IMG/VR virus record: IMGVR_UViG_3300046011_007876
Location: 1 to 57,759 of that record
DNA length: 57,759 bases
Strand: one strand, 5' to 3'
DNA from: a virus
Lineage: Duplodnaviria; Caudoviricetes
Shown here one piece after another: positions 1-57,759 of the stretch. The translations under genes and the position numbers were made by a program. The notes under the pieces are model-generated. The model made no database searches and was not told where the DNA came from. It was given only the letters and a program-made list of their open reading frames with translations. Every line of letters starts with the position of its first letter. Within the stretch, counting starts at the first letter, position 1.

Positions 1-190
1 CCCAAAGTTTATTTAAGTCTAAAACAGAATCCCATTTGCAGTTAGTAGTTCCATAAGGCAAATCGCAAATAATAGCATCAATTGATTTATCATCAATAAA
101 AGGAAAAACATCAAAGCAATCAGCTTTCACAAAAGTACTGCCACTAACACGTGTTTGGCAAAATGGCTGTTCAGTAATTCTATCAATCAT
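1..190 (-). CDS. Site-specific DNA amino-methyltransferase (N6A/N4C, beta class), 5' part; runs off the window
   Basis: My translation: [57 protein letters not shown]...[11 protein letters not shown] is the typical start and DPPY-type motif IV. Not in the ORF track. Confidence 0.85.
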
Positions 191-267
191 TCGTTCTTAA
201 TTTTAAAGTTTAGTAATTCTATTTAAGTTCTGGTTCAGCCACTTCGCCAAGCCCGATAACGTTATGT
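142..267 (+). mobile_element. attC-like recombination site 1
   Basis: CACTAAC (142-148) ... GTTATGT (261-267) enclose the inverted repeat TTGGCAAAATGGCTG (155-169) / CAGCCACTTCGCCAA (236-250), 13/15 complementary. Confidence 0.7.
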
Positions 268-288
268 GTAAGTGTTCCACCATTCCTT

Positions 289-636
289 CTAATCAACATA
301 TATTTTGTCACCAAATTTTGAATACATAAACATCATTAACAATTCCGCTTCCATATCAACAGAAGAATAGTGTGAGATAACCTCTTCACCGTTTTGATTT
401 AATTGATGTTTTTTTTCAATGAACTCACCTAATTCATCACAGTAATCGGAAAAGATTTTTTTATCTAATACCACATCGCAAATATTTATCAATCGCCACA
501 TCAAATAAATTTGTAAACTACACCCATAACCATATTCAACTATATGTTCACAATCTTTTGGCACTTGACCATTTGTTTTAAATTCGTATTTTTTCATATT
601 TTTTTCTTTTAAAATTTTGTGATTAATAATCCACAC
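289..636 (-). CDS. Hypothetical cassette-borne protein (real start possibly MKKYEF, near 597)
   Basis: ORF fills the space between two attC-like sites. Confidence 0.7.
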   Translation of the reverse strand: MWIINHKILKEKNMKKYEFKTNGQVPKDCEHIVEYGYGCSLQIYLMWRLINICDVVLDKKIFSDYCDELGEFIEKKHQLNQNGEEVISHYSSVDMEAELLMMFMYSKFGDKIYVD

Positions 637-640
637 CTAC

Positions 641-694
641 ACATAACAAAGTGTAAAAAACATTAAAACGATTTTTTACACTCAACCGTTATAA
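641..694 (+). mobile_element. attC-like recombination site 2 (short)
   Basis: ACATAAC (641-647), AGTGTAAAAAA (650-660) / TTTTTTACACT (672-682) perfect inverted repeat, GTTATAA (688-694). 636-647 is complementary (11/12) to 261-272. Confidence 0.7.
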
Positions 695-778
695 CCATTC
701 GGCCATATTATTTTTATCACTTCTACCCATTTGGTCATAAACCTCATCCAAATAAACATCTATTCTAACGTAACTCAT
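689..778 (-). pseudogene. 29-aa ORF, possibly a gene truncated by cassette insertion
   Basis: MSYVRIDVYLDEVYDQMGRSDKNNMAEWL*. It has its own promoter at 794-801, and its stop codon coincides with the TTA of the attC core GTTA. Confidence 0.45.
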
Positions 779-793
779 TTTTTTATATTTTTA

Positions 794-801
794 CAAAGTT
801 A
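794..801 (-). promoter_or_regulatory. Bacteroidota-type -7 promoter element (TAACTTTG) pointing into the cassette array
   Basis: Matches TAnnTTTG; lies just downstream of the ligase terminator. Confidence 0.6.
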
Positions 802-803
802 AT

Positions 804-840
804 AAAAAAAAGTGACTCAACCAAATTAATGGGAGTCACC
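804..840 (-). terminator. Probable intrinsic terminator after the RNA ligase
   Basis: GTGACTC...GAGTCAC stem followed by a T-run on the minus strand. Confidence 0.55.
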
Positions 841-1959
841 TACGTTATTTTTTTCACCATATATCAAGTAGTCAGGGTTGATTACTTTTGATACTTTTCT
901 ACGGTCACCAGTTATAGATTTAACAACAACACCTTCGTGTGGTACTTTGGTACTTTCTATGTTATTATTAAACACAAAAGTATCTTGTATTTCTTTAACC
1001 CATATACCCTGGTATAACAATTCAACCTGTGGTAATTGTAAACAATCAAAATGTACGGTTTCATTTATGTATGGTTGATACACTCCATCAACTTGGACAT
1101 CAAAACCGGCAAATTTAACATCAGTCAACCCATATTCGTAGTTTTTTTGTATACCGGCTCCGTATATCTCACCATATATTACAAAACCTTCGGTTAAATC
1201 AAGTGGCTCATAAGTATCTTTTACGTGATCCCACAACTTACCTCTTATATCGTATTGGTTTGCCACAGTTTTCCATACATCGGTGTCGTAGAATCCTTGA
1301 GAGTCGGATCCCTTTTCTACGTTATGAGAACCATAAACATATTCAAATGCTACCCATTTATTTCCAAAGAACATTTTAACACGGTCCAATAAAGAAAGTT
1401 TTTTCTTTCTTACGATTCCATATCTGGCATTTGTTCCGTGTAACTTACGAGTTATAACAACCTCATCTTCTTCATTGAACATATCTGGTACATTCTTCTG
1501 GTTAGGAAACTTGTAGTAAACGTGGAAGTTGGGGTTTTGGTGGTATTTTATTTTACGTCCACCAACACTTAACTGAACGGTTTTAACTGGGGGTTCGTAT
1601 TTAGTTACACCCAATATAGTCATCATATCATCACCTTCGTTTACATTGTTCTCCAAAGATTTTGGTGCCAAGTATTTGAATGGTATTAATAAGCATTCAG
1701 AATAAACTCCACGAAGTTTAACAGTGCGGACTCTTTGCCCTTTGCGAAGGTAGTTAGTTACACCCATTAAATCAGATAAATCCTGTGGTATTACAGCATC
1801 AGTAGTTGCAACAACAACCTTATCACCAACTTGATATTCACCTTTTTTGGTTATGGCGTTCCATCCACCAACAGTTACTAATTCTATATTATCAGCACCT
1901 GGTATTTCAGACACGGATCCTATTTTTCCTACGTATGCAACACTATTTAAATTTTTCAT
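826..1959 (-). CDS. ATP-dependent RNA ligase (Rnl2/DRB0094-like) with N-terminal OB-like domain
   Basis: Motifs KLHGTN (I), YGEIYG (III), FAGFDV (IIIa), EGVV (IV), KVIN (V); N-terminal IPGADNIEL. Confidence 0.9.
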   Translation of the reverse strand: MKNLNSVAYVGKIGSVSEIPGADNIELVTVGGWNAITKKGEYQVGDKVVVATTDAVIPQDLSDLMGVTNYLRKGQRVRTVKLRGVYSECLLIPFKYLAPKSLENNVNEGDDMMTILGVTKYEPPVKTVQLSVGGRKIKYHQNPNFHVYYKFPNQKNVPDMFNEEDEVVITRKLHGTNARYGIVRKKKLSLLDRVKMFFGNKWVAFEYVYGSHNVEKGSDSQGFYDTDVWKTVANQYDIRGKLWDHVKDTYEPLDLTEGFVIYGEIYGAGIQKNYEYGLTDVKFAGFDVQVDGVYQPYINETVHFDCLQLPQVELLYQGIWVKEIQDTFVFNNNIESTKVPHEGVVVKSITGDRRKVSKVINPDYLIYGEKNNVGDSH

Positions 1960-1961
1960 TT

Positions 1962-2222
1962 TTATATATTTTCAAATTCTTCTTTTACTGAATCAATTTC
2001 TTCTTTCAATCTTTCAAGTTCTTTGGATAACATCTCTTTAATGGCTCCTTTGTTATAAAGACTAACCTCATCTTTTCTTGGAAAAGACCCTCCTATTGAG
2101 TAACCAATTGTCACACCTAAAGAACAAGATTTTAACGCAGATTCCAATTTATACTTCTGTCTTTCCAACCTATCAAGATCTTCTTTAATTTTTTTTGCTT
2201 TTTCAAATTTTTCTAATTCCAT
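1962..2222 (-). CDS. Hypothetical coiled-coil protein
   Basis: ORF tightly packed in the operon. Confidence 0.75.
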   Translation of the reverse strand: MELEKFEKAKKIKEDLDRLERQKYKLESALKSCSLGVTIGYSIGGSFPRKDEVSLYNKGAIKEMLSKELERLKEEIDSVKEEFENI

Positions 2223-2353
2223 CAGTCATTCATTTTTAAACTAGGTGTTAATAACAAAGCAAAAAGACACATAGCACTTCCTGTAAAGTAAACTGCGGTT
2301 CCTATTAATCCAAAGAAACCTAAATAAATCAAACTAATTCCTAAATATTTCAT
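2222..2353 (-). CDS. 43-aa membrane protein
   Basis: My translation: MKYLGISLIYLGFFGLIGTAVYFTGSAMCLFALLLTPSLKMND. TGATG overlap with the next gene; promoter 4 nt upstream. Confidence 0.7.
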   Translation of the reverse strand: MKYLGISLIYLGFFGLIGTAVYFTGSAMCLFALLLTPSLKMND

Positions 2354-2357
2354 ATCA

Positions 2358-2365
2358 CAAAGGTA
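2358..2365 (-). promoter_or_regulatory. TAnnTTTG promoter element, 4 nt before ATG
   Basis: TACCTTTG-tgat-ATG. Confidence 0.65.
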
Positions 2366-2377
2366 TAAATAATTTTT

Positions 2378-2899
2378 TTAATTATCACTATCTTCTTCAA
2401 GATATTTCTTCATTGATTTTGGTTCAACAAAATCCCACTTTTTACTTTCAAATTCTTCAATCCATTCTTTCAAATCTTCTCTTGTCCATATTGGTCCAAA
2501 AGAAGGTCTGTATTGGAATGGTACATTATCTTTATTTTCCCACTCATCAAGTCGTTGTGTTACATCATCAATAAAGTTTTTAGTTTTAGTGTGTTTAATC
2601 CACTCTCTGTAATCGTCTTCAGATTTAATAAACATAACATCACCATAATTATAAAACTCCATTTCAGGAAATTCTAAATTGGGGTTGTTGGTATAAACAT
2701 CAACAATACCATTGTCTCCGTAATATGAATCACAAAGTTCTCTTAAAGAATATAAACTACTTGGTCTTTCTTCCCAGACACTACCGAACTGACGGACAGA
2801 ACAGATATACAAATACCCATCTTCATAAGAATTTATTTTATATTCAATTTTATTTCGTAATGAAATAAGTTCGTCCATTGTTAGTTTATCTAAGTTCAT
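2378..2899 (-). CDS. Hypothetical protein
   Basis: 173-aa ORF, ATGA overlap with the upstream gene. Confidence 0.8.
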   Translation of the reverse strand: MNLDKLTMDELISLRNKIEYKINSYEDGYLYICSVRQFGSVWEERPSSLYSLRELCDSYYGDNGIVDVYTNNPNLEFPEMEFYNYGDVMFIKSEDDYREWIKHTKTKNFIDDVTQRLDEWENKDNVPFQYRPSFGPIWTREDLKEWIEEFESKKWDFVEPKSMKKYLEEDSDN

Positions 2900-3147
2900 A
2901 GTATTATGTATGTTGATAAAGCATTACGTATCATTCTAATTTTTTCAAGTATTTCTTCTGGCGTTTCTTTAACTTTGAAACCTCCGTTATTATGTGTTGT
3001 TACACCAACCACAGTATGTTTTTTTGATATTGGTTCTCCTTGATGCCACATTTGACTTTCCTTTACTTCGTAAAAATGTCCAATTTCATTAATATTGATG
3101 TAAATGAAACTATCGTCTTTATGGGATGTTAATTTAATTAGTTTCAT
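2896..3147 (-). CDS. FlbD-like small phage protein
   Basis: IKLT...IYININEI...VKETPEEILEKI pattern. Confidence 0.6.
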   Translation of the reverse strand: MKLIKLTSHKDDSFIYININEIGHFYEVKESQMWHQGEPISKKHTVVGVTTHNNGGFKVKETPEEILEKIRMIRNALSTYIIL

Positions 3148-3148
3148 A

Positions 3149-3532
3149 TTATTTCTCTTTTTGTTCTACAATCTCAATTAGCTTTTCAAGACAAACAAGT
3201 TCTGCTTTTTCATAAGTTTTGTAACCATCTTTTGATAAATCACGCGAACCATATTTAAACTTACCTGTTTTATACCAAAAGCAATTCATATCAGTTATCC
3301 AAAAAATTTCAGATTGTAACTGATACTTCTCTCTAAACCATCTAAATGCTTGTTGCCAAGTTAGTGCTAAAATATAATCTTCCTCTCCTTCCAAAAAATC
3401 TATTGTTGCTAATTGAATATCAATTTTCTTATATTCTTCTTGTTCTGTGTACCAATATCCAAAACAAGGCTCATCAAATCCAAGTTGCTTCATCTTTAAA
3501 GCTAACTCATAAGGTACAAATTCTTTTTCCAT
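3149..3532 (-). CDS. Hypothetical protein, tandem paralog A
   Basis: MEKEFVPYELALKMKQLGFDEPC...QAFRWFREKY...CLEKLIEIV. Confidence 0.8.
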   Translation of the reverse strand: MEKEFVPYELALKMKQLGFDEPCFGYWYTEQEEYKKIDIQLATIDFLEGEEDYILALTWQQAFRWFREKYQLQSEIFWITDMNCFWYKTGKFKYGSRDLSKDGYKTYEKAELVCLEKLIEIVEQKEK

Positions 3533-3741
3533 TCTATTCTGATTTAATTTGTTCTACAATTTCAATTAACTTTTCAAGACAAGCAAGTTCTGTTTCTTCG
3601 TAAGTTTTATAATCATTTTTTGATAAATCACGTGAACTATATTTAAACTTACCTGTTTTATACCAAAAACAGTTCATATCAGTTATCCAAAGAATTTCAG
3701 ATTGTAACTGATACTTCTCTCTAAACCATCTAAATGCTTGT
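3161..3741. repeat. 193-bp direct repeat (3161-3353 and 3549-3741)
   Basis: Manual alignment gives 14 mismatches and no gaps. Confidence 0.9.
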
Positions 3742-3947
3742 GAGTAGGTTGGTGCCGATGTAAAATGTTCAGGAATTTCAGAGTTCTTACAAGTGGCAAA
3801 ACCTGTTCTAATATACTCATCTCTATCATCAACACCACAAGGTTTTTCTTCAAAGTTCTCTACTTGATAAAAAGCAAAACAAGACCCATTATACCCAAGT
3901 TTTTTCATCCTTAAAGCAAGTGAGTATATAACAAATTCTTTTTCCAT
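3534..3947 (-). CDS. Hypothetical protein, tandem paralog B (start corrected to 3947)
   Basis: MEKEFVIYSLALRMKKLG matches the paralog A start; TATCTTTG (3952-3959) lies 4 nt upstream. Confidence 0.8.
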   Translation of the reverse strand: MEKEFVIYSLALRMKKLGYNGSCFAFYQVENFEEKPCGVDDRDEYIRTGFATCKNSEIPEHFTSAPTYSQAFRWFREKYQLQSEILWITDMNCFWYKTGKFKYSSRDLSKNDYKTYEETELACLEKLIEIVEQIKSE

Positions 3948-3948
3948 A

Positions 3949-4371
3949 TCACAAAGATAAATGTTTTTTTGCATTTTCCAAAAATAATTCAATATTTTTT
4001 TTACCAACAGGATTTGCCGAATGGACCAAATATTCCGGTAATGGTTGGTTTTCATCCGCACAATATTCAACAAGGAATTTAGCACAATCAAGTCCAGTTT
4101 TTTCTTTGATGTTGTCGTAATCCAAAGTTCCTTTGGTTGCAACATTTCTAAAATATTCATCCATTGCAGTATCACCAAGGTCGTGATCAAATGATACAAA
4201 TTCAGGAGCACCATTTACTTCTAAGTATTGTACGAACTCGTCATAGTTTCTTACAACATCCCAATCATTCTCCCAATAAAACTTATTATGTTTATCAGGA
4301 ACCAATCCTATTGCGTCCTTTGGTGAACGCACGTCATCTAAAAAAAGTTTACAATTCTTCATATAATCCAT
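3949..4371 (-). CDS. Cyclic-phosphate-processing receiver-like domain protein
   Basis: LFLDDVR, VVRNYDEF, SFDHDLG, TGLDCAKFL, VHSANPVG. Confidence 0.75.
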   Translation of the reverse strand: MDYMKNCKLFLDDVRSPKDAIGLVPDKHNKFYWENDWDVVRNYDEFVQYLEVNGAPEFVSFDHDLGDTAMDEYFRNVATKGTLDYDNIKEKTGLDCAKFLVEYCADENQPLPEYLVHSANPVGKKNIELFLENAKKHLSL

Positions 4372-4891
4372 TTTCTTCGTCGTCTTTCATCATTTGTGTT
4401 AATCTAGCTTCTCTCGAATACTTTCGTATAAGTTTGAATATCTCTGTAATATCCGTAAATTCAGATACAGGACTATCATTTCTTCCTGGAAGAAATATTA
4501 AAGTAAATCCGTGATTTGCCTCAAACTTTTCGGTAACTCTAATTCCACAGATTTCATCAATATAAACCCAAGGAAAGTTTCCCGATAGTTTTACATCAAT
4601 TCCTATTTTTTTCAATCTTTCAACAAACCTTGTAATCTTATCACCGGTTAGTTTTGTTGGACTTTCAGTTTCCACGTAAGTCCCAAATTTAGTTTCTTTT
4701 ATTTTCATACTAGAATTTTTCCATTCTTTCCAAACATCAAAGTCTTTAAGTTTTTCTAAAAACTCATCATCCATTTTTTTTGCTTGTTCAAATAATTCAT
4801 CAAACCTATCCCAATTTAAGTTAAGAAATGTTGTATCACCATCTTTTTCAAATTGTTCTTTTAACCATTTTAACGTCTGTTTTACTTCCAT
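4349..4891 (-). CDS. Hypothetical protein
   Basis: 180-aa ORF in the operon. Confidence 0.75.
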   Translation of the reverse strand: MEVKQTLKWLKEQFEKDGDTTFLNLNWDRFDELFEQAKKMDDEFLEKLKDFDVWKEWKNSSMKIKETKFGTYVETESPTKLTGDKITRFVERLKKIGIDVKLSGNFPWVYIDEICGIRVTEKFEANHGFTLIFLPGRNDSPVSEFTDITEIFKLIRKYSREARLTQMMKDDEENGLYEEL

Positions 4892-5048
4892 AACATTCTA
4901 ATTTTTTATCTTTAACATTCCACAAATCTTTTTTTCCCTCAGTCATATGACAATTGTGTTTCTTACCAGTTCTGTCGGCAAAATCAACAATCATATCATT
5001 ATGACGATTACGAATAAAGTGGGGACATTCTTTACAAGGTTTTTTCAT
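4848..5048 (-). CDS. Small Cys/His-rich (probable Zn-binding) protein
   Basis: KPCKECP...CH...C. Confidence 0.65.
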   Translation of the reverse strand: MKKPCKECPHFIRNRHNDMIVDFADRTGKKHNCHMTEGKKDLWNVKDKKLECYGSKTDVKMVKRTI

Positions 5049-5052
5049 AATA

Positions 5053-5265
5053 CTAAACCTTTACCCAACCAAATTTATTTTCAGAACTAACTTTAATTAA
5101 ACCTTTCTCAACCAAATCATATGCAATATTCCAAGATTTATATGCGATTACTTTTTCATAACCTTTTTTGTCTTTAGTTATTAAATAGATATTATCAAAT
5201 TGCCAAACAATACCTTCTTTTTCTAAGACATCCATAAATAATTGTTCCTTCTTTGTTAATTTCAT
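5053..5265 (-). CDS. Hypothetical protein
   Basis: ORF with TATCTTTG (5270-5277) 4 nt upstream. Confidence 0.75.
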   Translation of the reverse strand: MKLTKKEQLFMDVLEKEGIVWQFDNIYLITKDKKGYEKVIAYKSWNIAYDLVEKGLIKVSSENKFGWVKV

Positions 5266-5301
5266 AAGACAAAGATAGAAAATTATTTTAAATTAACCAA
5301 A

Positions 5302-6531
5302 TTATTTTTTGTATTTGTAGGAAGTTTCTATTGGTCTTTTACCATATCTTTTTTCCATAAGTTTTTGGTGTAATTCCCAATCTAATATAGATTCATTTGT
5401 TTGACCTTTTTCGTCAGGAATTAATGAATAAACTTTTGATATTCTTTTAATTAGTTTTGTTGCAACATAATTAAATCTTTCACATTCATCTTTGAAAAAG
5501 TCCATCTCTCTATTTTCATATTTTGTTACGTGATTACGATATTTGTTAAGAAGTTTTGTTTTGCTTTCTGATGGTGCTTTTCCTCCAAACAATTGTGAAA
5601 AAGGTCCCATTTTTGAAAACATAGTTTCTTTAATGGATAAAATATATTTTTCAAAAAATTCCATTTTTGTGTTTGATAAATTAATATAAACTAACTCTAA
5701 AACCATTTTTATATTTTCTTTGGGTGAATTTTCTTTTGGATTTTCTCCGGCGTGTTCAAGTAAAGCAAAAACTCTATCCATTTGATCGTACAAACTTTGA
5801 ATTAAATATTCAAAAGAAAAATTTTGTATTTTCTTTAATTCTTTAATTACATCATCATTCATTAAAAATTCATAAAAATTTTCTCTTGTAATTCCTTTTT
5901 GAGTCATTCTTGATGCAACTTCTGTTGGTCTAACCACATTTTCTTCATTTTGAATAAAATAACTATATCTCATAAATTCATTAATAACTGGTATTCCAAA
6001 GTTTAGTCGACCTGAAGAGTAAGTTTGGTAATCCGCAGTATCACCGGCTAATCCTTTTGTTTTTTTACTTCTTTTAAATCTGTGCATTAATTCATGAGCC
6101 ATTGTTGATATATTTTGTGTTTCATATTGTATAAAACTATTATATAAATCACTTGGTTGCCATCCTTCTGGAACAATAAACTGAATAAATAAATCAATAG
6201 TTGATGTTTCAGCGTTAATTTGCATCATAATACCCTCATCAAAATTAAATTCATTTCCAACACCCATTGAAGCAATTACAGCTTCAGTACCATCATATTC
6301 CTCTAATTCTTCAACTTTTATAAGTAAATTTAAATTTGTAAAATTTACATCAGAAACCCTTAAATCAATTTCAATATCTTCAAATAAGTATTCTTCTTCA
6401 GTTGAGTTAATTTCTTTTAATTTACTTTTAACAATATCATATAGTACTTTTCCTTCATCAAGAATATTTTCTGGAACACCTACGGCCTCTTTGATTAATT
6501 TTAATTGAGATTCTGTTATAATGATTTTCAT
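5302..6531 (-). CDS. Putative zincin-like (HExxH) protein, probably head-packaged
   Basis: TMAHELMH with a downstream NEE; N-terminal MKIIITESQLKLIKE; TATTTAT upstream. Confidence 0.6.
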   Translation of the reverse strand: MKIIITESQLKLIKEAVGVPENILDEGKVLYDIVKSKLKEINSTEEEYLFEDIEIDLRVSDVNFTNLNLLIKVEELEEYDGTEAVIASMGVGNEFNFDEGIMMQINAETSTIDLFIQFIVPEGWQPSDLYNSFIQYETQNISTMAHELMHRFKRSKKTKGLAGDTADYQTYSSGRLNFGIPVINEFMRYSYFIQNEENVVRPTEVASRMTQKGITRENFYEFLMNDDVIKELKKIQNFSFEYLIQSLYDQMDRVFALLEHAGENPKENSPKENIKMVLELVYINLSNTKMEFFEKYILSIKETMFSKMGPFSQLFGGKAPSESKTKLLNKYRNHVTKYENREMDFFKDECERFNYVATKLIKRISKVYSLIPDEKGQTNESILDWELHQKLMEKRYGKRPIETSYKYKK

Positions 6532-6557
6532 AATAATAAATATAATAGAGTTGTGAT

Positions 6558-7211
6558 TTAACCCACAACTCCTATTAAATTGTCTAAATGGTGATCTCCG
6601 GATATATCAGACCCTACCGGTCTTTTATTCATCATTTTAATGATATCTGAAATATCATATGGATTCATACCATTTCCATCCATTCCAACATCCAATCTTT
6701 TTCCGTTACCAAATTTATTTTCTCTACCTAAATGAACGTGACCATGTAAATGAATTACACCTTTGTTTAGACCGTTCCAGCTTTGGAGTGGGTAATGACA
6801 TAATACAAAGCTTACATCGTTAATTTTAACTTCAAGATAATGGTTGACACTTAAAAACCGATTTTGTATGTCACCTCTGTTATTTTCAATATGATGGTCG
6901 TGATTTCCTAATATTAGATGAATGTTTTTGCAAACCAATCTATCAAGGAATAATCCTATATTATCAAAACCACCAAATGAAACATCACCTAACATTATTA
7001 GTGTGTCGTCTTGTCTTACCATATTGTTAATACCATCAATAATTCTTTCGTTCATTTGTTCAATAGTTTCAAAATCCCTAACCGAATCAACTGGTATTTC
7101 ACCATCCTGGGTTCTCCAGTTTGTCACACCACGAACAATATTTTTATGACCGTAGTGTGTGTCTGAAGTTATGAATACTTTTCCTGTTGTTAATATTTTT
7201 TTAAAGTTCAT
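6558..7211 (-). CDS. Calcineurin-like metallophosphoesterase
   Basis: SDTHYGH, LGDVS, GNHD, CHYP, HGHVH motifs. Confidence 0.9.
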   Translation of the reverse strand: MNFKKILTTGKVFITSDTHYGHKNIVRGVTNWRTQDGEIPVDSVRDFETIEQMNERIIDGINNMVRQDDTLIMLGDVSFGGFDNIGLFLDRLVCKNIHLILGNHDHHIENNRGDIQNRFLSVNHYLEVKINDVSFVLCHYPLQSWNGLNKGVIHLHGHVHLGRENKFGNGKRLDVGMDGNGMNPYDISDIIKMMNKRPVGSDISGDHHLDNLIGVVG

Positions 7212-7223
7212 AATTTTTATTTT

Positions 7224-8177
7224 TTAAGGTAAAACATCACCGGTATAATTAACACTTATCCTTGGATAATCACTGATTCTTCTTGTTACTTCATATTCAC
7301 CTTGGTTTGGTAAATCATCGATTGATCCTACTGGTTTCATATACTGTTCAGATGTCCAATTACTATTATAACGATTAAGATCCATTAAACTTCTTATTCT
7401 GTCAAGTATAGTTGGACCGTCTTCCGCTCCAATATTACCTTGGTGAATATTAATTATATCTGAAATAGAAACTGGTTTATTTCTGGTTTCACCATAAATC
7501 AAATCAATTGTTCTTTCATTTTTTTGTAATTCTTTTCTAATCTTTAAAAAGATTTCATCCGGAATCCAATCTATAAACATTGGACTAACTTCACTATCGT
7601 CTGCGGTCCAAGCTTGGAATTTATCGTCACCATAATCTCTTGAGAAAGCGATTTTAGTATCAATTTTTTTATTAATACAATAAACTAACCTATGTGTTTT
7701 TAAGTATTTGTCCCAATATCTTTCTTGTGTTGTACACCATTTTGTATTTGATCCGTAAACCCTTGAGGCATCAAAACTTAAAGGTGTTAATACTAACCAG
7801 GTGTCATCTTCGTGTATTTTTAAAATTTGTTTTTCAACTTCTTTTTGTTTTTCAATATCTTCAGCAATCTTAACTTGTTCGTGTAATTCAAGAAAATTGT
7901 TATATTTACTAATGTCTTTTTCTTTTATTCTATTAGCTCTTGAGTGTCTTTCAAATTCATTTAAAACTTCAATTTCATTTGAGCCGAACAAAAATACCCC
8001 TAGATAACCTTTAAGTTCATCCAAATTTGGACTGTAATATTGGTTATCCCTTTTAAAGTTTTTAATTAAAAACTCGGTATACTTGTAAGTACCAGTCGGA
8101 TCTAATGATGTTATTATATCAATTAATGATACATTTAAATCCGAATGTTGTTCTTTAAGTTTGTCTAATCTACTCAT
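7224..8177 (-). CDS. Protein with WCT-motif (PcfJ-like) domain
   Basis: IHEDDTWLVLTP...SRVYGSNTKWCTT; related to part of 16163-18118. Confidence 0.55.
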   Translation of the reverse strand: MSRLDKLKEQHSDLNVSLIDIITSLDPTGTYKYTEFLIKNFKRDNQYYSPNLDELKGYLGVFLFGSNEIEVLNEFERHSRANRIKEKDISKYNNFLELHEQVKIAEDIEKQKEVEKQILKIHEDDTWLVLTPLSFDASRVYGSNTKWCTTQERYWDKYLKTHRLVYCINKKIDTKIAFSRDYGDDKFQAWTADDSEVSPMFIDWIPDEIFLKIRKELQKNERTIDLIYGETRNKPVSISDIINIHQGNIGAEDGPTILDRIRSLMDLNRYNSNWTSEQYMKPVGSIDDLPNQGEYEVTRRISDYPRISVNYTGDVLP

Positions 8178-8578
8178 AATTTATACTCAAAACGATTTTT
8201 CATTTGTTCTATTTTATCTTCTGGAACATTGTGTTCGTTAGTTCCTCCGTGTCTGTTTTCAACAATTATAGTAAAAACTTTATATCCATATTTTTTTGCT
8301 AACTCAAAATATGGTTCCATTTCCCATTCTTGTGTAAATGTATTTGAAACTGTAATTCTATCTGTGTTTACTTGGTCTCCTTTTGTTTGCATCCAGGCTT
8401 CAGTTTGTGCTATACAATATTCGTGAGCAAACTTAATTTTTGACCCATCGAATTTGTAATTACCTTCACCATCCATAAAATATTGGTCAGCTTCAACTAT
8501 AATTGAGTTTAATGTTCTGGCAAATGTTGTTTTTCCTGATCCCGGAATTCCTCTAACTATGTATAATATTTTTTCCAT
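8174..8578 (-). CDS. P-loop kinase (AAA_33 / polynucleotide kinase-like)
   Basis: IVRGIPGSGKTT, EADQYF, VSNTF, HNVP. Confidence 0.85.
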   Translation of the reverse strand: MEKILYIVRGIPGSGKTTFARTLNSIIVEADQYFMDGEGNYKFDGSKIKFAHEYCIAQTEAWMQTKGDQVNTDRITVSNTFTQEWEMEPYFELAKKYGYKVFTIIVENRHGGTNEHNVPEDKIEQMKNRFEYKL

Positions 8579-8611
8579 ATTACAAAATTAAGAAATAAAC
8601 TTTAATAAAAC

Positions 8612-8696
8612 AAGAAAGGGAACAAATTTGTTCCCTTAATTTGGGTCGACATTGAATGTCAACTCTCCACCACCTTGTTTTTATAGAACAAGGAAA
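8612..8696 (-). other. Intergenic triple-hairpin element (terminator plus possible structured RNA)
   Basis: Minus strand: CCTTGTT..AACAAGG, GTTGACATT..AATGTCGAC, AGGGAACAA..TTGTTCCCT followed by Ts. Confidence 0.5.
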
Positions 8697-8969
8697 CTAT
8701 TTTGTAACCAAAGCTTCAATCTTGGATCTAACCTGTTCTGTTAGAGTAATTTCTTTTGTGTTTGTTACAATAATACAGTTAACTAGTGTATTTGCCGGTA
8801 TGTTAATATAAAATGTTTCGTTATTAAAAAAAGATAAGTTTTCTTTAAGTTCAACACTTGCGTGGACCATTTTCAAAAATATTCTGAATTGTGTTTGGTC
8901 AACAAATGTTTCATTAAGTAATTCACCGTGAGTTTCGTGTATGATTCTTATGTTGTGTCCTATTTTCAT
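8697..8969 (-). CDS. Hypothetical protein
   Basis: ORF with TATATTTG (8974-8981) 4 nt upstream. Confidence 0.75.
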   Translation of the reverse strand: MKIGHNIRIIHETHGELLNETFVDQTQFRIFLKMVHASVELKENLSFFNNETFYINIPANTLVNCIIVTNTKEITLTEQVRSKIEALVTK

Positions 8970-9002
8970 AATACAAATATAGGTATTTTATTTTAATAAA
9001 AC

Positions 9003-9047
9003 AAAAAATCCCAAAAATTATTTTACTAATCTTTGGGATTGTTTTTT
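9003..9047. terminator. Intrinsic terminator-like hairpin
   Basis: AATCCCAAA...TTTGGGATT flanked by A and T runs. Confidence 0.6.
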
Positions 9048-9132
9048 CTTAACCAGCTAATAAGTTGAAAGGGTGGTTTTAAGTTTTTTTTGTGTACTAT
9101 AAATATATAGTAATTTACCAAAAATCAACTTT

Positions 9133-9549
9133 TTATAATATTTTTTCAATAATTTTTCTTAATTGGTCATTATTTTTATTTATTGGTAAGTCTTTTTTTG
9201 AAAAATACTCACATTTTGTATGTTCGTGACCATCTTTTGCTTTATCTAAATCCGGTTCCAATTCTTTATTTGATTTATGTAAAAATACAAACATAATACC
9301 TTTTTTTAATTTCATATCATTTTGATATATGTGTAATAAACCAACTAAATTTAAATTACCGGATAACTTTAAATTTGTTTCTTCTCTAAATTCTCTAAGT
9401 GCACCTTCTTTTGGGTCTTCACCTTTTTCTAAATGTCCAGATGGTACCGACCATTGATTTGGTAATGATTCTTTTGGTCCTCTTTTACACAATAGAACTT
9501 TGTCTTTATGTTTAACAATTATTCCACCATATCTTTTAAATTGACCCAT
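9133..9549 (-). CDS. NUDIX hydrolase
   Basis: Nudix box GHLEKGEDPKEGALREFREETNL. Confidence 0.92.
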   Translation of the reverse strand: MGQFKRYGGIIVKHKDKVLLCKRGPKESLPNQWSVPSGHLEKGEDPKEGALREFREETNLKLSGNLNLVGLLHIYQNDMKLKKGIMFVFLHKSNKELEPDLDKAKDGHEHTKCEYFSKKDLPINKNNDQLRKIIEKIL

Positions 9550-9555
9550 ATTACT

Positions 9556-9571
9556 ATATTTATATAAATAT
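9556..9571. promoter_or_regulatory. Palindromic bidirectional late-promoter-like element
   Basis: Perfect palindrome ATATTTATATAAATAT in the 20-bp gap between divergent genes, reaching the 9570 start codon. Confidence 0.55.
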
Positions 9572-9914
9572 GGAAGTAATTGTAAATAATAATTTATTTA
9601 ATGTTAAAGTTATGATGACCAGAAAAGACATTGAATCTGGTATGATGGGTAAAAAATTTAACCGTGACTTTAATGGTATGTTATTTATAATGGATGATAA
9701 ACCACATTCTTTTTGGATGAAGAATTGTATAATACCTCTTGATATAATCTTTATTAGAAACAATAAAATAATAAAAATTCATAAAGATTGTCCACCTTGT
9801 AAATCAGAAGACTGTGATAGATATGAAGGTGAAGGTGATATGGTTTTAGAAATAAATGGTGGTGACTGCGATAAATATGATATCGTTGAGGGTGATAAAA
9901 TCCTAATCGACTAA
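9570..9914 (+). CDS. DUF192 family protein
   Basis: GMM...GMLF...SFWMKNCIIPLDIIFI...VLEINGG. Confidence 0.88.
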   Translation: MEVIVNNNLFNVKVMMTRKDIESGMMGKKFNRDFNGMLFIMDDKPHSFWMKNCIIPLDIIFIRNNKIIKIHKDCPPCKSEDCDRYEGEGDMVLEINGGDCDKYDIVEGDKILID

Positions 9915-10145
9915 TTTATTTTCTAGGTTTTTAATGTGATGATCAAGATACCATTTAGCTTTTCTTAAATCCTCAAGTTCTTTATTTGGATCCTTTTTAC
10001 CGGCCCTTGAAATATACTTAACAGTATTACCTAATGAGAATCCCAAATCCCAAGCATCAATAACTTTTATTGCTTCATAAATATTTGTCTCTCCACCATA
10101 ATGATTTGGGTGATTTACTTGTTCTTTATTTTGTTTATCAAGCAT
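9903..10145 (-). CDS. DUF3310 family protein
   Basis: VNHPNHY...LGNTVKYISRAGKK...EDLRKAKWYL. Confidence 0.9.
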   Translation of the reverse strand: MLDKQNKEQVNHPNHYGGETNIYEAIKVIDAWDLGFSLGNTVKYISRAGKKDPNKELEDLRKAKWYLDHHIKNLENKLVD

Positions 10146-10920
10146 TTAAAATTTCTTTTTGTTTATAATAATTTTCTAAATTTTGTTTTTGGTTTACGTA
10201 AGCAATCAATTTTCTTTTGAACATCGGAAGTAAAGTTTCGTTTATTGGAAACTCACCTCTACTTATCATCTCAAAAACTGGTAATTTTGTTTTATTTTCA
10301 ACATTCCACTTGCTAAGATTATTTATTATTTTTGGTATTGTCAAATCATTTTTTTGTTCAGAGTAGATTAAATTTGTTAGTACAACATTTTCTGGTGAGC
10401 CCTTTGCTGCCGGTTTGTTTTCAAATTCCCAAACATATAATTTGTTTTCTTTTTTATCAAAGAAATAAAAATAACCTTTCGGTTCTAAAACATTTTTTTT
10501 ATTCTTTTTAACTTGTAAATGTACACTATCAAAAACAAGTTCCCATACTGATTTTGCAAAACCAAAGTATTCAAACATTCTTGGAGCCGAATATGTTAAA
10601 ATTTTTATAAATTCTTCATATTCATCTTTTGACATTTCCGGAACATCTTTGATTTTTAAATCTTTAACAAGTAATTCATCATCAACTGTTGTGAATTTTT
10701 TTGTGGTATATAAAAGTTTTTTATCTTTTACAAGTGTTTGAACATTTGCTAAATGTAATGATAGTTCAATAAATCCTGGATATAATTCCATATTATCCAG
10801 TCTCTCACCCATCTTTTGAAAATACGATAAAAGTTTGTATTCTTTGTGTTCTCTGTCAATTGGTTTCTCGAACATCCAATCGGTGTTCATTAAAAATTCT
10901 ATTTTCTTTTTTCTTGCCAT
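10138..10920 (-). CDS. Hypothetical protein
   Basis: 260-aa ORF. Confidence 0.8.
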   Translation of the reverse strand: MARKKKIEFLMNTDWMFEKPIDREHKEYKLLSYFQKMGERLDNMELYPGFIELSLHLANVQTLVKDKKLLYTTKKFTTVDDELLVKDLKIKDVPEMSKDEYEEFIKILTYSAPRMFEYFGFAKSVWELVFDSVHLQVKKNKKNVLEPKGYFYFFDKKENKLYVWEFENKPAAKGSPENVVLTNLIYSEQKNDLTIPKIINNLSKWNVENKTKLPVFEMISRGEFPINETLLPMFKRKLIAYVNQKQNLENYYKQKEILNA

Positions 10921-10958
10921 TTGACATAATAATAGTGATATAATATTACCTGTAAATA

Positions 10959-12443
10959 TTAATCGGTTCTCATTACAATATAATAGGTACCATTAATATT
11001 AATTTCGTCATAGTTTCCATCATACCCATTAAGTGCACTACCGTAATCCGAATCATTAATTAAACTTTCTAATAAATCATCTTTATCAATAAAATCTATC
11101 ATACCTCTAAAATCATAACCCAAATCTTCTAAAAATCCAAGTGGGTCTCTTCTTATACCATATAATCTATCTTCTACTTCGCTTTCAATTTGTTCTTCAT
11201 TTGGGTCACCGTCTGGTTCATCTTTTATATTTTGTATTTCCCACTCAATATCTGAAATTCTACTTTCACGGTCGTCTTCGTGGTCTTGTGTGTCTTCATC
11301 ATCATATATTTGATGTGGTGGTACTACTTGACCATCTTTATATAAAACCCAATTACTTTTATGTGGGTCAGTACTTGTATTTTTATATTGGAATCTATTA
11401 CCTTCTTCATCTTCAAAGTCAAAAACATTTCCGTCTTCTTTTGTTGCATTTAAAATTGGAAATCTAACACCTTCATTTTCATAAACCCACTTTTCCATTT
11501 CAAGTAACCAAATTTCTTCTTCTTGGTCTGAACTTAAATCTTTTTCAATCCCATTATTATCCGGGTCCTCTCTAACCCAATCATCAACCATACTCTCAAA
11601 TTCATCAGCAACTTTATCACCGTCAAGATGATATGAAATTGTATCACTATTAAGATATGTTACTGGGTCATCAACCCAATCTTGATAGTAATCTCTCATT
11701 GATTCATCAGCCTCACTTTCTGTTCCAACTGAAATTACAAAACCTTCACTTGCTGACATAAACGAATCTAACTCATAATGATCACCATATGGAATTAAAT
11801 CGTAAACATCAGTATATTCACCATCAAGTTCATCAACTCTTTCTTGAACTTCGTCAAACTCATTGGATAGTTCATCGTATCTTTCTTCATCTTCTTCTTG
11901 ATCCATTTGAGTTTCAAGTTCCGATAATTTTGTTTTTAATTCTCTTAATTCAATTTCTTCGTCTTCTGTTCTAGCTTTTAATAAACCTAAATTTACAGCG
12001 TATTCAAAAGCAGCGTTTGCCCTTTCACCTTCATCATCAGTATCATTTAAATTCCAAGCGTCTTCTTCTCTTCTTTTTTCAGCGTCAGCTAGTTCTTTTT
12101 GTCTTTTTCTTCTATCAAGTTCTTTTTCCCAAGGTGTACCCCAAAAACTAGGATATCCAGTAACTTCAACATTATCTAATGATTTAATATTTGTATGTGA
12201 AATATTTAAATTTCCCTCAATTCTAATTGGTCCTAAATCAGTAATTCTTTTATCACCACTTAAATCTAAATTACCAGTAACAACTAATTTCTTACCTCTA
12301 AATTTTGGTAATCTTAATAAACCGTGAGCTTGACCGGCAACTTTCATTAACAAGTCTTTATATTCTTGTGGAGTGATTCTTACTTCCTCCAATTGTTCAC
12401 GAATAACTTTTTTTAATAATGAAATTAGTTTCATATTTTTCAT
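10959..12443 (-). CDS. Acidic protein with short LRR-like repeats and coiled coil, probably head-packaged
   Basis: VTGNLDLS / IEGNLNIS / VEVTGY repeats; N-terminal KLISLLKKVIRE; TATTTAT upstream. Confidence 0.65.
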   Translation of the reverse strand: MKNMKLISLLKKVIREQLEEVRITPQEYKDLLMKVAGQAHGLLRLPKFRGKKLVVTGNLDLSGDKRITDLGPIRIEGNLNISHTNIKSLDNVEVTGYPSFWGTPWEKELDRRKRQKELADAEKRREEDAWNLNDTDDEGERANAAFEYAVNLGLLKARTEDEEIELRELKTKLSELETQMDQEEDEERYDELSNEFDEVQERVDELDGEYTDVYDLIPYGDHYELDSFMSASEGFVISVGTESEADESMRDYYQDWVDDPVTYLNSDTISYHLDGDKVADEFESMVDDWVREDPDNNGIEKDLSSDQEEEIWLLEMEKWVYENEGVRFPILNATKEDGNVFDFEDEEGNRFQYKNTSTDPHKSNWVLYKDGQVVPPHQIYDDEDTQDHEDDRESRISDIEWEIQNIKDEPDGDPNEEQIESEVEDRLYGIRRDPLGFLEDLGYDFRGMIDFIDKDDLLESLINDSDYGSALNGYDGNYDEININGTYYIVMRTD

Positions 12444-12526
12444 ACAATAATAAATACCAAAAACTTTACAAATATTATATTAATAAGATATTTATAATCA
12501 AATAAACATTCTAAAAACAAGTCAAG

Positions 12527-12664
12527 ATGGGTTGTGGATGCAAAAACAAAGGAAATCAACAAGCTGCGCAATCAGCACCAAGACCGGTTCAAGAACAACC
12601 AAAAAGCGCTACGGTTCAAGAATCAGTTAAAAAAATTGTTGAAAAGTATTATAATAAAAAATAA
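12527..12664 (+). CDS. 45-aa MGCGC-start small protein
   Basis: My translation: MGCGCKNKGNQQAAQSAPRPVQEQPKSATVQESVKKIVEKYYNKK. TATTTAT at 12489-12495 and a terminator right after. Confidence 0.7.
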   Translation: MGCGCKNKGNQQAAQSAPRPVQEQPKSATVQESVKKIVEKYYNKK

Positions 12665-12681
12665 TTTCCTTTGGCCAAAGA

Positions 12682-12718
12682 AAAAAATTAAGGTGGAATT
12701 AACTTTCCGCCTTTTTTT
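12682..12718 (+). terminator. Intrinsic terminator
   Basis: AAGGTGGAA..TTCCGCCTT followed by a T-run. Confidence 0.6.
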
Positions 12719-12731
12719 ATATTTATAAGAT

Positions 12732-13835
12732 ATGAAATTAAGTGAGTTTATTGAAGATTTCAATGAATCTGGTTTTACAGGGTCATTACAAAAAGTATTT
12801 GGTAAAATAAGAAATTTTTTAAATATTGTTGCAAAATATCAAAAACAAGATGATATTGACATCTCAATGTTTGATTATGATGATTTTAAAAATGATCAAG
12901 ATTTATTTGATTTTTTAGAAGAAAAAGGTTTTCTAGAAGATAGAAGATATGATGATTTCGATGATGTTGCAAAAAATTACTATTTAGAATACTGGATAAA
13001 TAATGCACCAGATGTTGCTTTAAAATATATTTGTGATAATCTTTTAACTGATGTTGAAATGAGATCTGATGGTTTTTGGTTATATTTAAGAGATAGAGAA
13101 GAATTAGCAGTTTTTTTTGATGATAGGGGTCGTGATGCAACAGCAAAAGATGTTGCAAAACACGTTTTTAGTGAAGATATGTGGGACCCATTTTGGGACA
13201 CAACTTCTGATGTATACCGTGATGTTATTGATGATTTAAATGGTGAAAATTTAAAACATTTAGGTAACTATATTTTAAAACATATTGGAAATCAAGAAAT
13301 GTCTTTGGATGATTATGGAGATGCACTCTTTCACCAATTCTCAGAAAAACAAAATACTGAAGGGGTTTTTAAAATAACAAGTGAAAATATTATGGACCTT
13401 ATAAAAGATGAATCGGCAATGGATGAACTTCTTAATGGTGATTTATCTGATTTAAAAAGTGAATTATATTCTCTACATAATAGTGCTTATAATAGAGCAT
13501 ATGAAGAAGAATGTTATGACCTTGTATATAGAGGTCTTGATGAATATTTTTCATCAAGAATTATGGATGAAGCAAAAAAAGTTGGTGAAAAAACAAAATA
13601 TTATTCATACATTAAAATAAGAGATTTTCAAAGTAACGTTATGGCCTTTATTGGTGAAAATAAAGGTGGTGGATATAATGAATCTATATTAGAATATTGG
13701 GGTAGTTATACCAGTATGATGGGACATCTATTTGATTATGACGTTTATTCAGAAATTGATTTTAGAATACCGCATTATGCTGATTGGGATTATGTTAGAA
13801 GAAACATTAACGATATGTTAAGTGATTATATCTAA
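12732..13835 (+). CDS. Acidic hypothetical protein
   Basis: 367-aa D/E/Y-rich ORF; TATTTAT at 12720-12726. Confidence 0.8.
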   Translation: MKLSEFIEDFNESGFTGSLQKVFGKIRNFLNIVAKYQKQDDIDISMFDYDDFKNDQDLFDFLEEKGFLEDRRYDDFDDVAKNYYLEYWINNAPDVALKYICDNLLTDVEMRSDGFWLYLRDREELAVFFDDRGRDATAKDVAKHVFSEDMWDPFWDTTSDVYRDVIDDLNGENLKHLGNYILKHIGNQEMSLDDYGDALFHQFSEKQNTEGVFKITSENIMDLIKDESAMDELLNGDLSDLKSELYSLHNSAYNRAYEEECYDLVYRGLDEYFSSRIMDEAKKVGEKTKYYSYIKIRDFQSNVMAFIGENKGGGYNESILEYWGSYTSMMGHLFDYDVYSEIDFRIPHYADWDYVRRNINDMLSDYI

Positions 13836-13885
13836 ACTATTTAACAATTCAATAAAAATTCATATCCATTATAAAAAAATGGTAT

Positions 13886-14581
13886 ATGAGAAAAATTAAT
13901 AAAAATTCCAGAAGAGGTATTGTAAACTTACTTGCCGATTTTATTCTTACAAGAATAGACAAAAAAGAAAACTCAATTATTCAGGTTACAGATTGTGAAA
14001 CATTCTTTGTTATAAATGGTCAAACCACAAGTGAAACTGTCCTTGATATTGAAAAGATTAAAACCGATTTTTCTGAATGGTTTGGTGATATCCTAAAAGA
14101 TGTTGGTATTGAAAAGCTAAATACAATTGATGTTATCCGGTATGGTCAGGAAATAAATAACATTGAGAAAGGTTGGATTAGTGTAAACAAAGAAGTTTTT
14201 GTTGAGGAGCCTGAACCAATTTATGAACTGGCAATAACATCAGAATTTCCTTATGGTTACAGTCTTAATTGTGGTCGTCTGATGACTTACTACTCACACT
14301 ATATTTTTAATCATATGTATAGTCTTATGGGTACTGATGAGGTTAAATTTTATTTCACAAAAGAGGAAGATGAGGGTGAGGATTTAAAAATAAAAATTGT
14401 TTCCAATTCTAGGTATAACAAAGATATTGTTAAGTCTTTGGTTCTTGACGTATTTTCCTTTGATTTAACAGAGTTTAATGAATATGTTAAGGATTATGAT
14501 ATTATGCAAGATATTCTCTTTCCAGGAAAAGAAAAACCATATCTAAAACAAGATAAGTTAAAACACATAATAGTATTTTAA
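13886..14581 (+). CDS. Hypothetical protein, degenerate SAM-synthetase (MetK)-like N-terminal region
   Basis: VNLLADFIL...DCETFFVINGQTTS..LDIEKI and PYGYS resemble MetK; the GHPDK motif is absent. Confidence 0.45.
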   Translation: MRKINKNSRRGIVNLLADFILTRIDKKENSIIQVTDCETFFVINGQTTSETVLDIEKIKTDFSEWFGDILKDVGIEKLNTIDVIRYGQEINNIEKGWISVNKEVFVEEPEPIYELAITSEFPYGYSLNCGRLMTYYSHYIFNHMYSLMGTDEVKFYFTKEEDEGEDLKIKIVSNSRYNKDIVKSLVLDVFSFDLTEFNEYVKDYDIMQDILFPGKEKPYLKQDKLKHIIVF

Positions 14582-14612
14582 AAAAAATCCCCACCTTTTG
14601 AGTGGGGTTTTT
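14581..14612. terminator. Bidirectional intrinsic terminator
   Basis: A-run CCCCAC ctttt ga GTGGGG T-run between convergent genes. Confidence 0.75.
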
Positions 14613-14615
14613 AAA

Positions 14616-14864
14616 TTATCTTTGCCAATTTTTTCTAACATCATCATGACTTATAGAACCAATACCTTTTCTTTTTCTATACGCTTGAGCTTCAAAATTT
14701 TTAGTAATGTTTTTAAGAACTTCAGTAATTTTTGCTGGATCCATATCAGAATAATCATCATCAATTAAATTGTTAATATCAGAATAAAGACTTTCTTCTT
14801 CTTTATTTTCGTTAATTATTATTTTAACAATATTATTTAATTGTGTTTCATTAATCCTTTTCAT
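14616..14864 (-). CDS. Small hypothetical protein, probably head-packaged
   Basis: MKRINETQLNNIVKIIINE leader; TATTTAT upstream. Confidence 0.7.
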   Translation of the reverse strand: MKRINETQLNNIVKIIINENKEEESLYSDINNLIDDDYSDMDPAKITEVLKNITKNFEAQAYRKRKGIGSISHDDVRKNWQR

Positions 14865-14885
14865 AATTTTTTATTTATAAATATC

Positions 14886-15173
14886 TTAATCATGTAAAAA
14901 AGATTTTATAATTTTAAAACCTTCATTAATATCTTCAAAATCTCGATCTGGCGCAAATAACTCTGTTAATGGTTCTTCTGAATCTGGAGATTCAATTAAC
15001 ATAAATGCCGGTACATAATCGTTACCGGTTATATTAACAAACATATCATATTCCTCTGAATGTTCATCAATATCACGATCAACATATTCAATACCTGCTT
15101 TATCTAAATTTTCTTTTAACATATGACAGAACGGACAGCTCTTCATTGTAAATAATATAACTACCTTATCCAT
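14886..15173 (-). CDS. Glutaredoxin/NrdH-like protein
   Basis: CPFC active site; YVP cis-Pro motif. Confidence 0.88.
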   Translation of the reverse strand: MDKVVILFTMKSCPFCHMLKENLDKAGIEYVDRDIDEHSEEYDMFVNITGNDYVPAFMLIESPDSEEPLTELFAPDRDFEDINEGFKIIKSFLHD

Positions 15174-15480
15174 TTATTAATTCTTTTACTAAATTATTTA
15201 TTTGTCCTTCAGATAAAACACCAACTATTGTTTCAACAACTTGTCCGGTGTTAAACGTTTTTATTGTTGGGATGCTTCTAATCCCAAGACTCATTGCGAC
15301 TTCTTTATTTAAATCAATATCCATTGTATACATTTGTACTTCACTGGTGTTTTCACTTGAAACTTTTTCAAAAATAGGTTTCATCATTCTACAAGGTCCA
15401 CACCAAGGAGCCCAAAATTCAACAATAACTTTTTCACCACTATTAATTTTTTGTTGTAAATCTACACTACTAATTTCCAT
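15166..15480 (-). CDS. trxA: Thioredoxin
   Basis: FWAPWCGPC, GIRSIPT. Confidence 0.95.
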   Translation of the reverse strand: MEISSVDLQQKINSGEKVIVEFWAPWCGPCRMMKPIFEKVSSENTSEVQMYTMDIDLNKEVAMSLGIRSIPTIKTFNTGQVVETIVGVLSEGQINNLVKELING

Positions 15481-15832
15481 TTTTTTCTTTTAATTTATTT
15501 AGGTTGTTTATGAAGAAACGAACTTCGTTTAATTTTTCAGAATCAAAATAAACTGTTATCTGATAATTAAGTTCACTACCACTCGTTCTTGATAAATATA
15601 AATAGAGTTGTGACTTATTTTCAAATACAGCATCATAATATATTAATGAATTATTAACTTCATTAATTTTAGCATATTCTAATCTAAAATTTTTTTCTAA
15701 TAAAATTTCAGGAGTAATTTTTAATGGTGTATTTAGTCTTATTTTAGAAAATATCTTACCATATTTTTCATAAAATAATTTTAACAATTCTTCTTCCTTT
15801 TCAAAATATTGTTTTTTTACTATTTCTTCCAT
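15470..15832 (-). CDS. Hypothetical protein
   Basis: ORF overlapping the thioredoxin start. Confidence 0.7.
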   Translation of the reverse strand: MEEIVKKQYFEKEEELLKLFYEKYGKIFSKIRLNTPLKITPEILLEKNFRLEYAKINEVNNSLIYYDAVFENKSQLYLYLSRTSGSELNYQITVYFDSEKLNEVRFFINNLNKLKEKNGN

Positions 15833-15843
15833 TTAATAAAAAT

Positions 15844-15872
15844 AAAAAAAGTGGTGAAAAAGTCACCACTTT
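15844..15872 (-). terminator. Intrinsic terminator
   Basis: AAAGTGGTGA aaaag TCACCACTTT hairpin with a T-run on the minus strand. Confidence 0.65.
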
Positions 15873-15873
15873 A

Positions 15874-16155
15874 TTAGTTTAATATTATATCACCAAATTT
15901 TGTTTTATGAATAATTTTATCTATGTTTTTATTTTTTATATCTGGAATTTTTAATTCTACAACAATATTAACAATTTGTTCTCTACTTAAAATTATATCT
16001 TTACCTTCATCAAAATTTTTTTCTGACTGTTGTTTTAACTTTTCGTAAAACTCATTTTTTTGTAAATCACCTATTAAACTAATTAAATCGTTTGGGTTGT
16101 TCTCAAAAAAACTAATCAGGTTTGAAATATAAATCTCAATGTCAATATTTTTCAT
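15874..16155 (-). CDS. Hypothetical protein
   Basis: 93-aa ORF. Confidence 0.7.
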   Translation of the reverse strand: MKNIDIEIYISNLISFFENNPNDLISLIGDLQKNEFYEKLKQQSEKNFDEGKDIILSREQIVNIVVELKIPDIKNKNIDKIIHKTKFGDIILN

Positions 16156-16162
16156 TTTATTA

Positions 16163-18118
16163 TTATATGTTTCTACAATGTGTTTTCATTTCTGGTGGAA
16201 AATTTAATTCGTAAATATTGTCTTCAGTTGGTCTAATATATTTTAAAAGTTCTGGTGGTAAATTATTAGGGTCAACACCTGAGCCTTCAACACTAAGAAA
16301 ATCAAGACATGTTAAATTACCAACACTTTTAGGAAGTGTAGTTAATTTTTTATTTTGTGTCAAATTTAAAAATGTTAATTGTCTACAATTACCAATTGAG
16401 TCTGGAAGACTATCAATTATACCTTCACAAACCAAAACTTCTAAATCAGTAAAGTTTCCAATAGTTTCTGGTATTTTTAATGTTATATCGTCTTTGGATT
16501 TATTTTCAATTTGTAAAAATGTCATATTTTGTGGAAAAATTTCAAATAATCTTTCAAGACCAAACATTCTCGCAAATTTACCGTTTGCATCATCAGGATA
16601 ATCAATTGTAACTAATGATGGGTCAAAATTCTGATCAAGTTCATTTTCATATTTAATTCTCAATTGTCTCAAGTAAGGTCTCATTTCTTTACTTAAAACA
16701 ACTTCTATGTCATTTTCATTTAATTCTCTTAAAGATTTTACTAATAACTTTTCTTTCTTTTTAGAAACATAGTAAGACATAGCACTTGGTCCTAAAACTC
16801 TAACCATCGCACCACTTAATTCACTTCCTAAGCCAATATATTTTTTTTGTAATTCTTCTGGTAAATTTGCAAATGTTTCAGCACCATTTGTCATACTTTT
16901 AAAATCCGGACCTCTTAACTCCATCCATAACTCAACTTCTTCAAGACCACCAAGTTCTTGGATAGGGTTAGTTGTTTTAAGATTATAATGTTTATATCTA
17001 TTTAATTTATCCTGATCTTCTTGTGTATATGGTTTTGGTTCAAAATAACCTTCTTTACCTTGTAAAACAGGAATTTTACTTAATATTTCTTTCCAAGGAA
17101 TTACAGTACCACCACTAAATCTTCCGGAGTTAGAACCATCTGCCAATCTTTTTTCACCATATTTATCAACTAATATTACTGAAGCGTAATTTAAATCAGA
17201 AGTTGGTAAGTTTTTATTTATTACGTAATACAATGTTAAATTTTGATTTAATCGGTAATTGTAATAGTAATTTGAGGCACCTTCCCAGGATGTACACCAT
17301 CTTCTATCTGGTGCATATTTTTTTCTAATATTAATACATTTATGTTTTTGATCCGGAGCAAAGATTAATACATCATCATCCTCATATTTAATCTCAACAT
17401 CACTCGTATCAATTTGAGGTAATGAATATTCATCCTCACCCATTTTTGTGTACCCATCAACTAAATGTTCAAATTGTTCAAAATTCATATAAGCCACAAG
17501 TTTTGATCTTAAAGGAATTGAATCATATTGTGCAACGTATCTTTGTGCTCTGGGTAAAATAGTGGTAAGTGGATCTTCATTTGGTACTTCTTTATGAAAT
17601 TTTTCAGTAATTGCAACAACTAATTCATTATTACCATTTCTGTCAAATCTACTAAAATATGGTATTACAAGTTCGTTTAATTCTGTTGGTGTATAAGATA
17701 AGATATCTTTTGAGAAGGCCTTAGACTTCTTAACTAACGTTTTAATTTCAAAGAATTTTTTAATGTTAATTTTAATTAACTGAAGGTCTACATTAATTTT
17801 ACCTCTATACTTGTTTATGAAGTCTTGAGCATAATCATCAAGATTTTTTCTTGTCTGTTGACTTGTTTCTTTATCTTTAATTAATTCTTTAACTTTTTGA
17901 TATGAATGTCTAAAAATATCTTTATCTTCATTAGCAAACGCACTTTTAAATCTTTCAAAGTCTGCAATTGTTTTTCTTATATTTTCTTCAGTTTCTTCAG
18001 TTTCTTTTGAAAATTTATCTATTAATTTTTTTACTGTTGATTCCGGATATTCTAATAATATTTTTTTTGTTTGTAAATTTTCTTTTACAACTTTTGATAG
18101 TAATCCTAATAACTCCAT
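16163..18118 (-). CDS. WCT-motif (PcfJ-like) domain protein with C-terminal leucine-rich repeats
   Basis: YEDDDVLIFAP...RRWCTSW; IPETIGNFTDLEVL, LPDSIGNCRQLTFLNL, LPKSVGNLTCLDFLSV. Confidence 0.75.
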   Translation of the reverse strand: MELLGLLSKVVKENLQTKKILLEYPESTVKKLIDKFSKETEETEENIRKTIADFERFKSAFANEDKDIFRHSYQKVKELIKDKETSQQTRKNLDDYAQDFINKYRGKINVDLQLIKINIKKFFEIKTLVKKSKAFSKDILSYTPTELNELVIPYFSRFDRNGNNELVVAITEKFHKEVPNEDPLTTILPRAQRYVAQYDSIPLRSKLVAYMNFEQFEHLVDGYTKMGEDEYSLPQIDTSDVEIKYEDDDVLIFAPDQKHKCINIRKKYAPDRRWCTSWEGASNYYYNYRLNQNLTLYYVINKNLPTSDLNYASVILVDKYGEKRLADGSNSGRFSGGTVIPWKEILSKIPVLQGKEGYFEPKPYTQEDQDKLNRYKHYNLKTTNPIQELGGLEEVELWMELRGPDFKSMTNGAETFANLPEELQKKYIGLGSELSGAMVRVLGPSAMSYYVSKKKEKLLVKSLRELNENDIEVVLSKEMRPYLRQLRIKYENELDQNFDPSLVTIDYPDDANGKFARMFGLERLFEIFPQNMTFLQIENKSKDDITLKIPETIGNFTDLEVLVCEGIIDSLPDSIGNCRQLTFLNLTQNKKLTTLPKSVGNLTCLDFLSVEGSGVDPNNLPPELLKYIRPTEDNIYELNFPPEMKTHCRNI

Positions 18119-18240
18119 AATTTTGTTTTATTTATAAATATTTAATTAACTAGAAAAATAAGTAATAATAATTTTTTTTAAATCAAAGTTATTATTAATA
18201 ATATTTACAAAAAATAACTAATAAAATATAATTATATTAT

Positions 18241-18402
18241 ATGGAAAAAAAAGAAGCTACAAAAGTTGGTTGTCAATCTTGTAAAACAGATAGAGGTGTT
18301 ATCAAAGTACAAAAATTTTTATACGGCCTTGGTATTGTGATATTTGTATTTTCAGTTTATGGTATTTATAGTTTTGTAAAAGATGTGATGAGTTTATTCT
18401 AA
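18241..18402 (+). CDS. 53-aa CxxC membrane protein
   Basis: My translation: MEKKEATKVGCQSCKTDRGVIKVQKFLYGLGIVIFVFSVYGIYSFVKDVMSLF. Confidence 0.65.
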   Translation: MEKKEATKVGCQSCKTDRGVIKVQKFLYGLGIVIFVFSVYGIYSFVKDVMSLF

Positions 18403-19334
18403 TTTCTACTATATTTTAAAAACTGATTAATTAGTAAGTCCCCACCACCATCATTTTTAAACCCCTTACCTTTAATTCTCAACGGTTTTGATGTATCTAT
18501 ATTTTTTGGGAATGATATTTTTAAATCACCTTCTGGGTGTGGTATTAAAAAATTATCATTTTTTAAATCATCTAAACTAAAAAACTTATTATAAACCAGA
18601 TTGGTACCAAACTTTTCAAAGTTTGATTCATTTTTTAAAAATATTCTAACAACTAAATCACCATATGTTCCATTTTTAAAATCACCCTGTCCTTTTAATC
18701 TAAAAAATTGGCCATCATCAATACCATGTGGTATATTAACTTCAACACTATGTATTTCACCTTTACTTCCTTCACCACCACAAGAATGACAAGGATTTGT
18801 TAATATAGAACCTTTACCTCTACAACCTTCACATTGCATACTAACAACTTGATTAAAAATTCCATTTCCAAATTGTTTTAGTATTTGTCCTGAACCGTTA
18901 CATATAGTACAAATTACTTTGTCTCCACCGGTTCCATCACAAGGATTACATTTTGTTTTTCTACTATAAGTTATTTCTTTTTTTTCTGCCAAATATGATT
19001 CAACAACTGTTAATTCAAGATTTATATTTGTTGTGTGAACTCTTTGTTCTTGTCTTTGTTGTCCAAAAACACTATTAAATAAATCACTCATAGATCCACC
19101 AAATCCACCACCACCCATTCCGGCAAATGGATTTTTTCTTTCCATATCATATTGTCTTCTTTTATCCTCATCACCTATTGTGTCATACGCTACGGATATT
19201 TTTTTAAACAATTCTTCATCACCACCTTTATCAGGATGATTTTCTTTTGCTAATTTTCTATACGCTTTTTTTATTTCATCCTGGGTTGCAGTCTCCTCAA
19301 CACCTAATGTTGTATAATGTGTGTCAGTATTCAT
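18399..19334 (-). CDS. dnaJ: DnaJ co-chaperone (class A)
   Basis: J-domain with HPD, short G/F region, four CxxCxGxG repeats, C-terminal domain. Confidence 0.95.
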   Translation of the reverse strand: MNTDTHYTTLGVEETATQDEIKKAYRKLAKENHPDKGGDEELFKKISVAYDTIGDEDKRRQYDMERKNPFAGMGGGGFGGSMSDLFNSVFGQQRQEQRVHTTNINLELTVVESYLAEKKEITYSRKTKCNPCDGTGGDKVICTICNGSGQILKQFGNGIFNQVVSMQCEGCRGKGSILTNPCHSCGGEGSKGEIHSVEVNIPHGIDDGQFFRLKGQGDFKNGTYGDLVVRIFLKNESNFEKFGTNLVYNKFFSLDDLKNDNFLIPHPEGDLKISFPKNIDTSKPLRIKGKGFKNDGGGDLLINQFLKYSRN

Positions 19335-19379
19335 TTATTTTTGATAGTTATTATTTTTATATAATATAAAAAATATTTT

Positions 19380-20021
19380 ATGAAATATCTAATAGTTTTA
19401 TTTAAAAATAAAGAAAGGAAAAAAATAATCAAGAAGTTTAAAACTTATGATAGGGCCAAAAATTTTTATAACAAACTAATAAATGATAGTAATAATGTTT
19501 TATTTAGTAAGGAAATTGAAAACGGTAAAATTTCTAAATTTGAAATTGGTTTAGTCGATTCAAGTCCGGAAAATTTTGATTTATATTTTGTAAAGGATGA
19601 ATTAGGTAGACAAATTAAAGTCGATATTAACGATTCGGAGTTTAAAATTTTAAACATAAATAACTACTCAATTGAAGAAACAATATTTGATTTACAAAAA
19701 AATAAAAAAATCCAAACAATTGATTTTATTAGAAAATATGTTAAAAGAGATGGCGTTAAATTAATATCAAAATTAAATAATAAAGTTATTGTTCAAAATG
19801 ATAATGAGTTATTTTTATTTTCATTAAAATCAGAAGAAGATTGTTATAGATTTCTAGAATGTTTAGGTAATTATATGTTAAAAAATAATAGACTTGATGT
19901 TATTATTGTACCAACTGATGATATTACACAAAAAAAATACCTTTATAGTTTATTAGACTCTAAAGGTATTTCTAAAAGTTTTTTATATCGTAAATCAACC
20001 ACTTATTTTACTGGTAAATAA
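19380..20021 (+). CDS. Hypothetical protein
   Basis: 213-aa ORF divergent from dnaJ. Confidence 0.75.
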   Translation: MKYLIVLFKNKERKKIIKKFKTYDRAKNFYNKLINDSNNVLFSKEIENGKISKFEIGLVDSSPENFDLYFVKDELGRQIKVDINDSEFKILNINNYSIEETIFDLQKNKKIQTIDFIRKYVKRDGVKLISKLNNKVIVQNDNELFLFSLKSEEDCYRFLECLGNYMLKNNRLDVIIVPTDDITQKKYLYSLLDSKGISKSFLYRKSTTYFTGK

Positions 20022-20318
20022 ATTTTTAAAGATTTTTTTAAAACCACTTACTTTTTTTTCTTTTTTAGGTTCCTCAACTTTCTCTTCAAAATTAACACCA
20101 GCCTGCATAAAAATTATTTCAATGTTTGAGATTTCAATTTTAAATCTTTTGTGGTTTCTATCTATGTCTCTAAAATTTTTTTGAACACTTTTAAATTCAT
20201 CTTTTTCTAACTCTAGAATTATTGCTGTTTGTCCGTTTGGAAATAGTGTTTCTAAAGCATCAGTAATCATTGCTAACTTTTCTAACCTTTCATCAATACC
20301 GTTTTTATTCTCTTCCAT
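19995..20318 (-). CDS. Hypothetical protein
   Basis: ORF in the operon. Confidence 0.7.
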   Translation of the reverse strand: MEENKNGIDERLEKLAMITDALETLFPNGQTAIILELEKDEFKSVQKNFRDIDRNHKRFKIEISNIEIIFMQAGVNFEEKVEEPKKEKKVSGFKKIFKNLFTSKISG

Positions 20319-20500
20319 AATGATAATTTTTCAGGTTCTTTCTTATCTTTAACAATGTCTTCTTTTTTTAAGTTTTTTATTTGATCAATGAATTTTAGTT
20401 TTTCTTTTTCTAATTCAATTGTATCTTTTTCAAGCTCACTCTTCAACCACTCTAGATGTTTTTCCGTTTCTGTTTGTATCTGCTTCATCTTCTTCGTCAT
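20282..20500 (-). CDS. Hypothetical coiled-coil protein
   Basis: ORF overlapping both neighbours. Confidence 0.65.
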   Translation of the reverse strand: MTKKMKQIQTETEKHLEWLKSELEKDTIELEKEKLKFIDQIKNLKKEDIVKDKKEPEKLSLWKRIKTVLMKG

Positions 20501-20885
20501 CTAATCTTATGTTATGAGGTAGTAATTCAAATTTTAATGAATGTAACGAATTTAAATTTTGTTTATCAAATAAATTTTTTAATTCAGTTACTTTATCATT
20601 AAATAATTTTTCTTTTTCCTCTAATTCTTTATTGTATTTTATTATATTTTTAATGTTTTCCGCCGTTTCATTAATACTAACTTCCTCAAATTCACTAACA
20701 AAAGATATTGATCTATTTTCAGGGTCTTGTGAATTGTGTTCAATAGCACTTTCTTCTTTTACATATTTTTTAGGTAATCTCCATTTTTTTGGGAAAGACA
20801 TATCAAATGATAGATAATTTTTTAATTTTCTAACAGATTGTATGTAGGGGTATAAGTCATTAAATTCTTTATATATACTACTCAT
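20436..20885 (-). CDS. Hypothetical protein
   Basis: 149-aa ORF. Confidence 0.75.
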   Translation of the reverse strand: MSSIYKEFNDLYPYIQSVRKLKNYLSFDMSFPKKWRLPKKYVKEESAIEHNSQDPENRSISFVSEFEEVSINETAENIKNIIKYNKELEEKEKLFNDKVTELKNLFDKQNLNSLHSLKFELLPHNIRLDDEEDEADTNRNGKTSRVVEE

Positions 20886-21073
20886 TATATTTTTATTAAA
20901 TATGTTATTATATAAGATAACACAATACCATAAAAAATCAAATCATTTTTTTCAAGTATCAGTTTTTCTGGTGGGTTTTGTAGTAACAAAAAAATAAATT
21001 TAAAAATCAATCTAAAAATACTTAAAGTACTAAAAATAAATAAAAACAAAAATAATGTTTCAATGTTTATCAT
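20885..21073 (-). CDS. Small two-TM membrane protein
   Basis: Two hydrophobic segments; translationally coupled on both sides. Confidence 0.65.
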   Translation of the reverse strand: MINIETLFLFLFIFSTLSIFRLIFKFIFLLLQNPPEKLILEKNDLIFYGIVLSYIITYLIKI

Positions 21074-21243
21074 TTTTTTCTAGCTTCTAAAATTTCACCT
21101 CTAAATGTTTTTAATAATTCTCTTAATTCTTGTGCTGCAGTTCTAGCTCTTGTACCGGCAGTTTTATTACCTTTTTCATAAAATTTTGTAGATTCTGTTG
21201 ACATTGTCTCAACTAATGATTTAATCTTATCTAATGTTTCCAT
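21070..21243 (-). CDS. Histone H1-like (Hc1 family) nucleoid protein, 57 aa
   Basis: My translation: METLDKIKSLVETMSTESTKFYEKGNKTAGTRARTAAQELRELLKTFRGEILEARKK. KGNKxAGTRAR is the family signature. Confidence 0.85.
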   Translation of the reverse strand: METLDKIKSLVETMSTESTKFYEKGNKTAGTRARTAAQELRELLKTFRGEILEARKK

Positions 21244-21303
21244 TTTTATTTTTTTTATTGTTTATTTAAACTAAAATATTAATAATACGTTGTTTTGTAA
21301 ATA

Positions 21304-21777
21304 CTAAACAAGAAGATTCTTATCTAAGTTTTTATATATTTCAAGAATCATATCTAAATCTGACCTAGTAAAACTTTTTTCAAAATCAAATACATCTCTA
21401 AAAAATATATCAATAGAATTTCTAATTTTTGTATCATCTTGTTTATAGAAAATTTCATCATAAAAAATTTTAAAATACTCATAATGATCTCCATTTTTTT
21501 CAAATAGAATTTCTTCTTTTTTAAAATCTTCTAGTACTTTATCCCAACACCAGTTGAAGTGGTTTAATTTATCTTCATTTGTCATAGTTATTTTAGTTTC
21601 ACTATCTTCACTACCACCAAGATAAGTTTCGGTAATTTTTAAATATAAAGAATTACAAAAATCATAATATAATTCCATTTTTTCTGGAATAATGTTGTTG
21701 GTCTTTAACCAAATATCAACCTCATCTTTTTGTAATTGTTTTGTGATGTAATTAAAAAAATTATTCTCCATAAACAC
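21304..21777 (-). CDS. Hypothetical protein
   Basis: 157-aa ORF. Confidence 0.75.
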   Translation of the reverse strand: MFMENNFFNYITKQLQKDEVDIWLKTNNIIPEKMELYYDFCNSLYLKITETYLGGSEDSETKITMTNEDKLNHFNWCWDKVLEDFKKEEILFEKNGDHYEYFKIFYDEIFYKQDDTKIRNSIDIFFRDVFDFEKSFTRSDLDMILEIYKNLDKNLLV

Positions 21778-21820
21778 TAGTCTATGGAGAATAATATATG
21801 ATTAGAATTTATTAAGTAAA

Positions 21821-23014
21821 TTATTGAGTTGTTCTGTCGTAAGAAATTAAATTTTTCATTCTTGAAAACTCTTCAACTAATTTTTCTTGTTTAAAACTTT
21901 CAAGTTTAATGTCAACTCCTTTACCGGAATTTTCACCAACACTATCTGTTACCGGTTGTTTTGATTTTCTGTATGCTGCCATTTTAGCTTTGTGAAATTT
22001 TGCTTCTTTTCTTTTCTTAGTAATTCTTTCACCTAACTCTGTTTCTTCAGCATTACCCCATTTTGGGTTGTTACCGGTTCTTGATGAACCTTTGATGTTA
22101 TCATCAACCCATTTATCGTCATAATTAATTTCGTCCGGAACTAAATTTTCCATTCCAGGGCGCATATAGTCATCTAAAAATTCTTGTCCGTCATCAGACA
22201 TAGTATATTTTTTAGTTTTCATTTTTTCTAATTGTCCGTTTCCTTTTGGGAATCTTTTAGGTTCTGTTTCATAATCACCTTTTGACCCATCTTTTAAATA
22301 ATCTTTCATTTTTTTAGAAACAGAAGTTATATAATCATCGTTTTCTTTTTTAGATTTCTTAACAGATCTTTCATATTCACCATAACCTTTTGGCATTTTT
22401 CCTTTACTAAAGTTTTTTTCTTCTTTTAGAACAATGTCTTCAATAATATCCATCATTTTTTCTTCGGTAAATAAATGTGTACCAGTATTTGTTTTTACTC
22501 TATATACAACATTACTATTTGCTTTTTCTTTATCTGCTAATTTTTTTATAAATTTACTAAAATTGTTTTCAGACAATAAAACATTCTTACCTTTAAAATT
22601 AAATCTATAAAATCTTTCTTCTAGGTTTGACTTGTCGGTATATTCTTTACCACCTAATTTAAATTTTTCACCTTTTTTTGTTTTTCTTAACATATTTGTA
22701 AAAGCATTACCTTCTTCCATTTCTTCATCAACCTCAACTTCATATATTGTCTCTTCTTTCATTCCACATTCACAAGTTTCACCTTCAGTTAATTCTTTAC
22801 CACATTGTTCGCAAGTTTCACCCTCATGCACTTCAATTTCATAGATTGTTTCTTCTTTCATTTTACTATCACATTGTTCACAAGTTTCTTCTTCTTCAAC
22901 ATAATCAAAAGATTTTCCTGGTCTAAAATTTAATTTTTCCATCATTTCTCTTGATTTTTCCTCATATGTTTCATTTAAAAATCTTCTACTTTTTTTATTT
23001 CTTAAATTTCTCAT
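21821..23014 (-). CDS. Highly charged protein with ETCEQC repeats, probable head core/internal protein
   Basis: EETCEQC, GETCEQC, GETCECG; duplicated MKEETIYE; C-terminal EEFSRMKNLI; TATTTAT upstream. Confidence 0.65.
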   Translation of the reverse strand: MRNLRNKKSRRFLNETYEEKSREMMEKLNFRPGKSFDYVEEEETCEQCDSKMKEETIYEIEVHEGETCEQCGKELTEGETCECGMKEETIYEVEVDEEMEEGNAFTNMLRKTKKGEKFKLGGKEYTDKSNLEERFYRFNFKGKNVLLSENNFSKFIKKLADKEKANSNVVYRVKTNTGTHLFTEEKMMDIIEDIVLKEEKNFSKGKMPKGYGEYERSVKKSKKENDDYITSVSKKMKDYLKDGSKGDYETEPKRFPKGNGQLEKMKTKKYTMSDDGQEFLDDYMRPGMENLVPDEINYDDKWVDDNIKGSSRTGNNPKWGNAEETELGERITKKRKEAKFHKAKMAAYRKSKQPVTDSVGENSGKGVDIKLESFKQEKLVEEFSRMKNLISYDRTTQ

Positions 23015-23035
23015 TTCTTTTTTTTATTATAAATA

Positions 23036-23731
23036 TTATCTATTATTTCTTTTTACAATTTCGTTTGAAATAATTTCTTTTATAAAGTCCTCGTGTAGTT
23101 CGTATTTTTCTGATATAGTCTGTATAACATTTTTTAATTTTTGATTTTCAAAAATATTAAGAGCTTTGATATCACCTTGGTTACAATATGGAAAACGTTT
23201 ACATTTTTTTTTAACCTGGACGAATTTACCTCCCGGAATTTGTGTTTTACGACTAGGTCCCCAATCTTTTTTACTGGTTGATTTAGCCCATATTTTATTT
23301 GTTGAGTATTGTCCGGATGATGCAGAAGTTGTCGCTTCTTTAGTTTCAACTTTTTTTGGTTCTTCACCAGAAAATAAAGGTTGTGAATATTGTCCAGATG
23401 AACCAGTTCCAGTCATTTCTTTTTGTTCACTTTTTTTACCTTTTTCTAAAATTGATCTTAAAAAATCTTTAAGTTCTTCAGAATCTTTAAGAAATTTTCT
23501 TATTTCACTTTTTATTTTATTTGCTGATAATTTTTTATTTTTGACTAATTTTAAAATCTCACCCATATCTTTTGGGTTTTTTAGAAAATCGTTTGGTGAA
23601 TTTCTTTCATCACTTCCTTCTTCAGATAAATAATTTTTAATATTTTTTTTTCCTTCACCACTACCTGATAGCTCACTTGAAGCCATATCTTTAATTTTTT
23701 TACTAAACTCTTGTGTGAAGTCTATTGCCAT
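23036..23731 (-). CDS. Hypothetical protein with repeated KE-x-T-xxx-SSGQYS motifs
   Basis: KEMTGTGSSGQYS and KEATTSASSGQYS; CKRFPYC; TATTTAT upstream. Confidence 0.7.
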   Translation of the reverse strand: MAIDFTQEFSKKIKDMASSELSGSGEGKKNIKNYLSEEGSDERNSPNDFLKNPKDMGEILKLVKNKKLSANKIKSEIRKFLKDSEELKDFLRSILEKGKKSEQKEMTGTGSSGQYSQPLFSGEEPKKVETKEATTSASSGQYSTNKIWAKSTSKKDWGPSRKTQIPGGKFVQVKKKCKRFPYCNQGDIKALNIFENQKLKNVIQTISEKYELHEDFIKEIISNEIVKRNNR

Positions 23732-23784
23732 TATTAATTTTTAATAATAAATAGTTTGTAATTTGAGTTTTTTTAAAAATTAAA

Positions 23785-24201
23785 CTATTTAAATGCAAAA
23801 ATATAAATTAAACCTCCGATAATACCTCCGGCAACAATTTCAATTATCGTATTCTTAGTTTTTAACTTACCAATATCATCTCTTAATTTATTATTTTCAT
23901 CATCAACCAATTTATATTTTTCGTCTTTTAAAATAATAATTTCATTTAATTTTTTTTCTTTATCTTCTTGACCTTTAATTATTTCATCTTTACGGTCAAT
24001 TTTTAATTCAAGTTGTTTTATTTCTTGTGTGTATGATAAAGAATCTTGTCTTAATCTATCAAGATCAATTAAATCTGTTAATATTTTTTTACCAATTTCA
24101 ACTGGTACACAAATTAAAGTTGAGTCCTCTTCACATTTATTTTTTTGTGAAAAAGAATTAAATGATAGTAAAATAAAAAGTAAAAATAATGTTTTTTTCA
24201 T
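23785..24201 (-). CDS. Signal-peptide coiled-coil protein with C-terminal TM, candidate spanin component
   Basis: MKKTLFLLFILLSFNSFS signal, coiled coil, hydrophobic tail; near the amidase. Confidence 0.5.
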   Translation of the reverse strand: MKKTLFLLFILLSFNSFSQKNKCEEDSTLICVPVEIGKKILTDLIDLDRLRQDSLSYTQEIKQLELKIDRKDEIIKGQEDKEKKLNEIIILKDEKYKLVDDENNKLRDDIGKLKTKNTIIEIVAGGIIGGLIYIFAFK

Positions 24202-24203
24202 AG

Positions 24204-24557
24204 TTAATATCGGTATCTATCTCTTAGGGTACTATCAATTTGTTTTTTATCCATACCAATAACTTTTTTCTTTTTTTGTTCGTAATAATTATTGATTGTG
24301 GTTCTTTGAATTTTTATTTCAGATATTGTAGAATCTATTTTTTTAATGTCATTTTTATATTCAACTATTTTTAAATCTATACTTGAATTAATTTTTTTAA
24401 GTGAATCTATATTTTTATTAAGTTGGTCTATTTTATATTGTAATAACTCATTTTTGTCCGGAACTGTTGTACAAGACCTAACAAGTAATATTACAAGTAA
24501 TGTTACTACTACTATTTGTACAATATATTTAAAATTATGTTTAAAAAACTCATTCAT
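24204..24557 (-). CDS. Membrane-anchored coiled-coil protein, candidate spanin component
   Basis: N-terminal TM ending LLVRSC, then coiled coil. Confidence 0.5.
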   Translation of the reverse strand: MNEFFKHNFKYIVQIVVVTLLVILLVRSCTTVPDKNELLQYKIDQLNKNIDSLKKINSSIDLKIVEYKNDIKKIDSTISEIKIQRTTINNYYEQKKKKVIGMDKKQIDSTLRDRYRY

Positions 24558-25138
24558 TATTGTGGGGTTTTCTTTCTTACTGCAATAACATTAGACCATT
24601 TAGATTTAAATTTTTCATAAAATTTTCTTAAATTAACCAAAAATTCTAAAAACTCATCATCAATTTTTGTCATAGTACCATTGATATAGATACCATTTTT
24701 TTCACCTATAGTATAGAAAAATTCAATGTCTAACTCTGTAATTTTTCCGGACCATTCAACATTATTTTCATATAAATTAAGTTTATTAAAATCAACAAGT
24801 TCTGAAACTTCTTTAATAAACTCATCCATCGTCTCTTGAAAAGCTTTTTTATCTTCTGTCGTTAATTGTGTTTTTTGTTTGTCCTCTCCGTGAATAACAA
24901 TAATACCTCCGGATATTCTATATGCTCTTTTTTTGTCGGTTTTTTTTACAACCTCATCTTTATCTGAATCTGCGGTTTCATATTCTTTTTCTTCAATATT
25001 CGGTAAAACATTATCTTCTTGTTCAAGTAAAATACCATAAGATTTTTTTATATTAAATTCTACTTGTTCATCAATTCTATTAGTTAAAACACTCCTTGAT
25101 GCTTTTAATAAATTTTTAATTTCATCATATCTATTCAT
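24557..25138 (-). CDS. Hypothetical protein
   Basis: 193-aa ORF coupled to the amidase. Confidence 0.75.
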   Translation of the reverse strand: MNRYDEIKNLLKASRSVLTNRIDEQVEFNIKKSYGILLEQEDNVLPNIEEKEYETADSDKDEVVKKTDKKRAYRISGGIIVIHGEDKQKTQLTTEDKKAFQETMDEFIKEVSELVDFNKLNLYENNVEWSGKITELDIEFFYTIGEKNGIYINGTMTKIDDEFLEFLVNLRKFYEKFKSKWSNVIAVRKKTPQ

Positions 25139-25727
25139 CTTCTATTTTTTTTAAAAATTCTTCAAAGTTAAATGATGGGTTTAAATCTGTTGTTTCACTA
25201 AAATAGTTACTACGACTTACAATACCATTAAACTTTTCAATACCATTTATTTTTGTGTTATGTCCAACAAATTTTTTATCTATATTAAATTCATTGACAA
25301 GTTTTATACAAAGTTCAAAACAGGATTCTGTTTGTTCTGGTGTATATATATCCCAGTAAACATAATCTCTCCATTTCCTTTCATATACTTTTCCTTTATA
25401 AATATTACCAATCCAATTAATGTAACCTTTTTGTAGTGGTTCTTTATATAACCAACCTAAATTTTCCAATGAAATTGTTATAATATTTTTATCTACGTTC
25501 TTATTATTGAATATCCTAGATGTTTTTTTAGGTTCAAGTAGTTCAAGAATTTTACCTTCTTTATCAATTACATAATTTGGTATTTTGTCATATTTACCAT
25601 TAAATCTGTATTTTAGACCGTTTAAATATTGTTTGACTTCTCTTGAGGTATGTAATAAAACTATTTGTTTTTTATCTTCGTTTTCACCAGATGAAAAATA
25701 ATTACCATAATTAATTATTTTGGTCAT
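25131..25727 (-). CDS. N-acetylmuramoyl-L-alanine amidase (Amidase_2)-like protein, candidate endolysin
   Basis: QIVLLHT, NYVIDKEGKILEL, ITISLENLG, YTPEQ, DLNP; some Zn ligands look substituted. Confidence 0.7.
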   Translation of the reverse strand: MTKIINYGNYFSSGENEDKKQIVLLHTSREVKQYLNGLKYRFNGKYDKIPNYVIDKEGKILELLEPKKTSRIFNNKNVDKNIITISLENLGWLYKEPLQKGYINWIGNIYKGKVYERKWRDYVYWDIYTPEQTESCFELCIKLVNEFNIDKKFVGHNTKINGIEKFNGIVSRSNYFSETTDLNPSFNFEEFLKKIEDE

Positions 25728-26806
25728 TTTTTATAAATAAGTCTTTTTATGTTTTCATTAACAACTTTATTTTCTTCTTCTCTAGTTTTGTTAAAAACTT
25801 CTGGAATATCAACTTCATCGGTACTTGGTCGGTGGTTAGTCGGTACTTGGTCGGTATTATGTATGGTTTCTTCTTCATAATATGGAGTAATGGGTAAAGA
25901 TGTAGGTTCGTCCAATTTTTCCTCTTCTGTTTGTTCTTCTTTTTTAGTAGTAATTATGTCTTTCTCTAAATCATCAAGTTTGTATATAACTTTTTTATTA
26001 TTGTCTTTTCTTTTTCCTTTAAAGGCTTGGTTTGTTGCAATTACAAGTGTGATTGCCAATGGATCAAAAACAAATATTAAAATCAGTATAAATAAATTTG
26101 CGGTTTTTTTAACATTCCAATCTAATAGTTCACTAATATATTTAATAGCACCAAGTTCACTTCCGGATATCTCCTGGGATTGCATATCAAGTATCTGAAC
26201 ATCAAGTTTTGTAATACTATCATTAAAAGAATCGATTTTTTTAGATATTGTATCTCTTCTTGTTTGAGCTTCTTTTAATTGTCCTTCAAATGATTTTCTG
26301 TTAGCATTATTTGCCCTTGTTATTAGTTGACCGGTTCTTTGATCTACCGTTTGTGTTGTTGTGTTATTAGAAAGTCCATCTCTTAATTTTGTAATGTCTC
26401 CATCAAGAATTGTTTTTTCTTTTGTTAATTCAATCTTAATTTCTTCAAACCTTTTCTTTTTAACTTCAACATTTTTAACTTGTTTTTCACCAATTTCAAG
26501 CTTTGCAATATTTCCCTGAAATCCTGTACTTAACAATCCGTAAATACCAAGTGATGTAATAACTGATAATGTAATAAGTGCTATTGTCATATAGATTTTT
26601 AATGCTCCATATGTTTCTTTCCACTTGTCGTGAAGATATGTTGCTATTGCTATTTTTGAGATTTCAAGGAATGTTCCCATAATAATTACAGGTATTGCCA
26701 CACCAACAAACACAACTGATAAACCAACAACACTATAATATGCTGCGGTTCCAGATAAACCTAGAGCACAAAATAGTAAAAACCATGGTAAAAATTTTTC
26801 TTTCAT
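25724..26806 (-). CDS. Multi-TM membrane protein with a long coiled-coil loop
   Basis: Three N-terminal TMs, a coiled coil, and the TM segment LILIFVFDPLAITL. Confidence 0.75.
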   Translation of the reverse strand: MKEKFLPWFLLFCALGLSGTAAYYSVVGLSVVFVGVAIPVIIMGTFLEISKIAIATYLHDKWKETYGALKIYMTIALITLSVITSLGIYGLLSTGFQGNIAKLEIGEKQVKNVEVKKKRFEEIKIELTKEKTILDGDITKLRDGLSNNTTTQTVDQRTGQLITRANNANRKSFEGQLKEAQTRRDTISKKIDSFNDSITKLDVQILDMQSQEISGSELGAIKYISELLDWNVKKTANLFILILIFVFDPLAITLVIATNQAFKGKRKDNNKKVIYKLDDLEKDIITTKKEEQTEEEKLDEPTSLPITPYYEEETIHNTDQVPTNHRPSTDEVDIPEVFNKTREEENKVVNENIKRLIYKK

Positions 26807-26853
26807 ATTATTAAACTATAACTAATAAATACTTATAATAAAGTTTAATCAAT

Positions 26854-27231
26854 ATGTCACTACTTAGAGAGTCAATTAGAAAACATTTATTGTTAGAAAA
26901 AAAAATTGCTAATTTAAAATCTCAAATATATGTTTCTTTTGAGGTTAGACTAGATAGTGGTGGTCATACTGCTGATAGACAAGTAGAAAGAAATGTAAGT
27001 AGGGGTGATATTAATTTACTTTTAGGTAAAGCTATTGATGAGATAACAACTAATATAGTTTTAGGTGAAATAAAAGGTGGTGATATTTTTATCGTAAGAA
27101 GTAAGACCGGTAATTTATTTATTCCGGTTAAATTAATTGAGGAAGATCCATATAATTTTGTTTTATTAACAAAAACCGTAATAAGAAAAGAAGGTCAAGG
27201 TAGACCACAATTTACAATTTGGGTTGATTAA
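26854..27231 (+). CDS. Hypothetical protein with possible RNase-toxin-like (HxxxR) fold
   Basis: MSLLRESIRKHLLLE leader; GHTADRQVERNVSRGDI...LTKTVIRK. Confidence 0.55.
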   Translation: MSLLRESIRKHLLLEKKIANLKSQIYVSFEVRLDSGGHTADRQVERNVSRGDINLLLGKAIDEITTNIVLGEIKGGDIFIVRSKTGNLFIPVKLIEEDPYNFVLLTKTVIRKEGQGRPQFTIWVD

Positions 27232-27362
27232 GCAGGGTAGAATCTTAGTATCTGAATCGTGTTCCATCTTTCTACCGGCTTAGGATTCTTCAGCCCTAAA
27301 CCACTTCTACTTAACCCATCACCTAGAATTCATCGGTGACTTTTAACCCTCATTGTTTGTCT
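27232..27362 (-). ncRNA. Candidate structured non-coding RNA
   Basis: GC-richer intergenic tract behind TATCTTTG (27365-27372); stems TCACC/GGTGA, TTAGG/CCTAA, GGTAGAA/TTCTACC. Confidence 0.4.
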
Positions 27363-27382
27363 TACAAAGATATAGATATTTT

Positions 27383-28234
27383 TTAATCTACCAAAACTTT
27401 TTGAGAAATATTTTTAAAAATATGTGTGATAACATCTACGGTCCAACCATTTCCTAACATATTGAACCTTTGTGTGTTTGATACAACCGAACTGTAGTTA
27501 TCTGGTACCGTCTGTAATCTTTCGCATTCTAATGGAGAAAACAATCGATCCTCACCAGTTACAGCTTTTATTTCTAAGTAACATTTAGGTGTTATGTTCT
27601 TACCCCAACCGTGTGCTAGTTCACGAGTAAGTGTTGGTGCCTTACCGGTTGCCTTATAATTTTTAGCATAATAAAGTTGTGCTTGAATTGTTTTTGGTGG
27701 AAGGGTCTTGTGTTCACCTGTGTAATCAATAATATCTTTAACTAAGATTCCCTTATCTTCAGGTTGTTCAATACCTGGTATGTTTGTCCAATATAATCTT
27801 TCTCTACTCTGAGCTGAAACCAAATTACTATTTATCCTTATTGGTTCAACACCCATATGTTCTGTAATTACTTGTTCGTGTTCTTTTTTCATTTTAACAT
27901 TTTCAAGTAAAAAATATTTTGGATTTAATTCTTCTTTTAATCTAACAAACTCAAAGAACAACTTACTTCTTGGGTCTTCAAAGTTTAGTCTTTTGCCAGC
28001 AAATGAAAATCCTTGACAAGGTGAACCACCAAACATAATATCAATTTTTGGTAAATCACTTCCTTTAACATCTAAAATATCACCAATCTGAATTGTTTCC
28101 GGATAATTGTGTTGTGTTACCTGGATGGCATATTTATCAATTTCTGAAGCAAAATACTTATCATACTTTATCCCAGCTCTATTAAGAGCAATCTGTCCAC
28201 AGGACATTCCATCAAATAAACTTAATACATTCAT
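27383..28234 (-). CDS. DNA (cytosine-5)-methyltransferase, orphan
   Basis: LSLFDG, GGSPCQGFS, LENV, QSRERLYW, RLQT, LGNGW. Confidence 0.95.
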   Translation of the reverse strand: MNVLSLFDGMSCGQIALNRAGIKYDKYFASEIDKYAIQVTQHNYPETIQIGDILDVKGSDLPKIDIMFGGSPCQGFSFAGKRLNFEDPRSKLFFEFVRLKEELNPKYFLLENVKMKKEHEQVITEHMGVEPIRINSNLVSAQSRERLYWTNIPGIEQPEDKGILVKDIIDYTGEHKTLPPKTIQAQLYYAKNYKATGKAPTLTRELAHGWGKNITPKCYLEIKAVTGEDRLFSPLECERLQTVPDNYSSVVSNTQRFNMLGNGWTVDVITHIFKNISQKVLVD

Positions 28235-29112
28235 AGTCCTTTAAATATATGTGAAATTACATCAACTGTCCACCCATTTCCAATCATTTTTTTTCTTTGA
28301 TTTAATGGTGTAATTGAGGTATAGCCGTCTGGTAATGTTTGTAATCTTTCATATTCTACAATGTTTAATTCTCTTAAATTATTATTAACAATAACACCGT
28401 AATTACACGCAGTATTTAATGTGTTAGTTTTTCCATTACTTACACGTCCACGTCTACTTTTACTTTTTGGGAATTCCAAGTTTACACAATCACCGTTTTT
28501 GGCAAATAAATATCCTATTTTTGTGCCGTTTTTTATTTTAAAAATACCATCATTTATATCTAAAACAATAGGATTGTCATTTATAGTACACTCATCACCT
28601 ATTGGATTTAAAATGTCCAATATATTAATCTTTCTATCTTCAATATTTTTATCAAATGGGATATTGGTCCAATACAATCTCTGTCTTTTTTGTGCTGAAA
28701 AAAACTTACTATCAATCATAACCGGTTCAAAACCAATTGTATCTGTTATTATTTTTTCCCATTCTTTTTTCATTACAACATTTTCAAGAAGAAAATATTT
28801 TGGTTTAACTTCATTTAATACCCTAATATATTCCCAAAATAAACCACTTTTACCATCAAACCCAGAGTTATCTCCGGACCTGCTAAATGATTGACAGGGA
28901 GATCCACCAATTACCAAATCTATTTTTGGTAAAACTGTCGTATCTAAACCAACAATACTACCCAACTGTACTGTATTTGGGTAGTGATGTTGTGTTACTG
29001 TAATTGCGTGTTTATCAATTTCTGATGCAAAATAATTTTTAAACGTGACACCGGCTCTTTGTAATGCTAGTTGTCCACAAGAAATACCATCAAAAAGAGA
29101 AAGTACATTCAT
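28231..29112 (-). CDS. DNA (cytosine-5)-methyltransferase, orphan
   Basis: LSLFDG, GGSPCQSFS, LENV, QKRQRLYW, RLQT, IGNGW. Confidence 0.95.
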   Translation of the reverse strand: MNVLSLFDGISCGQLALQRAGVTFKNYFASEIDKHAITVTQHHYPNTVQLGSIVGLDTTVLPKIDLVIGGSPCQSFSRSGDNSGFDGKSGLFWEYIRVLNEVKPKYFLLENVVMKKEWEKIITDTIGFEPVMIDSKFFSAQKRQRLYWTNIPFDKNIEDRKINILDILNPIGDECTINDNPIVLDINDGIFKIKNGTKIGYLFAKNGDCVNLEFPKSKSRRGRVSNGKTNTLNTACNYGVIVNNNLRELNIVEYERLQTLPDGYTSITPLNQRKKMIGNGWTVDVISHIFKGL

Positions 29113-29912
29113 TATAGATAGTCAAATAATTCAGATGATTCATTACGAAGTCTACGTAGAGCTTTTTCTTTTATTTGTCGAACTCTTTCTTTAGTTAGAT
29201 TAAAATCTGAACCAATATCTTCTAAAGTTCTTGGTGTTCCTGTAAGGCCAAAGTAATCACCTATAATTGATTTTTCACGATCATCTAAAACATTAAGTAA
29301 TGATAGTAATTTGTCTTTTAATAAATCTTTTGTATCAAACCCAGCGTCTGGTGCAACAGCATCTGGATTTTCAATAAGATCAATAAGTGTATCACCTTCC
29401 TCATTGATATTCATATCAAGATTGATAATTGAAGGTAGTGATGTAAACTTGTCATCAAGTTTTTTTCCACTTTGTTCGACTTCTTTTTTAGCTTTTTGTA
29501 AATCCTGAACAACATTAACTGGGAGTCTAATTGTTCTGGCGTTATCATTTAGTGATTGTATAATTGACTGTTTAACCCACCAGACGGCATATGATATAAA
29601 TCTCAAATCTTTGTTCCAATCAAAATTTTTAATTGCCTTCATAAGACCAAGATTTCCTTCAGCAATTAAGTCTGGAAGATCAAGACCTTGATTTTGGTAT
29701 TGTTTTGCAACAGTAATCACAAAACGTAAATTACCTTCCAATAGTTCTTCTTCTATTTTTTTTCTTTCTCTTTCTGAAATCTCATCAGATTTCATTTTTA
29801 AGGCTAATTCTTTTTCACGATCAGGTGTCATAACCTTAATTTTTCTAATGTCTTTTAGGTAGTGATAAATTTCTTCCTGGTTAATTGGGACTCCTGTGTT
29901 TTTTTCTTTCAT
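29112..29912 (-). CDS. rpoD: RNA polymerase sigma-70 factor (RpoD-like, no region 1.1)
   Basis: NLRFVITVAKQY, DLIAEGNLGLMKA, RFISYAVWW, TLEDIG...TKERVRQIKEKALRRLR. Confidence 0.93.
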   Translation of the reverse strand: MKEKNTGVPINQEEIYHYLKDIRKIKVMTPDREKELALKMKSDEISERERKKIEEELLEGNLRFVITVAKQYQNQGLDLPDLIAEGNLGLMKAIKNFDWNKDLRFISYAVWWVKQSIIQSLNDNARTIRLPVNVVQDLQKAKKEVEQSGKKLDDKFTSLPSIINLDMNINEEGDTLIDLIENPDAVAPDAGFDTKDLLKDKLLSLLNVLDDREKSIIGDYFGLTGTPRTLEDIGSDFNLTKERVRQIKEKALRRLRNESSELFDYL

Positions 29913-29916
29913 ATAT

Positions 29917-30435
29917 TTAGGCTTGTTTTGAATATTCGTCTAATTTATCTTTTTCAGCTCTTGTGAGTGAATCAATACCTTGGTCTATAATTTTATCCAA
30001 AATTTCATCCAAAGTCAAATCACAAACGTTATTTTTTAAAAATTCATCAACTTTTTTTCTGTGTTCTTCTAAAAAAGCGGCAACATCAAAACTAAGTTTT
30101 GGTATTTGATTTGTTACTTTAGGTTTTCTTCCTCTTTTTTTCTTACCCATAAGATGTTCAAAGTTACTTTTTTCCATATCGGATGAAACATTTTTTGCAT
30201 TTTGTACAAGAACAAACATAAACTCAGGAACATCTTTTTTTATAAGTTCAACATATTCTTCAACTTCACTTTGTGATAGATTACTTTCAAAGTTGAAAAT
30301 TGAGTGACTTTCTCCGTAAACAAATTTAAGTTTTTCGTCTTTTATGATTTGGACTAGTTCATTTGCAAACTTTTGGTTTGACTCGGTTTCATCCCAGTTA
30401 TCATTACAGGGATAGACAAATAATAAGTATTTCAT
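29917..30435 (-). CDS. Hypothetical protein with C-terminal DUF6576-like helical motif
   Basis: LDEILDKIIDQGIDSLTRAEKDKL; AT-hook-like KKRGRKPK; TATCTTTG at 30454-30461. Confidence 0.65.
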   Translation of the reverse strand: MKYLLFVYPCNDNWDETESNQKFANELVQIIKDEKLKFVYGESHSIFNFESNLSQSEVEEYVELIKKDVPEFMFVLVQNAKNVSSDMEKSNFEHLMGKKKRGRKPKVTNQIPKLSFDVAAFLEEHRKKVDEFLKNNVCDLTLDEILDKIIDQGIDSLTRAEKDKLDEYSKQA

Positions 30436-30494
30436 AGGTTTTTATTTATACGACAAAGATAATAAAAAGTTTCTGATATTTTTATTTTTTTATA

Positions 30495-31778
30495 TCAAAT
30501 TTTTTGTCTATCTAAATATTTAACACATTCTTTTGCAATTGCTTCAGCTAATGGTGGTGGTACTGCGTTACCGACATGTTCACATCTTTTAGTATGGTTA
30601 CCAATAAATTTATAATCTAATGGGAATCCTGTTATAACGGCAGCCTCTCTTACTGTTATACTACGATTTTCTATTGGGTGTAGAGGAAAATTACTATGTC
30701 CTGGTACTAAAGTTGGTGCTAATGAATCTAAATCTAGACGCATTGTACTACCTCTTGAATAAAAATTACTCACTTTTAGATCGTTTGGTAACTCCTCCAT
30801 AATATCTTGTACATTTCCACCTGGTTTTATAAATTTAAATCTGTCCACAGTTTTTTGTGTATGTTTCATTGGTATATTATCAAAATCATCTTTATCATCA
30901 TAATTAATTTTTTTAAAAACATCACCTATTGTTATTGGTTTTAAAAATTTAATATTATCTTTGATGTTTTTGAAATCTAATTTAGTTGTAATTTCTTCTG
31001 AATTATACTTAGGTATTGGATAGTTAAAATCATTTGTTAAATCTTTTCTTGTTGCAACAACTATTATCCTTTCGCGTTTAGTTGCGGCACCATACCAAGC
31101 TGTGTTTAAAATTTTATGTGACACATTATAACCAATTTTATCATATATTTTATATAAATCTTCAATAACAGAAATTAAATAATTATTTTTTTCTAAAATA
31201 TCAATTAACTCATCTTTATTTTTTTTTAAAAAAATTCCTTTATTTAAAAAATCTTTTGTTAAATTATTTTTTTTTCTTAATTCAGCTTTTTGTCCTTTAT
31301 AGTTTTCTAATTCTTGCCAAATAAAATCAACTTTTTTTTTAATTTCTTCTGGTGTTTTTTCAGACAAAACTTTACCATTAATAAAAGCTTTAACATTTTC
31401 AATTATTGATATTTTAGGTTTTAACTCATCAACTAATTCAAGTTGTTTGTGGTAAAAATAATTTCTTTCATCATTTGGTGATCTTTCACCGGCTAAACTA
31501 AAACCTTTACACACAATACCGCCAAACATAACGTCTAATTCACCTTTAGATAGTTTTATTTCATTTAATACATTTTTAACATTAATATCTATTATACTTT
31601 TATTTTCTATATATGCAGTTTCATTAATTTCTGGATTATTAACTAATAGAGTTTTTATACAATCTAAATTATTGTCATTAACATATACTGATTTAAAATT
31701 TTGATTTTTAAATCCAATATGAGACCCACCTGCGCCAACAAATGTTTCAAATATTGTATATTGTTTTTTTTCTGTCAT
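30495..31778 (-). CDS. DNA (cytosine-5)-methyltransferase of a type II R-M pair
   Basis: FVGAGG, GGIVCKGFS, IENV, KRERII, TVREAA..TGFP, VGNAVPP. Confidence 0.92.
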   Translation of the reverse strand: MTEKKQYTIFETFVGAGGSHIGFKNQNFKSVYVNDNNLDCIKTLLVNNPEINETAYIENKSIIDINVKNVLNEIKLSKGELDVMFGGIVCKGFSLAGERSPNDERNYFYHKQLELVDELKPKISIIENVKAFINGKVLSEKTPEEIKKKVDFIWQELENYKGQKAELRKKNNLTKDFLNKGIFLKKNKDELIDILEKNNYLISVIEDLYKIYDKIGYNVSHKILNTAWYGAATKRERIIVVATRKDLTNDFNYPIPKYNSEEITTKLDFKNIKDNIKFLKPITIGDVFKKINYDDKDDFDNIPMKHTQKTVDRFKFIKPGGNVQDIMEELPNDLKVSNFYSRGSTMRLDLDSLAPTLVPGHSNFPLHPIENRSITVREAAVITGFPLDYKFIGNHTKRCEHVGNAVPPPLAEAIAKECVKYLDRQKI

Positions 31779-32911
31779 AAAATATTTTTTAAATTTTTTA
31801 TATATTCTTTAGATTTTGTATATTTTACAATTTTTTGTTTTAAAAAATTTTCATTTAATTCTAAAGGATTGTAATTTAAATCTCTTTTTGAATTTTTTGG
31901 TGCAAATTCTACACACCCAAAATCATCTCTAAGAATGTTTAACCAAGATGATAAATATCTAGTTTTAGATTGTGTTAAAAACAAAACATCCCTACTTGAA
32001 AATTTGGAAACAATGTCTTCATTAATTTTTTTTAAACTATTATTTAAATTTTTAGTGTCTTTTGTTAAATATTCCATAATAACCTCAATATACGGTTTAA
32101 TATAAGATTTGTACATAATTATTAAAAAATCCTCATACTTGTTCATACCTAAAATTGTTCCAGATTTCGTTGGTAAATTATTTGAATCGATAAACCCAAA
32201 TGAAGACAAGCTAATCCACACATTTCGCCAATTGTTGTTATTTATTGTATTTGTTTTTTTCATTTCAAATTCAACATATTTTCTATTAACATTTTTTTCA
32301 TTTTTTAATTTTAAAAAACATAAATATCTTAATAACATATATATTTCAAAAAGTCTGGTATCTCGAACATAATATTGTGAAATACTTGTTAATGAACTAT
32401 TTTCGACTTGAGATAATGTATTTAATTCTTTTTTTGTAATCTCCCTAATAGCTTCATTTGACTCATTTATTTCAAAAATTAAATTTGACTTTGGGTATTC
32501 AAACATACCAATATTAAAATTTTGATTGTTTACTACCGAAGAAGGTATTACCAAAATAGTATTAAAATCATTTGAGTATTCAATATTTTTTGGTGATATG
32601 TTATTTAATTTAAAATATTCATACTGAAGTGTTTGTCCAATACCTCTAACATAATCCGTTACACCAATATCCCCAGCCTTAACTTCGATTAGTGCTCTAA
32701 TTTTATTATCATAAATTAATGTAAAATCAACAATAATTCCATTTATAAATTTATCCTCATGTACTAATTTTAATCTTGATAAATCATTTGGTAATCCAAG
32801 TAATGATAACAAATCATATTTTATATTATCATTATTAATTATTAAGTCGTGAAAATATTTTTCTCTAATGTTTTCTTTATCCATAATAACAAAATTAGAA
32901 ATAATTTTCAA
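31775..32911 (-). CDS. Putative type II restriction endonuclease (PD-(D/E)xK)
   Basis: IVDF...LIEVK...GIGQTLQY motif; 4-bp overlap with the MTase. Confidence 0.7.
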   Translation of the reverse strand: MKIISNFVIMDKENIREKYFHDLIINNDNIKYDLLSLLGLPNDLSRLKLVHEDKFINGIIVDFTLIYDNKIRALIEVKAGDIGVTDYVRGIGQTLQYEYFKLNNISPKNIEYSNDFNTILVIPSSVVNNQNFNIGMFEYPKSNLIFEINESNEAIREITKKELNTLSQVENSSLTSISQYYVRDTRLFEIYMLLRYLCFLKLKNEKNVNRKYVEFEMKKTNTINNNNWRNVWISLSSFGFIDSNNLPTKSGTILGMNKYEDFLIIMYKSYIKPYIEVIMEYLTKDTKNLNNSLKKINEDIVSKFSSRDVLFLTQSKTRYLSSWLNILRDDFGCVEFAPKNSKRDLNYNPLELNENFLKQKIVKYTKSKEYIKNLKNIL

Positions 32912-35286
32912 TTTAACAAAACTTTTGAAATATTTTCTTCTTTTCTAATCTTCACAGAAAAATCACACCATTGGTTAATTAATGGGTTATGTGAAATAAT
33001 GAATATCTTATCAAAATAATCTTTAATTTTAACAAAAAACTCAAATACCATTTCTAGGTTATCGTTACTAATTTTCCCAAAAACTTCATCGAATACAACC
33101 GAATTTGGTTTTGGTAAACTACATATTTTACTCAATACTGATCTTAACGCAAGAGAGGCTAACGTCCTCTCGAAACCAGAACCAGAAACCATTAATTTCT
33201 CAACACCGGTACTATTATCAATCATTAAAAATTCAACTTCACTTTTGTCATTAATTCTAATTTCCATTTTAAAATGACAACTATCTTCCATTAATCTTTG
33301 TAACTCAGAGTTAATTAACGGCATCATAGTTTTCATAATAATTTTTGATACACCGTTTTTACCATAAGACTCAAGATATATTTTGTAAATTTTATCTTTT
33401 TCCTCTTCTTCCTGGATTTTAACAATCATTTTTTTATTGTGGTCAATTTTTTCTTCGGTTGTTTTAATACTGTACTCGGTTGAAGAAATTTGTTGGTTCT
33501 TATTTTTTTTCATTTGTTCAAGTTCGTCAATTCTAATATCAGCTTTAATTAACATTTCTTCAATTTTCAAATTAGATTTGATTTTGTCTTGAACTTCATT
33601 CCATCTTTCCAACTTACTATTCAATCCGGAAATTTTTAAATCACAACTTTCAATACTTAAATCATATTTTTCTTTGATAAGTTTGTTTTTTTCATACTCA
33701 TCAAACTGTCTTTTAGTTTCAACAAATTCTTTTTCTTTGACCGATAACTCATTCAATAATACCTCTTTATGTGCTTTTTGAGTGATAAGTCCTGCAAGTT
33801 CCGAAATTTTTTGTTGGGTAATTGCAGCGTTCATTAGTTCAATTCCACAGTGTTCACACTTAATTCCACCTTTAACTGAACTTTTTAATTTTTCAATTTC
33901 AGATATTTTTGTATCAAGTGTAATCTTTTCGGTATTAACTTTTTTGTATTCTTCCTTAATCTCATCATGCTTATCTTCATAATAATAGTTTTCCGGTTCA
34001 ACAACATTTAATTCTTTTAATTTTTCCTGGAATGATTCTTTTTGACCATTCAAATTCTGGATTTCAATTTGAGTTTCTTGTGGGTTCATAAGAGCAATTT
34101 CCTTATCAATGTCTGTATGTTTTTTCTTTAACATATCATCACGATATTCTTTACCCTTACTTAATTTTTCGTCAATATCTTTTAATTCATTCTTATACTC
34201 AACAATTGATTCATTATAACTAACGATTTGGTCCTCATAAGTTTTAATATCCGATTTTAATTGTTCAGAACTATATAAATTTGATAGTTTTGATTTATTA
34301 AAGTCTGAATAAATTTCTTTTGCAACCTCCTCTTTCCGTTTTAAAAACTCAAGACCCATAAATCTTGAAAGGACTTGTCCTCTGGCTGTTGGTTTTGACT
34401 CCAACAAATCTTCAAGATTTGTTGCTGTTGTTAGAATGGTCATCAAGAAATCTTCTTTGGTTCCAATAGAATTTTTAATGAACGCTTCAGTTTCCCTTCT
34501 TTGTTCTCCGGTGAAGTTTTGTAGTGATCCGTCGTGTAATTTTTTAAAGAAATCTAATTCTGTTTTTACATTCCAGTCACCTTTTTTAGATTTTTTTCTT
34601 TCAATCTTTCTTAAAATTATATAATCTTCACCATCAATTGTGATTTCACCTTTAACCGATACTACATCTTTATCTGTAAACCGGTTAAAGATTTCCTCAG
34701 CTTTTGATGTTTTTGTTGTCTCATTAAAAAATAAGAACATCAATAAATCCACCGTAAGAACTGTCTTACCACCAAAATTAGGTGGGTTAGATTCAACAAC
34801 AACTAAACCATTTAGTTTGTCAAAATCTAACCTTTGATTTTCACCATATGATAAAAAATTTGAGAACTCAATGTTTCTAATATACCACTTTTTAAATTGT
34901 GTTATATCAACATCACCTTCTTCCATTTTGTTTTCAACCATCCGGTTTAATTCCAAAACTTTATCAAGACTTTTCTCATAACCTTTTGATTCCAAAAATT
35001 TCTTTAATAAGTCCAACTGGTAATTGGTGTCAGTAATATTTACTGAAACATCTACCGTTTGCATTGTCTCCTGATCTACATTCTTAACCTTTGTTAATAC
35101 ATTAACATTTGTTGTGTTGTATTTCTTTTGGAAATAATGTTTAACGCTTTTAATCTTATCTTGTGTAAAATTTTCTTGGAAATCTTCCCATACCACTTGT
35201 ATAGATGGGTTTTCAAACTTTGAAAAGTCCAAATCTTTTATCATAATATTGTAATTGTATAATCTTGGTGGATTAAATAAATCCAT
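32908..35286 (-). CDS. sbcC: SbcC/Rad50/gp46-like recombination ATPase
   Basis: NFLSY, NFGGKT (Walker A), coiled coil with CEHC hook, SGFE, FDEVFG (Walker B), IISH. Confidence 0.9.
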   Translation of the reverse strand: MDLFNPPRLYNYNIMIKDLDFSKFENPSIQVVWEDFQENFTQDKIKSVKHYFQKKYNTTNVNVLTKVKNVDQETMQTVDVSVNITDTNYQLDLLKKFLESKGYEKSLDKVLELNRMVENKMEEGDVDITQFKKWYIRNIEFSNFLSYGENQRLDFDKLNGLVVVESNPPNFGGKTVLTVDLLMFLFFNETTKTSKAEEIFNRFTDKDVVSVKGEITIDGEDYIILRKIERKKSKKGDWNVKTELDFFKKLHDGSLQNFTGEQRRETEAFIKNSIGTKEDFLMTILTTATNLEDLLESKPTARGQVLSRFMGLEFLKRKEEVAKEIYSDFNKSKLSNLYSSEQLKSDIKTYEDQIVSYNESIVEYKNELKDIDEKLSKGKEYRDDMLKKKHTDIDKEIALMNPQETQIEIQNLNGQKESFQEKLKELNVVEPENYYYEDKHDEIKEEYKKVNTEKITLDTKISEIEKLKSSVKGGIKCEHCGIELMNAAITQQKISELAGLITQKAHKEVLLNELSVKEKEFVETKRQFDEYEKNKLIKEKYDLSIESCDLKISGLNSKLERWNEVQDKIKSNLKIEEMLIKADIRIDELEQMKKNKNQQISSTEYSIKTTEEKIDHNKKMIVKIQEEEEKDKIYKIYLESYGKNGVSKIIMKTMMPLINSELQRLMEDSCHFKMEIRINDKSEVEFLMIDNSTGVEKLMVSGSGFERTLASLALRSVLSKICSLPKPNSVVFDEVFGKISNDNLEMVFEFFVKIKDYFDKIFIISHNPLINQWCDFSVKIRKEENISKVLLN

Positions 35287-35288
35287 AT

Positions 35289-35684
35289 TTATTCTTCTTC
35301 TTGTTCCGTTTCAATTTTTGATTCAATAAAGGCACCGTCAACATTGATATCAATTTCCCTATCTTCAATTGTAAATCCGGCACTATCAAATTCTGGTTCG
35401 TTATCCTTATCAAAATCAGCTTCAAGTAATTCTGGATTTGATTCTTTAAAGTCAACAATATTACCACTTTCAAAACCTTTTATTCCAGTTTCCAATGGTT
35501 CTGCAACAACTTCAAATGGAACATTATTATCACCAATTTTAACTTGTAATTTATCGGCTTCAGCTTTTTCTGCCATTTCTTTCATAACTTTGTTTAACGC
35601 GTTTTGAATTGCGTATTTTTGTTGTCCAATTCTACGATTTCTTTTTTCAACTTTTGCTCTGTGTTCTTTTGCTTTTTTTCCCAT
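35289..35684 (-). CDS. Hypothetical protein (basic N-terminus, acidic C-terminus)
   Basis: 131-aa ORF. Confidence 0.7.
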   Translation of the reverse strand: MGKKAKEHRAKVEKRNRRIGQQKYAIQNALNKVMKEMAEKAEADKLQVKIGDNNVPFEVVAEPLETGIKGFESGNIVDFKESNPELLEADFDKDNEPEFDSAGFTIEDREIDINVDGAFIESKIETEQEEE

Positions 35685-35696
35685 TTTTATTTATAT

Positions 35697-36098
35697 TTAA
35701 TCGTTTAAAATTTGTTTTTCACTATCCTCAACTTCCTCTACATACATTTGTGTTTTAGTTGGTCTATTTTCTTCAAACCATTCAATAATTGCGTTTATTG
35801 CCCAAACTGAACCGGCTGAAAACATTCCATCAAAAAATACTGAAAAATATTCATTAAGTCCAATAAAATTGTGAATTGGTGAAAACATTGTTAATGATAA
35901 AAAAAACCCAACCCAAGTTCCTGTACACAACATACAAGATATTAGTTCAGATATAAATTTAAATAAAAAATTAAAAGGTTTATGTTCACTATTACCTAAA
36001 TTGTGAATCGAATTTCTTAATCCGTTAAATATGGAACCATAAACAAGTATTGTTGTCATTCCGTAAGCGGCAATCATAAAAATTAATAACTGTATCAT
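35697..36098 (-). CDS. DUF1360-like CxxC membrane protein
   Basis: TM segments; ELISCMLCTGTWVG. Confidence 0.7.
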   Translation of the reverse strand: MIQLLIFMIAAYGMTTILVYGSIFNGLRNSIHNLGNSEHKPFNFLFKFISELISCMLCTGTWVGFFLSLTMFSPIHNFIGLNEYFSVFFDGMFSAGSVWAINAIIEWFEENRPTKTQMYVEEVEDSEKQILND

Positions 36099-36691
36099 AA
36101 TGTATCATTTAAATTTGACCCTCTCATAAAGATTGCTTTTAATTTATCTTTTGGTGATTGTAGGTCTTGGTTTATTTTTTCTAATTCTCTAATTCTTTCT
36201 GTCTTATCTTTTAATTCTTTTCTTAACTTTTGGAGTGTGTCCTCAAGCATTTTTTCATTTGTTTTGTCTAAATTTACGTCTAAACTATGTCTAAGTTCGT
36301 CTAACTCTTTATCTTTTTTAGACATTTCCTCTTCTAACTTGGTAATTTTTTCACCAAGTTCATTTACTTGGTTGTTATCAGTAATGTATATTTCTTTTTC
36401 AATAACTCTATCAACTGGGACTTCCTTTATAACCTCAACAATTTTTTCAACTTCTTTTATAACTTCAACCGGTATTTCAACTCGTTTTTCAACAATTATT
36501 TCTTTTATTAAGTGTTTTTCAGCTTCATTAAGTGGTTTTTCTAAAAGTCCATACTTTTCAATGTTAAACCCAGTATCAAAACATTTTTTAATAAACCCAT
36601 CAACATCTTCAATGTTATTTAGTTTACAATAACTTTCAGCACTTTTACTAAAAATTTTTAAGTACTTCGGTTCCATTTTCAATATCTTCAA
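36095..36691 (-). CDS. Coiled-coil protein with VEV/VPV repeats
   Basis: IIVEKRVEIPVEVIKEVEKIVEVIKEVPVDRVIEKE. Confidence 0.75.
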   Translation of the reverse strand: MKILKMEPKYLKIFSKSAESYCKLNNIEDVDGFIKKCFDTGFNIEKYGLLEKPLNEAEKHLIKEIIVEKRVEIPVEVIKEVEKIVEVIKEVPVDRVIEKEIYITDNNQVNELGEKITKLEEEMSKKDKELDELRHSLDVNLDKTNEKMLEDTLQKLRKELKDKTERIRELEKINQDLQSPKDKLKAIFMRGSNLNDTL

Positions 36692-37427
36692 ATGATTTTA
36701 TGGAAAACTTTAAAAATGGTTTTGGGTTAAATAAATCGGTATATGTGTACTCTTTTGTTTCAACATCATAAACCCCATAACCGTGTCTTCCAATACTTTC
36801 ACCAATGTTATTTTGAATGGTTGATCCAATCATATAACCTTTACCGGTTTTAAATTTAAATTCGGCTCTTTTGTGAATATCACCACATAACACAACATCA
36901 AGTCCGTCAAATTTTTCAACGTCATAAGCTTCTTCACCAAACTCAAATCCAAGGTCTGTTTTTAATCCAGATATTGGTCCGTGGAATAATCCAACTTTAA
37001 CACCAGTTGCAACATTTAAATCTGGTGGAATGTTTCCTTGGTATTGTGAATATACACACCAGCTAATATTTTCATCTTCATAAACACCACGGTCTCTATA
37101 ATAAACAATGTTTTTATTATTTAATGAGTTTATAATTGGTGTTAAAGCATCTAATCTTTCGGTATTATTAACCAAAAAGTCGTGGTTTCCAGGTATAATA
37201 ATTGTTTTAGCAACAAAAGAACATTCAGTTAAAATCCAAGAAACCATCTCAATAAGTTCTGGTGTCATTTGATTTTTTGAGTGTACCAAATCACCAGTAA
37301 AAACAATTCGGTCCGGTTTCATTTCTTTCCATTGTTCAATGGCTGTCTCTAAAATTGATTTATATAAATCGTGATCCTTAAATAGGCGAATATGTAAATC
37401 TGAAAAGTGTATTATTTTTTTAATCAT
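36648..37427 (-). CDS. sbcD: SbcD/Mre11/gp47-like nuclease (phosphoesterase domain)
   Basis: SDLH, TGDL, PGNHD, FHG, GDIH. Confidence 0.85.
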   Translation of the reverse strand: MIKKIIHFSDLHIRLFKDHDLYKSILETAIEQWKEMKPDRIVFTGDLVHSKNQMTPELIEMVSWILTECSFVAKTIIIPGNHDFLVNNTERLDALTPIINSLNNKNIVYYRDRGVYEDENISWCVYSQYQGNIPPDLNVATGVKVGLFHGPISGLKTDLGFEFGEEAYDVEKFDGLDVVLCGDIHKRAEFKFKTGKGYMIGSTIQNNIGESIGRHGYGVYDVETKEYTYTDLFNPKPFLKFSIKSFEDIENGTEVLKNF

Positions 37428-37681
37428 TACATTACAATTTTTGGTGGTGCTCCTAAATCATCATATCCATCATCTTTGAATGGGTTTTTTGGTGTTGGTA
37501 TTGTGATTGGTTGTAATTGTGTTACAACAGTTCTTGGGTTTGAGAAAAATGGATCAATATTTTTAACTTCATTCATTTTTTCTTTAATCACTAATAAAAA
37601 AGTTGCGGCTTCATCATAAGATGAAATTTTTTTTTCGTGTAAATAACCTTCTAACCAAAAGTAAAATTCTTTGTGTGTCAT
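37427..37681 (-). CDS. Hypothetical protein
   Basis: MTHKEFYFWLEGY start; coupled to the next gene. Confidence 0.7.
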   Translation of the reverse strand: MTHKEFYFWLEGYLHEKKISSYDEAATFLLVIKEKMNEVKNIDPFFSNPRTVVTQLQPITIPTPKNPFKDDGYDDLGAPPKIVM

Positions 37682-37683
37682 AC

Positions 37684-37884
37684 TTAATCCTCCTCAATAT
37701 TAAAATCATATTCGTCTTCATCTTTAATTTCATCCCAAACTAATTCTTTTTCTCCTTGATAGTCAAATTCATCATAAAATTTATCTTCATCTTCCTCAAA
37801 AAGTTTAGCTTCTTCATCTGTCAAATCTGCCGAGTATTTACAAATTGTTGTATATGACTCGTACCATACTAATTTTTTTCCCAT
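37684..37884 (-). CDS. Small acidic protein
   Basis: 66-aa D/E-rich ORF. Confidence 0.7.
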   Translation of the reverse strand: MGKKLVWYESYTTICKYSADLTDEEAKLFEEDEDKFYDEFDYQGEKELVWDEIKDEDEYDFNIEED

Positions 37885-37889
37885 AATTA

Positions 37890-38036
37890 TTAAATTAATT
37901 CTCTGTTATATAAGTTTACCAAAATAAGTCTTGCAAATTTAAAATCCTTTACTCTATTCAATTTTAAACCATATGCGTTTGCAATAACTTTAAGGTGTGG
38001 ATAAACCTCACTTATTGTCATTTTTCCAATTTCCAT
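37890..38036 (-). CDS. 48-aa hypothetical protein
   Basis: My translation: MEIGKMTISEVYPHLKVIANAYGLKLNRVKDFKFARLILVNLYNRELI; fills the gap exactly. Confidence 0.6.
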   Translation of the reverse strand: MEIGKMTISEVYPHLKVIANAYGLKLNRVKDFKFARLILVNLYNRELI

Positions 38037-38038
38037 AA

Positions 38039-38254
38039 TTAATCAATAAAAAGCTCAAAATCTTTATTTACGTGTCCACAACTATTACACATATATGTTG
38101 GAAATGGTACTAATGTATCTTCAGAACTTCCGGTTAAAAGTTTTGGGACTTTTTTAAGCATTGTTACTTCTTTAAAGAACTTTGATTTGCATAACTCACA
38201 TTTGACCGTGTCTTGTTGTTTTAGGTCAATTCTTGGTTTTAATATATCATCCAT
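38039..38254 (-). CDS. Zn-ribbon protein
   Basis: CELC...CNSCG. Confidence 0.75.
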   Translation of the reverse strand: MDDILKPRIDLKQQDTVKCELCKSKFFKEVTMLKKVPKLLTGSSEDTLVPFPTYMCNSCGHVNKDFELFID

Positions 38255-38277
38255 AATTTTTTTATTTAAAATATAGT

Positions 38278-39141
38278 TTATTTTTTAAGTTTTGTCAATT
38301 GTGATTTTATATCCATTTGAAGTATTGTGTCAATTGTATTTTTATCGACTCTATACTCAACAAATTCCCTATTTTCAGTTAATCTAACAATAATACAACC
38401 AAGTAATTTAATATCCTCATATTTGGTTCCTTCAAGCATTTTAATGAGTAACTTACCATAAAGTGGTAATTGTGTTTTGTAGTGTCCGAGTGCGTTATTT
38501 GGTAGGTACTGGAACGGTGGTCTCATTGGTTTTATATACTTTTGAACAATAAAGTTTTTTTCCTGGTTTGTTTTCCAGTCTGTTATTAAAATACCAATTT
38601 CACCTTTTGTACTTATTACTAACCAAACTTTATCCGGTTGACCGGTATAACCAAGTTCTGGGTGTCCTAACACAATCTCCGTATCAAGTAAAACACAACC
38701 TCTTTGTTTTAATAATTCAATGTAATTTTTACCAGCAACAATCATAGTGTCACTCACAACAAGTTGTTGCATATCACATTCAAATATTGGTTGTCTTACC
38801 TCTTTATCAATATTAAATTCTTTTAATACGTGTTCTTCTAAGAAATAGTGAACACGGGATCCCATATTTGTTGACCTAGTACCTTTTTCAGCCCATTCAG
38901 CTAATAGTCTTTCGGTTTCTTCCGGATTTCCACCAGACATCTCATATGCTTTTTTTTCAGTTGGGAATTCATCATAGAAAAGTTTCATAACCTTTGATAC
39001 AGATGGGAAATCGGTTTTCAACTTACCATCAAAATCCAACATTGTGTATTTATGAGCCTCTTCTTCAAATGTTAATTGTAGTTCTTCTCTTTTTTTATTT
39101 AAAATTTCTCTTATTTCTTCTGCTATTTTATATAAATCCAT
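38278..39141 (-). CDS. PD-(D/E)xK exonuclease (RecB/Cas4-like)
   Basis: FEEEAHKY, PSVS, GSRVH, GQPD, DWKT, QLPLY. Confidence 0.85.
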   Translation of the reverse strand: MDLYKIAEEIREILNKKREELQLTFEEEAHKYTMLDFDGKLKTDFPSVSKVMKLFYDEFPTEKKAYEMSGGNPEETERLLAEWAEKGTRSTNMGSRVHYFLEEHVLKEFNIDKEVRQPIFECDMQQLVVSDTMIVAGKNYIELLKQRGCVLLDTEIVLGHPELGYTGQPDKVWLVISTKGEIGILITDWKTNQEKNFIVQKYIKPMRPPFQYLPNNALGHYKTQLPLYGKLLIKMLEGTKYEDIKLLGCIIVRLTENREFVEYRVDKNTIDTILQMDIKSQLTKLKK

Positions 39142-40046
39142 TAGTCTCTTATTTCATAATAATAATCATTTATTTGACCTTTTAAGTCACAAACATCCCT
39201 ATCGTTTGGGAGTTTTACAATTTTTACTTTACCCCACAATTCACCACCATTTAATTCATGGTATAATCTTACGGCATTTTCCCAAGCATCACCATCAAGA
39301 CAAATGATAACATTACCCTTTGCTTTATTGTAGATTGTTTCAAAAAGAAGTTCCGACATATGTTTTCCGAGCATCACAACCGGATTATCCAAAAACATTC
39401 CATCAAAAACACCCTCAACCAAGTATATATCTTTATTCCAATCAATCAAATTTTCCCAGAATATGATTTTATCTTTTTCTGCTTCAGGATTACGGTATTT
39501 GGCTCTACTATTAATGTCCCAACTTCTCCCAACATAATAATTAAGTTTACCATTTTTATCATAAGATGGTATCACAATTCTTCCGGCGTGACTTCCCTTA
39601 TCACAAAATCCAATACCAAACCTTTCAATTATTTCATCAGTTATCCCACGACTTTTAAGGTAATTATACGCTTGTTTTCTAACTGGATATATTGGGTGTG
39701 AGTCTTTAAATAATGTAAAATTTTCTGGAAGAACTACTTTTGGTTTTTTTGTTTTTACAACTTTTTCTGTTTCATCCGGTCTTAAAATGTTGTATAGTTT
39801 TTTTTGTTTTTTGGTCCCAAATTTACCAAACAACTTTCCTAATGATCCGTGAGTTCCTTCACTATCACCACAAGCCCAACATTTATAAACGTCGTTGAAG
39901 TAATTTACCTCAAGATTATGTTTGTTTCTTTCTTCGTCACACACTGGACAATTAAATGAAATTTGACCACGATTTGGGTAATGTAATCCGTAATCACCTA
40001 AAACTTCTTCTAATAATTCAACTAATGCTTCTGTTGTATCTTCCAT
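39141..40046 (-). CDS. dnaG: DNA primase (Zn finger + TOPRIM)
   Basis: CPVC..CWAC, YLKSRGI, VEGVFD, LDGDA, DVCD. Confidence 0.9.
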   Translation of the reverse strand: MEDTTEALVELLEEVLGDYGLHYPNRGQISFNCPVCDEERNKHNLEVNYFNDVYKCWACGDSEGTHGSLGKLFGKFGTKKQKKLYNILRPDETEKVVKTKKPKVVLPENFTLFKDSHPIYPVRKQAYNYLKSRGITDEIIERFGIGFCDKGSHAGRIVIPSYDKNGKLNYYVGRSWDINSRAKYRNPEAEKDKIIFWENLIDWNKDIYLVEGVFDGMFLDNPVVMLGKHMSELLFETIYNKAKGNVIICLDGDAWENAVRLYHELNGGELWGKVKIVKLPNDRDVCDLKGQINDYYYEIRD

Positions 40047-40074
40047 TCAATATAATATAATTGAAAAATACCAT

Positions 40075-40599
40075 TTAATCAAATATTAATTTTTTACCGT
40101 TTCTTTTTGATTCATAAAAATCTGAAACATTAATATAATGTTTTAGAAATCTTTTATCTTCTATTTTATTTGCATCTATCGCAATATTTTCATCCTTGTG
40201 TTCACATTTTGAAACCATAATTGTTGACCAAATCCAAAGATTTTCATATAACCAGGTATTAACCATATAGTCATAATCCCAATTATACTTTTCACATTCT
40301 CTATGTACGTGTCTACCAATTTCAACAGTACCAATTACGTGATCGCCTAGTTTTTTATTTGTTTCTTTTGATTTTTTAGTTCTAATAGCAAGACTTAAAC
40401 CGGCTTGTGTTCCAATACCCATATAACCTAACCAACGATATGTATCTAATTTAAGGTCTGTTTCAGGTGTTTCTAAATCAATAGCTATTTTTAAATTAAT
40501 TAAATGTCGTTTAAAAAATTTTTGATATTTTTCTTTGTTTTCATCCCAATAGTGGTCTCTACGGTTTTTATTAAAATATTCCTTAACGTCTAATCCCAT
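40075..40599 (-). CDS. Hypothetical protein
   Basis: 174-aa ORF with its own TATATTTG element (40624-40631). Confidence 0.7.
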   Translation of the reverse strand: MGLDVKEYFNKNRRDHYWDENKEKYQKFFKRHLINLKIAIDLETPETDLKLDTYRWLGYMGIGTQAGLSLAIRTKKSKETNKKLGDHVIGTVEIGRHVHRECEKYNWDYDYMVNTWLYENLWIWSTIMVSKCEHKDENIAIDANKIEDKRFLKHYINVSDFYESKRNGKKLIFD

Positions 40600-40682
40600 A
40601 AAATTTAATTTTTAATAAAGTAACAAATATAAATAAAATAATCAACTTCACAAGTTTTTAATAATTTCTATATTTATTCTAT

Positions 40683-40904
40683 ATGCCAACAGATATTACA
40701 ATTTCATCATTAAATGGTTCTTCACCTTTTGATGTTTATGTGTGTGACACCGGAATGACAACTTGTATTTATGTTAATACAATTAATAGTGGTGATGTAC
40801 CATATGTTTTTGAAATACCTTCTGTTTTTTCGACATTAAATAATTTTACGGTAAAGGTTGTTGATGATAACGACTGTATTGTAACATCAAATTTAGTAGT
40901 ATAA
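40683..40904 (+). CDS. Small Cys-containing beta protein (paralog of 48127-48354), probably virion
   Basis: PFDVYVCD....CIYVNTIN; TATTTAT at 40671-40677. Confidence 0.75.
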
Positions 40905-41959
40905 TGCCTTGTAGTAGTGTATATTGTATAAGTGGGACTGTGACGTATGATGGAAATTATGGTATCGCCCCAACCACACATAATGGTTATGATTACTTTA
41001 CTGGTGATACATTACCAACATATTATATTTTTTCATCGATTACATCTAACTCTTGGTGTTTATCAACCGTATTAGACGGTCCTTGTTTATTGTTTGGTAA
41101 ATCACCTTGTTTAAGTTCTTGTCCAGATTTATGTGACGATTTTTTTGGTACCGGTCCTTGTCTTACACCAACCCCAACACCAACATCAGTTTGTGATATA
41201 GATTTTGATGCAATTTTTGATTGTGCGGTAACACCAACTCCAACACCAACACCAAGTGTTACACCAACAGTGACTCCAACACCAACACCAAGTCAGACAA
41301 ACCCTTGTGGTGGTGTTAGTATGGTTGTTAGTGCAATATCAATATCACCAACACCTACACCAACATTAAGTTTAACACCGACTCCAACACCTGAGATTAC
41401 AAGACCTTGTAATTTTACTGGTATTGTAAAATTTAACACTATTGATGATTTCTTGAGATGTGCAACATCAAAAAAATTCAGAGATTGTTCAAATGGATTT
41501 TTATTTCACACTAGTGGTGTTGTTTTGGACCCAATTGGTAATTTACCAACTGTCGGTGTTGTATATAGAACAAATATTAATGGTGATTCGGTTTGTGTTG
41601 TTTATGATGGTACTGTTGAAAATATAAGTGGTGCCGACGATGTAACTCTTTTAGAAACAATTGGTTCAGAATCAACCGGTTCTTGTTCTATTTGTGTACC
41701 AATTCCAAGTCAAACACCAACTCCAACACCAACAAACACACCAACTCCAACACCAACACCAAGTCCGCTAACTTGTTTTGAGTGTTTGGTAACAAATAAC
41801 GATCCTTTTGGTGATTATACTTTTGACTATAAAAATTGTAGTGGTGAATTTCAAAGTGTTTTAATAAATGCTCAAGGTTCAGAAACAATTTGTTGTTCTG
41901 AAATACCTTCATCAACATCAACATTTACAGTAACCCAAATTGGTAATTGTTTATTATAA
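40904..41959 (+). CDS. Cys-rich protein with four (PT)n tracts, probable virion fibre/decoration
   Basis: Repeated TPTPTPTPS linkers between Cys-rich modules. Confidence 0.75.
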
Positions 41960-41988
41960 AAAAATATCGTCTAAAAAGACGATATTTC
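41958..41988. terminator. Terminator-like hairpin between convergent genes
   Basis: AAATATCGTCT aaaa AGACGATATTT. Confidence 0.6.
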
Positions 41989-42012
41989 AAATTATCGGTT
42001 ATTTAAACGATA

Positions 42013-42618
42013 TTATTTCCAAATTTGATTTAATCTCATATAACCTAACACACAAGTGTAAGCATCAGTTTGATCAAAATTTTCCTTTTTTAATGTGTTA
42101 TTTCTTGTGTAGTGCCAAGTAATTTGTGGTTCTCTTTTCGCAACTCTTTCCCAAATTAACATTTTTTTATCAACGTCTTTTGGTAGTCCACCAAATAAAA
42201 CAAATTTTTTCTTATCATTTTCTTGTACTAAATCTGGCCAAGCTGATTTTCTCGCGTTATAGGTTGATATGAACTCTGGTACAATTCCTAAAATATTATA
42301 AATTTCTTTAAAAACAAAACTATTAAACCTTAATAATGTTTGTATTGTATAGACATTATTTGAATTTAATAGTGGTTCCTCAATAATAACTTTAACAATC
42401 CCAAGATTAACATATTGTTTTAGTTTTTCTGCAAAGATTTCAGATTTTAATAAAAGTTCTTTTAGTTTATCATCATCTTTAACCATTTTTGGTCTTGGTG
42501 AAATATGTGTTAGTTCTAATAGTTCTTCTTTTTGTATATCAAATAATGACCAACCAATTGTTTTTGTTGATATGTCTAATCCAAGGACCTTTGGTGTATT
42601 TTTAATAGTTTTTGTCAT
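42013..42618 (-). CDS. ruvC: RuvC-like Holliday junction resolvase
   Basis: VLGLDISTKTIGW, VIIEEP, DQTDA. Confidence 0.75.
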   Translation of the reverse strand: MTKTIKNTPKVLGLDISTKTIGWSLFDIQKEELLELTHISPRPKMVKDDDKLKELLLKSEIFAEKLKQYVNLGIVKVIIEEPLLNSNNVYTIQTLLRFNSFVFKEIYNILGIVPEFISTYNARKSAWPDLVQENDKKKFVLFGGLPKDVDKKMLIWERVAKREPQITWHYTRNNTLKKENFDQTDAYTCVLGYMRLNQIWK

Positions 42619-42668
42619 AAAAAATTAAGTTTAATTTAATATTAACATAAAAGAAAATAAAATGAATG

Positions 42669-45443
42669 TTAGAAGTCTAATTTAACAACAAACTGCTGAA
42701 TACCTTGTCTTAAAACTGGTGATTGTAACTTTGACATAACCATAATATCTTTATTATCATCAAGTAATGCAATTTCAGTAATATAAGACTTATTTCCTTT
42801 AGTCCAAGTTGGATTTGATGTGTTTTGGAATTCAGTAAAATTCAAATTAACTTTATAGTTCATTTCATAAATTGTTGCCTGAATATCTGTTTCAATTCCT
42901 CCATAGAAATAGTACTCGTCACCAAAATTTAAATCAGGACTTGTATTACCAATTGGTGTTAAATTAATATAATTGTTTAAATTATATGATGGTGCATTAT
43001 CATAAAGTTCTTTTGTAACAACAAATGTTGTTCCGGTAAGCGCTGCTTCAGTTATGTAACCATTTATTGTTTCACCACTTATTAAGTTTGTAAAATCAAT
43101 TACTTTCCATTTTGATGAATCTGGTCTTTGTCCTGTTGTTACTTTCTGAACAAGAATTTCTAGGTTTGTCGCATAAAACCCATTTGGCACATCGCAAATA
43201 ACTGGACATAAAGTTGTTGTTGTAGTTGTTGCATTTATTTTTAAAGGATAATAAACTGTTTCTTGTAAGTAAGGAATATCATTTGTTGACAACAATGTTG
43301 ATTCATTACACCAAATTAAACCGTTACCATCTTCTGTTGATATAATATTTAAATTTTCAGTTAAAATAAAACAAGTTTCTGATGGTGGTAACGTAGTTGT
43401 TGTTGTTGTTGGGTTAAATGTTGTTGTTGTTGTAGTTGGTATTGGTCCAGGTTGTATTAAACATTTAAATTCTGGTCCAAATCTAACCGCAACATTTTTA
43501 GATGTATCTGGATTACAATCATTATTATTACCAGATATTTTAGAGTAGTAATTTGAATGTAGTGAATTTGTAAACTCACCTTTGTTTGTTAGTCTATATG
43601 TAACAAACATAGTCTCATTTGATCCGGTAAGTACACCATCTATCGTTGTTGTTGCCACACCACAAGTATTTGGTGTAATTAACGATATTTGTGGTGCAGT
43701 CAATGTCCAGTTTCTATTTGACTTATACGACATTGCTGCAATAATTTCTTCATCATCAATAATTATTAATTTACTATCAGGAAATACTTTACCAATTCTA
43801 CTTGGTATTCCATTTGTATTTGCATGTGTGTCCCAAAGATGATAATATCTAATACCAGGTTGATTCATACCATCATTCTTTTTTGACTGAATATAATGTA
43901 CATCAAACAGATTAAGTCCTTCAAAATTTGGTGGGTCAACCCAGAATGTTTCACCAAAACAACACTCAGGATTCTTATGCCACATTAACCAAGGTATGTG
44001 TAATTTAAAGTTTCTTGCTTGTCCAGTTGTGTCCTGTGGATTTGATGGATTATATGGTTGTAATGCAAATTTTTCACCATAGAAAAAATCAATAGTTTGA
44101 TTTGTATAATGAATAATTGCAATTGCTTTTTGTTCTTCAGGTTTAACCTCAACTATTTCATCAAAAGAATTATAATAATAAACATAATTTGTATCAGTTT
44201 GTCCAGAACTTGAGTTATAACCAAAATATTCTTTTGTTCCAATATAATCAATTGATCCAAATTTATCATAACCTTCATATGTTGTTGGTCTTAGTCCAGC
44301 AGGATTTTCAGTCCAAGGAATATTCATATTCCAAACTTTAACATCAAATTGATCAATATCACAAACTGATTCAAAATTAATAACATCATCAGACCAATGT
44401 GGTCTTGGGGTAATACTATCATATAGTGTTGTCATATTTGGTGGATATACAATAGCTCTTGCATAACAATCAAATAATAAATTACTATAATTTGGCGTAC
44501 TTCTATCTAATGTAATTTCATTTTCACAAACAGCAACAATTTTATATGTTAATATTGGATAACAAGAATACATATTCATTTCACATGTCGCGTCCGGTAA
44601 TGGTGGACACGCTCTGCTTGGGGTTGGTGTTAAACAAGGTGTTGTAGATGGTGTCGGTGTTGGGGTTGGTGAAGCGCAAGGGTCAAAATTTGGTGTAACA
44701 CTTGGTGTTGGTGTTGGGGTTGACGAAGGTAATGGTGTACTATCACAATCGTCCCAAACTAAGAAAACATCGTCTTCTGTTAACACAAACTCATCAAGTT
44801 CTGTCATTATAATACAAGTTTCAATAACTGGTAAAGTAGAGGATGGTGTTGGGGTTGGGGTTGGTTGTGGTGGGTAATTAGAACAATTACAATTTGATTG
44901 GCCTTTACCATCATAATAAATCGTAATAATATCACCAACCGATGGTTCATTTACATTGTAAATGTCACAAGCATCATATATTAATTTTATTTTATTTGTT
45001 CCAACTAATGTTGACATATCAACAATAAAATTTGCTGTTGTAACATACTTTTTATTTGTTAATACTTTCCAATCAACTGTTGTTGCGGTTGTAATACCCC
45101 CAAAAAAACCTCTTAATGGTGCACGGTTAAATACCGGTTCAACAACAGAGTCCATAAATGGAATACCGTAAGTATTTCCAGAATCTCCATCAACGTAATA
45201 TGGATATTTTACACTTTGTCTATTTGATTGTGGAACACCAGATGAATTTTGGGTGTTGAATGGTGGTTCTAGAACAAAACTATTTGGTTGATTATATCCA
45301 TTTGGTGTTTTATCATATGAAACTTCACTATCACCAACCTGGAAATATGATATTTTAAAATTACCTTGTGATAATTTTTGTCTTCCTGTGTCAGTAACTC
45401 TTGTATTTACTAAACCTGATGTATTTTTAAGTATATAGCTCAT
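42669..45443 (-). CDS. Large virion (baseplate/tail fibre-associated) protein with PT/T tracts
   Basis: N-terminal TRVTDTGRQKL..G.FKISYFQVGDSE and C-terminal YITEIALLD...SKLQSPV resemble tail-collar proteins; mucin-like inserts. Confidence 0.65.
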   Translation of the reverse strand: MSYILKNTSGLVNTRVTDTGRQKLSQGNFKISYFQVGDSEVSYDKTPNGYNQPNSFVLEPPFNTQNSSGVPQSNRQSVKYPYYVDGDSGNTYGIPFMDSVVEPVFNRAPLRGFFGGITTATTVDWKVLTNKKYVTTANFIVDMSTLVGTNKIKLIYDACDIYNVNEPSVGDIITIYYDGKGQSNCNCSNYPPQPTPTPTPSSTLPVIETCIIMTELDEFVLTEDDVFLVWDDCDSTPLPSSTPTPTPSVTPNFDPCASPTPTPTPSTTPCLTPTPSRACPPLPDATCEMNMYSCYPILTYKIVAVCENEITLDRSTPNYSNLLFDCYARAIVYPPNMTTLYDSITPRPHWSDDVINFESVCDIDQFDVKVWNMNIPWTENPAGLRPTTYEGYDKFGSIDYIGTKEYFGYNSSSGQTDTNYVYYYNSFDEIVEVKPEEQKAIAIIHYTNQTIDFFYGEKFALQPYNPSNPQDTTGQARNFKLHIPWLMWHKNPECCFGETFWVDPPNFEGLNLFDVHYIQSKKNDGMNQPGIRYYHLWDTHANTNGIPSRIGKVFPDSKLIIIDDEEIIAAMSYKSNRNWTLTAPQISLITPNTCGVATTTIDGVLTGSNETMFVTYRLTNKGEFTNSLHSNYYSKISGNNNDCNPDTSKNVAVRFGPEFKCLIQPGPIPTTTTTTFNPTTTTTTLPPSETCFILTENLNIISTEDGNGLIWCNESTLLSTNDIPYLQETVYYPLKINATTTTTTLCPVICDVPNGFYATNLEILVQKVTTGQRPDSSKWKVIDFTNLISGETINGYITEAALTGTTFVVTKELYDNAPSYNLNNYINLTPIGNTSPDLNFGDEYYFYGGIETDIQATIYEMNYKVNLNFTEFQNTSNPTWTKGNKSYITEIALLDDNKDIMVMSKLQSPVLRQGIQQFVVKLDF

Positions 45444-45476
45444 TTATAAATAAATATTCATATTACAATTTTATTA

Positions 45477-47084
45477 TTATATTCTACTATTAACAACTCC
45501 AACTTCTGCCGTTTGTTGTACTAAATAATCACAACACTCACAACCGTTTATTGATACATTATTCAATGAAATTGAATAATTTCTTGCTACCGAATAACAA
45601 GTTGGTAATGGTAAAATTGGTGTTATTAAATTATCTATTGTACCATTTAATGTTGATGAAGTTGACATTGTGATATTACCCCAAGTTTTAGTTGTATTTG
45701 TTGTATAAAAACTACCACCATTACAAACATTAAAGGATGTTGAATTTGTAATAACTGGTGTTGAGGGTAATATTGGTCCGCCATTTAATAATACATTTAA
45801 TCCGCCGTTATATGTTGCCGAAGTTGGGTTTGGTGCTACAGTAAATGTGCTCTGATAAACTAAATCAAAATTTATTGTTACTCCAGCAGGTAATGTTGGT
45901 GATATTGTAACATTAAATGTGTTACTAGTTCTATTTAGTGTTATTGTATATATTGTACTTGTGACTGTTGATGTTAAAGTAACTATTTGTGATTGTGTAT
46001 TATTTACAGAATCTTTAACTTTTATTACATAGCTACCAGCCGACAAATTATTAAATATTGGGTTTGTTTGGTAAGATATTCCAGTATTTTTTGAATATTC
46101 ATAAGGTGGTATTCCACCTATAGCTTGCACAACTATTGATCCGTTATTGGTACAAGTTGGTTCGTTTTTATTTACTGAAATAAATAATTGTGGTATTGAT
46201 GAACAACTACCCTCAACAACATTTACTTCAGCATTAATACCAAGTACATTCCAACCAACTAGTGGTGGTGAAACTGGATTGGGATTATAAATAGTATAAC
46301 TTGTTGTTCCAGAAACAAGCCATTCTTGTGTTGTTCCAGTATTCCAGTATATTAACTCATCACCACTACTTGATAACCAAGATGGTTTACCATTTAAAAT
46401 ACCATCATATATAAAATCAATTTGTATAACTTGTGGTAATTTACTATTATATATTTCTACAATCATACATAAATCCAAATATGAAGGTACTGGCGTTGTT
46501 GAAGTTGTGGTTGTGGTTGTCGATGGTGTTTCAGCTGTTAATACACAAGTTGACGTTAATAAGAAATCCCCATATGTATCTGTTACTGTTGCAGTGTATT
46601 CACCAACACCAAGATTTGATATTGTCGTTCCAACACTTCCATTGTTCCATAATATTTCATAAGGTGGTGTTCCACCAGTTATTACTAATGATACAACACC
46701 GTCAAATGTATTCGTAAAAGAGGGATCAATAGACTGACACTCAACACCCATTGGAAATATAGTAATTACATCACATTCATTAGTCGGTTCAACCGGTGTT
46801 GGTTGTACTGGGTTAAACGTTGTTGTTGTGGTTGTTACTGGAAAATATGTTGTGGTTGTAGTTGTTAGTGCGAGACAAATGCTATCCACACATCCACCAA
46901 GTAATGTTGTACTTGTAGGTAATCTAGTAGCACCATTAAAACTACTAATATCATTTGTACAAAAATTATAAATATTTCCAAAAGTAATTGGTATAAATTG
47001 TGTGATGTTATCACAATCAGTATATGATGCTAAACCAGTTACTTCAGCAGTAAATTCATAACAATTACAAGTAGAACTTCCCAT
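45477..47084 (-). CDS. SprB-repeat virion protein with poly-Thr tracts
   Basis: GGTPPYEILWNNG...LGVGEYTATVTD; GGIPPYEYS...LSAGSYVIKVKD. Confidence 0.75.
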   Translation of the reverse strand: MGSSTCNCYEFTAEVTGLASYTDCDNITQFIPITFGNIYNFCTNDISSFNGATRLPTSTTLLGGCVDSICLALTTTTTTYFPVTTTTTTFNPVQPTPVEPTNECDVITIFPMGVECQSIDPSFTNTFDGVVSLVITGGTPPYEILWNNGSVGTTISNLGVGEYTATVTDTYGDFLLTSTCVLTAETPSTTTTTTSTTPVPSYLDLCMIVEIYNSKLPQVIQIDFIYDGILNGKPSWLSSSGDELIYWNTGTTQEWLVSGTTSYTIYNPNPVSPPLVGWNVLGINAEVNVVEGSCSSIPQLFISVNKNEPTCTNNGSIVVQAIGGIPPYEYSKNTGISYQTNPIFNNLSAGSYVIKVKDSVNNTQSQIVTLTSTVTSTIYTITLNRTSNTFNVTISPTLPAGVTINFDLVYQSTFTVAPNPTSATYNGGLNVLLNGGPILPSTPVITNSTSFNVCNGGSFYTTNTTKTWGNITMSTSSTLNGTIDNLITPILPLPTCYSVARNYSISLNNVSINGCECCDYLVQQTAEVGVVNSRI

Positions 47085-47096
47085 ATTAATAAATAA

Positions 47097-48074
47097 TCAT
47101 TTATTTGTTTTTTCAACAAATGATTTTATAACTTCAACATATTTTATTGTAGAACTTTTATTATCCACATAATCAAAATAATTATTATCTTCAATTATTT
47201 TTTGGATTGGGTCTACATTTATAAACTCACCCTTGTAAAATTTTGTCGTTTTTAAATCGTCAGTTACCCCAGCCATATGTAGTATTGGTTTTTTTTCGTA
47301 TATATCAATACTATCTGTTGCCCAAGAAAAATCTAATTCTTTTGTTATTTTAGTTTTATAACCACTTAACCATAAATTCCAAAGTAATGACCACATTTCT
47401 GCTGTCCAAAATTGTATTTGTCCTGGATTTATTGGGAATCTTTTTTGGTAATTTAACATTTGTCTATATAATGGTGTTGAGTCTTCATATATTTTTTCCC
47501 ACAATTTATAATTTGTATTTTTAATAATATATTGACCTCCACCGGAATTTTCTTGATTTTCTTTTATTTTTTCAACATTAATTCCAATAACATCGGCCAT
47601 TTCTTTTAATAATTGACCTTTTTCAGATGTTGGGTGTTGTTTTTCATACCTATTACAACAATCGATAATGTATTTATAACCGATATAACCTATTGTGTCC
47701 GACAAATAACAAACATCATCATTTAATAGTTCTTCAAATTTTGGTAATGTTCTAAATATAATATCAGCATCGTGAAGGAAAAAACATTTACCATTTTCTG
47801 GAAATTCTTCTAACCATTTTGAAATTAAATACGGTTTTATACTTGGTATATAACTTTTAATTTTTCTTTCATCTTTATACGTATGTACATTAATTCCATA
47901 ATTTTTTAACTCTATGGCACCTTCTGAAAGATTATTATTATTTATCGTTGAAAATATTGTATGGATTTTTTTTGGGTCAATTCCTTTTTCAATAAAGTTA
48001 TGAATATATAGTTTTGTTTGCCAATGAAAATAAGGAACATCTGGATGTGCTGTAACAAATATAATATCATTCAT
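47097..48074 (-). CDS. GT-A glycosyltransferase resembling plant peptidyl O-glycosyltransferases (HPAT GT95 / SGT1 GT96)
   Basis: YFHWQ, YIPSIKPYLISKWL, LHDADIIF (DxD), GGGQYII, WTAEMW, ILHMAG. Confidence 0.7.
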   Translation of the reverse strand: MNDIIFVTAHPDVPYFHWQTKLYIHNFIEKGIDPKKIHTIFSTINNNNLSEGAIELKNYGINVHTYKDERKIKSYIPSIKPYLISKWLEEFPENGKCFFLHDADIIFRTLPKFEELLNDDVCYLSDTIGYIGYKYIIDCCNRYEKQHPTSEKGQLLKEMADVIGINVEKIKENQENSGGGQYIIKNTNYKLWEKIYEDSTPLYRQMLNYQKRFPINPGQIQFWTAEMWSLLWNLWLSGYKTKITKELDFSWATDSIDIYEKKPILHMAGVTDDLKTTKFYKGEFINVDPIQKIIEDNNYFDYVDNKSSTIKYVEVIKSFVEKTNK

Positions 48075-48126
48075 ATATTAAAATATATAAAACAAAATTC
48101 TTTATTAAACATTTGATTTATTTTAA

Positions 48127-48354
48127 TTAACTACAATATACTAATTCTTGGTAATCGCAGTTTATACAGTTTGATAATCGTATAACGACAGATGGATATG
48201 TATGAAATATTGGTGGTAATGGAATTATGATTGTTGGTGGTATGTTTGTATTTACCGTTGAAACTAAAATACAATTATTACCATAAGCATCACAACAATA
48301 AACATCAAATGGTGTTGACATTCCAGTAAGACCGGTTAACTCTATTTCTGTCAT
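48127..48354 (-). CDS. Small Cys-rich beta protein (paralog of 40683-40904)
   Basis: PFDVYCCD....CILVSTVN. Confidence 0.75.
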   Translation of the reverse strand: MTEIELTGLTGMSTPFDVYCCDAYGNNCILVSTVNTNIPPTIIIPLPPIFHTYPSVVIRLSNCINCDYQELVYCS

Positions 48355-48355
48355 A

Positions 48356-51300
48356 TTATGCCGGTCCTCCGTCAGTTATTGTCCAGTTATTAGGACCAGA
48401 TGTTAAAGTGTTTCTTGCAACAGACGCGGCACTTGGGAATGCACTATATTGTGAATTTCCACCACTAAATATAACATTTGGTTGTACTGTTTGTGCTGCC
48501 CAACCAATTAATAAGTTATTATAATTTGTAACAGATAGTTGTACGTTATCAAACATATTATTCATACTGGTTACACTTGTAATGTCCCAAGTTCCTAAAT
48601 CTTGTTCAAACTGAACTGCATTACCAAACATACCATCCATTGACAATACATTTGATGTGTCCCAAACTGAAATATTCTGATTAAAAATATTACATCCATT
48701 AAACATATTATTCATATTTGTAACATTTGATGTGTCCCAAGAAACAATAGGTTGATTAAAGTTTTGACATAAACTAAACATACCTGACATATTAAACACA
48801 CTTGATGTATTCCAATTATCAATAGATGAACTACCACCATTATTAAATAATACACAACCTTCAAACATACTTCTTGTTGTTATTACACTTGATAAATCCC
48901 AAGAACTAAGATTATCATTAAGACTAGTGCATTTACCAAATGTTCTATAAAAAGATTTAACACTTGATACATCCCATAAACTAACATTATTTATTGTTGT
49001 TAAAGATTGACAAAAATTAAATGAGTCTTGCATATTTTGAACACCGGTTAAATCAAACACATCAAGTGTTGCCGATAAATCTAAAGCTCTACAAGCAAAG
49101 AAATTACCACCTTCATTTCCAATTCTAAATTGACCCCAAGATATTACATTTAATATTCTACCAGCATTATTACCATCAGGACTTGGTAATGGACTAGGTT
49201 GTTGGAATGACCAACCTTCTATTGTTCCAATAATTTCAACAACATAATTCGTATTAGCGCTTGGGTAAACGTGTCTTCTTTGTGGACTATTCCAGGTATT
49301 AATAACATCAGATGTTCCGTCACCCCAATAAACTGTAAAATTATAATTACCACCTAAAACTAAAGGTAGTTCAATTTGACTATTAAAATATGAATTCCAA
49401 GTTGTTTTAAAATTATATACCGGTGTTGGTGACGTTGACGGTGTTGGTGTATTTGTTGGTGTAACTGTTGGTGTTGGTGTGTTAGTAGGAGTATTTGTTG
49501 GTGTAACTGTAGGAGTTGGTGTAACTGTTGGTGTAACCGTAGGTGTTGGTGTTGGTGGTAAACCACAATAAACGCAAGAAATATCGTAATCAATTAAAAG
49601 ATTAATTGTAATTTTTGCATCAGATAATAAATTAACATTTTGTGGATTACAAGTTGATCCGGTTATAACACACGTATTAAAGATTTGTATTGTATTTTCA
49701 CTATAATTAACAATAACATCACCAATACCATTAAATGTTTTTAGTGTGTTTACAACAGTATCAACCCAAAGAACGTCAGTTGGGAAATCGTTTATTCCTA
49801 TTGATGAGTAAAAGTTAATCTGTTTTAATTCACCATCAACACTAACTTCCAATATAAATTCAGCAGAATTTACTTTACAGTTTGTATCATCAAATGTTAA
49901 ATCATAAAATCCTTCATTATACATTTGTGAAATTCCTCTTTTTCCTATAATATCAGTTTTTTGGAATGGTGAAGAACATATGTTAAATGTTTGATAATTT
50001 GAGACTTTATTTGTTCCGTTAAGTGTTATTGATTTAGAATAAATACAACCATTATCATCTGTTATTTGTAGTGTATATGTGTCGGCTGACAATCCAACTA
50101 AATTTGGTCCGGTTTGACTTCCCACATTTGAACTCCAGTTATATGTAAATGGTGGTTCTCCATAATAAATTAATGTGTCAATTTCACCATCATTACCATT
50201 TACTGGTTGAGTAATTGAAAAATCAAAGAAAACCCCATTTGATGGTGAAATACTAAAGTTTTCTGTTTGTGTACAACCATTTGAGTCTGTAACAGTTGCA
50301 ACATAATTACCAGAAGTCAAATTATTAAACGTTGTTTGTGGTGACGGTGGATATCCTGTTATTTGATAACTATATGGTAATGTACCACCAGAAGAAGCAA
50401 CAAGTTGTACCGAACCATTACTTAAACCACAAGTTGTTCCGGTTGTTGATGTTGTTAATGTAAATAAAACAACATTAGTTATTGTAATTGATGTTGTATA
50501 TGTACAAGTACCATCAGAAATCGTTAGTGTGTATGTATCTGATACTAAATTTGGGAATGTTTTTAAAACTGAATTTGTCGTATCAGAAGTTGTACCACCT
50601 AAAGAATCGGTTAGTGTATATGTGAAGGTACCGGATGGTACACCACTATTTAAAACAATACTTATAGAACCGTTATTATTATTACAAGTTGAATTTGTTG
50701 AATTTACAGAAACTATTGAGAATGAGTTTGGTGTTATAATACTAGTTGAGTTTACAAAACTACAAAGTCCAGAATCTTGTACAAATACTGTAAAATTACC
50801 AGAACATAAACCAGTAAATGTATATGATTGTGAAAATGTAACAATTGTTTGACCATTACTACCTGAATAATAATAAGGTGCGGTACCATTTGCAATTATA
50901 ACTTCAATTTCACCATCACAATTAAAACAAGTTGGTGGTGTTGATATAAAAGAACCAAAAGTCACCGGTGTAACATCAAAAACTTGTGCTATTTGTGTTA
51001 ATTGACAACCATTATTATCCGTTACCGTAACAGAATAATTTCCAGCTATTAAGTTTTCAATATATGATGTTGTTTCGCCATTTGACCAAATATAAGTAAA
51101 TGGTGGATTACCGGTTAGACCGGTAACATAAATTTTACCACTACCGGATGTTGACACACAATTTGCATTATCAACAACGTAAAACCCAAAATTAATTGGT
51201 GTTGAGTTATAAACAATACAAGATTCGGATCTACCAGTACATCCACCACCATCATCTGCAATCACATAGTAAGTTTCTGGTGAAAGTCCATTAAATACGT

Positions 51301-51715
51301 AATCATTAGTAACACCAATAGCAGAATCAATTAAATTATCATTAATATCGTATAAATAAAAATCAATTGGTCCATAAACGTGTTCTGTTGTTGCAGTCAA
51401 TGAACCATTTATATTTCCACAAGTTGTACCTGTTGTTTCTATTGAAACACAAGTTCCTGATGATATATATATTGGCCAAAGTAATGAATCTGGTGTTGGT
51501 ATTGTTGAATCTATAATCTCAACAAAGTAACTACCGGCTGGTAAATTATTAACGTAATAATCAGTTGTTGCGGCAGATGTTGGTAATAAACCACTAGATG
51601 AAATTTCAGTAACTGTCCAAGTTGGTGCATCACCAGTGATACTAAAAAAAACTTCACCAATACCAAGATTAGAACAATCCCCAGTTATAGAATAATCAAA
51701 TATGTTTATTGCCAT
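48356..51715 (-). CDS. Adhesin-like virion protein: SprB repeats, (PT)n linker, PKD-like domain, DUF285/BspA-type repeats
   Basis: Several GxxPFTYxWS..L.AG.Y.VTVTD repeats; VYWGDG; WDTSNVTNMNNMF repeats. Confidence 0.8.
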   Translation of the reverse strand: MAINIFDYSITGDCSNLGIGEVFFSITGDAPTWTVTEISSSGLLPTSAATTDYYVNNLPAGSYFVEIIDSTIPTPDSLLWPIYISSGTCVSIETTGTTCGNINGSLTATTEHVYGPIDFYLYDINDNLIDSAIGVTNDYVFNGLSPETYYVIADDGGGCTGRSESCIVYNSTPINFGFYVVDNANCVSTSGSGKIYVTGLTGNPPFTYIWSNGETTSYIENLIAGNYSVTVTDNNGCQLTQIAQVFDVTPVTFGSFISTPPTCFNCDGEIEVIIANGTAPYYYSGSNGQTIVTFSQSYTFTGLCSGNFTVFVQDSGLCSFVNSTSIITPNSFSIVSVNSTNSTCNNNNGSISIVLNSGVPSGTFTYTLTDSLGGTTSDTTNSVLKTFPNLVSDTYTLTISDGTCTYTTSITITNVVLFTLTTSTTGTTCGLSNGSVQLVASSGGTLPYSYQITGYPPSPQTTFNNLTSGNYVATVTDSNGCTQTENFSISPSNGVFFDFSITQPVNGNDGEIDTLIYYGEPPFTYNWSSNVGSQTGPNLVGLSADTYTLQITDDNGCIYSKSITLNGTNKVSNYQTFNICSSPFQKTDIIGKRGISQMYNEGFYDLTFDDTNCKVNSAEFILEVSVDGELKQINFYSSIGINDFPTDVLWVDTVVNTLKTFNGIGDVIVNYSENTIQIFNTCVITGSTCNPQNVNLLSDAKITINLLIDYDISCVYCGLPPTPTPTVTPTVTPTPTVTPTNTPTNTPTPTVTPTNTPTPSTSPTPVYNFKTTWNSYFNSQIELPLVLGGNYNFTVYWGDGTSDVINTWNSPQRRHVYPSANTNYVVEIIGTIEGWSFQQPSPLPSPDGNNAGRILNVISWGQFRIGNEGGNFFACRALDLSATLDVFDLTGVQNMQDSFNFCQSLTTINNVSLWDVSSVKSFYRTFGKCTSLNDNLSSWDLSSVITTRSMFEGCVLFNNGGSSSIDNWNTSSVFNMSGMFSLCQNFNQPIVSWDTSNVTNMNNMFNGCNIFNQNISVWDTSNVLSMDGMFGNAVQFEQDLGTWDITSVTSMNNMFDNVQLSVTNYNNLLIGWAAQTVQPNVIFSGGNSQYSAFPSAASVARNTLTSGPNNWTITDGGPA

Positions 51716-54700
51716 TAATCGTTACAAAAAATATCAAAGTTTATTCCCACGTTAAATTCAAAAATATTATCTTCACTTAGTGGAATACAATTGCTGTTAT
51801 ATATAATTACAGTTTCATCTGTTTCATTAATTATAAAACTCAATCCATAAACTTGTAGTTCTGGATTAATATTATTTAAAGCGTTTATCCAATCATTCGA
51901 TGTTGGGTAACTAATACCGTTTGCTGAATACCCATTACCATTAAAAAATGGGATACTTGTTAATAAACCACCATTTACTCTTAAATCAACATACCAGGTT
52001 GATTGAATTGAGTTTAAAATACAATCATTTGTTGGATCATATCCGTTATCATTTAAGTAAGTTGATATTACATTACTTAATACAACACCAAATGAATTAA
52101 CAGTTGGGTTTGATCCCCAAGGGTATAAAGGGCATTCGACTGCTTGAATTGGGCAATCGTATGGGAATAGTTGACCAATTAAAGAACAAGGTTTACAAGG
52201 AACCGGAATAATTTGACAACCTGATTGTCTTCTCCAAACAAATTTTTGTCTATGGAATATTGAGTTTTCATACTTCACTCCGGTATTCCATATTGTTGTC
52301 GCTGGAACCATTTGTTCAATTAATCTTATCCAATAGTCGCCTAAACCATGAACATAATCAATCATTGTTTGATATGTGAAATTATCATTTGGTACATTAA
52401 TTGCTTGTCCGGATTCTAAATATTTCCAATAAATTGATTGTAGCGTTGGGTACCCTCCTGTTTTACCATCAGTTATAAATTGTCTATTTCTAACATTTAT
52501 CATATTTCTCCAAAAAGTTTGAGCAAACTCAAAAAATGTTTTTTCTTTTGGTTTTGGCACAATTTCTGTCCAATCTATACCACCTCTTTGTGGGTATGGT
52601 GTATTTGGATTTGGGTCACAATATGTTGGTATAACATAATTTAATCCTTCGTTTGGTATTGGGTAATTATATGTTCTAGACATAACCCAAACATCATAAA
52701 CCAAACCTTGTGCTGGATTCATATGAATATCAACATTTTTAACATTTAATGTTAAATTATCTTCACCAACTTCATAGTATGCGTTAAAGTTACCATCAAA
52801 ACTTTGTCTTAAAAATGGTTCTTCATCTGTCCAACTTTTTTTATTATCAATAACTTTTCTTAATTTAAATCCTAATGTCATATAAGGAAACTGTCTATAT
52901 CTTTGTAGATATTGTTCCCCATAATTAAATGGTAGTAATGTTGTTTGGAAATTTGGGTTTGAACCAGTGAATACACTATTTGTGATATCAACTTTTTCAG
53001 GCATTCTATGTTGTGGTGTTGACTCAAACCAACCACCACCTATTTGATAATAGAAAGATTCGCTTTCTTGTGGCATGCTTGGGTAACCATATTCGTCAAT
53101 GGGATAATCTTCAAGAACAACATTTGCGTTTTCACTGATTGTTGTTGTTGTAAATCCAGTATACTGGTTACCCATTATTGAAAATATGTCTGTTGTATCT
53201 AAAACTGGTAATTCTTGTACATATGTTCCACCAGAAATTTGAGCATATTGTGTTTCAAACTGATTTAAATTTATTTTTTGGTCAGCAACATAAATATATT
53301 CATTAAATTCAATTAACGATTCTGGTGCGCCAATTAACCTTAATAATATTTCAATAGATTTTCTTGTACCTTTTGATTTAAATAGATATGCCGCATTTAA
53401 TATTAAATTTCTATAATATTGATAATTTAATTCTTCTGGTGTTTGACCAACACTAAGTCCACTAAAATTATTTGAACCAGTTGAAAATACGGAATCTAAT
53501 AGTTGTGTTTCAGTTATTGGTGAAATATTTGTTTTCCACCCTAATGTTTGGGCTAAATTTTTTAATAATTGGGATGGTATATCATTTTTTACTACATAAT
53601 TAACATTAGTCATATTTGGTAATGCTAAAATAAATTTCATACTTTCATCGAAACTTCTACCATATATTTGTAGAATTTTTTCCATTTTTTGATCATCGGT
53701 ATCAAATTCTTTAAATGCACCAGTTGTTAAAAATCTAGAAATTAAATTTGTTCTGTAACCGTCAAGACCTTCTGCAAATTCATTTAATTGTGTTAGATAT
53801 GAGTTAAAAGAAGGTGATGATATATCTAGATTCCAGGTACCGTTTTTTGGGAAAGTAACATTTTTATTTGTTAAATAATAGGATCCATCTTCATTTTGTT
53901 CAACACTAATAAATGTCGATGTATATTCAGGTGTTACATTTCTATTTAATAAAAATTGTTCTACTTGGTCAAAATTTTCATTAAAAACTTTGTTAACATA
54001 AAAATCAGTTGGTCGTATTATATAATATAAATAACTAATTTGTTGACCAGAAAATGGATTACCATCAACATACATTTTTAATGTTGTCGAATTTTCGTTT
54101 GTTGGTGTAAATGATGCAATATTGTATTTATTATCACCTAAAATCAAACAATATTTTTGATAATTTGTTGTGAAATTCCTTAATTCAGAAACTTTTAATT
54201 CTCTTAATTCTAAATTTCTTGTTGCATTTGTTGAGTATTCAATCTCGAACGGATTTTTTATGGCGCCGATTGGTATTTCAAAATAGGTTTCATTTTCAAT
54301 AGGGTCGTAAGAAATATTAATTGCAGATTCAGTCCTAGTAAAATTAAATAAAAATGGTGTTACTTCTAATGCGGCCGGAAAGTAATTAATTATGTTTGTT
54401 ATTGATGAAGATATTCTTTTAACAAGAGAACCATATAATGTAAAATTTGTTACTTGAGATAAGTCAAAATTAGGAAAAACTCTAAAGTTTTTAGCCTGGA
54501 TTAATCTAGATTCTTCAACACTTTTAATATTCATTGAGTCTAAACTCATTGGGTCTGAAAAAACACCTATGTTGAAAGTTCTATTTTGTTTTTCTGTTAT
54601 ACTTTCTGTAAACTCAAAATTACCTTGTGTAAAACCTCCTCCGTCAACTAGTTGAAACCCAACTAAATTATCGGAAAAAGTACCAGAACCAGATGCTGAT

Positions 54701-54732
54701 TGTGGTGGACAAGTATATTTTTTAATCGCCAT
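51715..54732 (-). CDS. Large virion protein, baseplate/tail-like
   Basis: LLKNLAQTLGW...LFKSKGTRKSIEILL resembles baseplate (P2 gpI-like) wedge motifs. Confidence 0.6.
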   Translation of the reverse strand: MAIKKYTCPPQSASGSGTFSDNLVGFQLVDGGGFTQGNFEFTESITEKQNRTFNIGVFSDPMSLDSMNIKSVEESRLIQAKNFRVFPNFDLSQVTNFTLYGSLVKRISSSITNIINYFPAALEVTPFLFNFTRTESAINISYDPIENETYFEIPIGAIKNPFEIEYSTNATRNLELRELKVSELRNFTTNYQKYCLILGDNKYNIASFTPTNENSTTLKMYVDGNPFSGQQISYLYYIIRPTDFYVNKVFNENFDQVEQFLLNRNVTPEYTSTFISVEQNEDGSYYLTNKNVTFPKNGTWNLDISSPSFNSYLTQLNEFAEGLDGYRTNLISRFLTTGAFKEFDTDDQKMEKILQIYGRSFDESMKFILALPNMTNVNYVVKNDIPSQLLKNLAQTLGWKTNISPITETQLLDSVFSTGSNNFSGLSVGQTPEELNYQYYRNLILNAAYLFKSKGTRKSIEILLRLIGAPESLIEFNEYIYVADQKINLNQFETQYAQISGGTYVQELPVLDTTDIFSIMGNQYTGFTTTTISENANVVLEDYPIDEYGYPSMPQESESFYYQIGGGWFESTPQHRMPEKVDITNSVFTGSNPNFQTTLLPFNYGEQYLQRYRQFPYMTLGFKLRKVIDNKKSWTDEEPFLRQSFDGNFNAYYEVGEDNLTLNVKNVDIHMNPAQGLVYDVWVMSRTYNYPIPNEGLNYVIPTYCDPNPNTPYPQRGGIDWTEIVPKPKEKTFFEFAQTFWRNMINVRNRQFITDGKTGGYPTLQSIYWKYLESGQAINVPNDNFTYQTMIDYVHGLGDYWIRLIEQMVPATTIWNTGVKYENSIFHRQKFVWRRQSGCQIIPVPCKPCSLIGQLFPYDCPIQAVECPLYPWGSNPTVNSFGVVLSNVISTYLNDNGYDPTNDCILNSIQSTWYVDLRVNGGLLTSIPFFNGNGYSANGISYPTSNDWINALNNINPELQVYGLSFIINETDETVIIYNSNCIPLSEDNIFEFNVGINFDIFCND

Positions 54733-55640
54733 TATCCTGTTATATTGTTAAATGCTTTACTAAAATCAATATTATTACCTCTATCTTGTCTTACTTCATA
54801 TAATAGGTCGTTGAATTGGTCTCTAATTTCGTATAAATTGTATTGTTTGTAAATATTATTATCACTATCGTAAATTGTGTAAATACCATCATCAAGTGAT
54901 TTTGTTTGATTACCATAAAGTGCAATAGCTAGAGTTGATATGTCTTGGTCAACAATTTCAATTTCAGTTGTTATTGGGTTAAAATACGTATTTGATATTA
55001 TAATACTTTGATTTGGTTGTCCAATAAAAGGTGTTGCATTTGGTTTGTTTGTTGGTGATGAAGATGGTGATAAAGTACAAAATAACAAATTTGATGTACC
55101 TTCAACATATACATATCTTATAGATTTTTGTGATGTATTTGTTAAATTTTGTACAACTGGTTCACAATAAAAAGAAGATGTTATAATTCTGAAAAAATTT
55201 GGTATTTTTGTTCCATCTGAATTTAAATACTCAACTCTAAAACCAACCAAACCTTGATTAACAAATTTATTTCTAAATTGTGATGGTACGTTATTTAAAT
55301 CAATAACAATACCTTTAACATTTGGTAAAGAAGATAAAACACCACAATCTGTTATTGTTGTTCTACTTTCTGCTGGTTTTATATATAATGTATAAATTCC
55401 TAATTTATTAAATTGGTCGGCTGGTAATTTAAGGTTGTATAAACCCCCTAAAATTTCAACATTAGCATTTCCACCGGTTTGTGAATTATGAAAATATGGT
55501 TTTAAAATTGACTTAGAGTCAAGTTTTGTTAATACAAAATTATCAGTTACATCACGACTTGGTGTGTAATTTAATATAATTTCAACGTCATCAGGACTAA
55601 CGTCCGCGCTTCTTATTGTTCCGTAACTTCCAGTTGCCAC
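54732..55640 (-). CDS. Probable virion structural protein
   Basis: GTG start; TATTTAT at 55675-55681; in the structural operon. Confidence 0.65.
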   Translation of the reverse strand: MATGSYGTIRSADVSPDDVEIILNYTPSRDVTDNFVLTKLDSKSILKPYFHNSQTGGNANVEILGGLYNLKLPADQFNKLGIYTLYIKPAESRTTITDCGVLSSLPNVKGIVIDLNNVPSQFRNKFVNQGLVGFRVEYLNSDGTKIPNFFRIITSSFYCEPVVQNLTNTSQKSIRYVYVEGTSNLLFCTLSPSSSPTNKPNATPFIGQPNQSIIISNTYFNPITTEIEIVDQDISTLAIALYGNQTKSLDDGIYTIYDSDNNIYKQYNLYEIRDQFNDLLYEVRQDRGNNIDFSKAFNNITG

Positions 55641-55682
55641 AATTTATAATTTTCTTTGTTTATGTCCTTTTTTTATAAATAC

Positions 55683-56858
55683 TTATGCTGTATCTTTTTT
55701 GACTTTGAAAAACTTATATCCATACTTTTCTAGGTCACCAACATTATCAACTTCACCTAATCTTTCTATATATTCTAAAACAGACTGTTTACCTCGTTCT
55801 ATAAAAACATTGGTCTGTACTTCTGGTTGGTCAATGACATTTAACAAACCTTCATTTTTTGTAAGTGCTGATAGTATTAAATCATTTTGTGTAAATCCAG
55901 ATGAATATGTTACATATAAGGTATAGTCCTCATAGTCAAAATAGTCAATGTTATTTATTGTATAAGCTGTATATGTGTCAGTTGGGTCTGGCCCCCAAAC
56001 AGTTCCAATACAACCTGTCGTTCCAGTTACCTGGACACCAATTTTAAATTTACCACCAAGTAAATTAAATTTAGGTCCATATTGTGCTAAATCATTTATT
56101 GACGATTCCGTATATCCGGTTAATAAAAACGGAACGGTTGTATAATTTGAACTATAAAAATCTGATAAATTTGTGTTTGAGTCACCACTAAATATGTATT
56201 CGTAATTAATTGGTGTTGCACTCCAATTACCTCCATAGGGAATAAAATATGCAGTGCCATTTGGATTGTCTATTGTTGTTCCAGTGAAAGGTACCGTAAC
56301 AGTTTTTTCTACAAGAGATATACCCCAAGGTGAATTAGCGGTCATTGTAATTTTATACTGCGAATTTGAAGATGGGTATGTGTGTGTTAATGGTGAAGTA
56401 TTTGTTAATGTTATAGTTGGTGATCCGTCACCCCAATCAACAACATATGTTATTAATTCAAGAAATTTAACCATTTCTTGTTCTGATGTATTATAAAAAA
56501 TATATGTATATGGGTTTACAGTATTTGCTGTAAAAAGAAAATTATTTATAACATCTTTTTGTAATACAGCACCATCAAAAACAGAATAATATCCAAAATC
56601 TGTTGCTGTTTGTGTAAATAAAATAGGTATTGTAAGTCCGGTTAAAATTGATGAACCATTTGTCCCACCAGACAAAATATCTCTCATATTTAAATACAAC
56701 CCAGTTTCACCAATTATTGTATTTTCAGTTACTGCTGTAATAAAACAACATTCATCAATATCATAAAAAACTTCTGTACCGGCAGTATATTTTACTTTGG
56801 TTAAATCAGAAATAATATTTTCTGGTGATATTTTAAAATAATATTTTTGTTCTTCCAT
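55683..56858 (-). CDS. Probable virion protein with PKD-like domain
   Basis: VDWGDGSP...HTYP...ITMTANSPWG. Confidence 0.7.
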   Translation of the reverse strand: MEEQKYYFKISPENIISDLTKVKYTAGTEVFYDIDECCFITAVTENTIIGETGLYLNMRDILSGGTNGSSILTGLTIPILFTQTATDFGYYSVFDGAVLQKDVINNFLFTANTVNPYTYIFYNTSEQEMVKFLELITYVVDWGDGSPTITLTNTSPLTHTYPSSNSQYKITMTANSPWGISLVEKTVTVPFTGTTIDNPNGTAYFIPYGGNWSATPINYEYIFSGDSNTNLSDFYSSNYTTVPFLLTGYTESSINDLAQYGPKFNLLGGKFKIGVQVTGTTGCIGTVWGPDPTDTYTAYTINNIDYFDYEDYTLYVTYSSGFTQNDLILSALTKNEGLLNVIDQPEVQTNVFIERGKQSVLEYIERLGEVDNVGDLEKYGYKFFKVKKDTA

Positions 56859-57667
56859 TATGGGTTAACATATTCATACCAAGTTATCGGTGTTAATTGA
56901 TCACCAACTCTTGTATTTGTTGATGTTTTTAACACTTCATAAGTTTTTGTTGTGTAGTCTAAATTTACTTTATAATAAAAATATTCACTACCTAAAAAGT
57001 TAAACTTAGTTGGTGTGATATTTGGTTGTGGTGTATTTGTCATTACAGTAAAGGTTCCGGTTCTTCCGTTAAAAAATTTAGCCGACATATAAAATTCGGA
57101 TAAATCAATAAAATCTCTTTCTCTTAACCAGTAAATAAAGAACCCTTCTTTATCACCAATAAAATCCAAATTAAATTTTGGTTTTCTAATATCAACCGGT
57201 GGTAATAAAGGTGAAACAGGTGTGGTTTCAAATTGTCCTTGCTGGACTGGTAAAATTATTGTAAAGTAATTTGTTTGTGTTTTATCTTCCGGAGTGTCAT
57301 AAAAATCCAATTTGAAAAATGATTTTGTAAAAGGTTTTGTATAATAGTATATGTCTGTTGGTAAAAATCCTTCATTTTGATATGTAATATCCCAGTTACC
57401 GGAATTTACAGTTGTTGCCGTTATTGGTTGTGAGTTATCGTAAAAATAAAACTCATAATTTATTTCTGTTTGTTCATTTGGGAATGAGTTATGTTCAAAT
57501 CTTGATATTTCAAAATCATTTGCAATACCAATAATTTCTTTAATCATTTCTTTTTGGTACTCCTCAATACTATCGTCTCTTCCAGTAAAGTCCCATTTAA
57601 ACTCTACTGGAACATCAACATAATTTGTATTCTCAGAAAACAATATTTTTATTTTATTCACACTCAT
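56858..57667 (-). CDS. Probable virion structural protein
   Basis: 269-aa ORF coupled to its neighbours. Confidence 0.65.
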   Translation of the reverse strand: MSVNKIKILFSENTNYVDVPVEFKWDFTGRDDSIEEYQKEMIKEIIGIANDFEISRFEHNSFPNEQTEINYEFYFYDNSQPITATTVNSGNWDITYQNEGFLPTDIYYYTKPFTKSFFKLDFYDTPEDKTQTNYFTIILPVQQGQFETTPVSPLLPPVDIRKPKFNLDFIGDKEGFFIYWLRERDFIDLSEFYMSAKFFNGRTGTFTVMTNTPQPNITPTKFNFLGSEYFYYKVNLDYTTKTYEVLKTSTNTRVGDQLTPITWYEYVNP

Positions 57668-57758
57668 CTGTTGTTGGTTGTGTAATTTCTGTTATGTTCT
57701 GCACTCCAATACCTTCAGGGAATACTCTAAAAACTATATTTGTATATGGGTAGTGTTT
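57654..57758 (-). CDS. 3' end of a gene entering from outside the window
   Basis: My translation: KHYPYTNIVFRVFPEGIGVQNITEITQPTTDECE*. Confidence 0.6.
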   Translation of the reverse strand, partial: KHYPYTNIVFRVFPEGIGVQNITEITQPTTDECE

Positions 57759-57759
57759 C

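Follow-up and report, generated by a model that had tools for sequence, protein, structure and literature searches.

The left end of this phage genome raises the question of whether a virus can hold accessory genes as mobile cassettes in the manner of an integron and, if it does, which enzyme would move them. An earlier note on this DNA had pointed to two inverted-repeat elements around a single ORF and had proposed an integron-like reading. We followed up this proposal in the window (the whole 57,759-nt record), in related phages and in metagenome contigs. The cassette system that emerges appears to be widespread and barely described in Bacteroidota phages, and its enzyme appears to be different from that of integrons.

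Two hairpin sites and the cassette between them

Both inverted-repeat elements were recovered, with their arms and folds, where they had been reported, and a single minus-strand ORF does lie between them (Table 1). The two sites have a common architecture, consisting of TAAC/G, a short bulge, a covarying stem, a loop and GTTA. In site 1, the long type, the 20-nt arms (150-169 and 236-255) are 80% complementary, and the minus strand folds with a z-score of -3.1 relative to shuffled sequences (0 of 200 shuffles fold as well). The covariance model R1 matches it at 135-266 on the minus strand with 130 bits, this copy being one of the 7 R1 training rows. Site 1 extends into the methyltransferase ORF (190->2), covering its first 16 codons, and an overlap of site and ORF start is also seen in other long-type sites. 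Site 2, the short type, is a perfect 11-bp hairpin (650-660 with 672-682) with z-scores of -3.8 (plus strand) and -4.2 (minus strand); model R2 matches it at 642-693 on the minus strand with 74 bits, site 2 itself being an R2 training row. Because its inner element recurs in other IMG/VR contigs with different flanks, site 2 is independently supported.

Table 1. Coordinates of the sites, cassette and genes at the left end of the window; descending positions are read in gene sense.
Feature	Position	Strand	Evidence or remark
Site 1, long type	135-266	minus	inverted repeat I2, fold, model R1
Site 1 core TAAC, gene sense	264->261	minus	
Site 1 bulge, gene sense	260->256	minus	
Site 1 5' arm, gene sense	255->236	minus	
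Site 1 loop, 66 nt, A+T-rich	235->170	minus	holds methyltransferase start codon (190-188)
Site 1 3' arm, gene sense	169->150	minus	
Site 1 GTTA, gene sense	148->145	minus	then cassette-specific outer strand to about 133
Site 2, short type	642-693	minus	hairpin I23, folds, model R2
Site 2 TAAC, gene sense	691->688	minus	bulge next
Site 2 11-bp stem, gene sense	682->672 with 660->650	minus	
Site 2 conserved loop TCGTTTTAATG, gene sense	671->661	minus	
Site 2 GTTA, gene sense	647->644	minus	outer 3' strand on to 633
ORF-cassette 3' end: outer 5' strand and TAAC, gene sense ACACTTACACATAAC	261-275	minus	pair I8, circle-junction fold
Complete 427-nt ORF cassette: site 2 and one ORF	262-688	minus	contig junctions
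Cargo ORF, 102 aa (115 aa from GTG at 636)	289-597 (or 289-636)	minus	ORF list
PF01555 (N6/N4) DNA methyltransferase ORF, 5' part, cargo of second cassette	2-190	minus	
Truncated gene, first 29 codons; 88 aa intact in relatives	690-778	minus	

Both families of sites show covariation. In the long type, 88.7% of cells are paired as compared with 70.4% in shuffles (reached by 0 of 500), 13 of the 20 stem pairs change on both sides among the 7 copies, and slid controls give only 36-45% paired. In the short type, 96.1% of cells are paired versus 71.4% (0 of 500 shuffles), a percentage inflated by the preselection of R2 training rows for good stems, and double-change cells number 162 versus 51.5. 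Short-type loops measure 11 nt, and those of the long type, which are unpaired and contain start codons, measure 60-70 nt. The sites also have an asymmetric bulge and conserved G.T wobbles, the latter favouring the gene-sense strand. With the full 7-nt attC end consensus, RYYYAAC...GTTRRRY, the match by eye is partial, TAAC...GTTA being invariant.

The two models are specific to their families. R1 is blind to short-type sites and gave nothing convincing on Polaribacter phage P12002L (best E 0.1), and R2 found no match at E <= 0.01 in Flavobacterium phage filifjonk9-1. The loop of site 2, together with its ends, is common to two intergenic sites of P12002L. Searches against Rfam at E <= 1 returned no matches in window 1-3000 and two chance miRNA rows in positions 1-10300 of filifjonk9-1. 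A reading of block A as a Bacteroidota promoter (TTG..TAnnTTTG) was dropped, as some copies fit by eye and others do not.

Pairing of cassette ends and variation at the core

The complementarity that had been noted between the bases after the first core and those ending in the AAC of the second site is borne out: 261-275 pairs with 633-647 over 15 nt (pair I8; 14 of 15 matches, 93%). The partner is within the same cassette, about 370 nt away, and the physical neighbour is no partner. Taken alone this pairing is unexceptional. When the whole window was scanned for pairs anchored at GTTA/TAAC and matching at 10 or more of 12 positions, 6 rows were returned (3 pairs, on both strands); 20 shuffles averaged 2.2 rows and reached 6 at most. 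The other pairs, 30397/32810 and 31974/34132 (10 of 12 matches), were set aside as chance, with no R1 or R2 site there. AACGTT was likewise rejected as a genome-wide signal, the window having 8 sites against 18.9 expected; it concerns the muminvirus left arm only. What makes the pairing convincing is that the same geometry is found in 15 of 15 muminvirus cassettes and that the 427 nt between the cores are precisely what natural variants lack.

In the muminvirus filifjonk9-1, all 15 cassettes show pairing between the site and their own far end. The own 3' end gives a mean of 13.2 Watson-Crick matches out of 16, compared with 7.9 for the adjacent flank and 8.6 for background; the summed score was reached by 0 of 200,000 permutations, and the own end scores highest in 13 of 15 rows. 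Likewise, of the 43 IMG/VR sites followed by 1,500 nt or more of sequence, 27 have a partner on that side that matches at 9 or more of 12 positions, whereas the upstream control gave 0 of 42. Folding of the predicted circle junctions is consistent with a site that is split in the array and re-formed in the circle, as the note had supposed: the junction is the stabler form in 15 of 15 filifjonk9-1 cassettes (mean -21.0 versus -13.8 kcal/mol), and for the ORF cassette of the window, the in silico junction forms one continuous hairpin of -19.7 kcal/mol versus -9.8 kcal/mol when integrated. In P12002L, one cassette has, by reading, only partial own-end pairing.

The ORF cassette is still polymorphic in the phage population. 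Contigs from two lake metagenome runs (X12 and X22, from two studies) join position 259 to 687, skipping 427 nt, with six ambiguous letters that fit either side, and run X22 has zero depth over window 269-603. The cassette borders can correspondingly be placed anywhere within the letters CGTTAT, which occur at both 260-265 and 687-692. The evidence is taken from these two runs, stretches without cover in other runs having been left out of account. These observations come from assembled contigs, which cannot show rare forms, and the back-joint marking a cassette circle was absent from the same assembled contigs, where rare forms are invisible. Two further joints, 657->202 and 650->643, include 38-40 foreign letters and represent the repeats in other contexts. 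The ends of the 427-nt deletion share 6 nt, and a microhomology-mediated deletion could also yield it.

Cassette-wise presence and absence at the core, which the earlier note had predicted, is also seen in the muminviruses. These genomes are 99.5-99.9% identical and differ by four cassette indels or swaps, with every junction immediately after TAAC; the identity at the junction amounts to 5-8 nt in three of the four events and to 32 nt in one. Furthermore, the methyltransferase is cassette cargo, as had been suggested: the likeness of its cassette to muminvirus sequence runs from core to core and stops at window 264, with window 2-264 having 89.7% DNA identity to the muminvirus methyltransferases. 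Along this cassette the ends are 83-97% and 87-88% conserved and the middle 50-73%. The cassette is common to this phage and 38-kb siphoviruses.

Arrays beside a Xer-like recombinase in related phages

No PF00589 integrase is present in the 57,759-nt record, in agreement with the earlier note, and none was found in the complete filifjonk9-1 genome, so the reading has to invoke an enzyme supplied in trans. Among the muminvirus genes are those for an exonuclease and a NinG-type recombination protein, but none for an integrase. The note's requirement for a tyrosine recombinase from elsewhere now has a candidate in related phages. In 80 loci chosen solely for encoding a 266-aa Xer-like tyrosine recombinase, R2 (E <= 0.01) gave 146 matches in 56 loci, all upstream of the recombinase and on its strand, with 0 downstream; a comparably large control set (569 kb) yielded 7. 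The remaining 24 loci have no R2 match, and 11 of these have less than 400 nt of upstream sequence. Moreover, a junction, TAAC/TAT.ATATAT, is conserved before the recombinase start codon: TAAC followed by TAT[AG]T is found 36-52 nt before the ATG in 53 of 56 distinct upstream regions. One locus, L218, has at least five single-ORF cassettes in an array that ends at the recombinase; the recombinase gene occupies 4001-4798 there and 737-1534 in L007.

The recombinase scores well below the cut-offs for integron integrases, reaching 149 bits, in 2 stretches, for TIGR02249 (cut-off 265) and 94.5 bits for PRK15417 (cut-off 435). Its best solved relative is the archaeal XerA (4A8E, 143 bits), and it aligns to IntI4 (2A3V) in two stretches only. 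A search for the recombinase beside sites in bacterial genome contigs was uninformative, since tblastn across 120 loci yielded just three rows, all of them weak or partial.

Window 1-689 is probably a two-cassette remnant of such a phage-borne, integron-like array, left without its recombinase. The similarity to relatives is lost at window 688-693 in 30 of 81 locus rows; the relatives read through the insertion point (..AEWLYEDGIL..), and an intact 88-aa ORF is present in L013. The stop codon TAA of the truncated 29-codon gene comes from the block junction. In another relative, L011, the array-end junction and 5 recombinase codons directly follow the methyltransferase cassette. The outer borders of the two-cassette block in this phage are illegitimate junctions, one in the conserved gene and one in the recombinase ORF, and both are microhomology events. 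The block, made up of the ORF cassette, the methyltransferase cassette, the array-end junction and the first 5 codons of the recombinase, would have entered the conserved gene by illegitimate recombination, the rest of the recombinase being lost.

A cassette, read in gene sense, starts after the TAAC/G core with the bulge, the stem around its loop and GTTA, and continues with about 12 cassette-specific bases, one ORF, about 12 complementary bases and TAAC. Joining of the two ends in a circle rebuilds one long imperfect hairpin, which in the array is split between neighbouring cassettes. In the mechanism that we propose, the Xer-like recombinase would excise such circles and insert them at TAAC/G cores, as IntI does at G/TT. 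The folded strand would be the gene-sense one (in integrons, the bottom strand folds and recombines as single-stranded DNA), and cassettes may pass between unrelated Bacteroidota phages during co-infection, with a cargo that would be mainly counter-defence.

The data show the anatomy, covariation, own-end complementarity and core polymorphism of the sites and their tight, polar association with the recombinase and its junction. To the further reading that this is an unrecognised integron analogue of Bacteroidota phages we give a probability of roughly 0.65. It would comprise a small Xer-like recombinase, an attI-like TAAC/TAT.ATATAT junction and arrays of self-contained cassettes with the site at the 5' side, would extend from siphoviruses of 38 kb up to jumbo phages of some 280 kb, and would stockpile and exchange counter-defence genes (methyltransferases, a Thoeris inhibitor, ADP-ribosyltransferases) between unrelated phages.

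Known systems, rival explanations and cargo

The cassette logic of the integron-type reading stands, and the resemblance extends to several features. Cassettes carry single ORFs in direct arrays, with highly diverse cargo; the site resembles attC in outline, being an imperfect hairpin whose conserved ends read AAC...GTT, with a spacer or bulge left unpaired and a centre that varies; it is split at the core, such that a cassette begins with bases complementary to the remote end of its own site; and a tyrosine recombinase gene with a distinct junction site lies at one end of the array. The system is nevertheless no canonical integron, the enzyme here being Xer-like, 266 aa long and below the IntI cut-offs, and the site being placed differently. 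Whereas the integron site lies 3' of a promoterless ORF, most of the site here is 5' of the ORF. Other differences are the exchange of about 16 nt at the junction instead of 6 nt, a recombinase that is co-oriented with, and downstream of, 146 of 146 sites instead of a divergent intI with attI and Pc between, and carriers that are phages.

Xer recombinases act on folded single-stranded DNA in CTX-phi integration, and Acinetobacter plasmids carry Xer-dependent dif modules, which 28-bp sites of XerC/XerD type flank in inverted pairs. The present system is similar in that a Xer-family enzyme is the likely catalyst and discrete modules are bounded by recombinase sites; however, no 28-bp 11-6-11 dif-like site is evident by reading, and the modules have instead directly oriented hairpins of 52-150 nt whose outer strands are cassette-specific. 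Promoter-early stem-loop (PeSL) shuffling in T4-type phages, which is homologous recombination between long direct repeats, resembles it in the stem-loops 5' of small accessory genes, the hyperplastic region of a large phage and the gene-by-gene mosaicism, yet predicts neither own-end complementarity nor a dedicated tyrosine recombinase.

The closest published case is that of attC clusters without integrase (CALINs) in virulent phages, including P12002L (Qi et al., 2023, PMC9892861). P12002L is likewise a Bacteroidota phage with a DNA methyltransferase array, hairpin sites between genes and no integrase nearby; CALINs consist of two or more attC sites close together, and the window has two putative sites of this kind 376 nt apart, with no integrase in 57.8 kb. 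[quoted passage not shown] In its abstract, section 3.4 and other passages, that study, which lists 17 CALINs, treats the sites as bacterial-type attC, reports divergent site directions and names no phage recombinase; the words 'Flavobacterium' and 'Muminvirus' are absent from the main text.

That work bears on the foremost rival, according to which these are ordinary attC sites of a CALIN, recombined by a host IntI, with the Xer-like phage recombinase irrelevant. The prediction of the P12002L sites and their recombination by IntI1 (PMC9892861), the sites with the loop and ends of site 2 in the same array, the matching AAC..GTT cores and cassette logic, and the lack of a recombinase gene in the window and the muminviruses would all be accounted for. 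We nonetheless regard it as improbable, as in 56 of 80 loci the arrays lie directly upstream of the Xer-like gene and run in its direction, a conserved junction lies by the start codon, the site 5' of the ORF is the reverse of integron cassettes, and the long-type loops of 60-70 nt are unpaired. The recombined site, moreover, is possibly not one of those described here.

Slightly less plausible still is that the hairpins are regulatory elements of RNA or DNA (5'-UTR structures, terminators or processing sites, those of RNase III type included) and that the mosaicism arises by general or microhomology recombination, as in PeSL. Repeat recombination does not predict that a 3' end pairs with its own distant site over its neighbour, and the identity of just 5-8 nt at three of four muminvirus junctions also argues against it, even though the muminviruses have the exonuclease and NinG-type protein in place of an integrase and both outer junctions in this phage are microhomology events. 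Every site is on the gene-sense strand directly 5' of ORFs, the conserved wobbles are G.U-compatible and the long-type loops contain start codons, as would be expected of regulation; the polar association with a tyrosine recombinase is, however, left unexplained, and no Rfam family matches. The sites may also be regulatory, since the G.T wobbles fit mRNA structure as well as single-stranded DNA and the loops hold start codons. Chance, that is, an ordinary hairpin beside a fortuitous 15-nt inverted repeat in A+T-rich DNA, has a negligible probability: anchored pairs at only about three times the shuffle frequency and unenriched AACGTT would suit it, but the precise 427-nt skip and the family-wide statistics already refute it.

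Gene-by-gene mosaicism in phage accessory regions is usually put down to illegitimate or relaxed homologous recombination. If correct, the integron-analogue reading would provide a concrete mechanism for acquiring and swapping anti-restriction and anti-defence genes, even across phage families, and would be the viral mirror image of the bacterial integrons that bank defence systems. It would also be a case of the integron principle realised with a Xer-like enzyme and a rearranged site, which bears on the evolution of IntI from Xer. The small 'hypothetical proteins' annotated in muminvirus arrays and coinciding with the sites would be explained, and R1, R2 and the recombinase could serve as a marker for mining counter-defence genes from viromes.

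The window itself carries two cargo ORFs. The window contig ends inside the methyltransferase ORF and its ends do not join, so the rest of that gene lies outside the window; the full-length protein of L011 (264 aa, 5773-6567) matches PF01555 with an E-value of 1.2e-34. The 102-aa ORF belongs to no Pfam or NCBIfam family and has 16 homologues with 62-98% identity, all unnamed; among the 80 relatives it is present in L011 only. Upstream of the recombinases there are 502 ORFs in 405 clusters, scanned as a set of putative cassette cargo, and 100 cluster representatives include 9 DNA methyltransferases, 2 ART-PolyVal proteins and 1 Tad6.

Paired sites and their two families

The best description of the left end of the window, which an earlier note read as integron-like attC cassettes, is a remnant of an integron-like cassette platform that is carried by phages and works with an Xer-like recombinase. 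The underlying observation is real, and independent lines of comparative, statistical and population evidence support reading it as cassettes. Both hairpin elements of that note are present, every gene at this end is carried by the minus strand, and the complementarity between 261-275 and 633-647 was confirmed over 15 nt (93%).

Features at the left end of the window, in gene-sense order
Feature	Position	Strand	Remark
RNA-ligase-like ORF	1959->826	-	first in gene sense
29-codon ORF	778->690	-	second, before the hairpin
Site 2 (short type)	642-693	-	perfect 11-bp hairpin, between the 29-codon and 102-aa ORFs
102-aa ORF	597->289	-	after the hairpin
Site 1 (long type)	135-266	-	
PF01555 DNA methyltransferase, gene start	190->2	-	cut by contig end

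The muminviruses (Flavobacterium phages) are 38-kb siphoviruses unrelated to the window phage. Window 2-264 is 89.7% identical to their methyltransferase region, with the similarity ending at the border after GATAACGTTA, within the first GTT core described earlier. In nearly all intergenic regions of the muminvirus left arm, AACGTTA adjoins the preceding gene's stop codon. Mumin, filifjonk and tooticki, 99.5-99.9% identical over their aligned parts, are separated by four whole-gene insertions, deletions or swaps, and all junctions fall directly after TAAC (gene sense), as foreseen by the proposal of cassette-wise presence and absence with breakpoints at the core.

In gene sense, the long-type site, an architecture common to the muminvirus intergenic regions, consists of TAAC, a GTT-type bulge, an arm of ~20 nt, an A+T-rich loop of 60-70 nt, the complementary arm and GTTA. 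Among seven copies, both sides change in 13 of 20 stem pairs, and 88.7% of cells are paired versus 70.4% in shuffles (0/500 as high) and 36-45% with slid partners. An Rfam scan for the sites returned no matching family. A covariance model built from these seven copies detected 15 copies in filifjonk9-1, all on the gene strand and inside the 10-kb left arm, with none in the other 28 kb. Across the window and 55 of 80 jumbo-phage loci (near-duplicates removed by eye), it matched only window 135-266, itself a training row, and the same site in L011, a relative with the methyltransferase gene intact. The 3' arm of several copies, likewise in the window, falls within an annotated N-terminal coding region. 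Two 'hypothetical proteins' annotated in filifjonk9-1 (34 aa, 2733-2837; 35 aa, 7289-7396) overlap model matches at 2745-2849 and 7338-7423, and are probably recombination-type sites, not genes.

The 16 nt from the 3' GTTA of each site are complementary to the 3' end of its own cassette, defined as the 16-nt stretch closed by TAAC at the following downstream junction. The 15 filifjonk cassettes show a mean of 13.2/16 Watson-Crick pairs plus one conserved G.T, compared with 7.9/16 for the upstream flank physically adjoining the site (background 8.6). None of 200,000 permutations reached the own-end total, and the own end ranked first among the partners for 13 of the 15 cassettes. Circle junctions generated in silico folded more stably in all 15 cassettes (mean -21.0 vs -13.8 kcal/mol, DNA parameters). 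That of the window ORF cassette, a hairpin with a 16-bp outer stem, 3-nt bulge, 12-bp inner stem and 11-nt loop, gave -19.7 kcal/mol against -9.8 kcal/mol when integrated; this is exactly the split-site anatomy that the earlier note had reasoned. By reading of the sequence, the methyltransferase cassette in L011 matches its own end at 12/14.

Two intergenic sites in the methyltransferase array of Polaribacter phage P12002L have the same loop as site 2, TCGTTTTAATG, and the same ends. When IMG/VR was searched with a pattern for such sites, at least 124 matches in at least 120 stretches were obtained; among the matches listed, a stem of at least 8/10 encloses the loop in 90 of 124, and in 72 of these 90 GTTA is at most 11 nt away. 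Double-change cells numbered 162 versus 51.5 in shuffles (0/500 as high) in 41 copies preselected for a stem of at least 9/10, a preselection that inflates the percentage paired. Own-end pairing is directional: among the matches listed, a downstream partner of at least 9/12 occurs in 27 of 43 sites, compared with 0 of 42 in the upstream control, and adjoining flanks match at a mean of 4.3/12. The same pattern gave 51 TAACGG-anchored matches in bacterial genome contigs, 35 with good stems, mostly from Bacteroidota MAGs and isolates. Further GTTA/TAAC-anchored pairs in the window (30397-32810 and 31974-34132) reach 10/12, and were taken as chance because neither the long-type nor the short-type model places a site there.

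Recombinase, array end and cargo

Eighty IMG/VR loci were selected by the recombinase protein alone (53-100% identity). The intact gene (L007, 737-1534) encodes 266 aa with domains PF00589 and PF13495. Its scores lie below the cut-offs of the XerA model (189, cut-off 220) and of two integron-integrase models (149, cut-off 265; 94.5, cut-off 435). The closest solved structure is archaeal XerA, with IntI4 aligned in two pieces only. With the short-type covariance model, 56 of the 80 loci yielded 146 sites (E <= 0.01), all upstream of the recombinase gene and on its strand, and none downstream (up to 4 kb per locus, 80 loci); upstream sequence is shorter than 400 nt in 11 of the 24 loci lacking a match. 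Seven matches came from a control set of about the same size: the window (a training row), L011, three in P12002L and L032/L033.

Of 56 distinct upstream regions, 53 have TAAC and then TAT[AG]T at 36-52 nt ahead of the recombinase ATG; the sequence left of this motif varies and resembles cassette ends. Judged from sequence, this junction looks like an attI-like array end. In one locus (L218), at least five single-ORF cassettes, each paired with its own end, run up to it. The array-end motif, TAAC followed by TATTATATATC, also stands ahead of non-recombinase genes in L106, L156 and L177; it may have a second role as a promoter, or may indicate arrays from which the enzyme has been lost. In two loci (L009/L078), a 13-bp stem (GAAGGCGTTTGGG / CCCAAACGCTTTT) with a ~70-nt loop, missed by both models, lies ~120 nt upstream of the TAAC-TATC junction before the recombinase and may be a further site type. 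In L053, a GIY-YIG homing-endonuclease ORF (736-1524, minus strand, 262 aa) splits the recombinase gene, with matches to recombinase residues 1-138 and 235-266 on its two sides.

The regions upstream of the recombinases contain 502 ORFs (at least 40 aa), candidate cargo by position, which form 405 clusters (50% identity). A Pfam scan of 99 cluster representatives and the window ORF identified nine DNA methyltransferases (four families), two ART-PolyVal and one Thoeris inhibitor Tad6; among the other single matches are NUDIX, GTP cyclohydrolase I, thymidylate synthase and SmpB. No family matches the 102-aa ORF, whose 16 homologues are all unnamed. The two ends of the methyltransferase cassette are conserved at 83-97% and 87-88% and the middle at 50-73%, which fits nucleotide-level selection on the site-forming parts.

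Comparison with integrons

The cassette logic is the same as in integrons. However, integrons have an IntI-type enzyme, whereas the phage system is without one, and the integron site is 3' of the ORF whereas the phage site is 5'. Moreover, unlike in the integron definition, the phage recombinase gene runs in the same direction as the array and lies downstream of its cassettes. We infer the catalytic step, the folding strand and the enzyme source for the muminviruses.

The closest work in print is Qi et al. 2023 (PMC9892861), and a literature search found nothing closer. It reports 17 integrase-free attC clusters from phages, among them P12002L with two methyltransferases, and recombination of one P12002L site by IntI1. 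No phage recombinase is named in its abstract or section 3.4, and Flavobacterium phages are not mentioned in its main text. Variable methyltransferases have been reported in muminviruses (PMC7077304), in the available text of which the words 'cassette' and 'integrase' are absent.

Lake populations and block insertion

Window 1-1400 is present in 24 lake-water metagenome runs, of which four were compared as assembled contigs, a form of data not expected to show circle junctions. X12 and X22, which come from different studies, each have a contig that connects 259 to 687, with six letters (CGTTAT) fitting either side. The 427 nt skipped are precisely the predicted cassette 262-688, with the breakpoint at the core as anticipated. 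Depth in X22 is zero across 269-603 with both flanks covered, and in X2 both sites have 4-18 times the summed contig depth of the ORF. Loose contig ends cluster at 136-145, 265, 638-643 and 691-693; therefore, many other sequence contexts in these lake communities contain the inner parts of both sites. Contigs of X2, X10 and X22 match both site-1 arms (window 166-239) with a different loop of 25-30 nt instead of the 66-nt start-codon loop, so short-loop versions of site 1 exist.

Similarity to the window is lost at 688-693 in 30 of 81 locus rows and at 770-783 in 23, and only L011 (also numbered L085) continues to position 1. Relatives have an 88-aa gene whose beginning is the 29-codon ORF and which runs on there (..AEWLYEDGIL..). 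A 1,349-nt insertion common to the window and L011 (L011 5274-6622) replaces 36 nt of this gene and comprises site 2, the 102-aa ORF, site 1, the methyltransferase, TAAC followed by TAATATATATC..., and codons 1-5 of a tyrosine recombinase gene. A 13-nt microhomology marks the fusion of this recombinase stub with the target gene. Both outer borders are thus illegitimate junctions, and the recombinase itself has been lost. No further cassettes lie left of the block in L011.

CheckV completeness of the 57,759-nt IMG/VR contig is 20% and relatives include contigs of 210-300 kb, so the window is a fragment of a jumbo phage. Two adjacent minus-strand ORFs (3149-3532 and 3534-4214) have a near-identical C-terminal segment of ~75 aa in common (..AFRWFREKYQLQSEI.WITDMNCFWYKTGKFKY..) and, on sequence grounds, look like a tandem paralogue pair of the accessory region. 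The AACGTT palindrome is under-represented in the whole window (8 versus 18.9 expected; at least 8 in 100/100 shuffles), which may reflect restriction-site avoidance.

Follow-up and report, generated by a model that had tools for sequence, protein, structure and literature searches.

The minus-strand segment 267..142 is probably (at roughly 80%) a folded-DNA recombination site of an integron-like cassette system that is widespread in Bacteroidota phages, and the methyltransferase gene of this region starts inside the site. The window, that is the whole stretch of DNA analysed here, is an entire IMG/VR virus record of 57,759 b, which is linear and ~20% complete according to CheckV. Its G+C content is ~29% and its minus strand carries nearly all genes. 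The encoded proteins include SprB repeats, a sigma-70 factor, DnaJ, three C5 methylases and an RNA ligase. The closest annotated relatives for the methyltransferase gene are Flavobacterium phages.

Integrons are the textbook systems of bacterial gene capture and reshuffling. Their defining elements are IntI, attI, Pc and promoterless cassettes in which attC follows the gene. The sites described below resemble attC in being AAC...GTT-ended hairpins that conserve structure over sequence, and their cassettes have complementary 7-mers comparable to the integron core and inverse core. As in integrons, the arrays are one-directional, with a tyrosine recombinase at one end.

Two hairpin sites at the left end of the window

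The features of the left end are as follows.

2..190, minus strand: 5' part of the methyltransferase gene (63 codons), probably N6/N4-type, truncated at the contig end; DLPYG at residues 43-47
142..267, minus strand: site 1, the whole attC-like hairpin site, ordered 5' box, spacer, 5' arm, loop, 3' arm, 3' box
267..261, minus strand: 5' box of site 1, ACATAAC, the reverse complement of the site 2 3' box; putative crossover box
260..256, minus strand: spacer of site 1, GTTAT
255..236, minus strand: 5' arm of the site 1 stem, CGGGCTTGGCGAAGTGGCTG
235..170, minus strand: loop of site 1, 66 nt, with an A-rich leader, the ATG (190..188), codons 2-7 and a 15-nt direct repeat (169-183, 208-222)
169..150, minus strand: 3' arm of the site 1 stem, CAGCCATTTTGCCAAACACG, doubling as codons 8-14 (QPFCQTR)
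149, minus strand: single T between the 3' arm and the 3' box of site 1
148..142, minus strand: 3' box of site 1, GTTAGTG, giving codons V15 and S16 and the first base of G17
289..597, minus strand: orf102, cargo of the cassette headed by site 2, with no Pfam family
694..641, minus strand: site 2, 54 nt, with 5' box TTATAAC, a 13-bp stem, an 11-nt loop and 3' box GTTATGT
689..778, minus strand: 29-codon ORF whose stop TAA (691..689) lies inside the site 2 5' box
794..801, minus strand: TAACTTTG, a match to TAnnTTTG that the original prediction took for a phage promoter; candidate motif only

The arms of site 1 form an inverted repeat (150-169 / 236-255, 66 nt apart) in which 16 of 20 positions pair as DNA, and 18 of 20 if G.T is counted. 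Folded as single-stranded DNA, the gene-sense strand of the site reaches -15.2 kcal/mol (z = -3.14), a value equalled by none of 200 shuffles. The other strand reaches -10.7 (z = -1.39), with 21 of 200 shuffles as good. The original prediction had placed this site at 138-232. That range does contain the 3' box, the 3' arm and most of the loop; the other arm and the other box lie beyond it, and the true site extends over 142-267. Its description of the interior agrees with the sequence. The methyltransferase ATG (190) and its A-rich leader lie between the arms, and the first ~17 codons read through arm and core, codons 8-14 coinciding with the arm 169..150 and codons 15-17 with the GTTAGTG box.

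Sites were searched for with a home-made finder, which requires AAC...GTT and an adjacent stem and is controlled by shuffling. Its first version paired G.T on the scanned strand, and a strand-neutral version gave an agreeing result. In the window, the scan returned two convincing sites, site 1 and site 2, both at the left end, with the caveat that weak or degenerate window sites may escape such a finder. The remaining matches have no TAACG...TGTTA ends, and 0-2 matches per strand were obtained in 10 block shuffles of the window.

Read along the gene strand, the left end forms a chain. The 29-codon ORF, whose stop lies in TTATAAC, is followed by site 2, then by orf102 between GTTATGT and ACATAAC, then by site 1 and finally by GTTAGTG and the methylase. 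A lone GTTAGAA also occurs just past the ATG of the 29-codon ORF (689..778). The far end of the methylase is visible in relatives, where CACTAAC, the reverse complement of the site 1 3' box, closes the window-type methylase cassette. In a near-identical relative, L006, the methylase ORF is 264 aa long and ends in AACTAAC, after which there is no hairpin; the array of L006 and of the window phage is therefore short.

Conserved pairing and a start codon inside the site

A search of viral contigs with the 63 residues of the methyltransferase gave 380 relatives, of which 79 loci were kept. Upstream of the gene, these relatives display several very different arm sequences, which are always self-pairing and framed by constant TAACG and TGTTA. 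We aligned 60 distinct homologous sites. In this alignment 92.2% of the cells pair, compared with 70.4% after shuffling and 33-46% when the partner is slid. Compensatory changes on both sides were found in 17 of the 20 stem pairs, and the covariation score is 0.486 as against 0.03-0.14 when slid. One stem pair is G.U (G.T as DNA) in all 60 sites.

A scan of 350 kb of related loci detected 180 sites in gene-strand orientation, against 12 in the opposite one. TAACG ends 176 of 196 sites on one side, and TGTTA is found equally often (176/196) on the other. The boxes read nnnTAAC and GTTA[G/T]nn, and the RRRY of the attC core consensus is only loosely kept. The spacers are asymmetric, typically 5 nt versus 1-2 nt. 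Among mismatch-type pairs in 178 stems, 379 are G.T and 114 are A.C, and the gene strand would be the one that folds and recombines. Hybrid sites, or sites without a 5' arm, were seen at L009, L011, L012 and L014, which points to ordinary homologous recombination probably acting as well.

Two other origins of the repeat were considered at this stage. A chance inverted repeat is ruled out by the shuffles and the covariation. A MITE or an invertase-type inverted repeat was dropped, as the copies diverge but keep pairing and their mismatches are strand-biased G.T.

With respect to the start of the methylase, the frame is closed by stops 3 and 5 codons before the ATG at 190, and an earlier start is therefore impossible. 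Homologs of the gene are present in the Muminvirus phages tooticki, mumin and filifjonk. The original prediction had left it to homologs to indicate where similarity begins: with the Muminvirus "DNA methyltransferase" it runs from residue 1, at 87% identity over residues 1-63, and the same ATG is annotated there as the start. The methylase of Geobacillus phage GBK2 is 44% identical to the window 63 aa and aligns from its own M-I-D. An annotation error does not account for the first 17 residues, since the Muminvirus and GBK2 methylases align from their own starts. As a fragment of 63 aa, the window protein is too short for a firm family assignment and matches only PF01170 (E 0.0098), with the DPPY-type motif DLPYG present. 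Full-length relatives having the same N-terminus match PF01555 (E 1e-32 to 3e-34), the family also cited in the GenBank annotation of the 87%-identical Muminvirus gene.

The start codon belongs to what is conserved in the sites. Of the 60 distinct homologous sites, 57 contain an in-frame ATG from which reading is open as far as the GTT box, and in 43 of those 57 it stands exactly 14 codons before GTT. The 3 exceptions have ORFs of only 4-6 codons after GTT. The GTG of VKADC, put forward earlier as an alternative start, occurs in only 34 of the 60 sites. The N-terminal peptides encoded by the homologous sites comprise many unrelated sequences. Because structure and ATG are kept while the peptides are unrelated, selection acts on pairing and on the start codon in the loop, not on the peptide. 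Translation probably begins at ATG 190. More generally, the ORF starts inside the site in 92 cassettes, all with sites >100 nt, and downstream of the site in 80. The idea that a site supplies translation initiation and an N-terminal peptide thus survives in part: the start and 14 codons do lie inside the site, as conserved in 57/60, but the site is not lent by a neighbour, since it is linked to its own downstream gene and no pair of sites shares the upstream flank only (see below).

Evidence on transcription of this region was also sought. TAnnTTTG is the -7 promoter motif of Bacteroidota. The window has 141 matches to it where chance predicts 118 +/- 10, and it is not enriched enough to back a promoter at 794-801, which is kept as a candidate motif only. 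Scanning positions 1-1000 for sigma-70 promoters gave 4 matches (5.6 +/- 2.6 expected), and a terminator scan found none. By eye, a hairpin followed by a T-run can be seen at ~838-808. Two contigs from RNA libraries, X19 and X20, cover ~690-732 and 788-1500 but neither of the two sites nor the methylase, and, being contigs, they say nothing on transcription, starts or strand.

Cassette exchange, gene inversion and the array-end recombinase

When the 3' box of a site is compared with the 5' box of its successor, the two are exact reverse complements in 94 of 130 neighbouring pairs, as against 8/194 for the two boxes of one site and 260/3880 under random pairing. Thus, each gene is flanked by its own complementary 7-mers, like integron core and inverse core. 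The three Muminvirus phages, which have three methylase cassettes and no recombinase, show such a site ahead of each tandem methylase gene. These phages diverge directly after CACTAACGTT at the end of a shared methylase, and the homology between the window and Muminvirus starts at TAACG, in the 5' box ACATAAC of site 1. A lake-metagenome contig (run X7) joins window position 259 to 687 through 6 shared letters, which removes exactly the site 2 stem-loop and orf102. The joint was seen in just one contig, 137 nt long and of depth 6.85, where one flank of the joint has no more than 30 letters; it is supportive, not decisive, for cassette loss at the boxes.

The linkage between stem-loops and their flanks is one-sided. 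Stem-loops at least 85% identical occur in 670 pairs of sites: the downstream flank only is shared by 490 of these pairs, the upstream flank only by none, and both flanks by 14, whereas 166 have neither flank in common. Because the related loci were fetched via the methylase, this count is biased, and it was repeated without the sites of the query gene. In this set (128 sites, 45 pairs), 9 pairs share the downstream flank only, 0 the upstream only, 4 both and 32 neither. Conversely, when pairs are chosen by their flanks in the query-gene-free set, similar stem-loops are found in 2 of 226 pairs sharing the upstream flank only and in 10 of 22 sharing the downstream flank only. The outer 3 letters of the 5' box vary freely before one given stem-loop, and the 3' box stays fixed. 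Because the linkage is one-sided and the outer 5' box letters are free, the moving unit is best described as the stem-loop plus its downstream gene, with the 5' box as the exchange point.

A further type of exchange is seen with a stem-loop that we call type A. The same stem-loop, and with it the same 15 N-terminal residues, precedes two methylase bodies of only 30% identity, whose nucleotide sequences cease to match right after GTTA. So exchange at or near the 3' box occurs too. The original prediction had proposed looking for unrelated domains that share such an N-terminus, and this one stem-loop on two methylase bodies provides a partly positive answer.

The site family extends to bacteria. 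A pattern derived from the commonest arm is present in at least 124 contigs of a collection of species-representative genomes, nearly all of them Bacteroidota. Of 80 loci studied in this collection, 35 have at least 2 sites and 19 at least 3. One array, on a Chitinophagaceae MAG contig (G056), has at least 60 sites over 52 kb, with matching boxes in 36 of 59 neighbours. Chromosomal arrays such as G056 and that of Ilyomonas (L158) share with the phage arrays the GGCTTGGCGAAG...TTTTGCCAAACC arms, the boxes, the box chain and a homologous recombinase; they differ by sites of ~185-190 nt and by genes located on the opposite strand. From the N-terminal sequences, inspected by eye, some of the L158 cargo resembles toxin-antitoxin genes and no methylase was noted.

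The gene inversion is best seen by comparing G056 with G001, a phage contig of 169.7 kb with at least 38 same-strand sites in the interval 77.8-114.9 kb (37 kb). A strict scan of G001 gives 39 sites versus 1 on the other strand, with matching boxes in 27 of 38 neighbours, and its array contains 18 DNA methylases among 49 ORFs. ORFs of G056 amount to 10,163 aa opposite the site strand and 1,845 aa on it, whereas those of the G001 array amount to 7,840 aa on the site strand and 540 opposite. With the strand-neutral finder, we counted three marks of site polarity, namely AACG at one end, TGTT at the other and the longer spacer beside AACG. These marks lie opposite the gene strand in G056 (57, 43 and 58 of 61, respectively) and on the gene strand in G001 (40, 42 and 41 of 43). 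Hence the initial proposal, that the sites have their usual polarity and the genes are inverted, is confirmed by these marks. In the 19 bacterial-collection loci having at least 3 sites, ORFs are mostly opposite to the sites in 14, on the same strand in 4 and mixed in 1. The same-strand loci are L127, L153, L166 and L182, of which at least L153 and L166 are short MAG contigs, possibly phage DNA. Since the genes are inverted, the site heads its gene, at the 5' end, in phage arrays.

The recombinase is found at the 3' end of the TAACG...TGTTA strand in phage and bacterial arrays alike. In G001, the last site is followed by its methylase and then by a 298-aa tyrosine recombinase on the same strand. 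This order of site, methylase and Xer-like recombinase (270-300 aa, same strand) is shared by G001, G042, G021 and G045, where the recombinase gene is broken. In G017, G008 and G010, a recombinase lies near a site or directly behind a methylase-like ORF. Overall, 13 of 55 array-bearing records searched have a PF00589 match. No recombinase was found in eight complete or near-complete array-bearing records (G003, G004, G005, G009, G040, G049, G050 and G023), and there is no PF00589 match among the window ORFs of at least 100 aa plus ten smaller ones, the window covering ~20% of the genome. Searching viral contigs with a single recombinase protein returned only 2 loci, one of them at a contig end. 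The G056 array ends beside a recombinase of 407 aa, which shares 37% identity with the phage enzyme (E 5e-57) and matches the same family profile; the chromosomal enzyme has an extra N-terminal stretch of ~125 aa.

The top NCBIfam model for the array-end recombinases is NF040815, "site-specific tyrosine recombinase/integron integrase", with 186-210 bits, under the cut-off of 220. TIGR02249 gives 133-181 bits in two stretches, under its cut-off of 265, and in five bacterial genomes searched with this model no protein exceeded the cut-off. The best solved relative of the phage recombinase is the XerA-like protein of Pyrococcus (4a8e), aligned in one stretch with E 1.4e-44. Because the phage enzyme has 25 residues where Vibrio IntI4 (2a3v) has 68, the IntI-specific insertion is missing. 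The likeness to Xer proteins (XerA of archaea, XerC/D) thus lies in the XerA-like structure 4a8e and in the top model NF040815; the differences are that NF040815 scores below its cut-off and that the phage gene is located at the end of a cassette array, not at a chromosome dimer-resolution locus. By its sequence, the array-end enzyme is Xer-like, and the system is not a canonical integron. These data, that is the box chain, gain and loss at the boxes, a recombinase beside the array in several relatives and the homologous bacterial arrays, bear out the initial description of the sites as attC-like.

Proposed mechanism, alternatives and relation to known systems

In the mechanism that we propose, the mobile unit, read on the gene strand, would comprise the last base of the 5' box, the spacer, the 5' arm, the loop, the 3' arm, the 3' box, the gene body and, lastly, the 3' box in reverse complement. 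Once the unit is circular, its two 7-mers would pair and close the hairpin. A Xer-like tyrosine recombinase, encoded at the array end in some relatives, would cut in the 5' box, so that the stem-loop would travel with the gene behind it. Folded single strands can serve as Xer substrates, as with the CTX phage, and the array-end Xer-like recombinase probably acts on the present sites. The phage genes are inverted with respect to homologous bacterial arrays, which brings the site to the 5' end of the gene. In long sites (>100 nt), the loop carries the leader, the ATG and ~7 codons, and the 3' arm and box encode ~8 further residues whose sequence is set by base pairing rather than by protein function.

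Could the hairpins instead be mRNA elements only, that is 5'-UTR clamps on translation or stability without any role in DNA recombination? Such a role would agree with the better-folding strand being the sense strand (as judged by the G.T to A.C ratio given above), with an RNA fold of the site 1 gene strand at -29.6 kcal/mol (z = -3.96) and with a loop that presents the start region. No Rfam family claims the site: at E up to 1 and over six loci, the sole match was a chance one to mir-263. However, mRNA elements do not predict complementary 7-mers around every gene (94/130). They account neither for cassette gain and loss exactly at the boxes nor for the array-end recombinase, and the same sites are antisense to the genes in bacterial arrays. 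We consider this explanation very unlikely; an RNA role may exist alongside recombination. It is unlikely, too, that the sites are conserved linkers between which ordinary homologous recombination shuffles genes, without a dedicated site-specific enzyme. The model for such shuffling is given by the promoter-stem-loop cassettes of T4-type phages, and several observations fit it: similar stem-loops stand beside unrelated genes in 32 of 45 pairs, hybrid or half sites exist, the homology between two methylase cassettes ends at both boxes, and most complete array-bearing phages have no tyrosine recombinase. Yet homologous recombination does not make cassette-specific complementary ends. Nor does it explain how structure is kept while sequence diverges, or why the linkage is one-sided (0 upstream versus 490 downstream), and the repeated layout with a recombinase at the array end, in phages and bacteria, speaks for a dedicated enzyme.

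A last alternative concerns polarity. If the arrays had the canonical one, the hairpin would belong to the upstream gene and the methylase would borrow its start and N-terminus from the preceding cassette. The box chain by itself fits either polarity, and the same 15 N-terminal residues heading two methylase bodies would be expected from such borrowing. The linkage data decide otherwise, with 0 pairs sharing the stem-loop and the upstream flank only, and with sites downstream of the methylase that differ in 224 of 226 pairs. In addition, the outer 3 nt of the 5' box are free before one stem-loop while the 3' box is fixed, and the natural deletion seen in the X7 contig joins 5' box to 5' box. 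Canonical polarity therefore appears extremely unlikely. We retain the reading of 267..142 as a folded-DNA recombination site that moves with its downstream gene.

This reading departs from integrons in several respects. The attC criterion of a gene upstream, co-oriented with the top strand, does not describe the phage stem-loop, which is linked to the downstream gene. Unlike in integrons, phage genes are inverted relative to site polarity, and the site stands at the 5' end of the gene, where it can hold the start codon. The internal loop of the phage site is of 5 nt on one side against 1-2 nt on the other, and a fixed G.T pair is present where no canonical extrahelical bases could be recognised. 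As for the platform, the array-end recombinases of the relatives are without the IntI-specific insertion and the window is without a recombinase match.

Phage sites of this type have been met before under another description. According to the available portions of their article, Qi et al. 2023 applied IntegronFinder and HattCI to phage genomes and obtained 17 CALINs, i.e. attC clusters without integrase (PMC9892861). One of these, in Polaribacter phage P12002L, comprises two methylases and two predicted attC sites "with divergent directions"; the first, P12002L_attC1, was predicted by HattCI alone and gave no recombination with IntI1 (PMC9892861). From the sequences given there, P12002L_attC1 belongs to the phage site family and has the same 11-nt loop as window site 2. 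Its primer sequence reads along the gene strand ahead of gp35, which is homologous to the window methylase, and attC2 corresponds to the closing box of gp35 taken on the reverse strand. In the same portions of the article, attC2 is reported to recombine with attI1 via IntI1, at G/TTAGGC (the slash marking the crossover) on the strand antisense to the genes (PMC9892861). This crossover position agrees with the putative crossover box of the present sites. The portions at hand describe no site family, inversion, start codons or recombinase. As far as the partly available sources allow, the two-site phage CALIN of Qi et al. 2023 is the nearest published relative. In full-text literature outside subscription journals, we found no report of the inversion, of in-site start codons, of a Xer-like enzyme or of large phage arrays.

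Two further precedents come from sources that were likewise available in part. The IntegronFinder 2.0 survey lists, in the section available, one complete integron within Bacteroidetes proper, that of Salinibacter ruber (PMC9024848). In class 1 integrons, ORF-11 of attI1 is described as providing a translation start, and sometimes a short N-terminal fusion, to cassettes without their own start (PMC8876359). As described there, the two situations are alike in that a recombination site gives a cassette gene its translation start. They differ in that the ORF-11 start lies in the platform attI and serves the first-inserted cassette, whereas here it is part of the site belonging to the cassette and travels with the gene.

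A wider interpretation may be offered tentatively, and we regard it as a possibility rather than an expectation. The site would have a dual use, being at once the folded-DNA substrate of a short Xer-like integrase and the carrier of a leader, a start codon and perhaps a promoter and an mRNA clamp. No Pc would then be needed, and dozens of methylases could be stored and expressed at the same time by one phage, as an anti-restriction arsenal that recombines.

The present findings describe an integron-like cassette logic in phages that differs in three ways: the recombinase is simpler and Xer-like, the genes are turned round, and a start with N-terminal codons is contained in the hairpin. They are relevant to the making and expression of cassettes in the absence of a platform promoter, and to the question of how IntI arose from Xer-like enzymes. 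Sites of 48-130 nt together with a recombinase of 270-300 aa also make up a set of compact natural parts. If the recombinase acts as inferred, Bacteroidota phages would own an integron-like platform for trading DNA methylases, which bears on how phages keep pace with the restriction systems of their hosts.

Stem and loop of site 1

One stem position of site 1, the attC-like hairpin whose loop carries the start codon of the window methylase, is a G.T (G.U) pair in all 60 distinct homologous sites (alignment A3, columns 27 and 121; window position 242 paired with 163). A second stem position is G.T (G.U) in 37 of the 60. A wobble pair kept constant in a stem that elsewhere covaries may serve as a signal for recognition or for the choice of strand. 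The loop also contains a 15-nt direct repeat with 14/15 identical positions (window 169-183 and 208-222), one copy lying within the leader and the other within codons 3-8. This repeat is also kept in sites of the same stem-loop type (type A) from other phages.

At four related loci (L009, L011, L012 and L014; ~110 nt ahead of the ATG of the methylase), the 3' arm is retained as coding sequence and the 5' arm is foreign or absent. These are half or hybrid sites, no longer able to fold.

Other gene groups in the window

Two further gene groups are found on the minus strand of the window:

27383-31778 (-), three C5 cytosine methylase genes (PF00145)
29112-29912 (-), sigma-70 family gene, between the C5 methylase genes
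826-1959 (-), RNA ligase (PF09414 and OB domain)
3949-4371 (-), cREC_REC cyclic-phosphate receiver domain
6558-7211 (-), metallophosphoesterase
8174-8578 (-), AAA_33 kinase-like gene

Two of the three C5 methylase genes are adjacent paralogs, with repeats (27754-27968 and 28635-28849) that are ~71% identical. No site of the hairpin family was seen around these genes (27383-31778). The last four genes listed all lie inside 8 kb and may form an RNA-repair set. A 223-nt tandem duplication, 88% identical (3160-3382 and 3548-3770), gives two small paralogous genes, located at 3149-3532 and in the 3' part of 3534-4214.

Arrays in phages and chromosomes

The 37-kb cassette array of one phage contig (G001, 77.8-115.7 kb; L086-L088) carries 18 DNA methyltransferases among 49 ORFs: 16 of PF01555, one MT-A70 and one Dam. 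Its other cargo includes DUF551, DUF4326 and a PAPS-reductase-like gene. Cultured Flavobacteriales, too, contain sequences that match the site pattern, namely a Riemerella anatipestifer contig (L138) and Flavobacterium isolates (L112 and L174). L138 has four sites on one strand and three on the other, and its ORFs are mostly opposite to the main site strand.

On the chromosome of a Chitinophagaceae MAG (G056), at least 60 hairpin sites extend across 52 kb:

contig 6, 1-58,000 (L241-L243), hairpin sites of ~185-190 nt each
L232:1207-2430 (-), Xer-like recombinase of 407 aa, without the IntI insertion, at the array end

The G056 array resembles an integron-like array of the large, sedentary sort, a kind that is not among the IntegronFinder 2.0 results cited for Bacteroidetes (PMC9024848).
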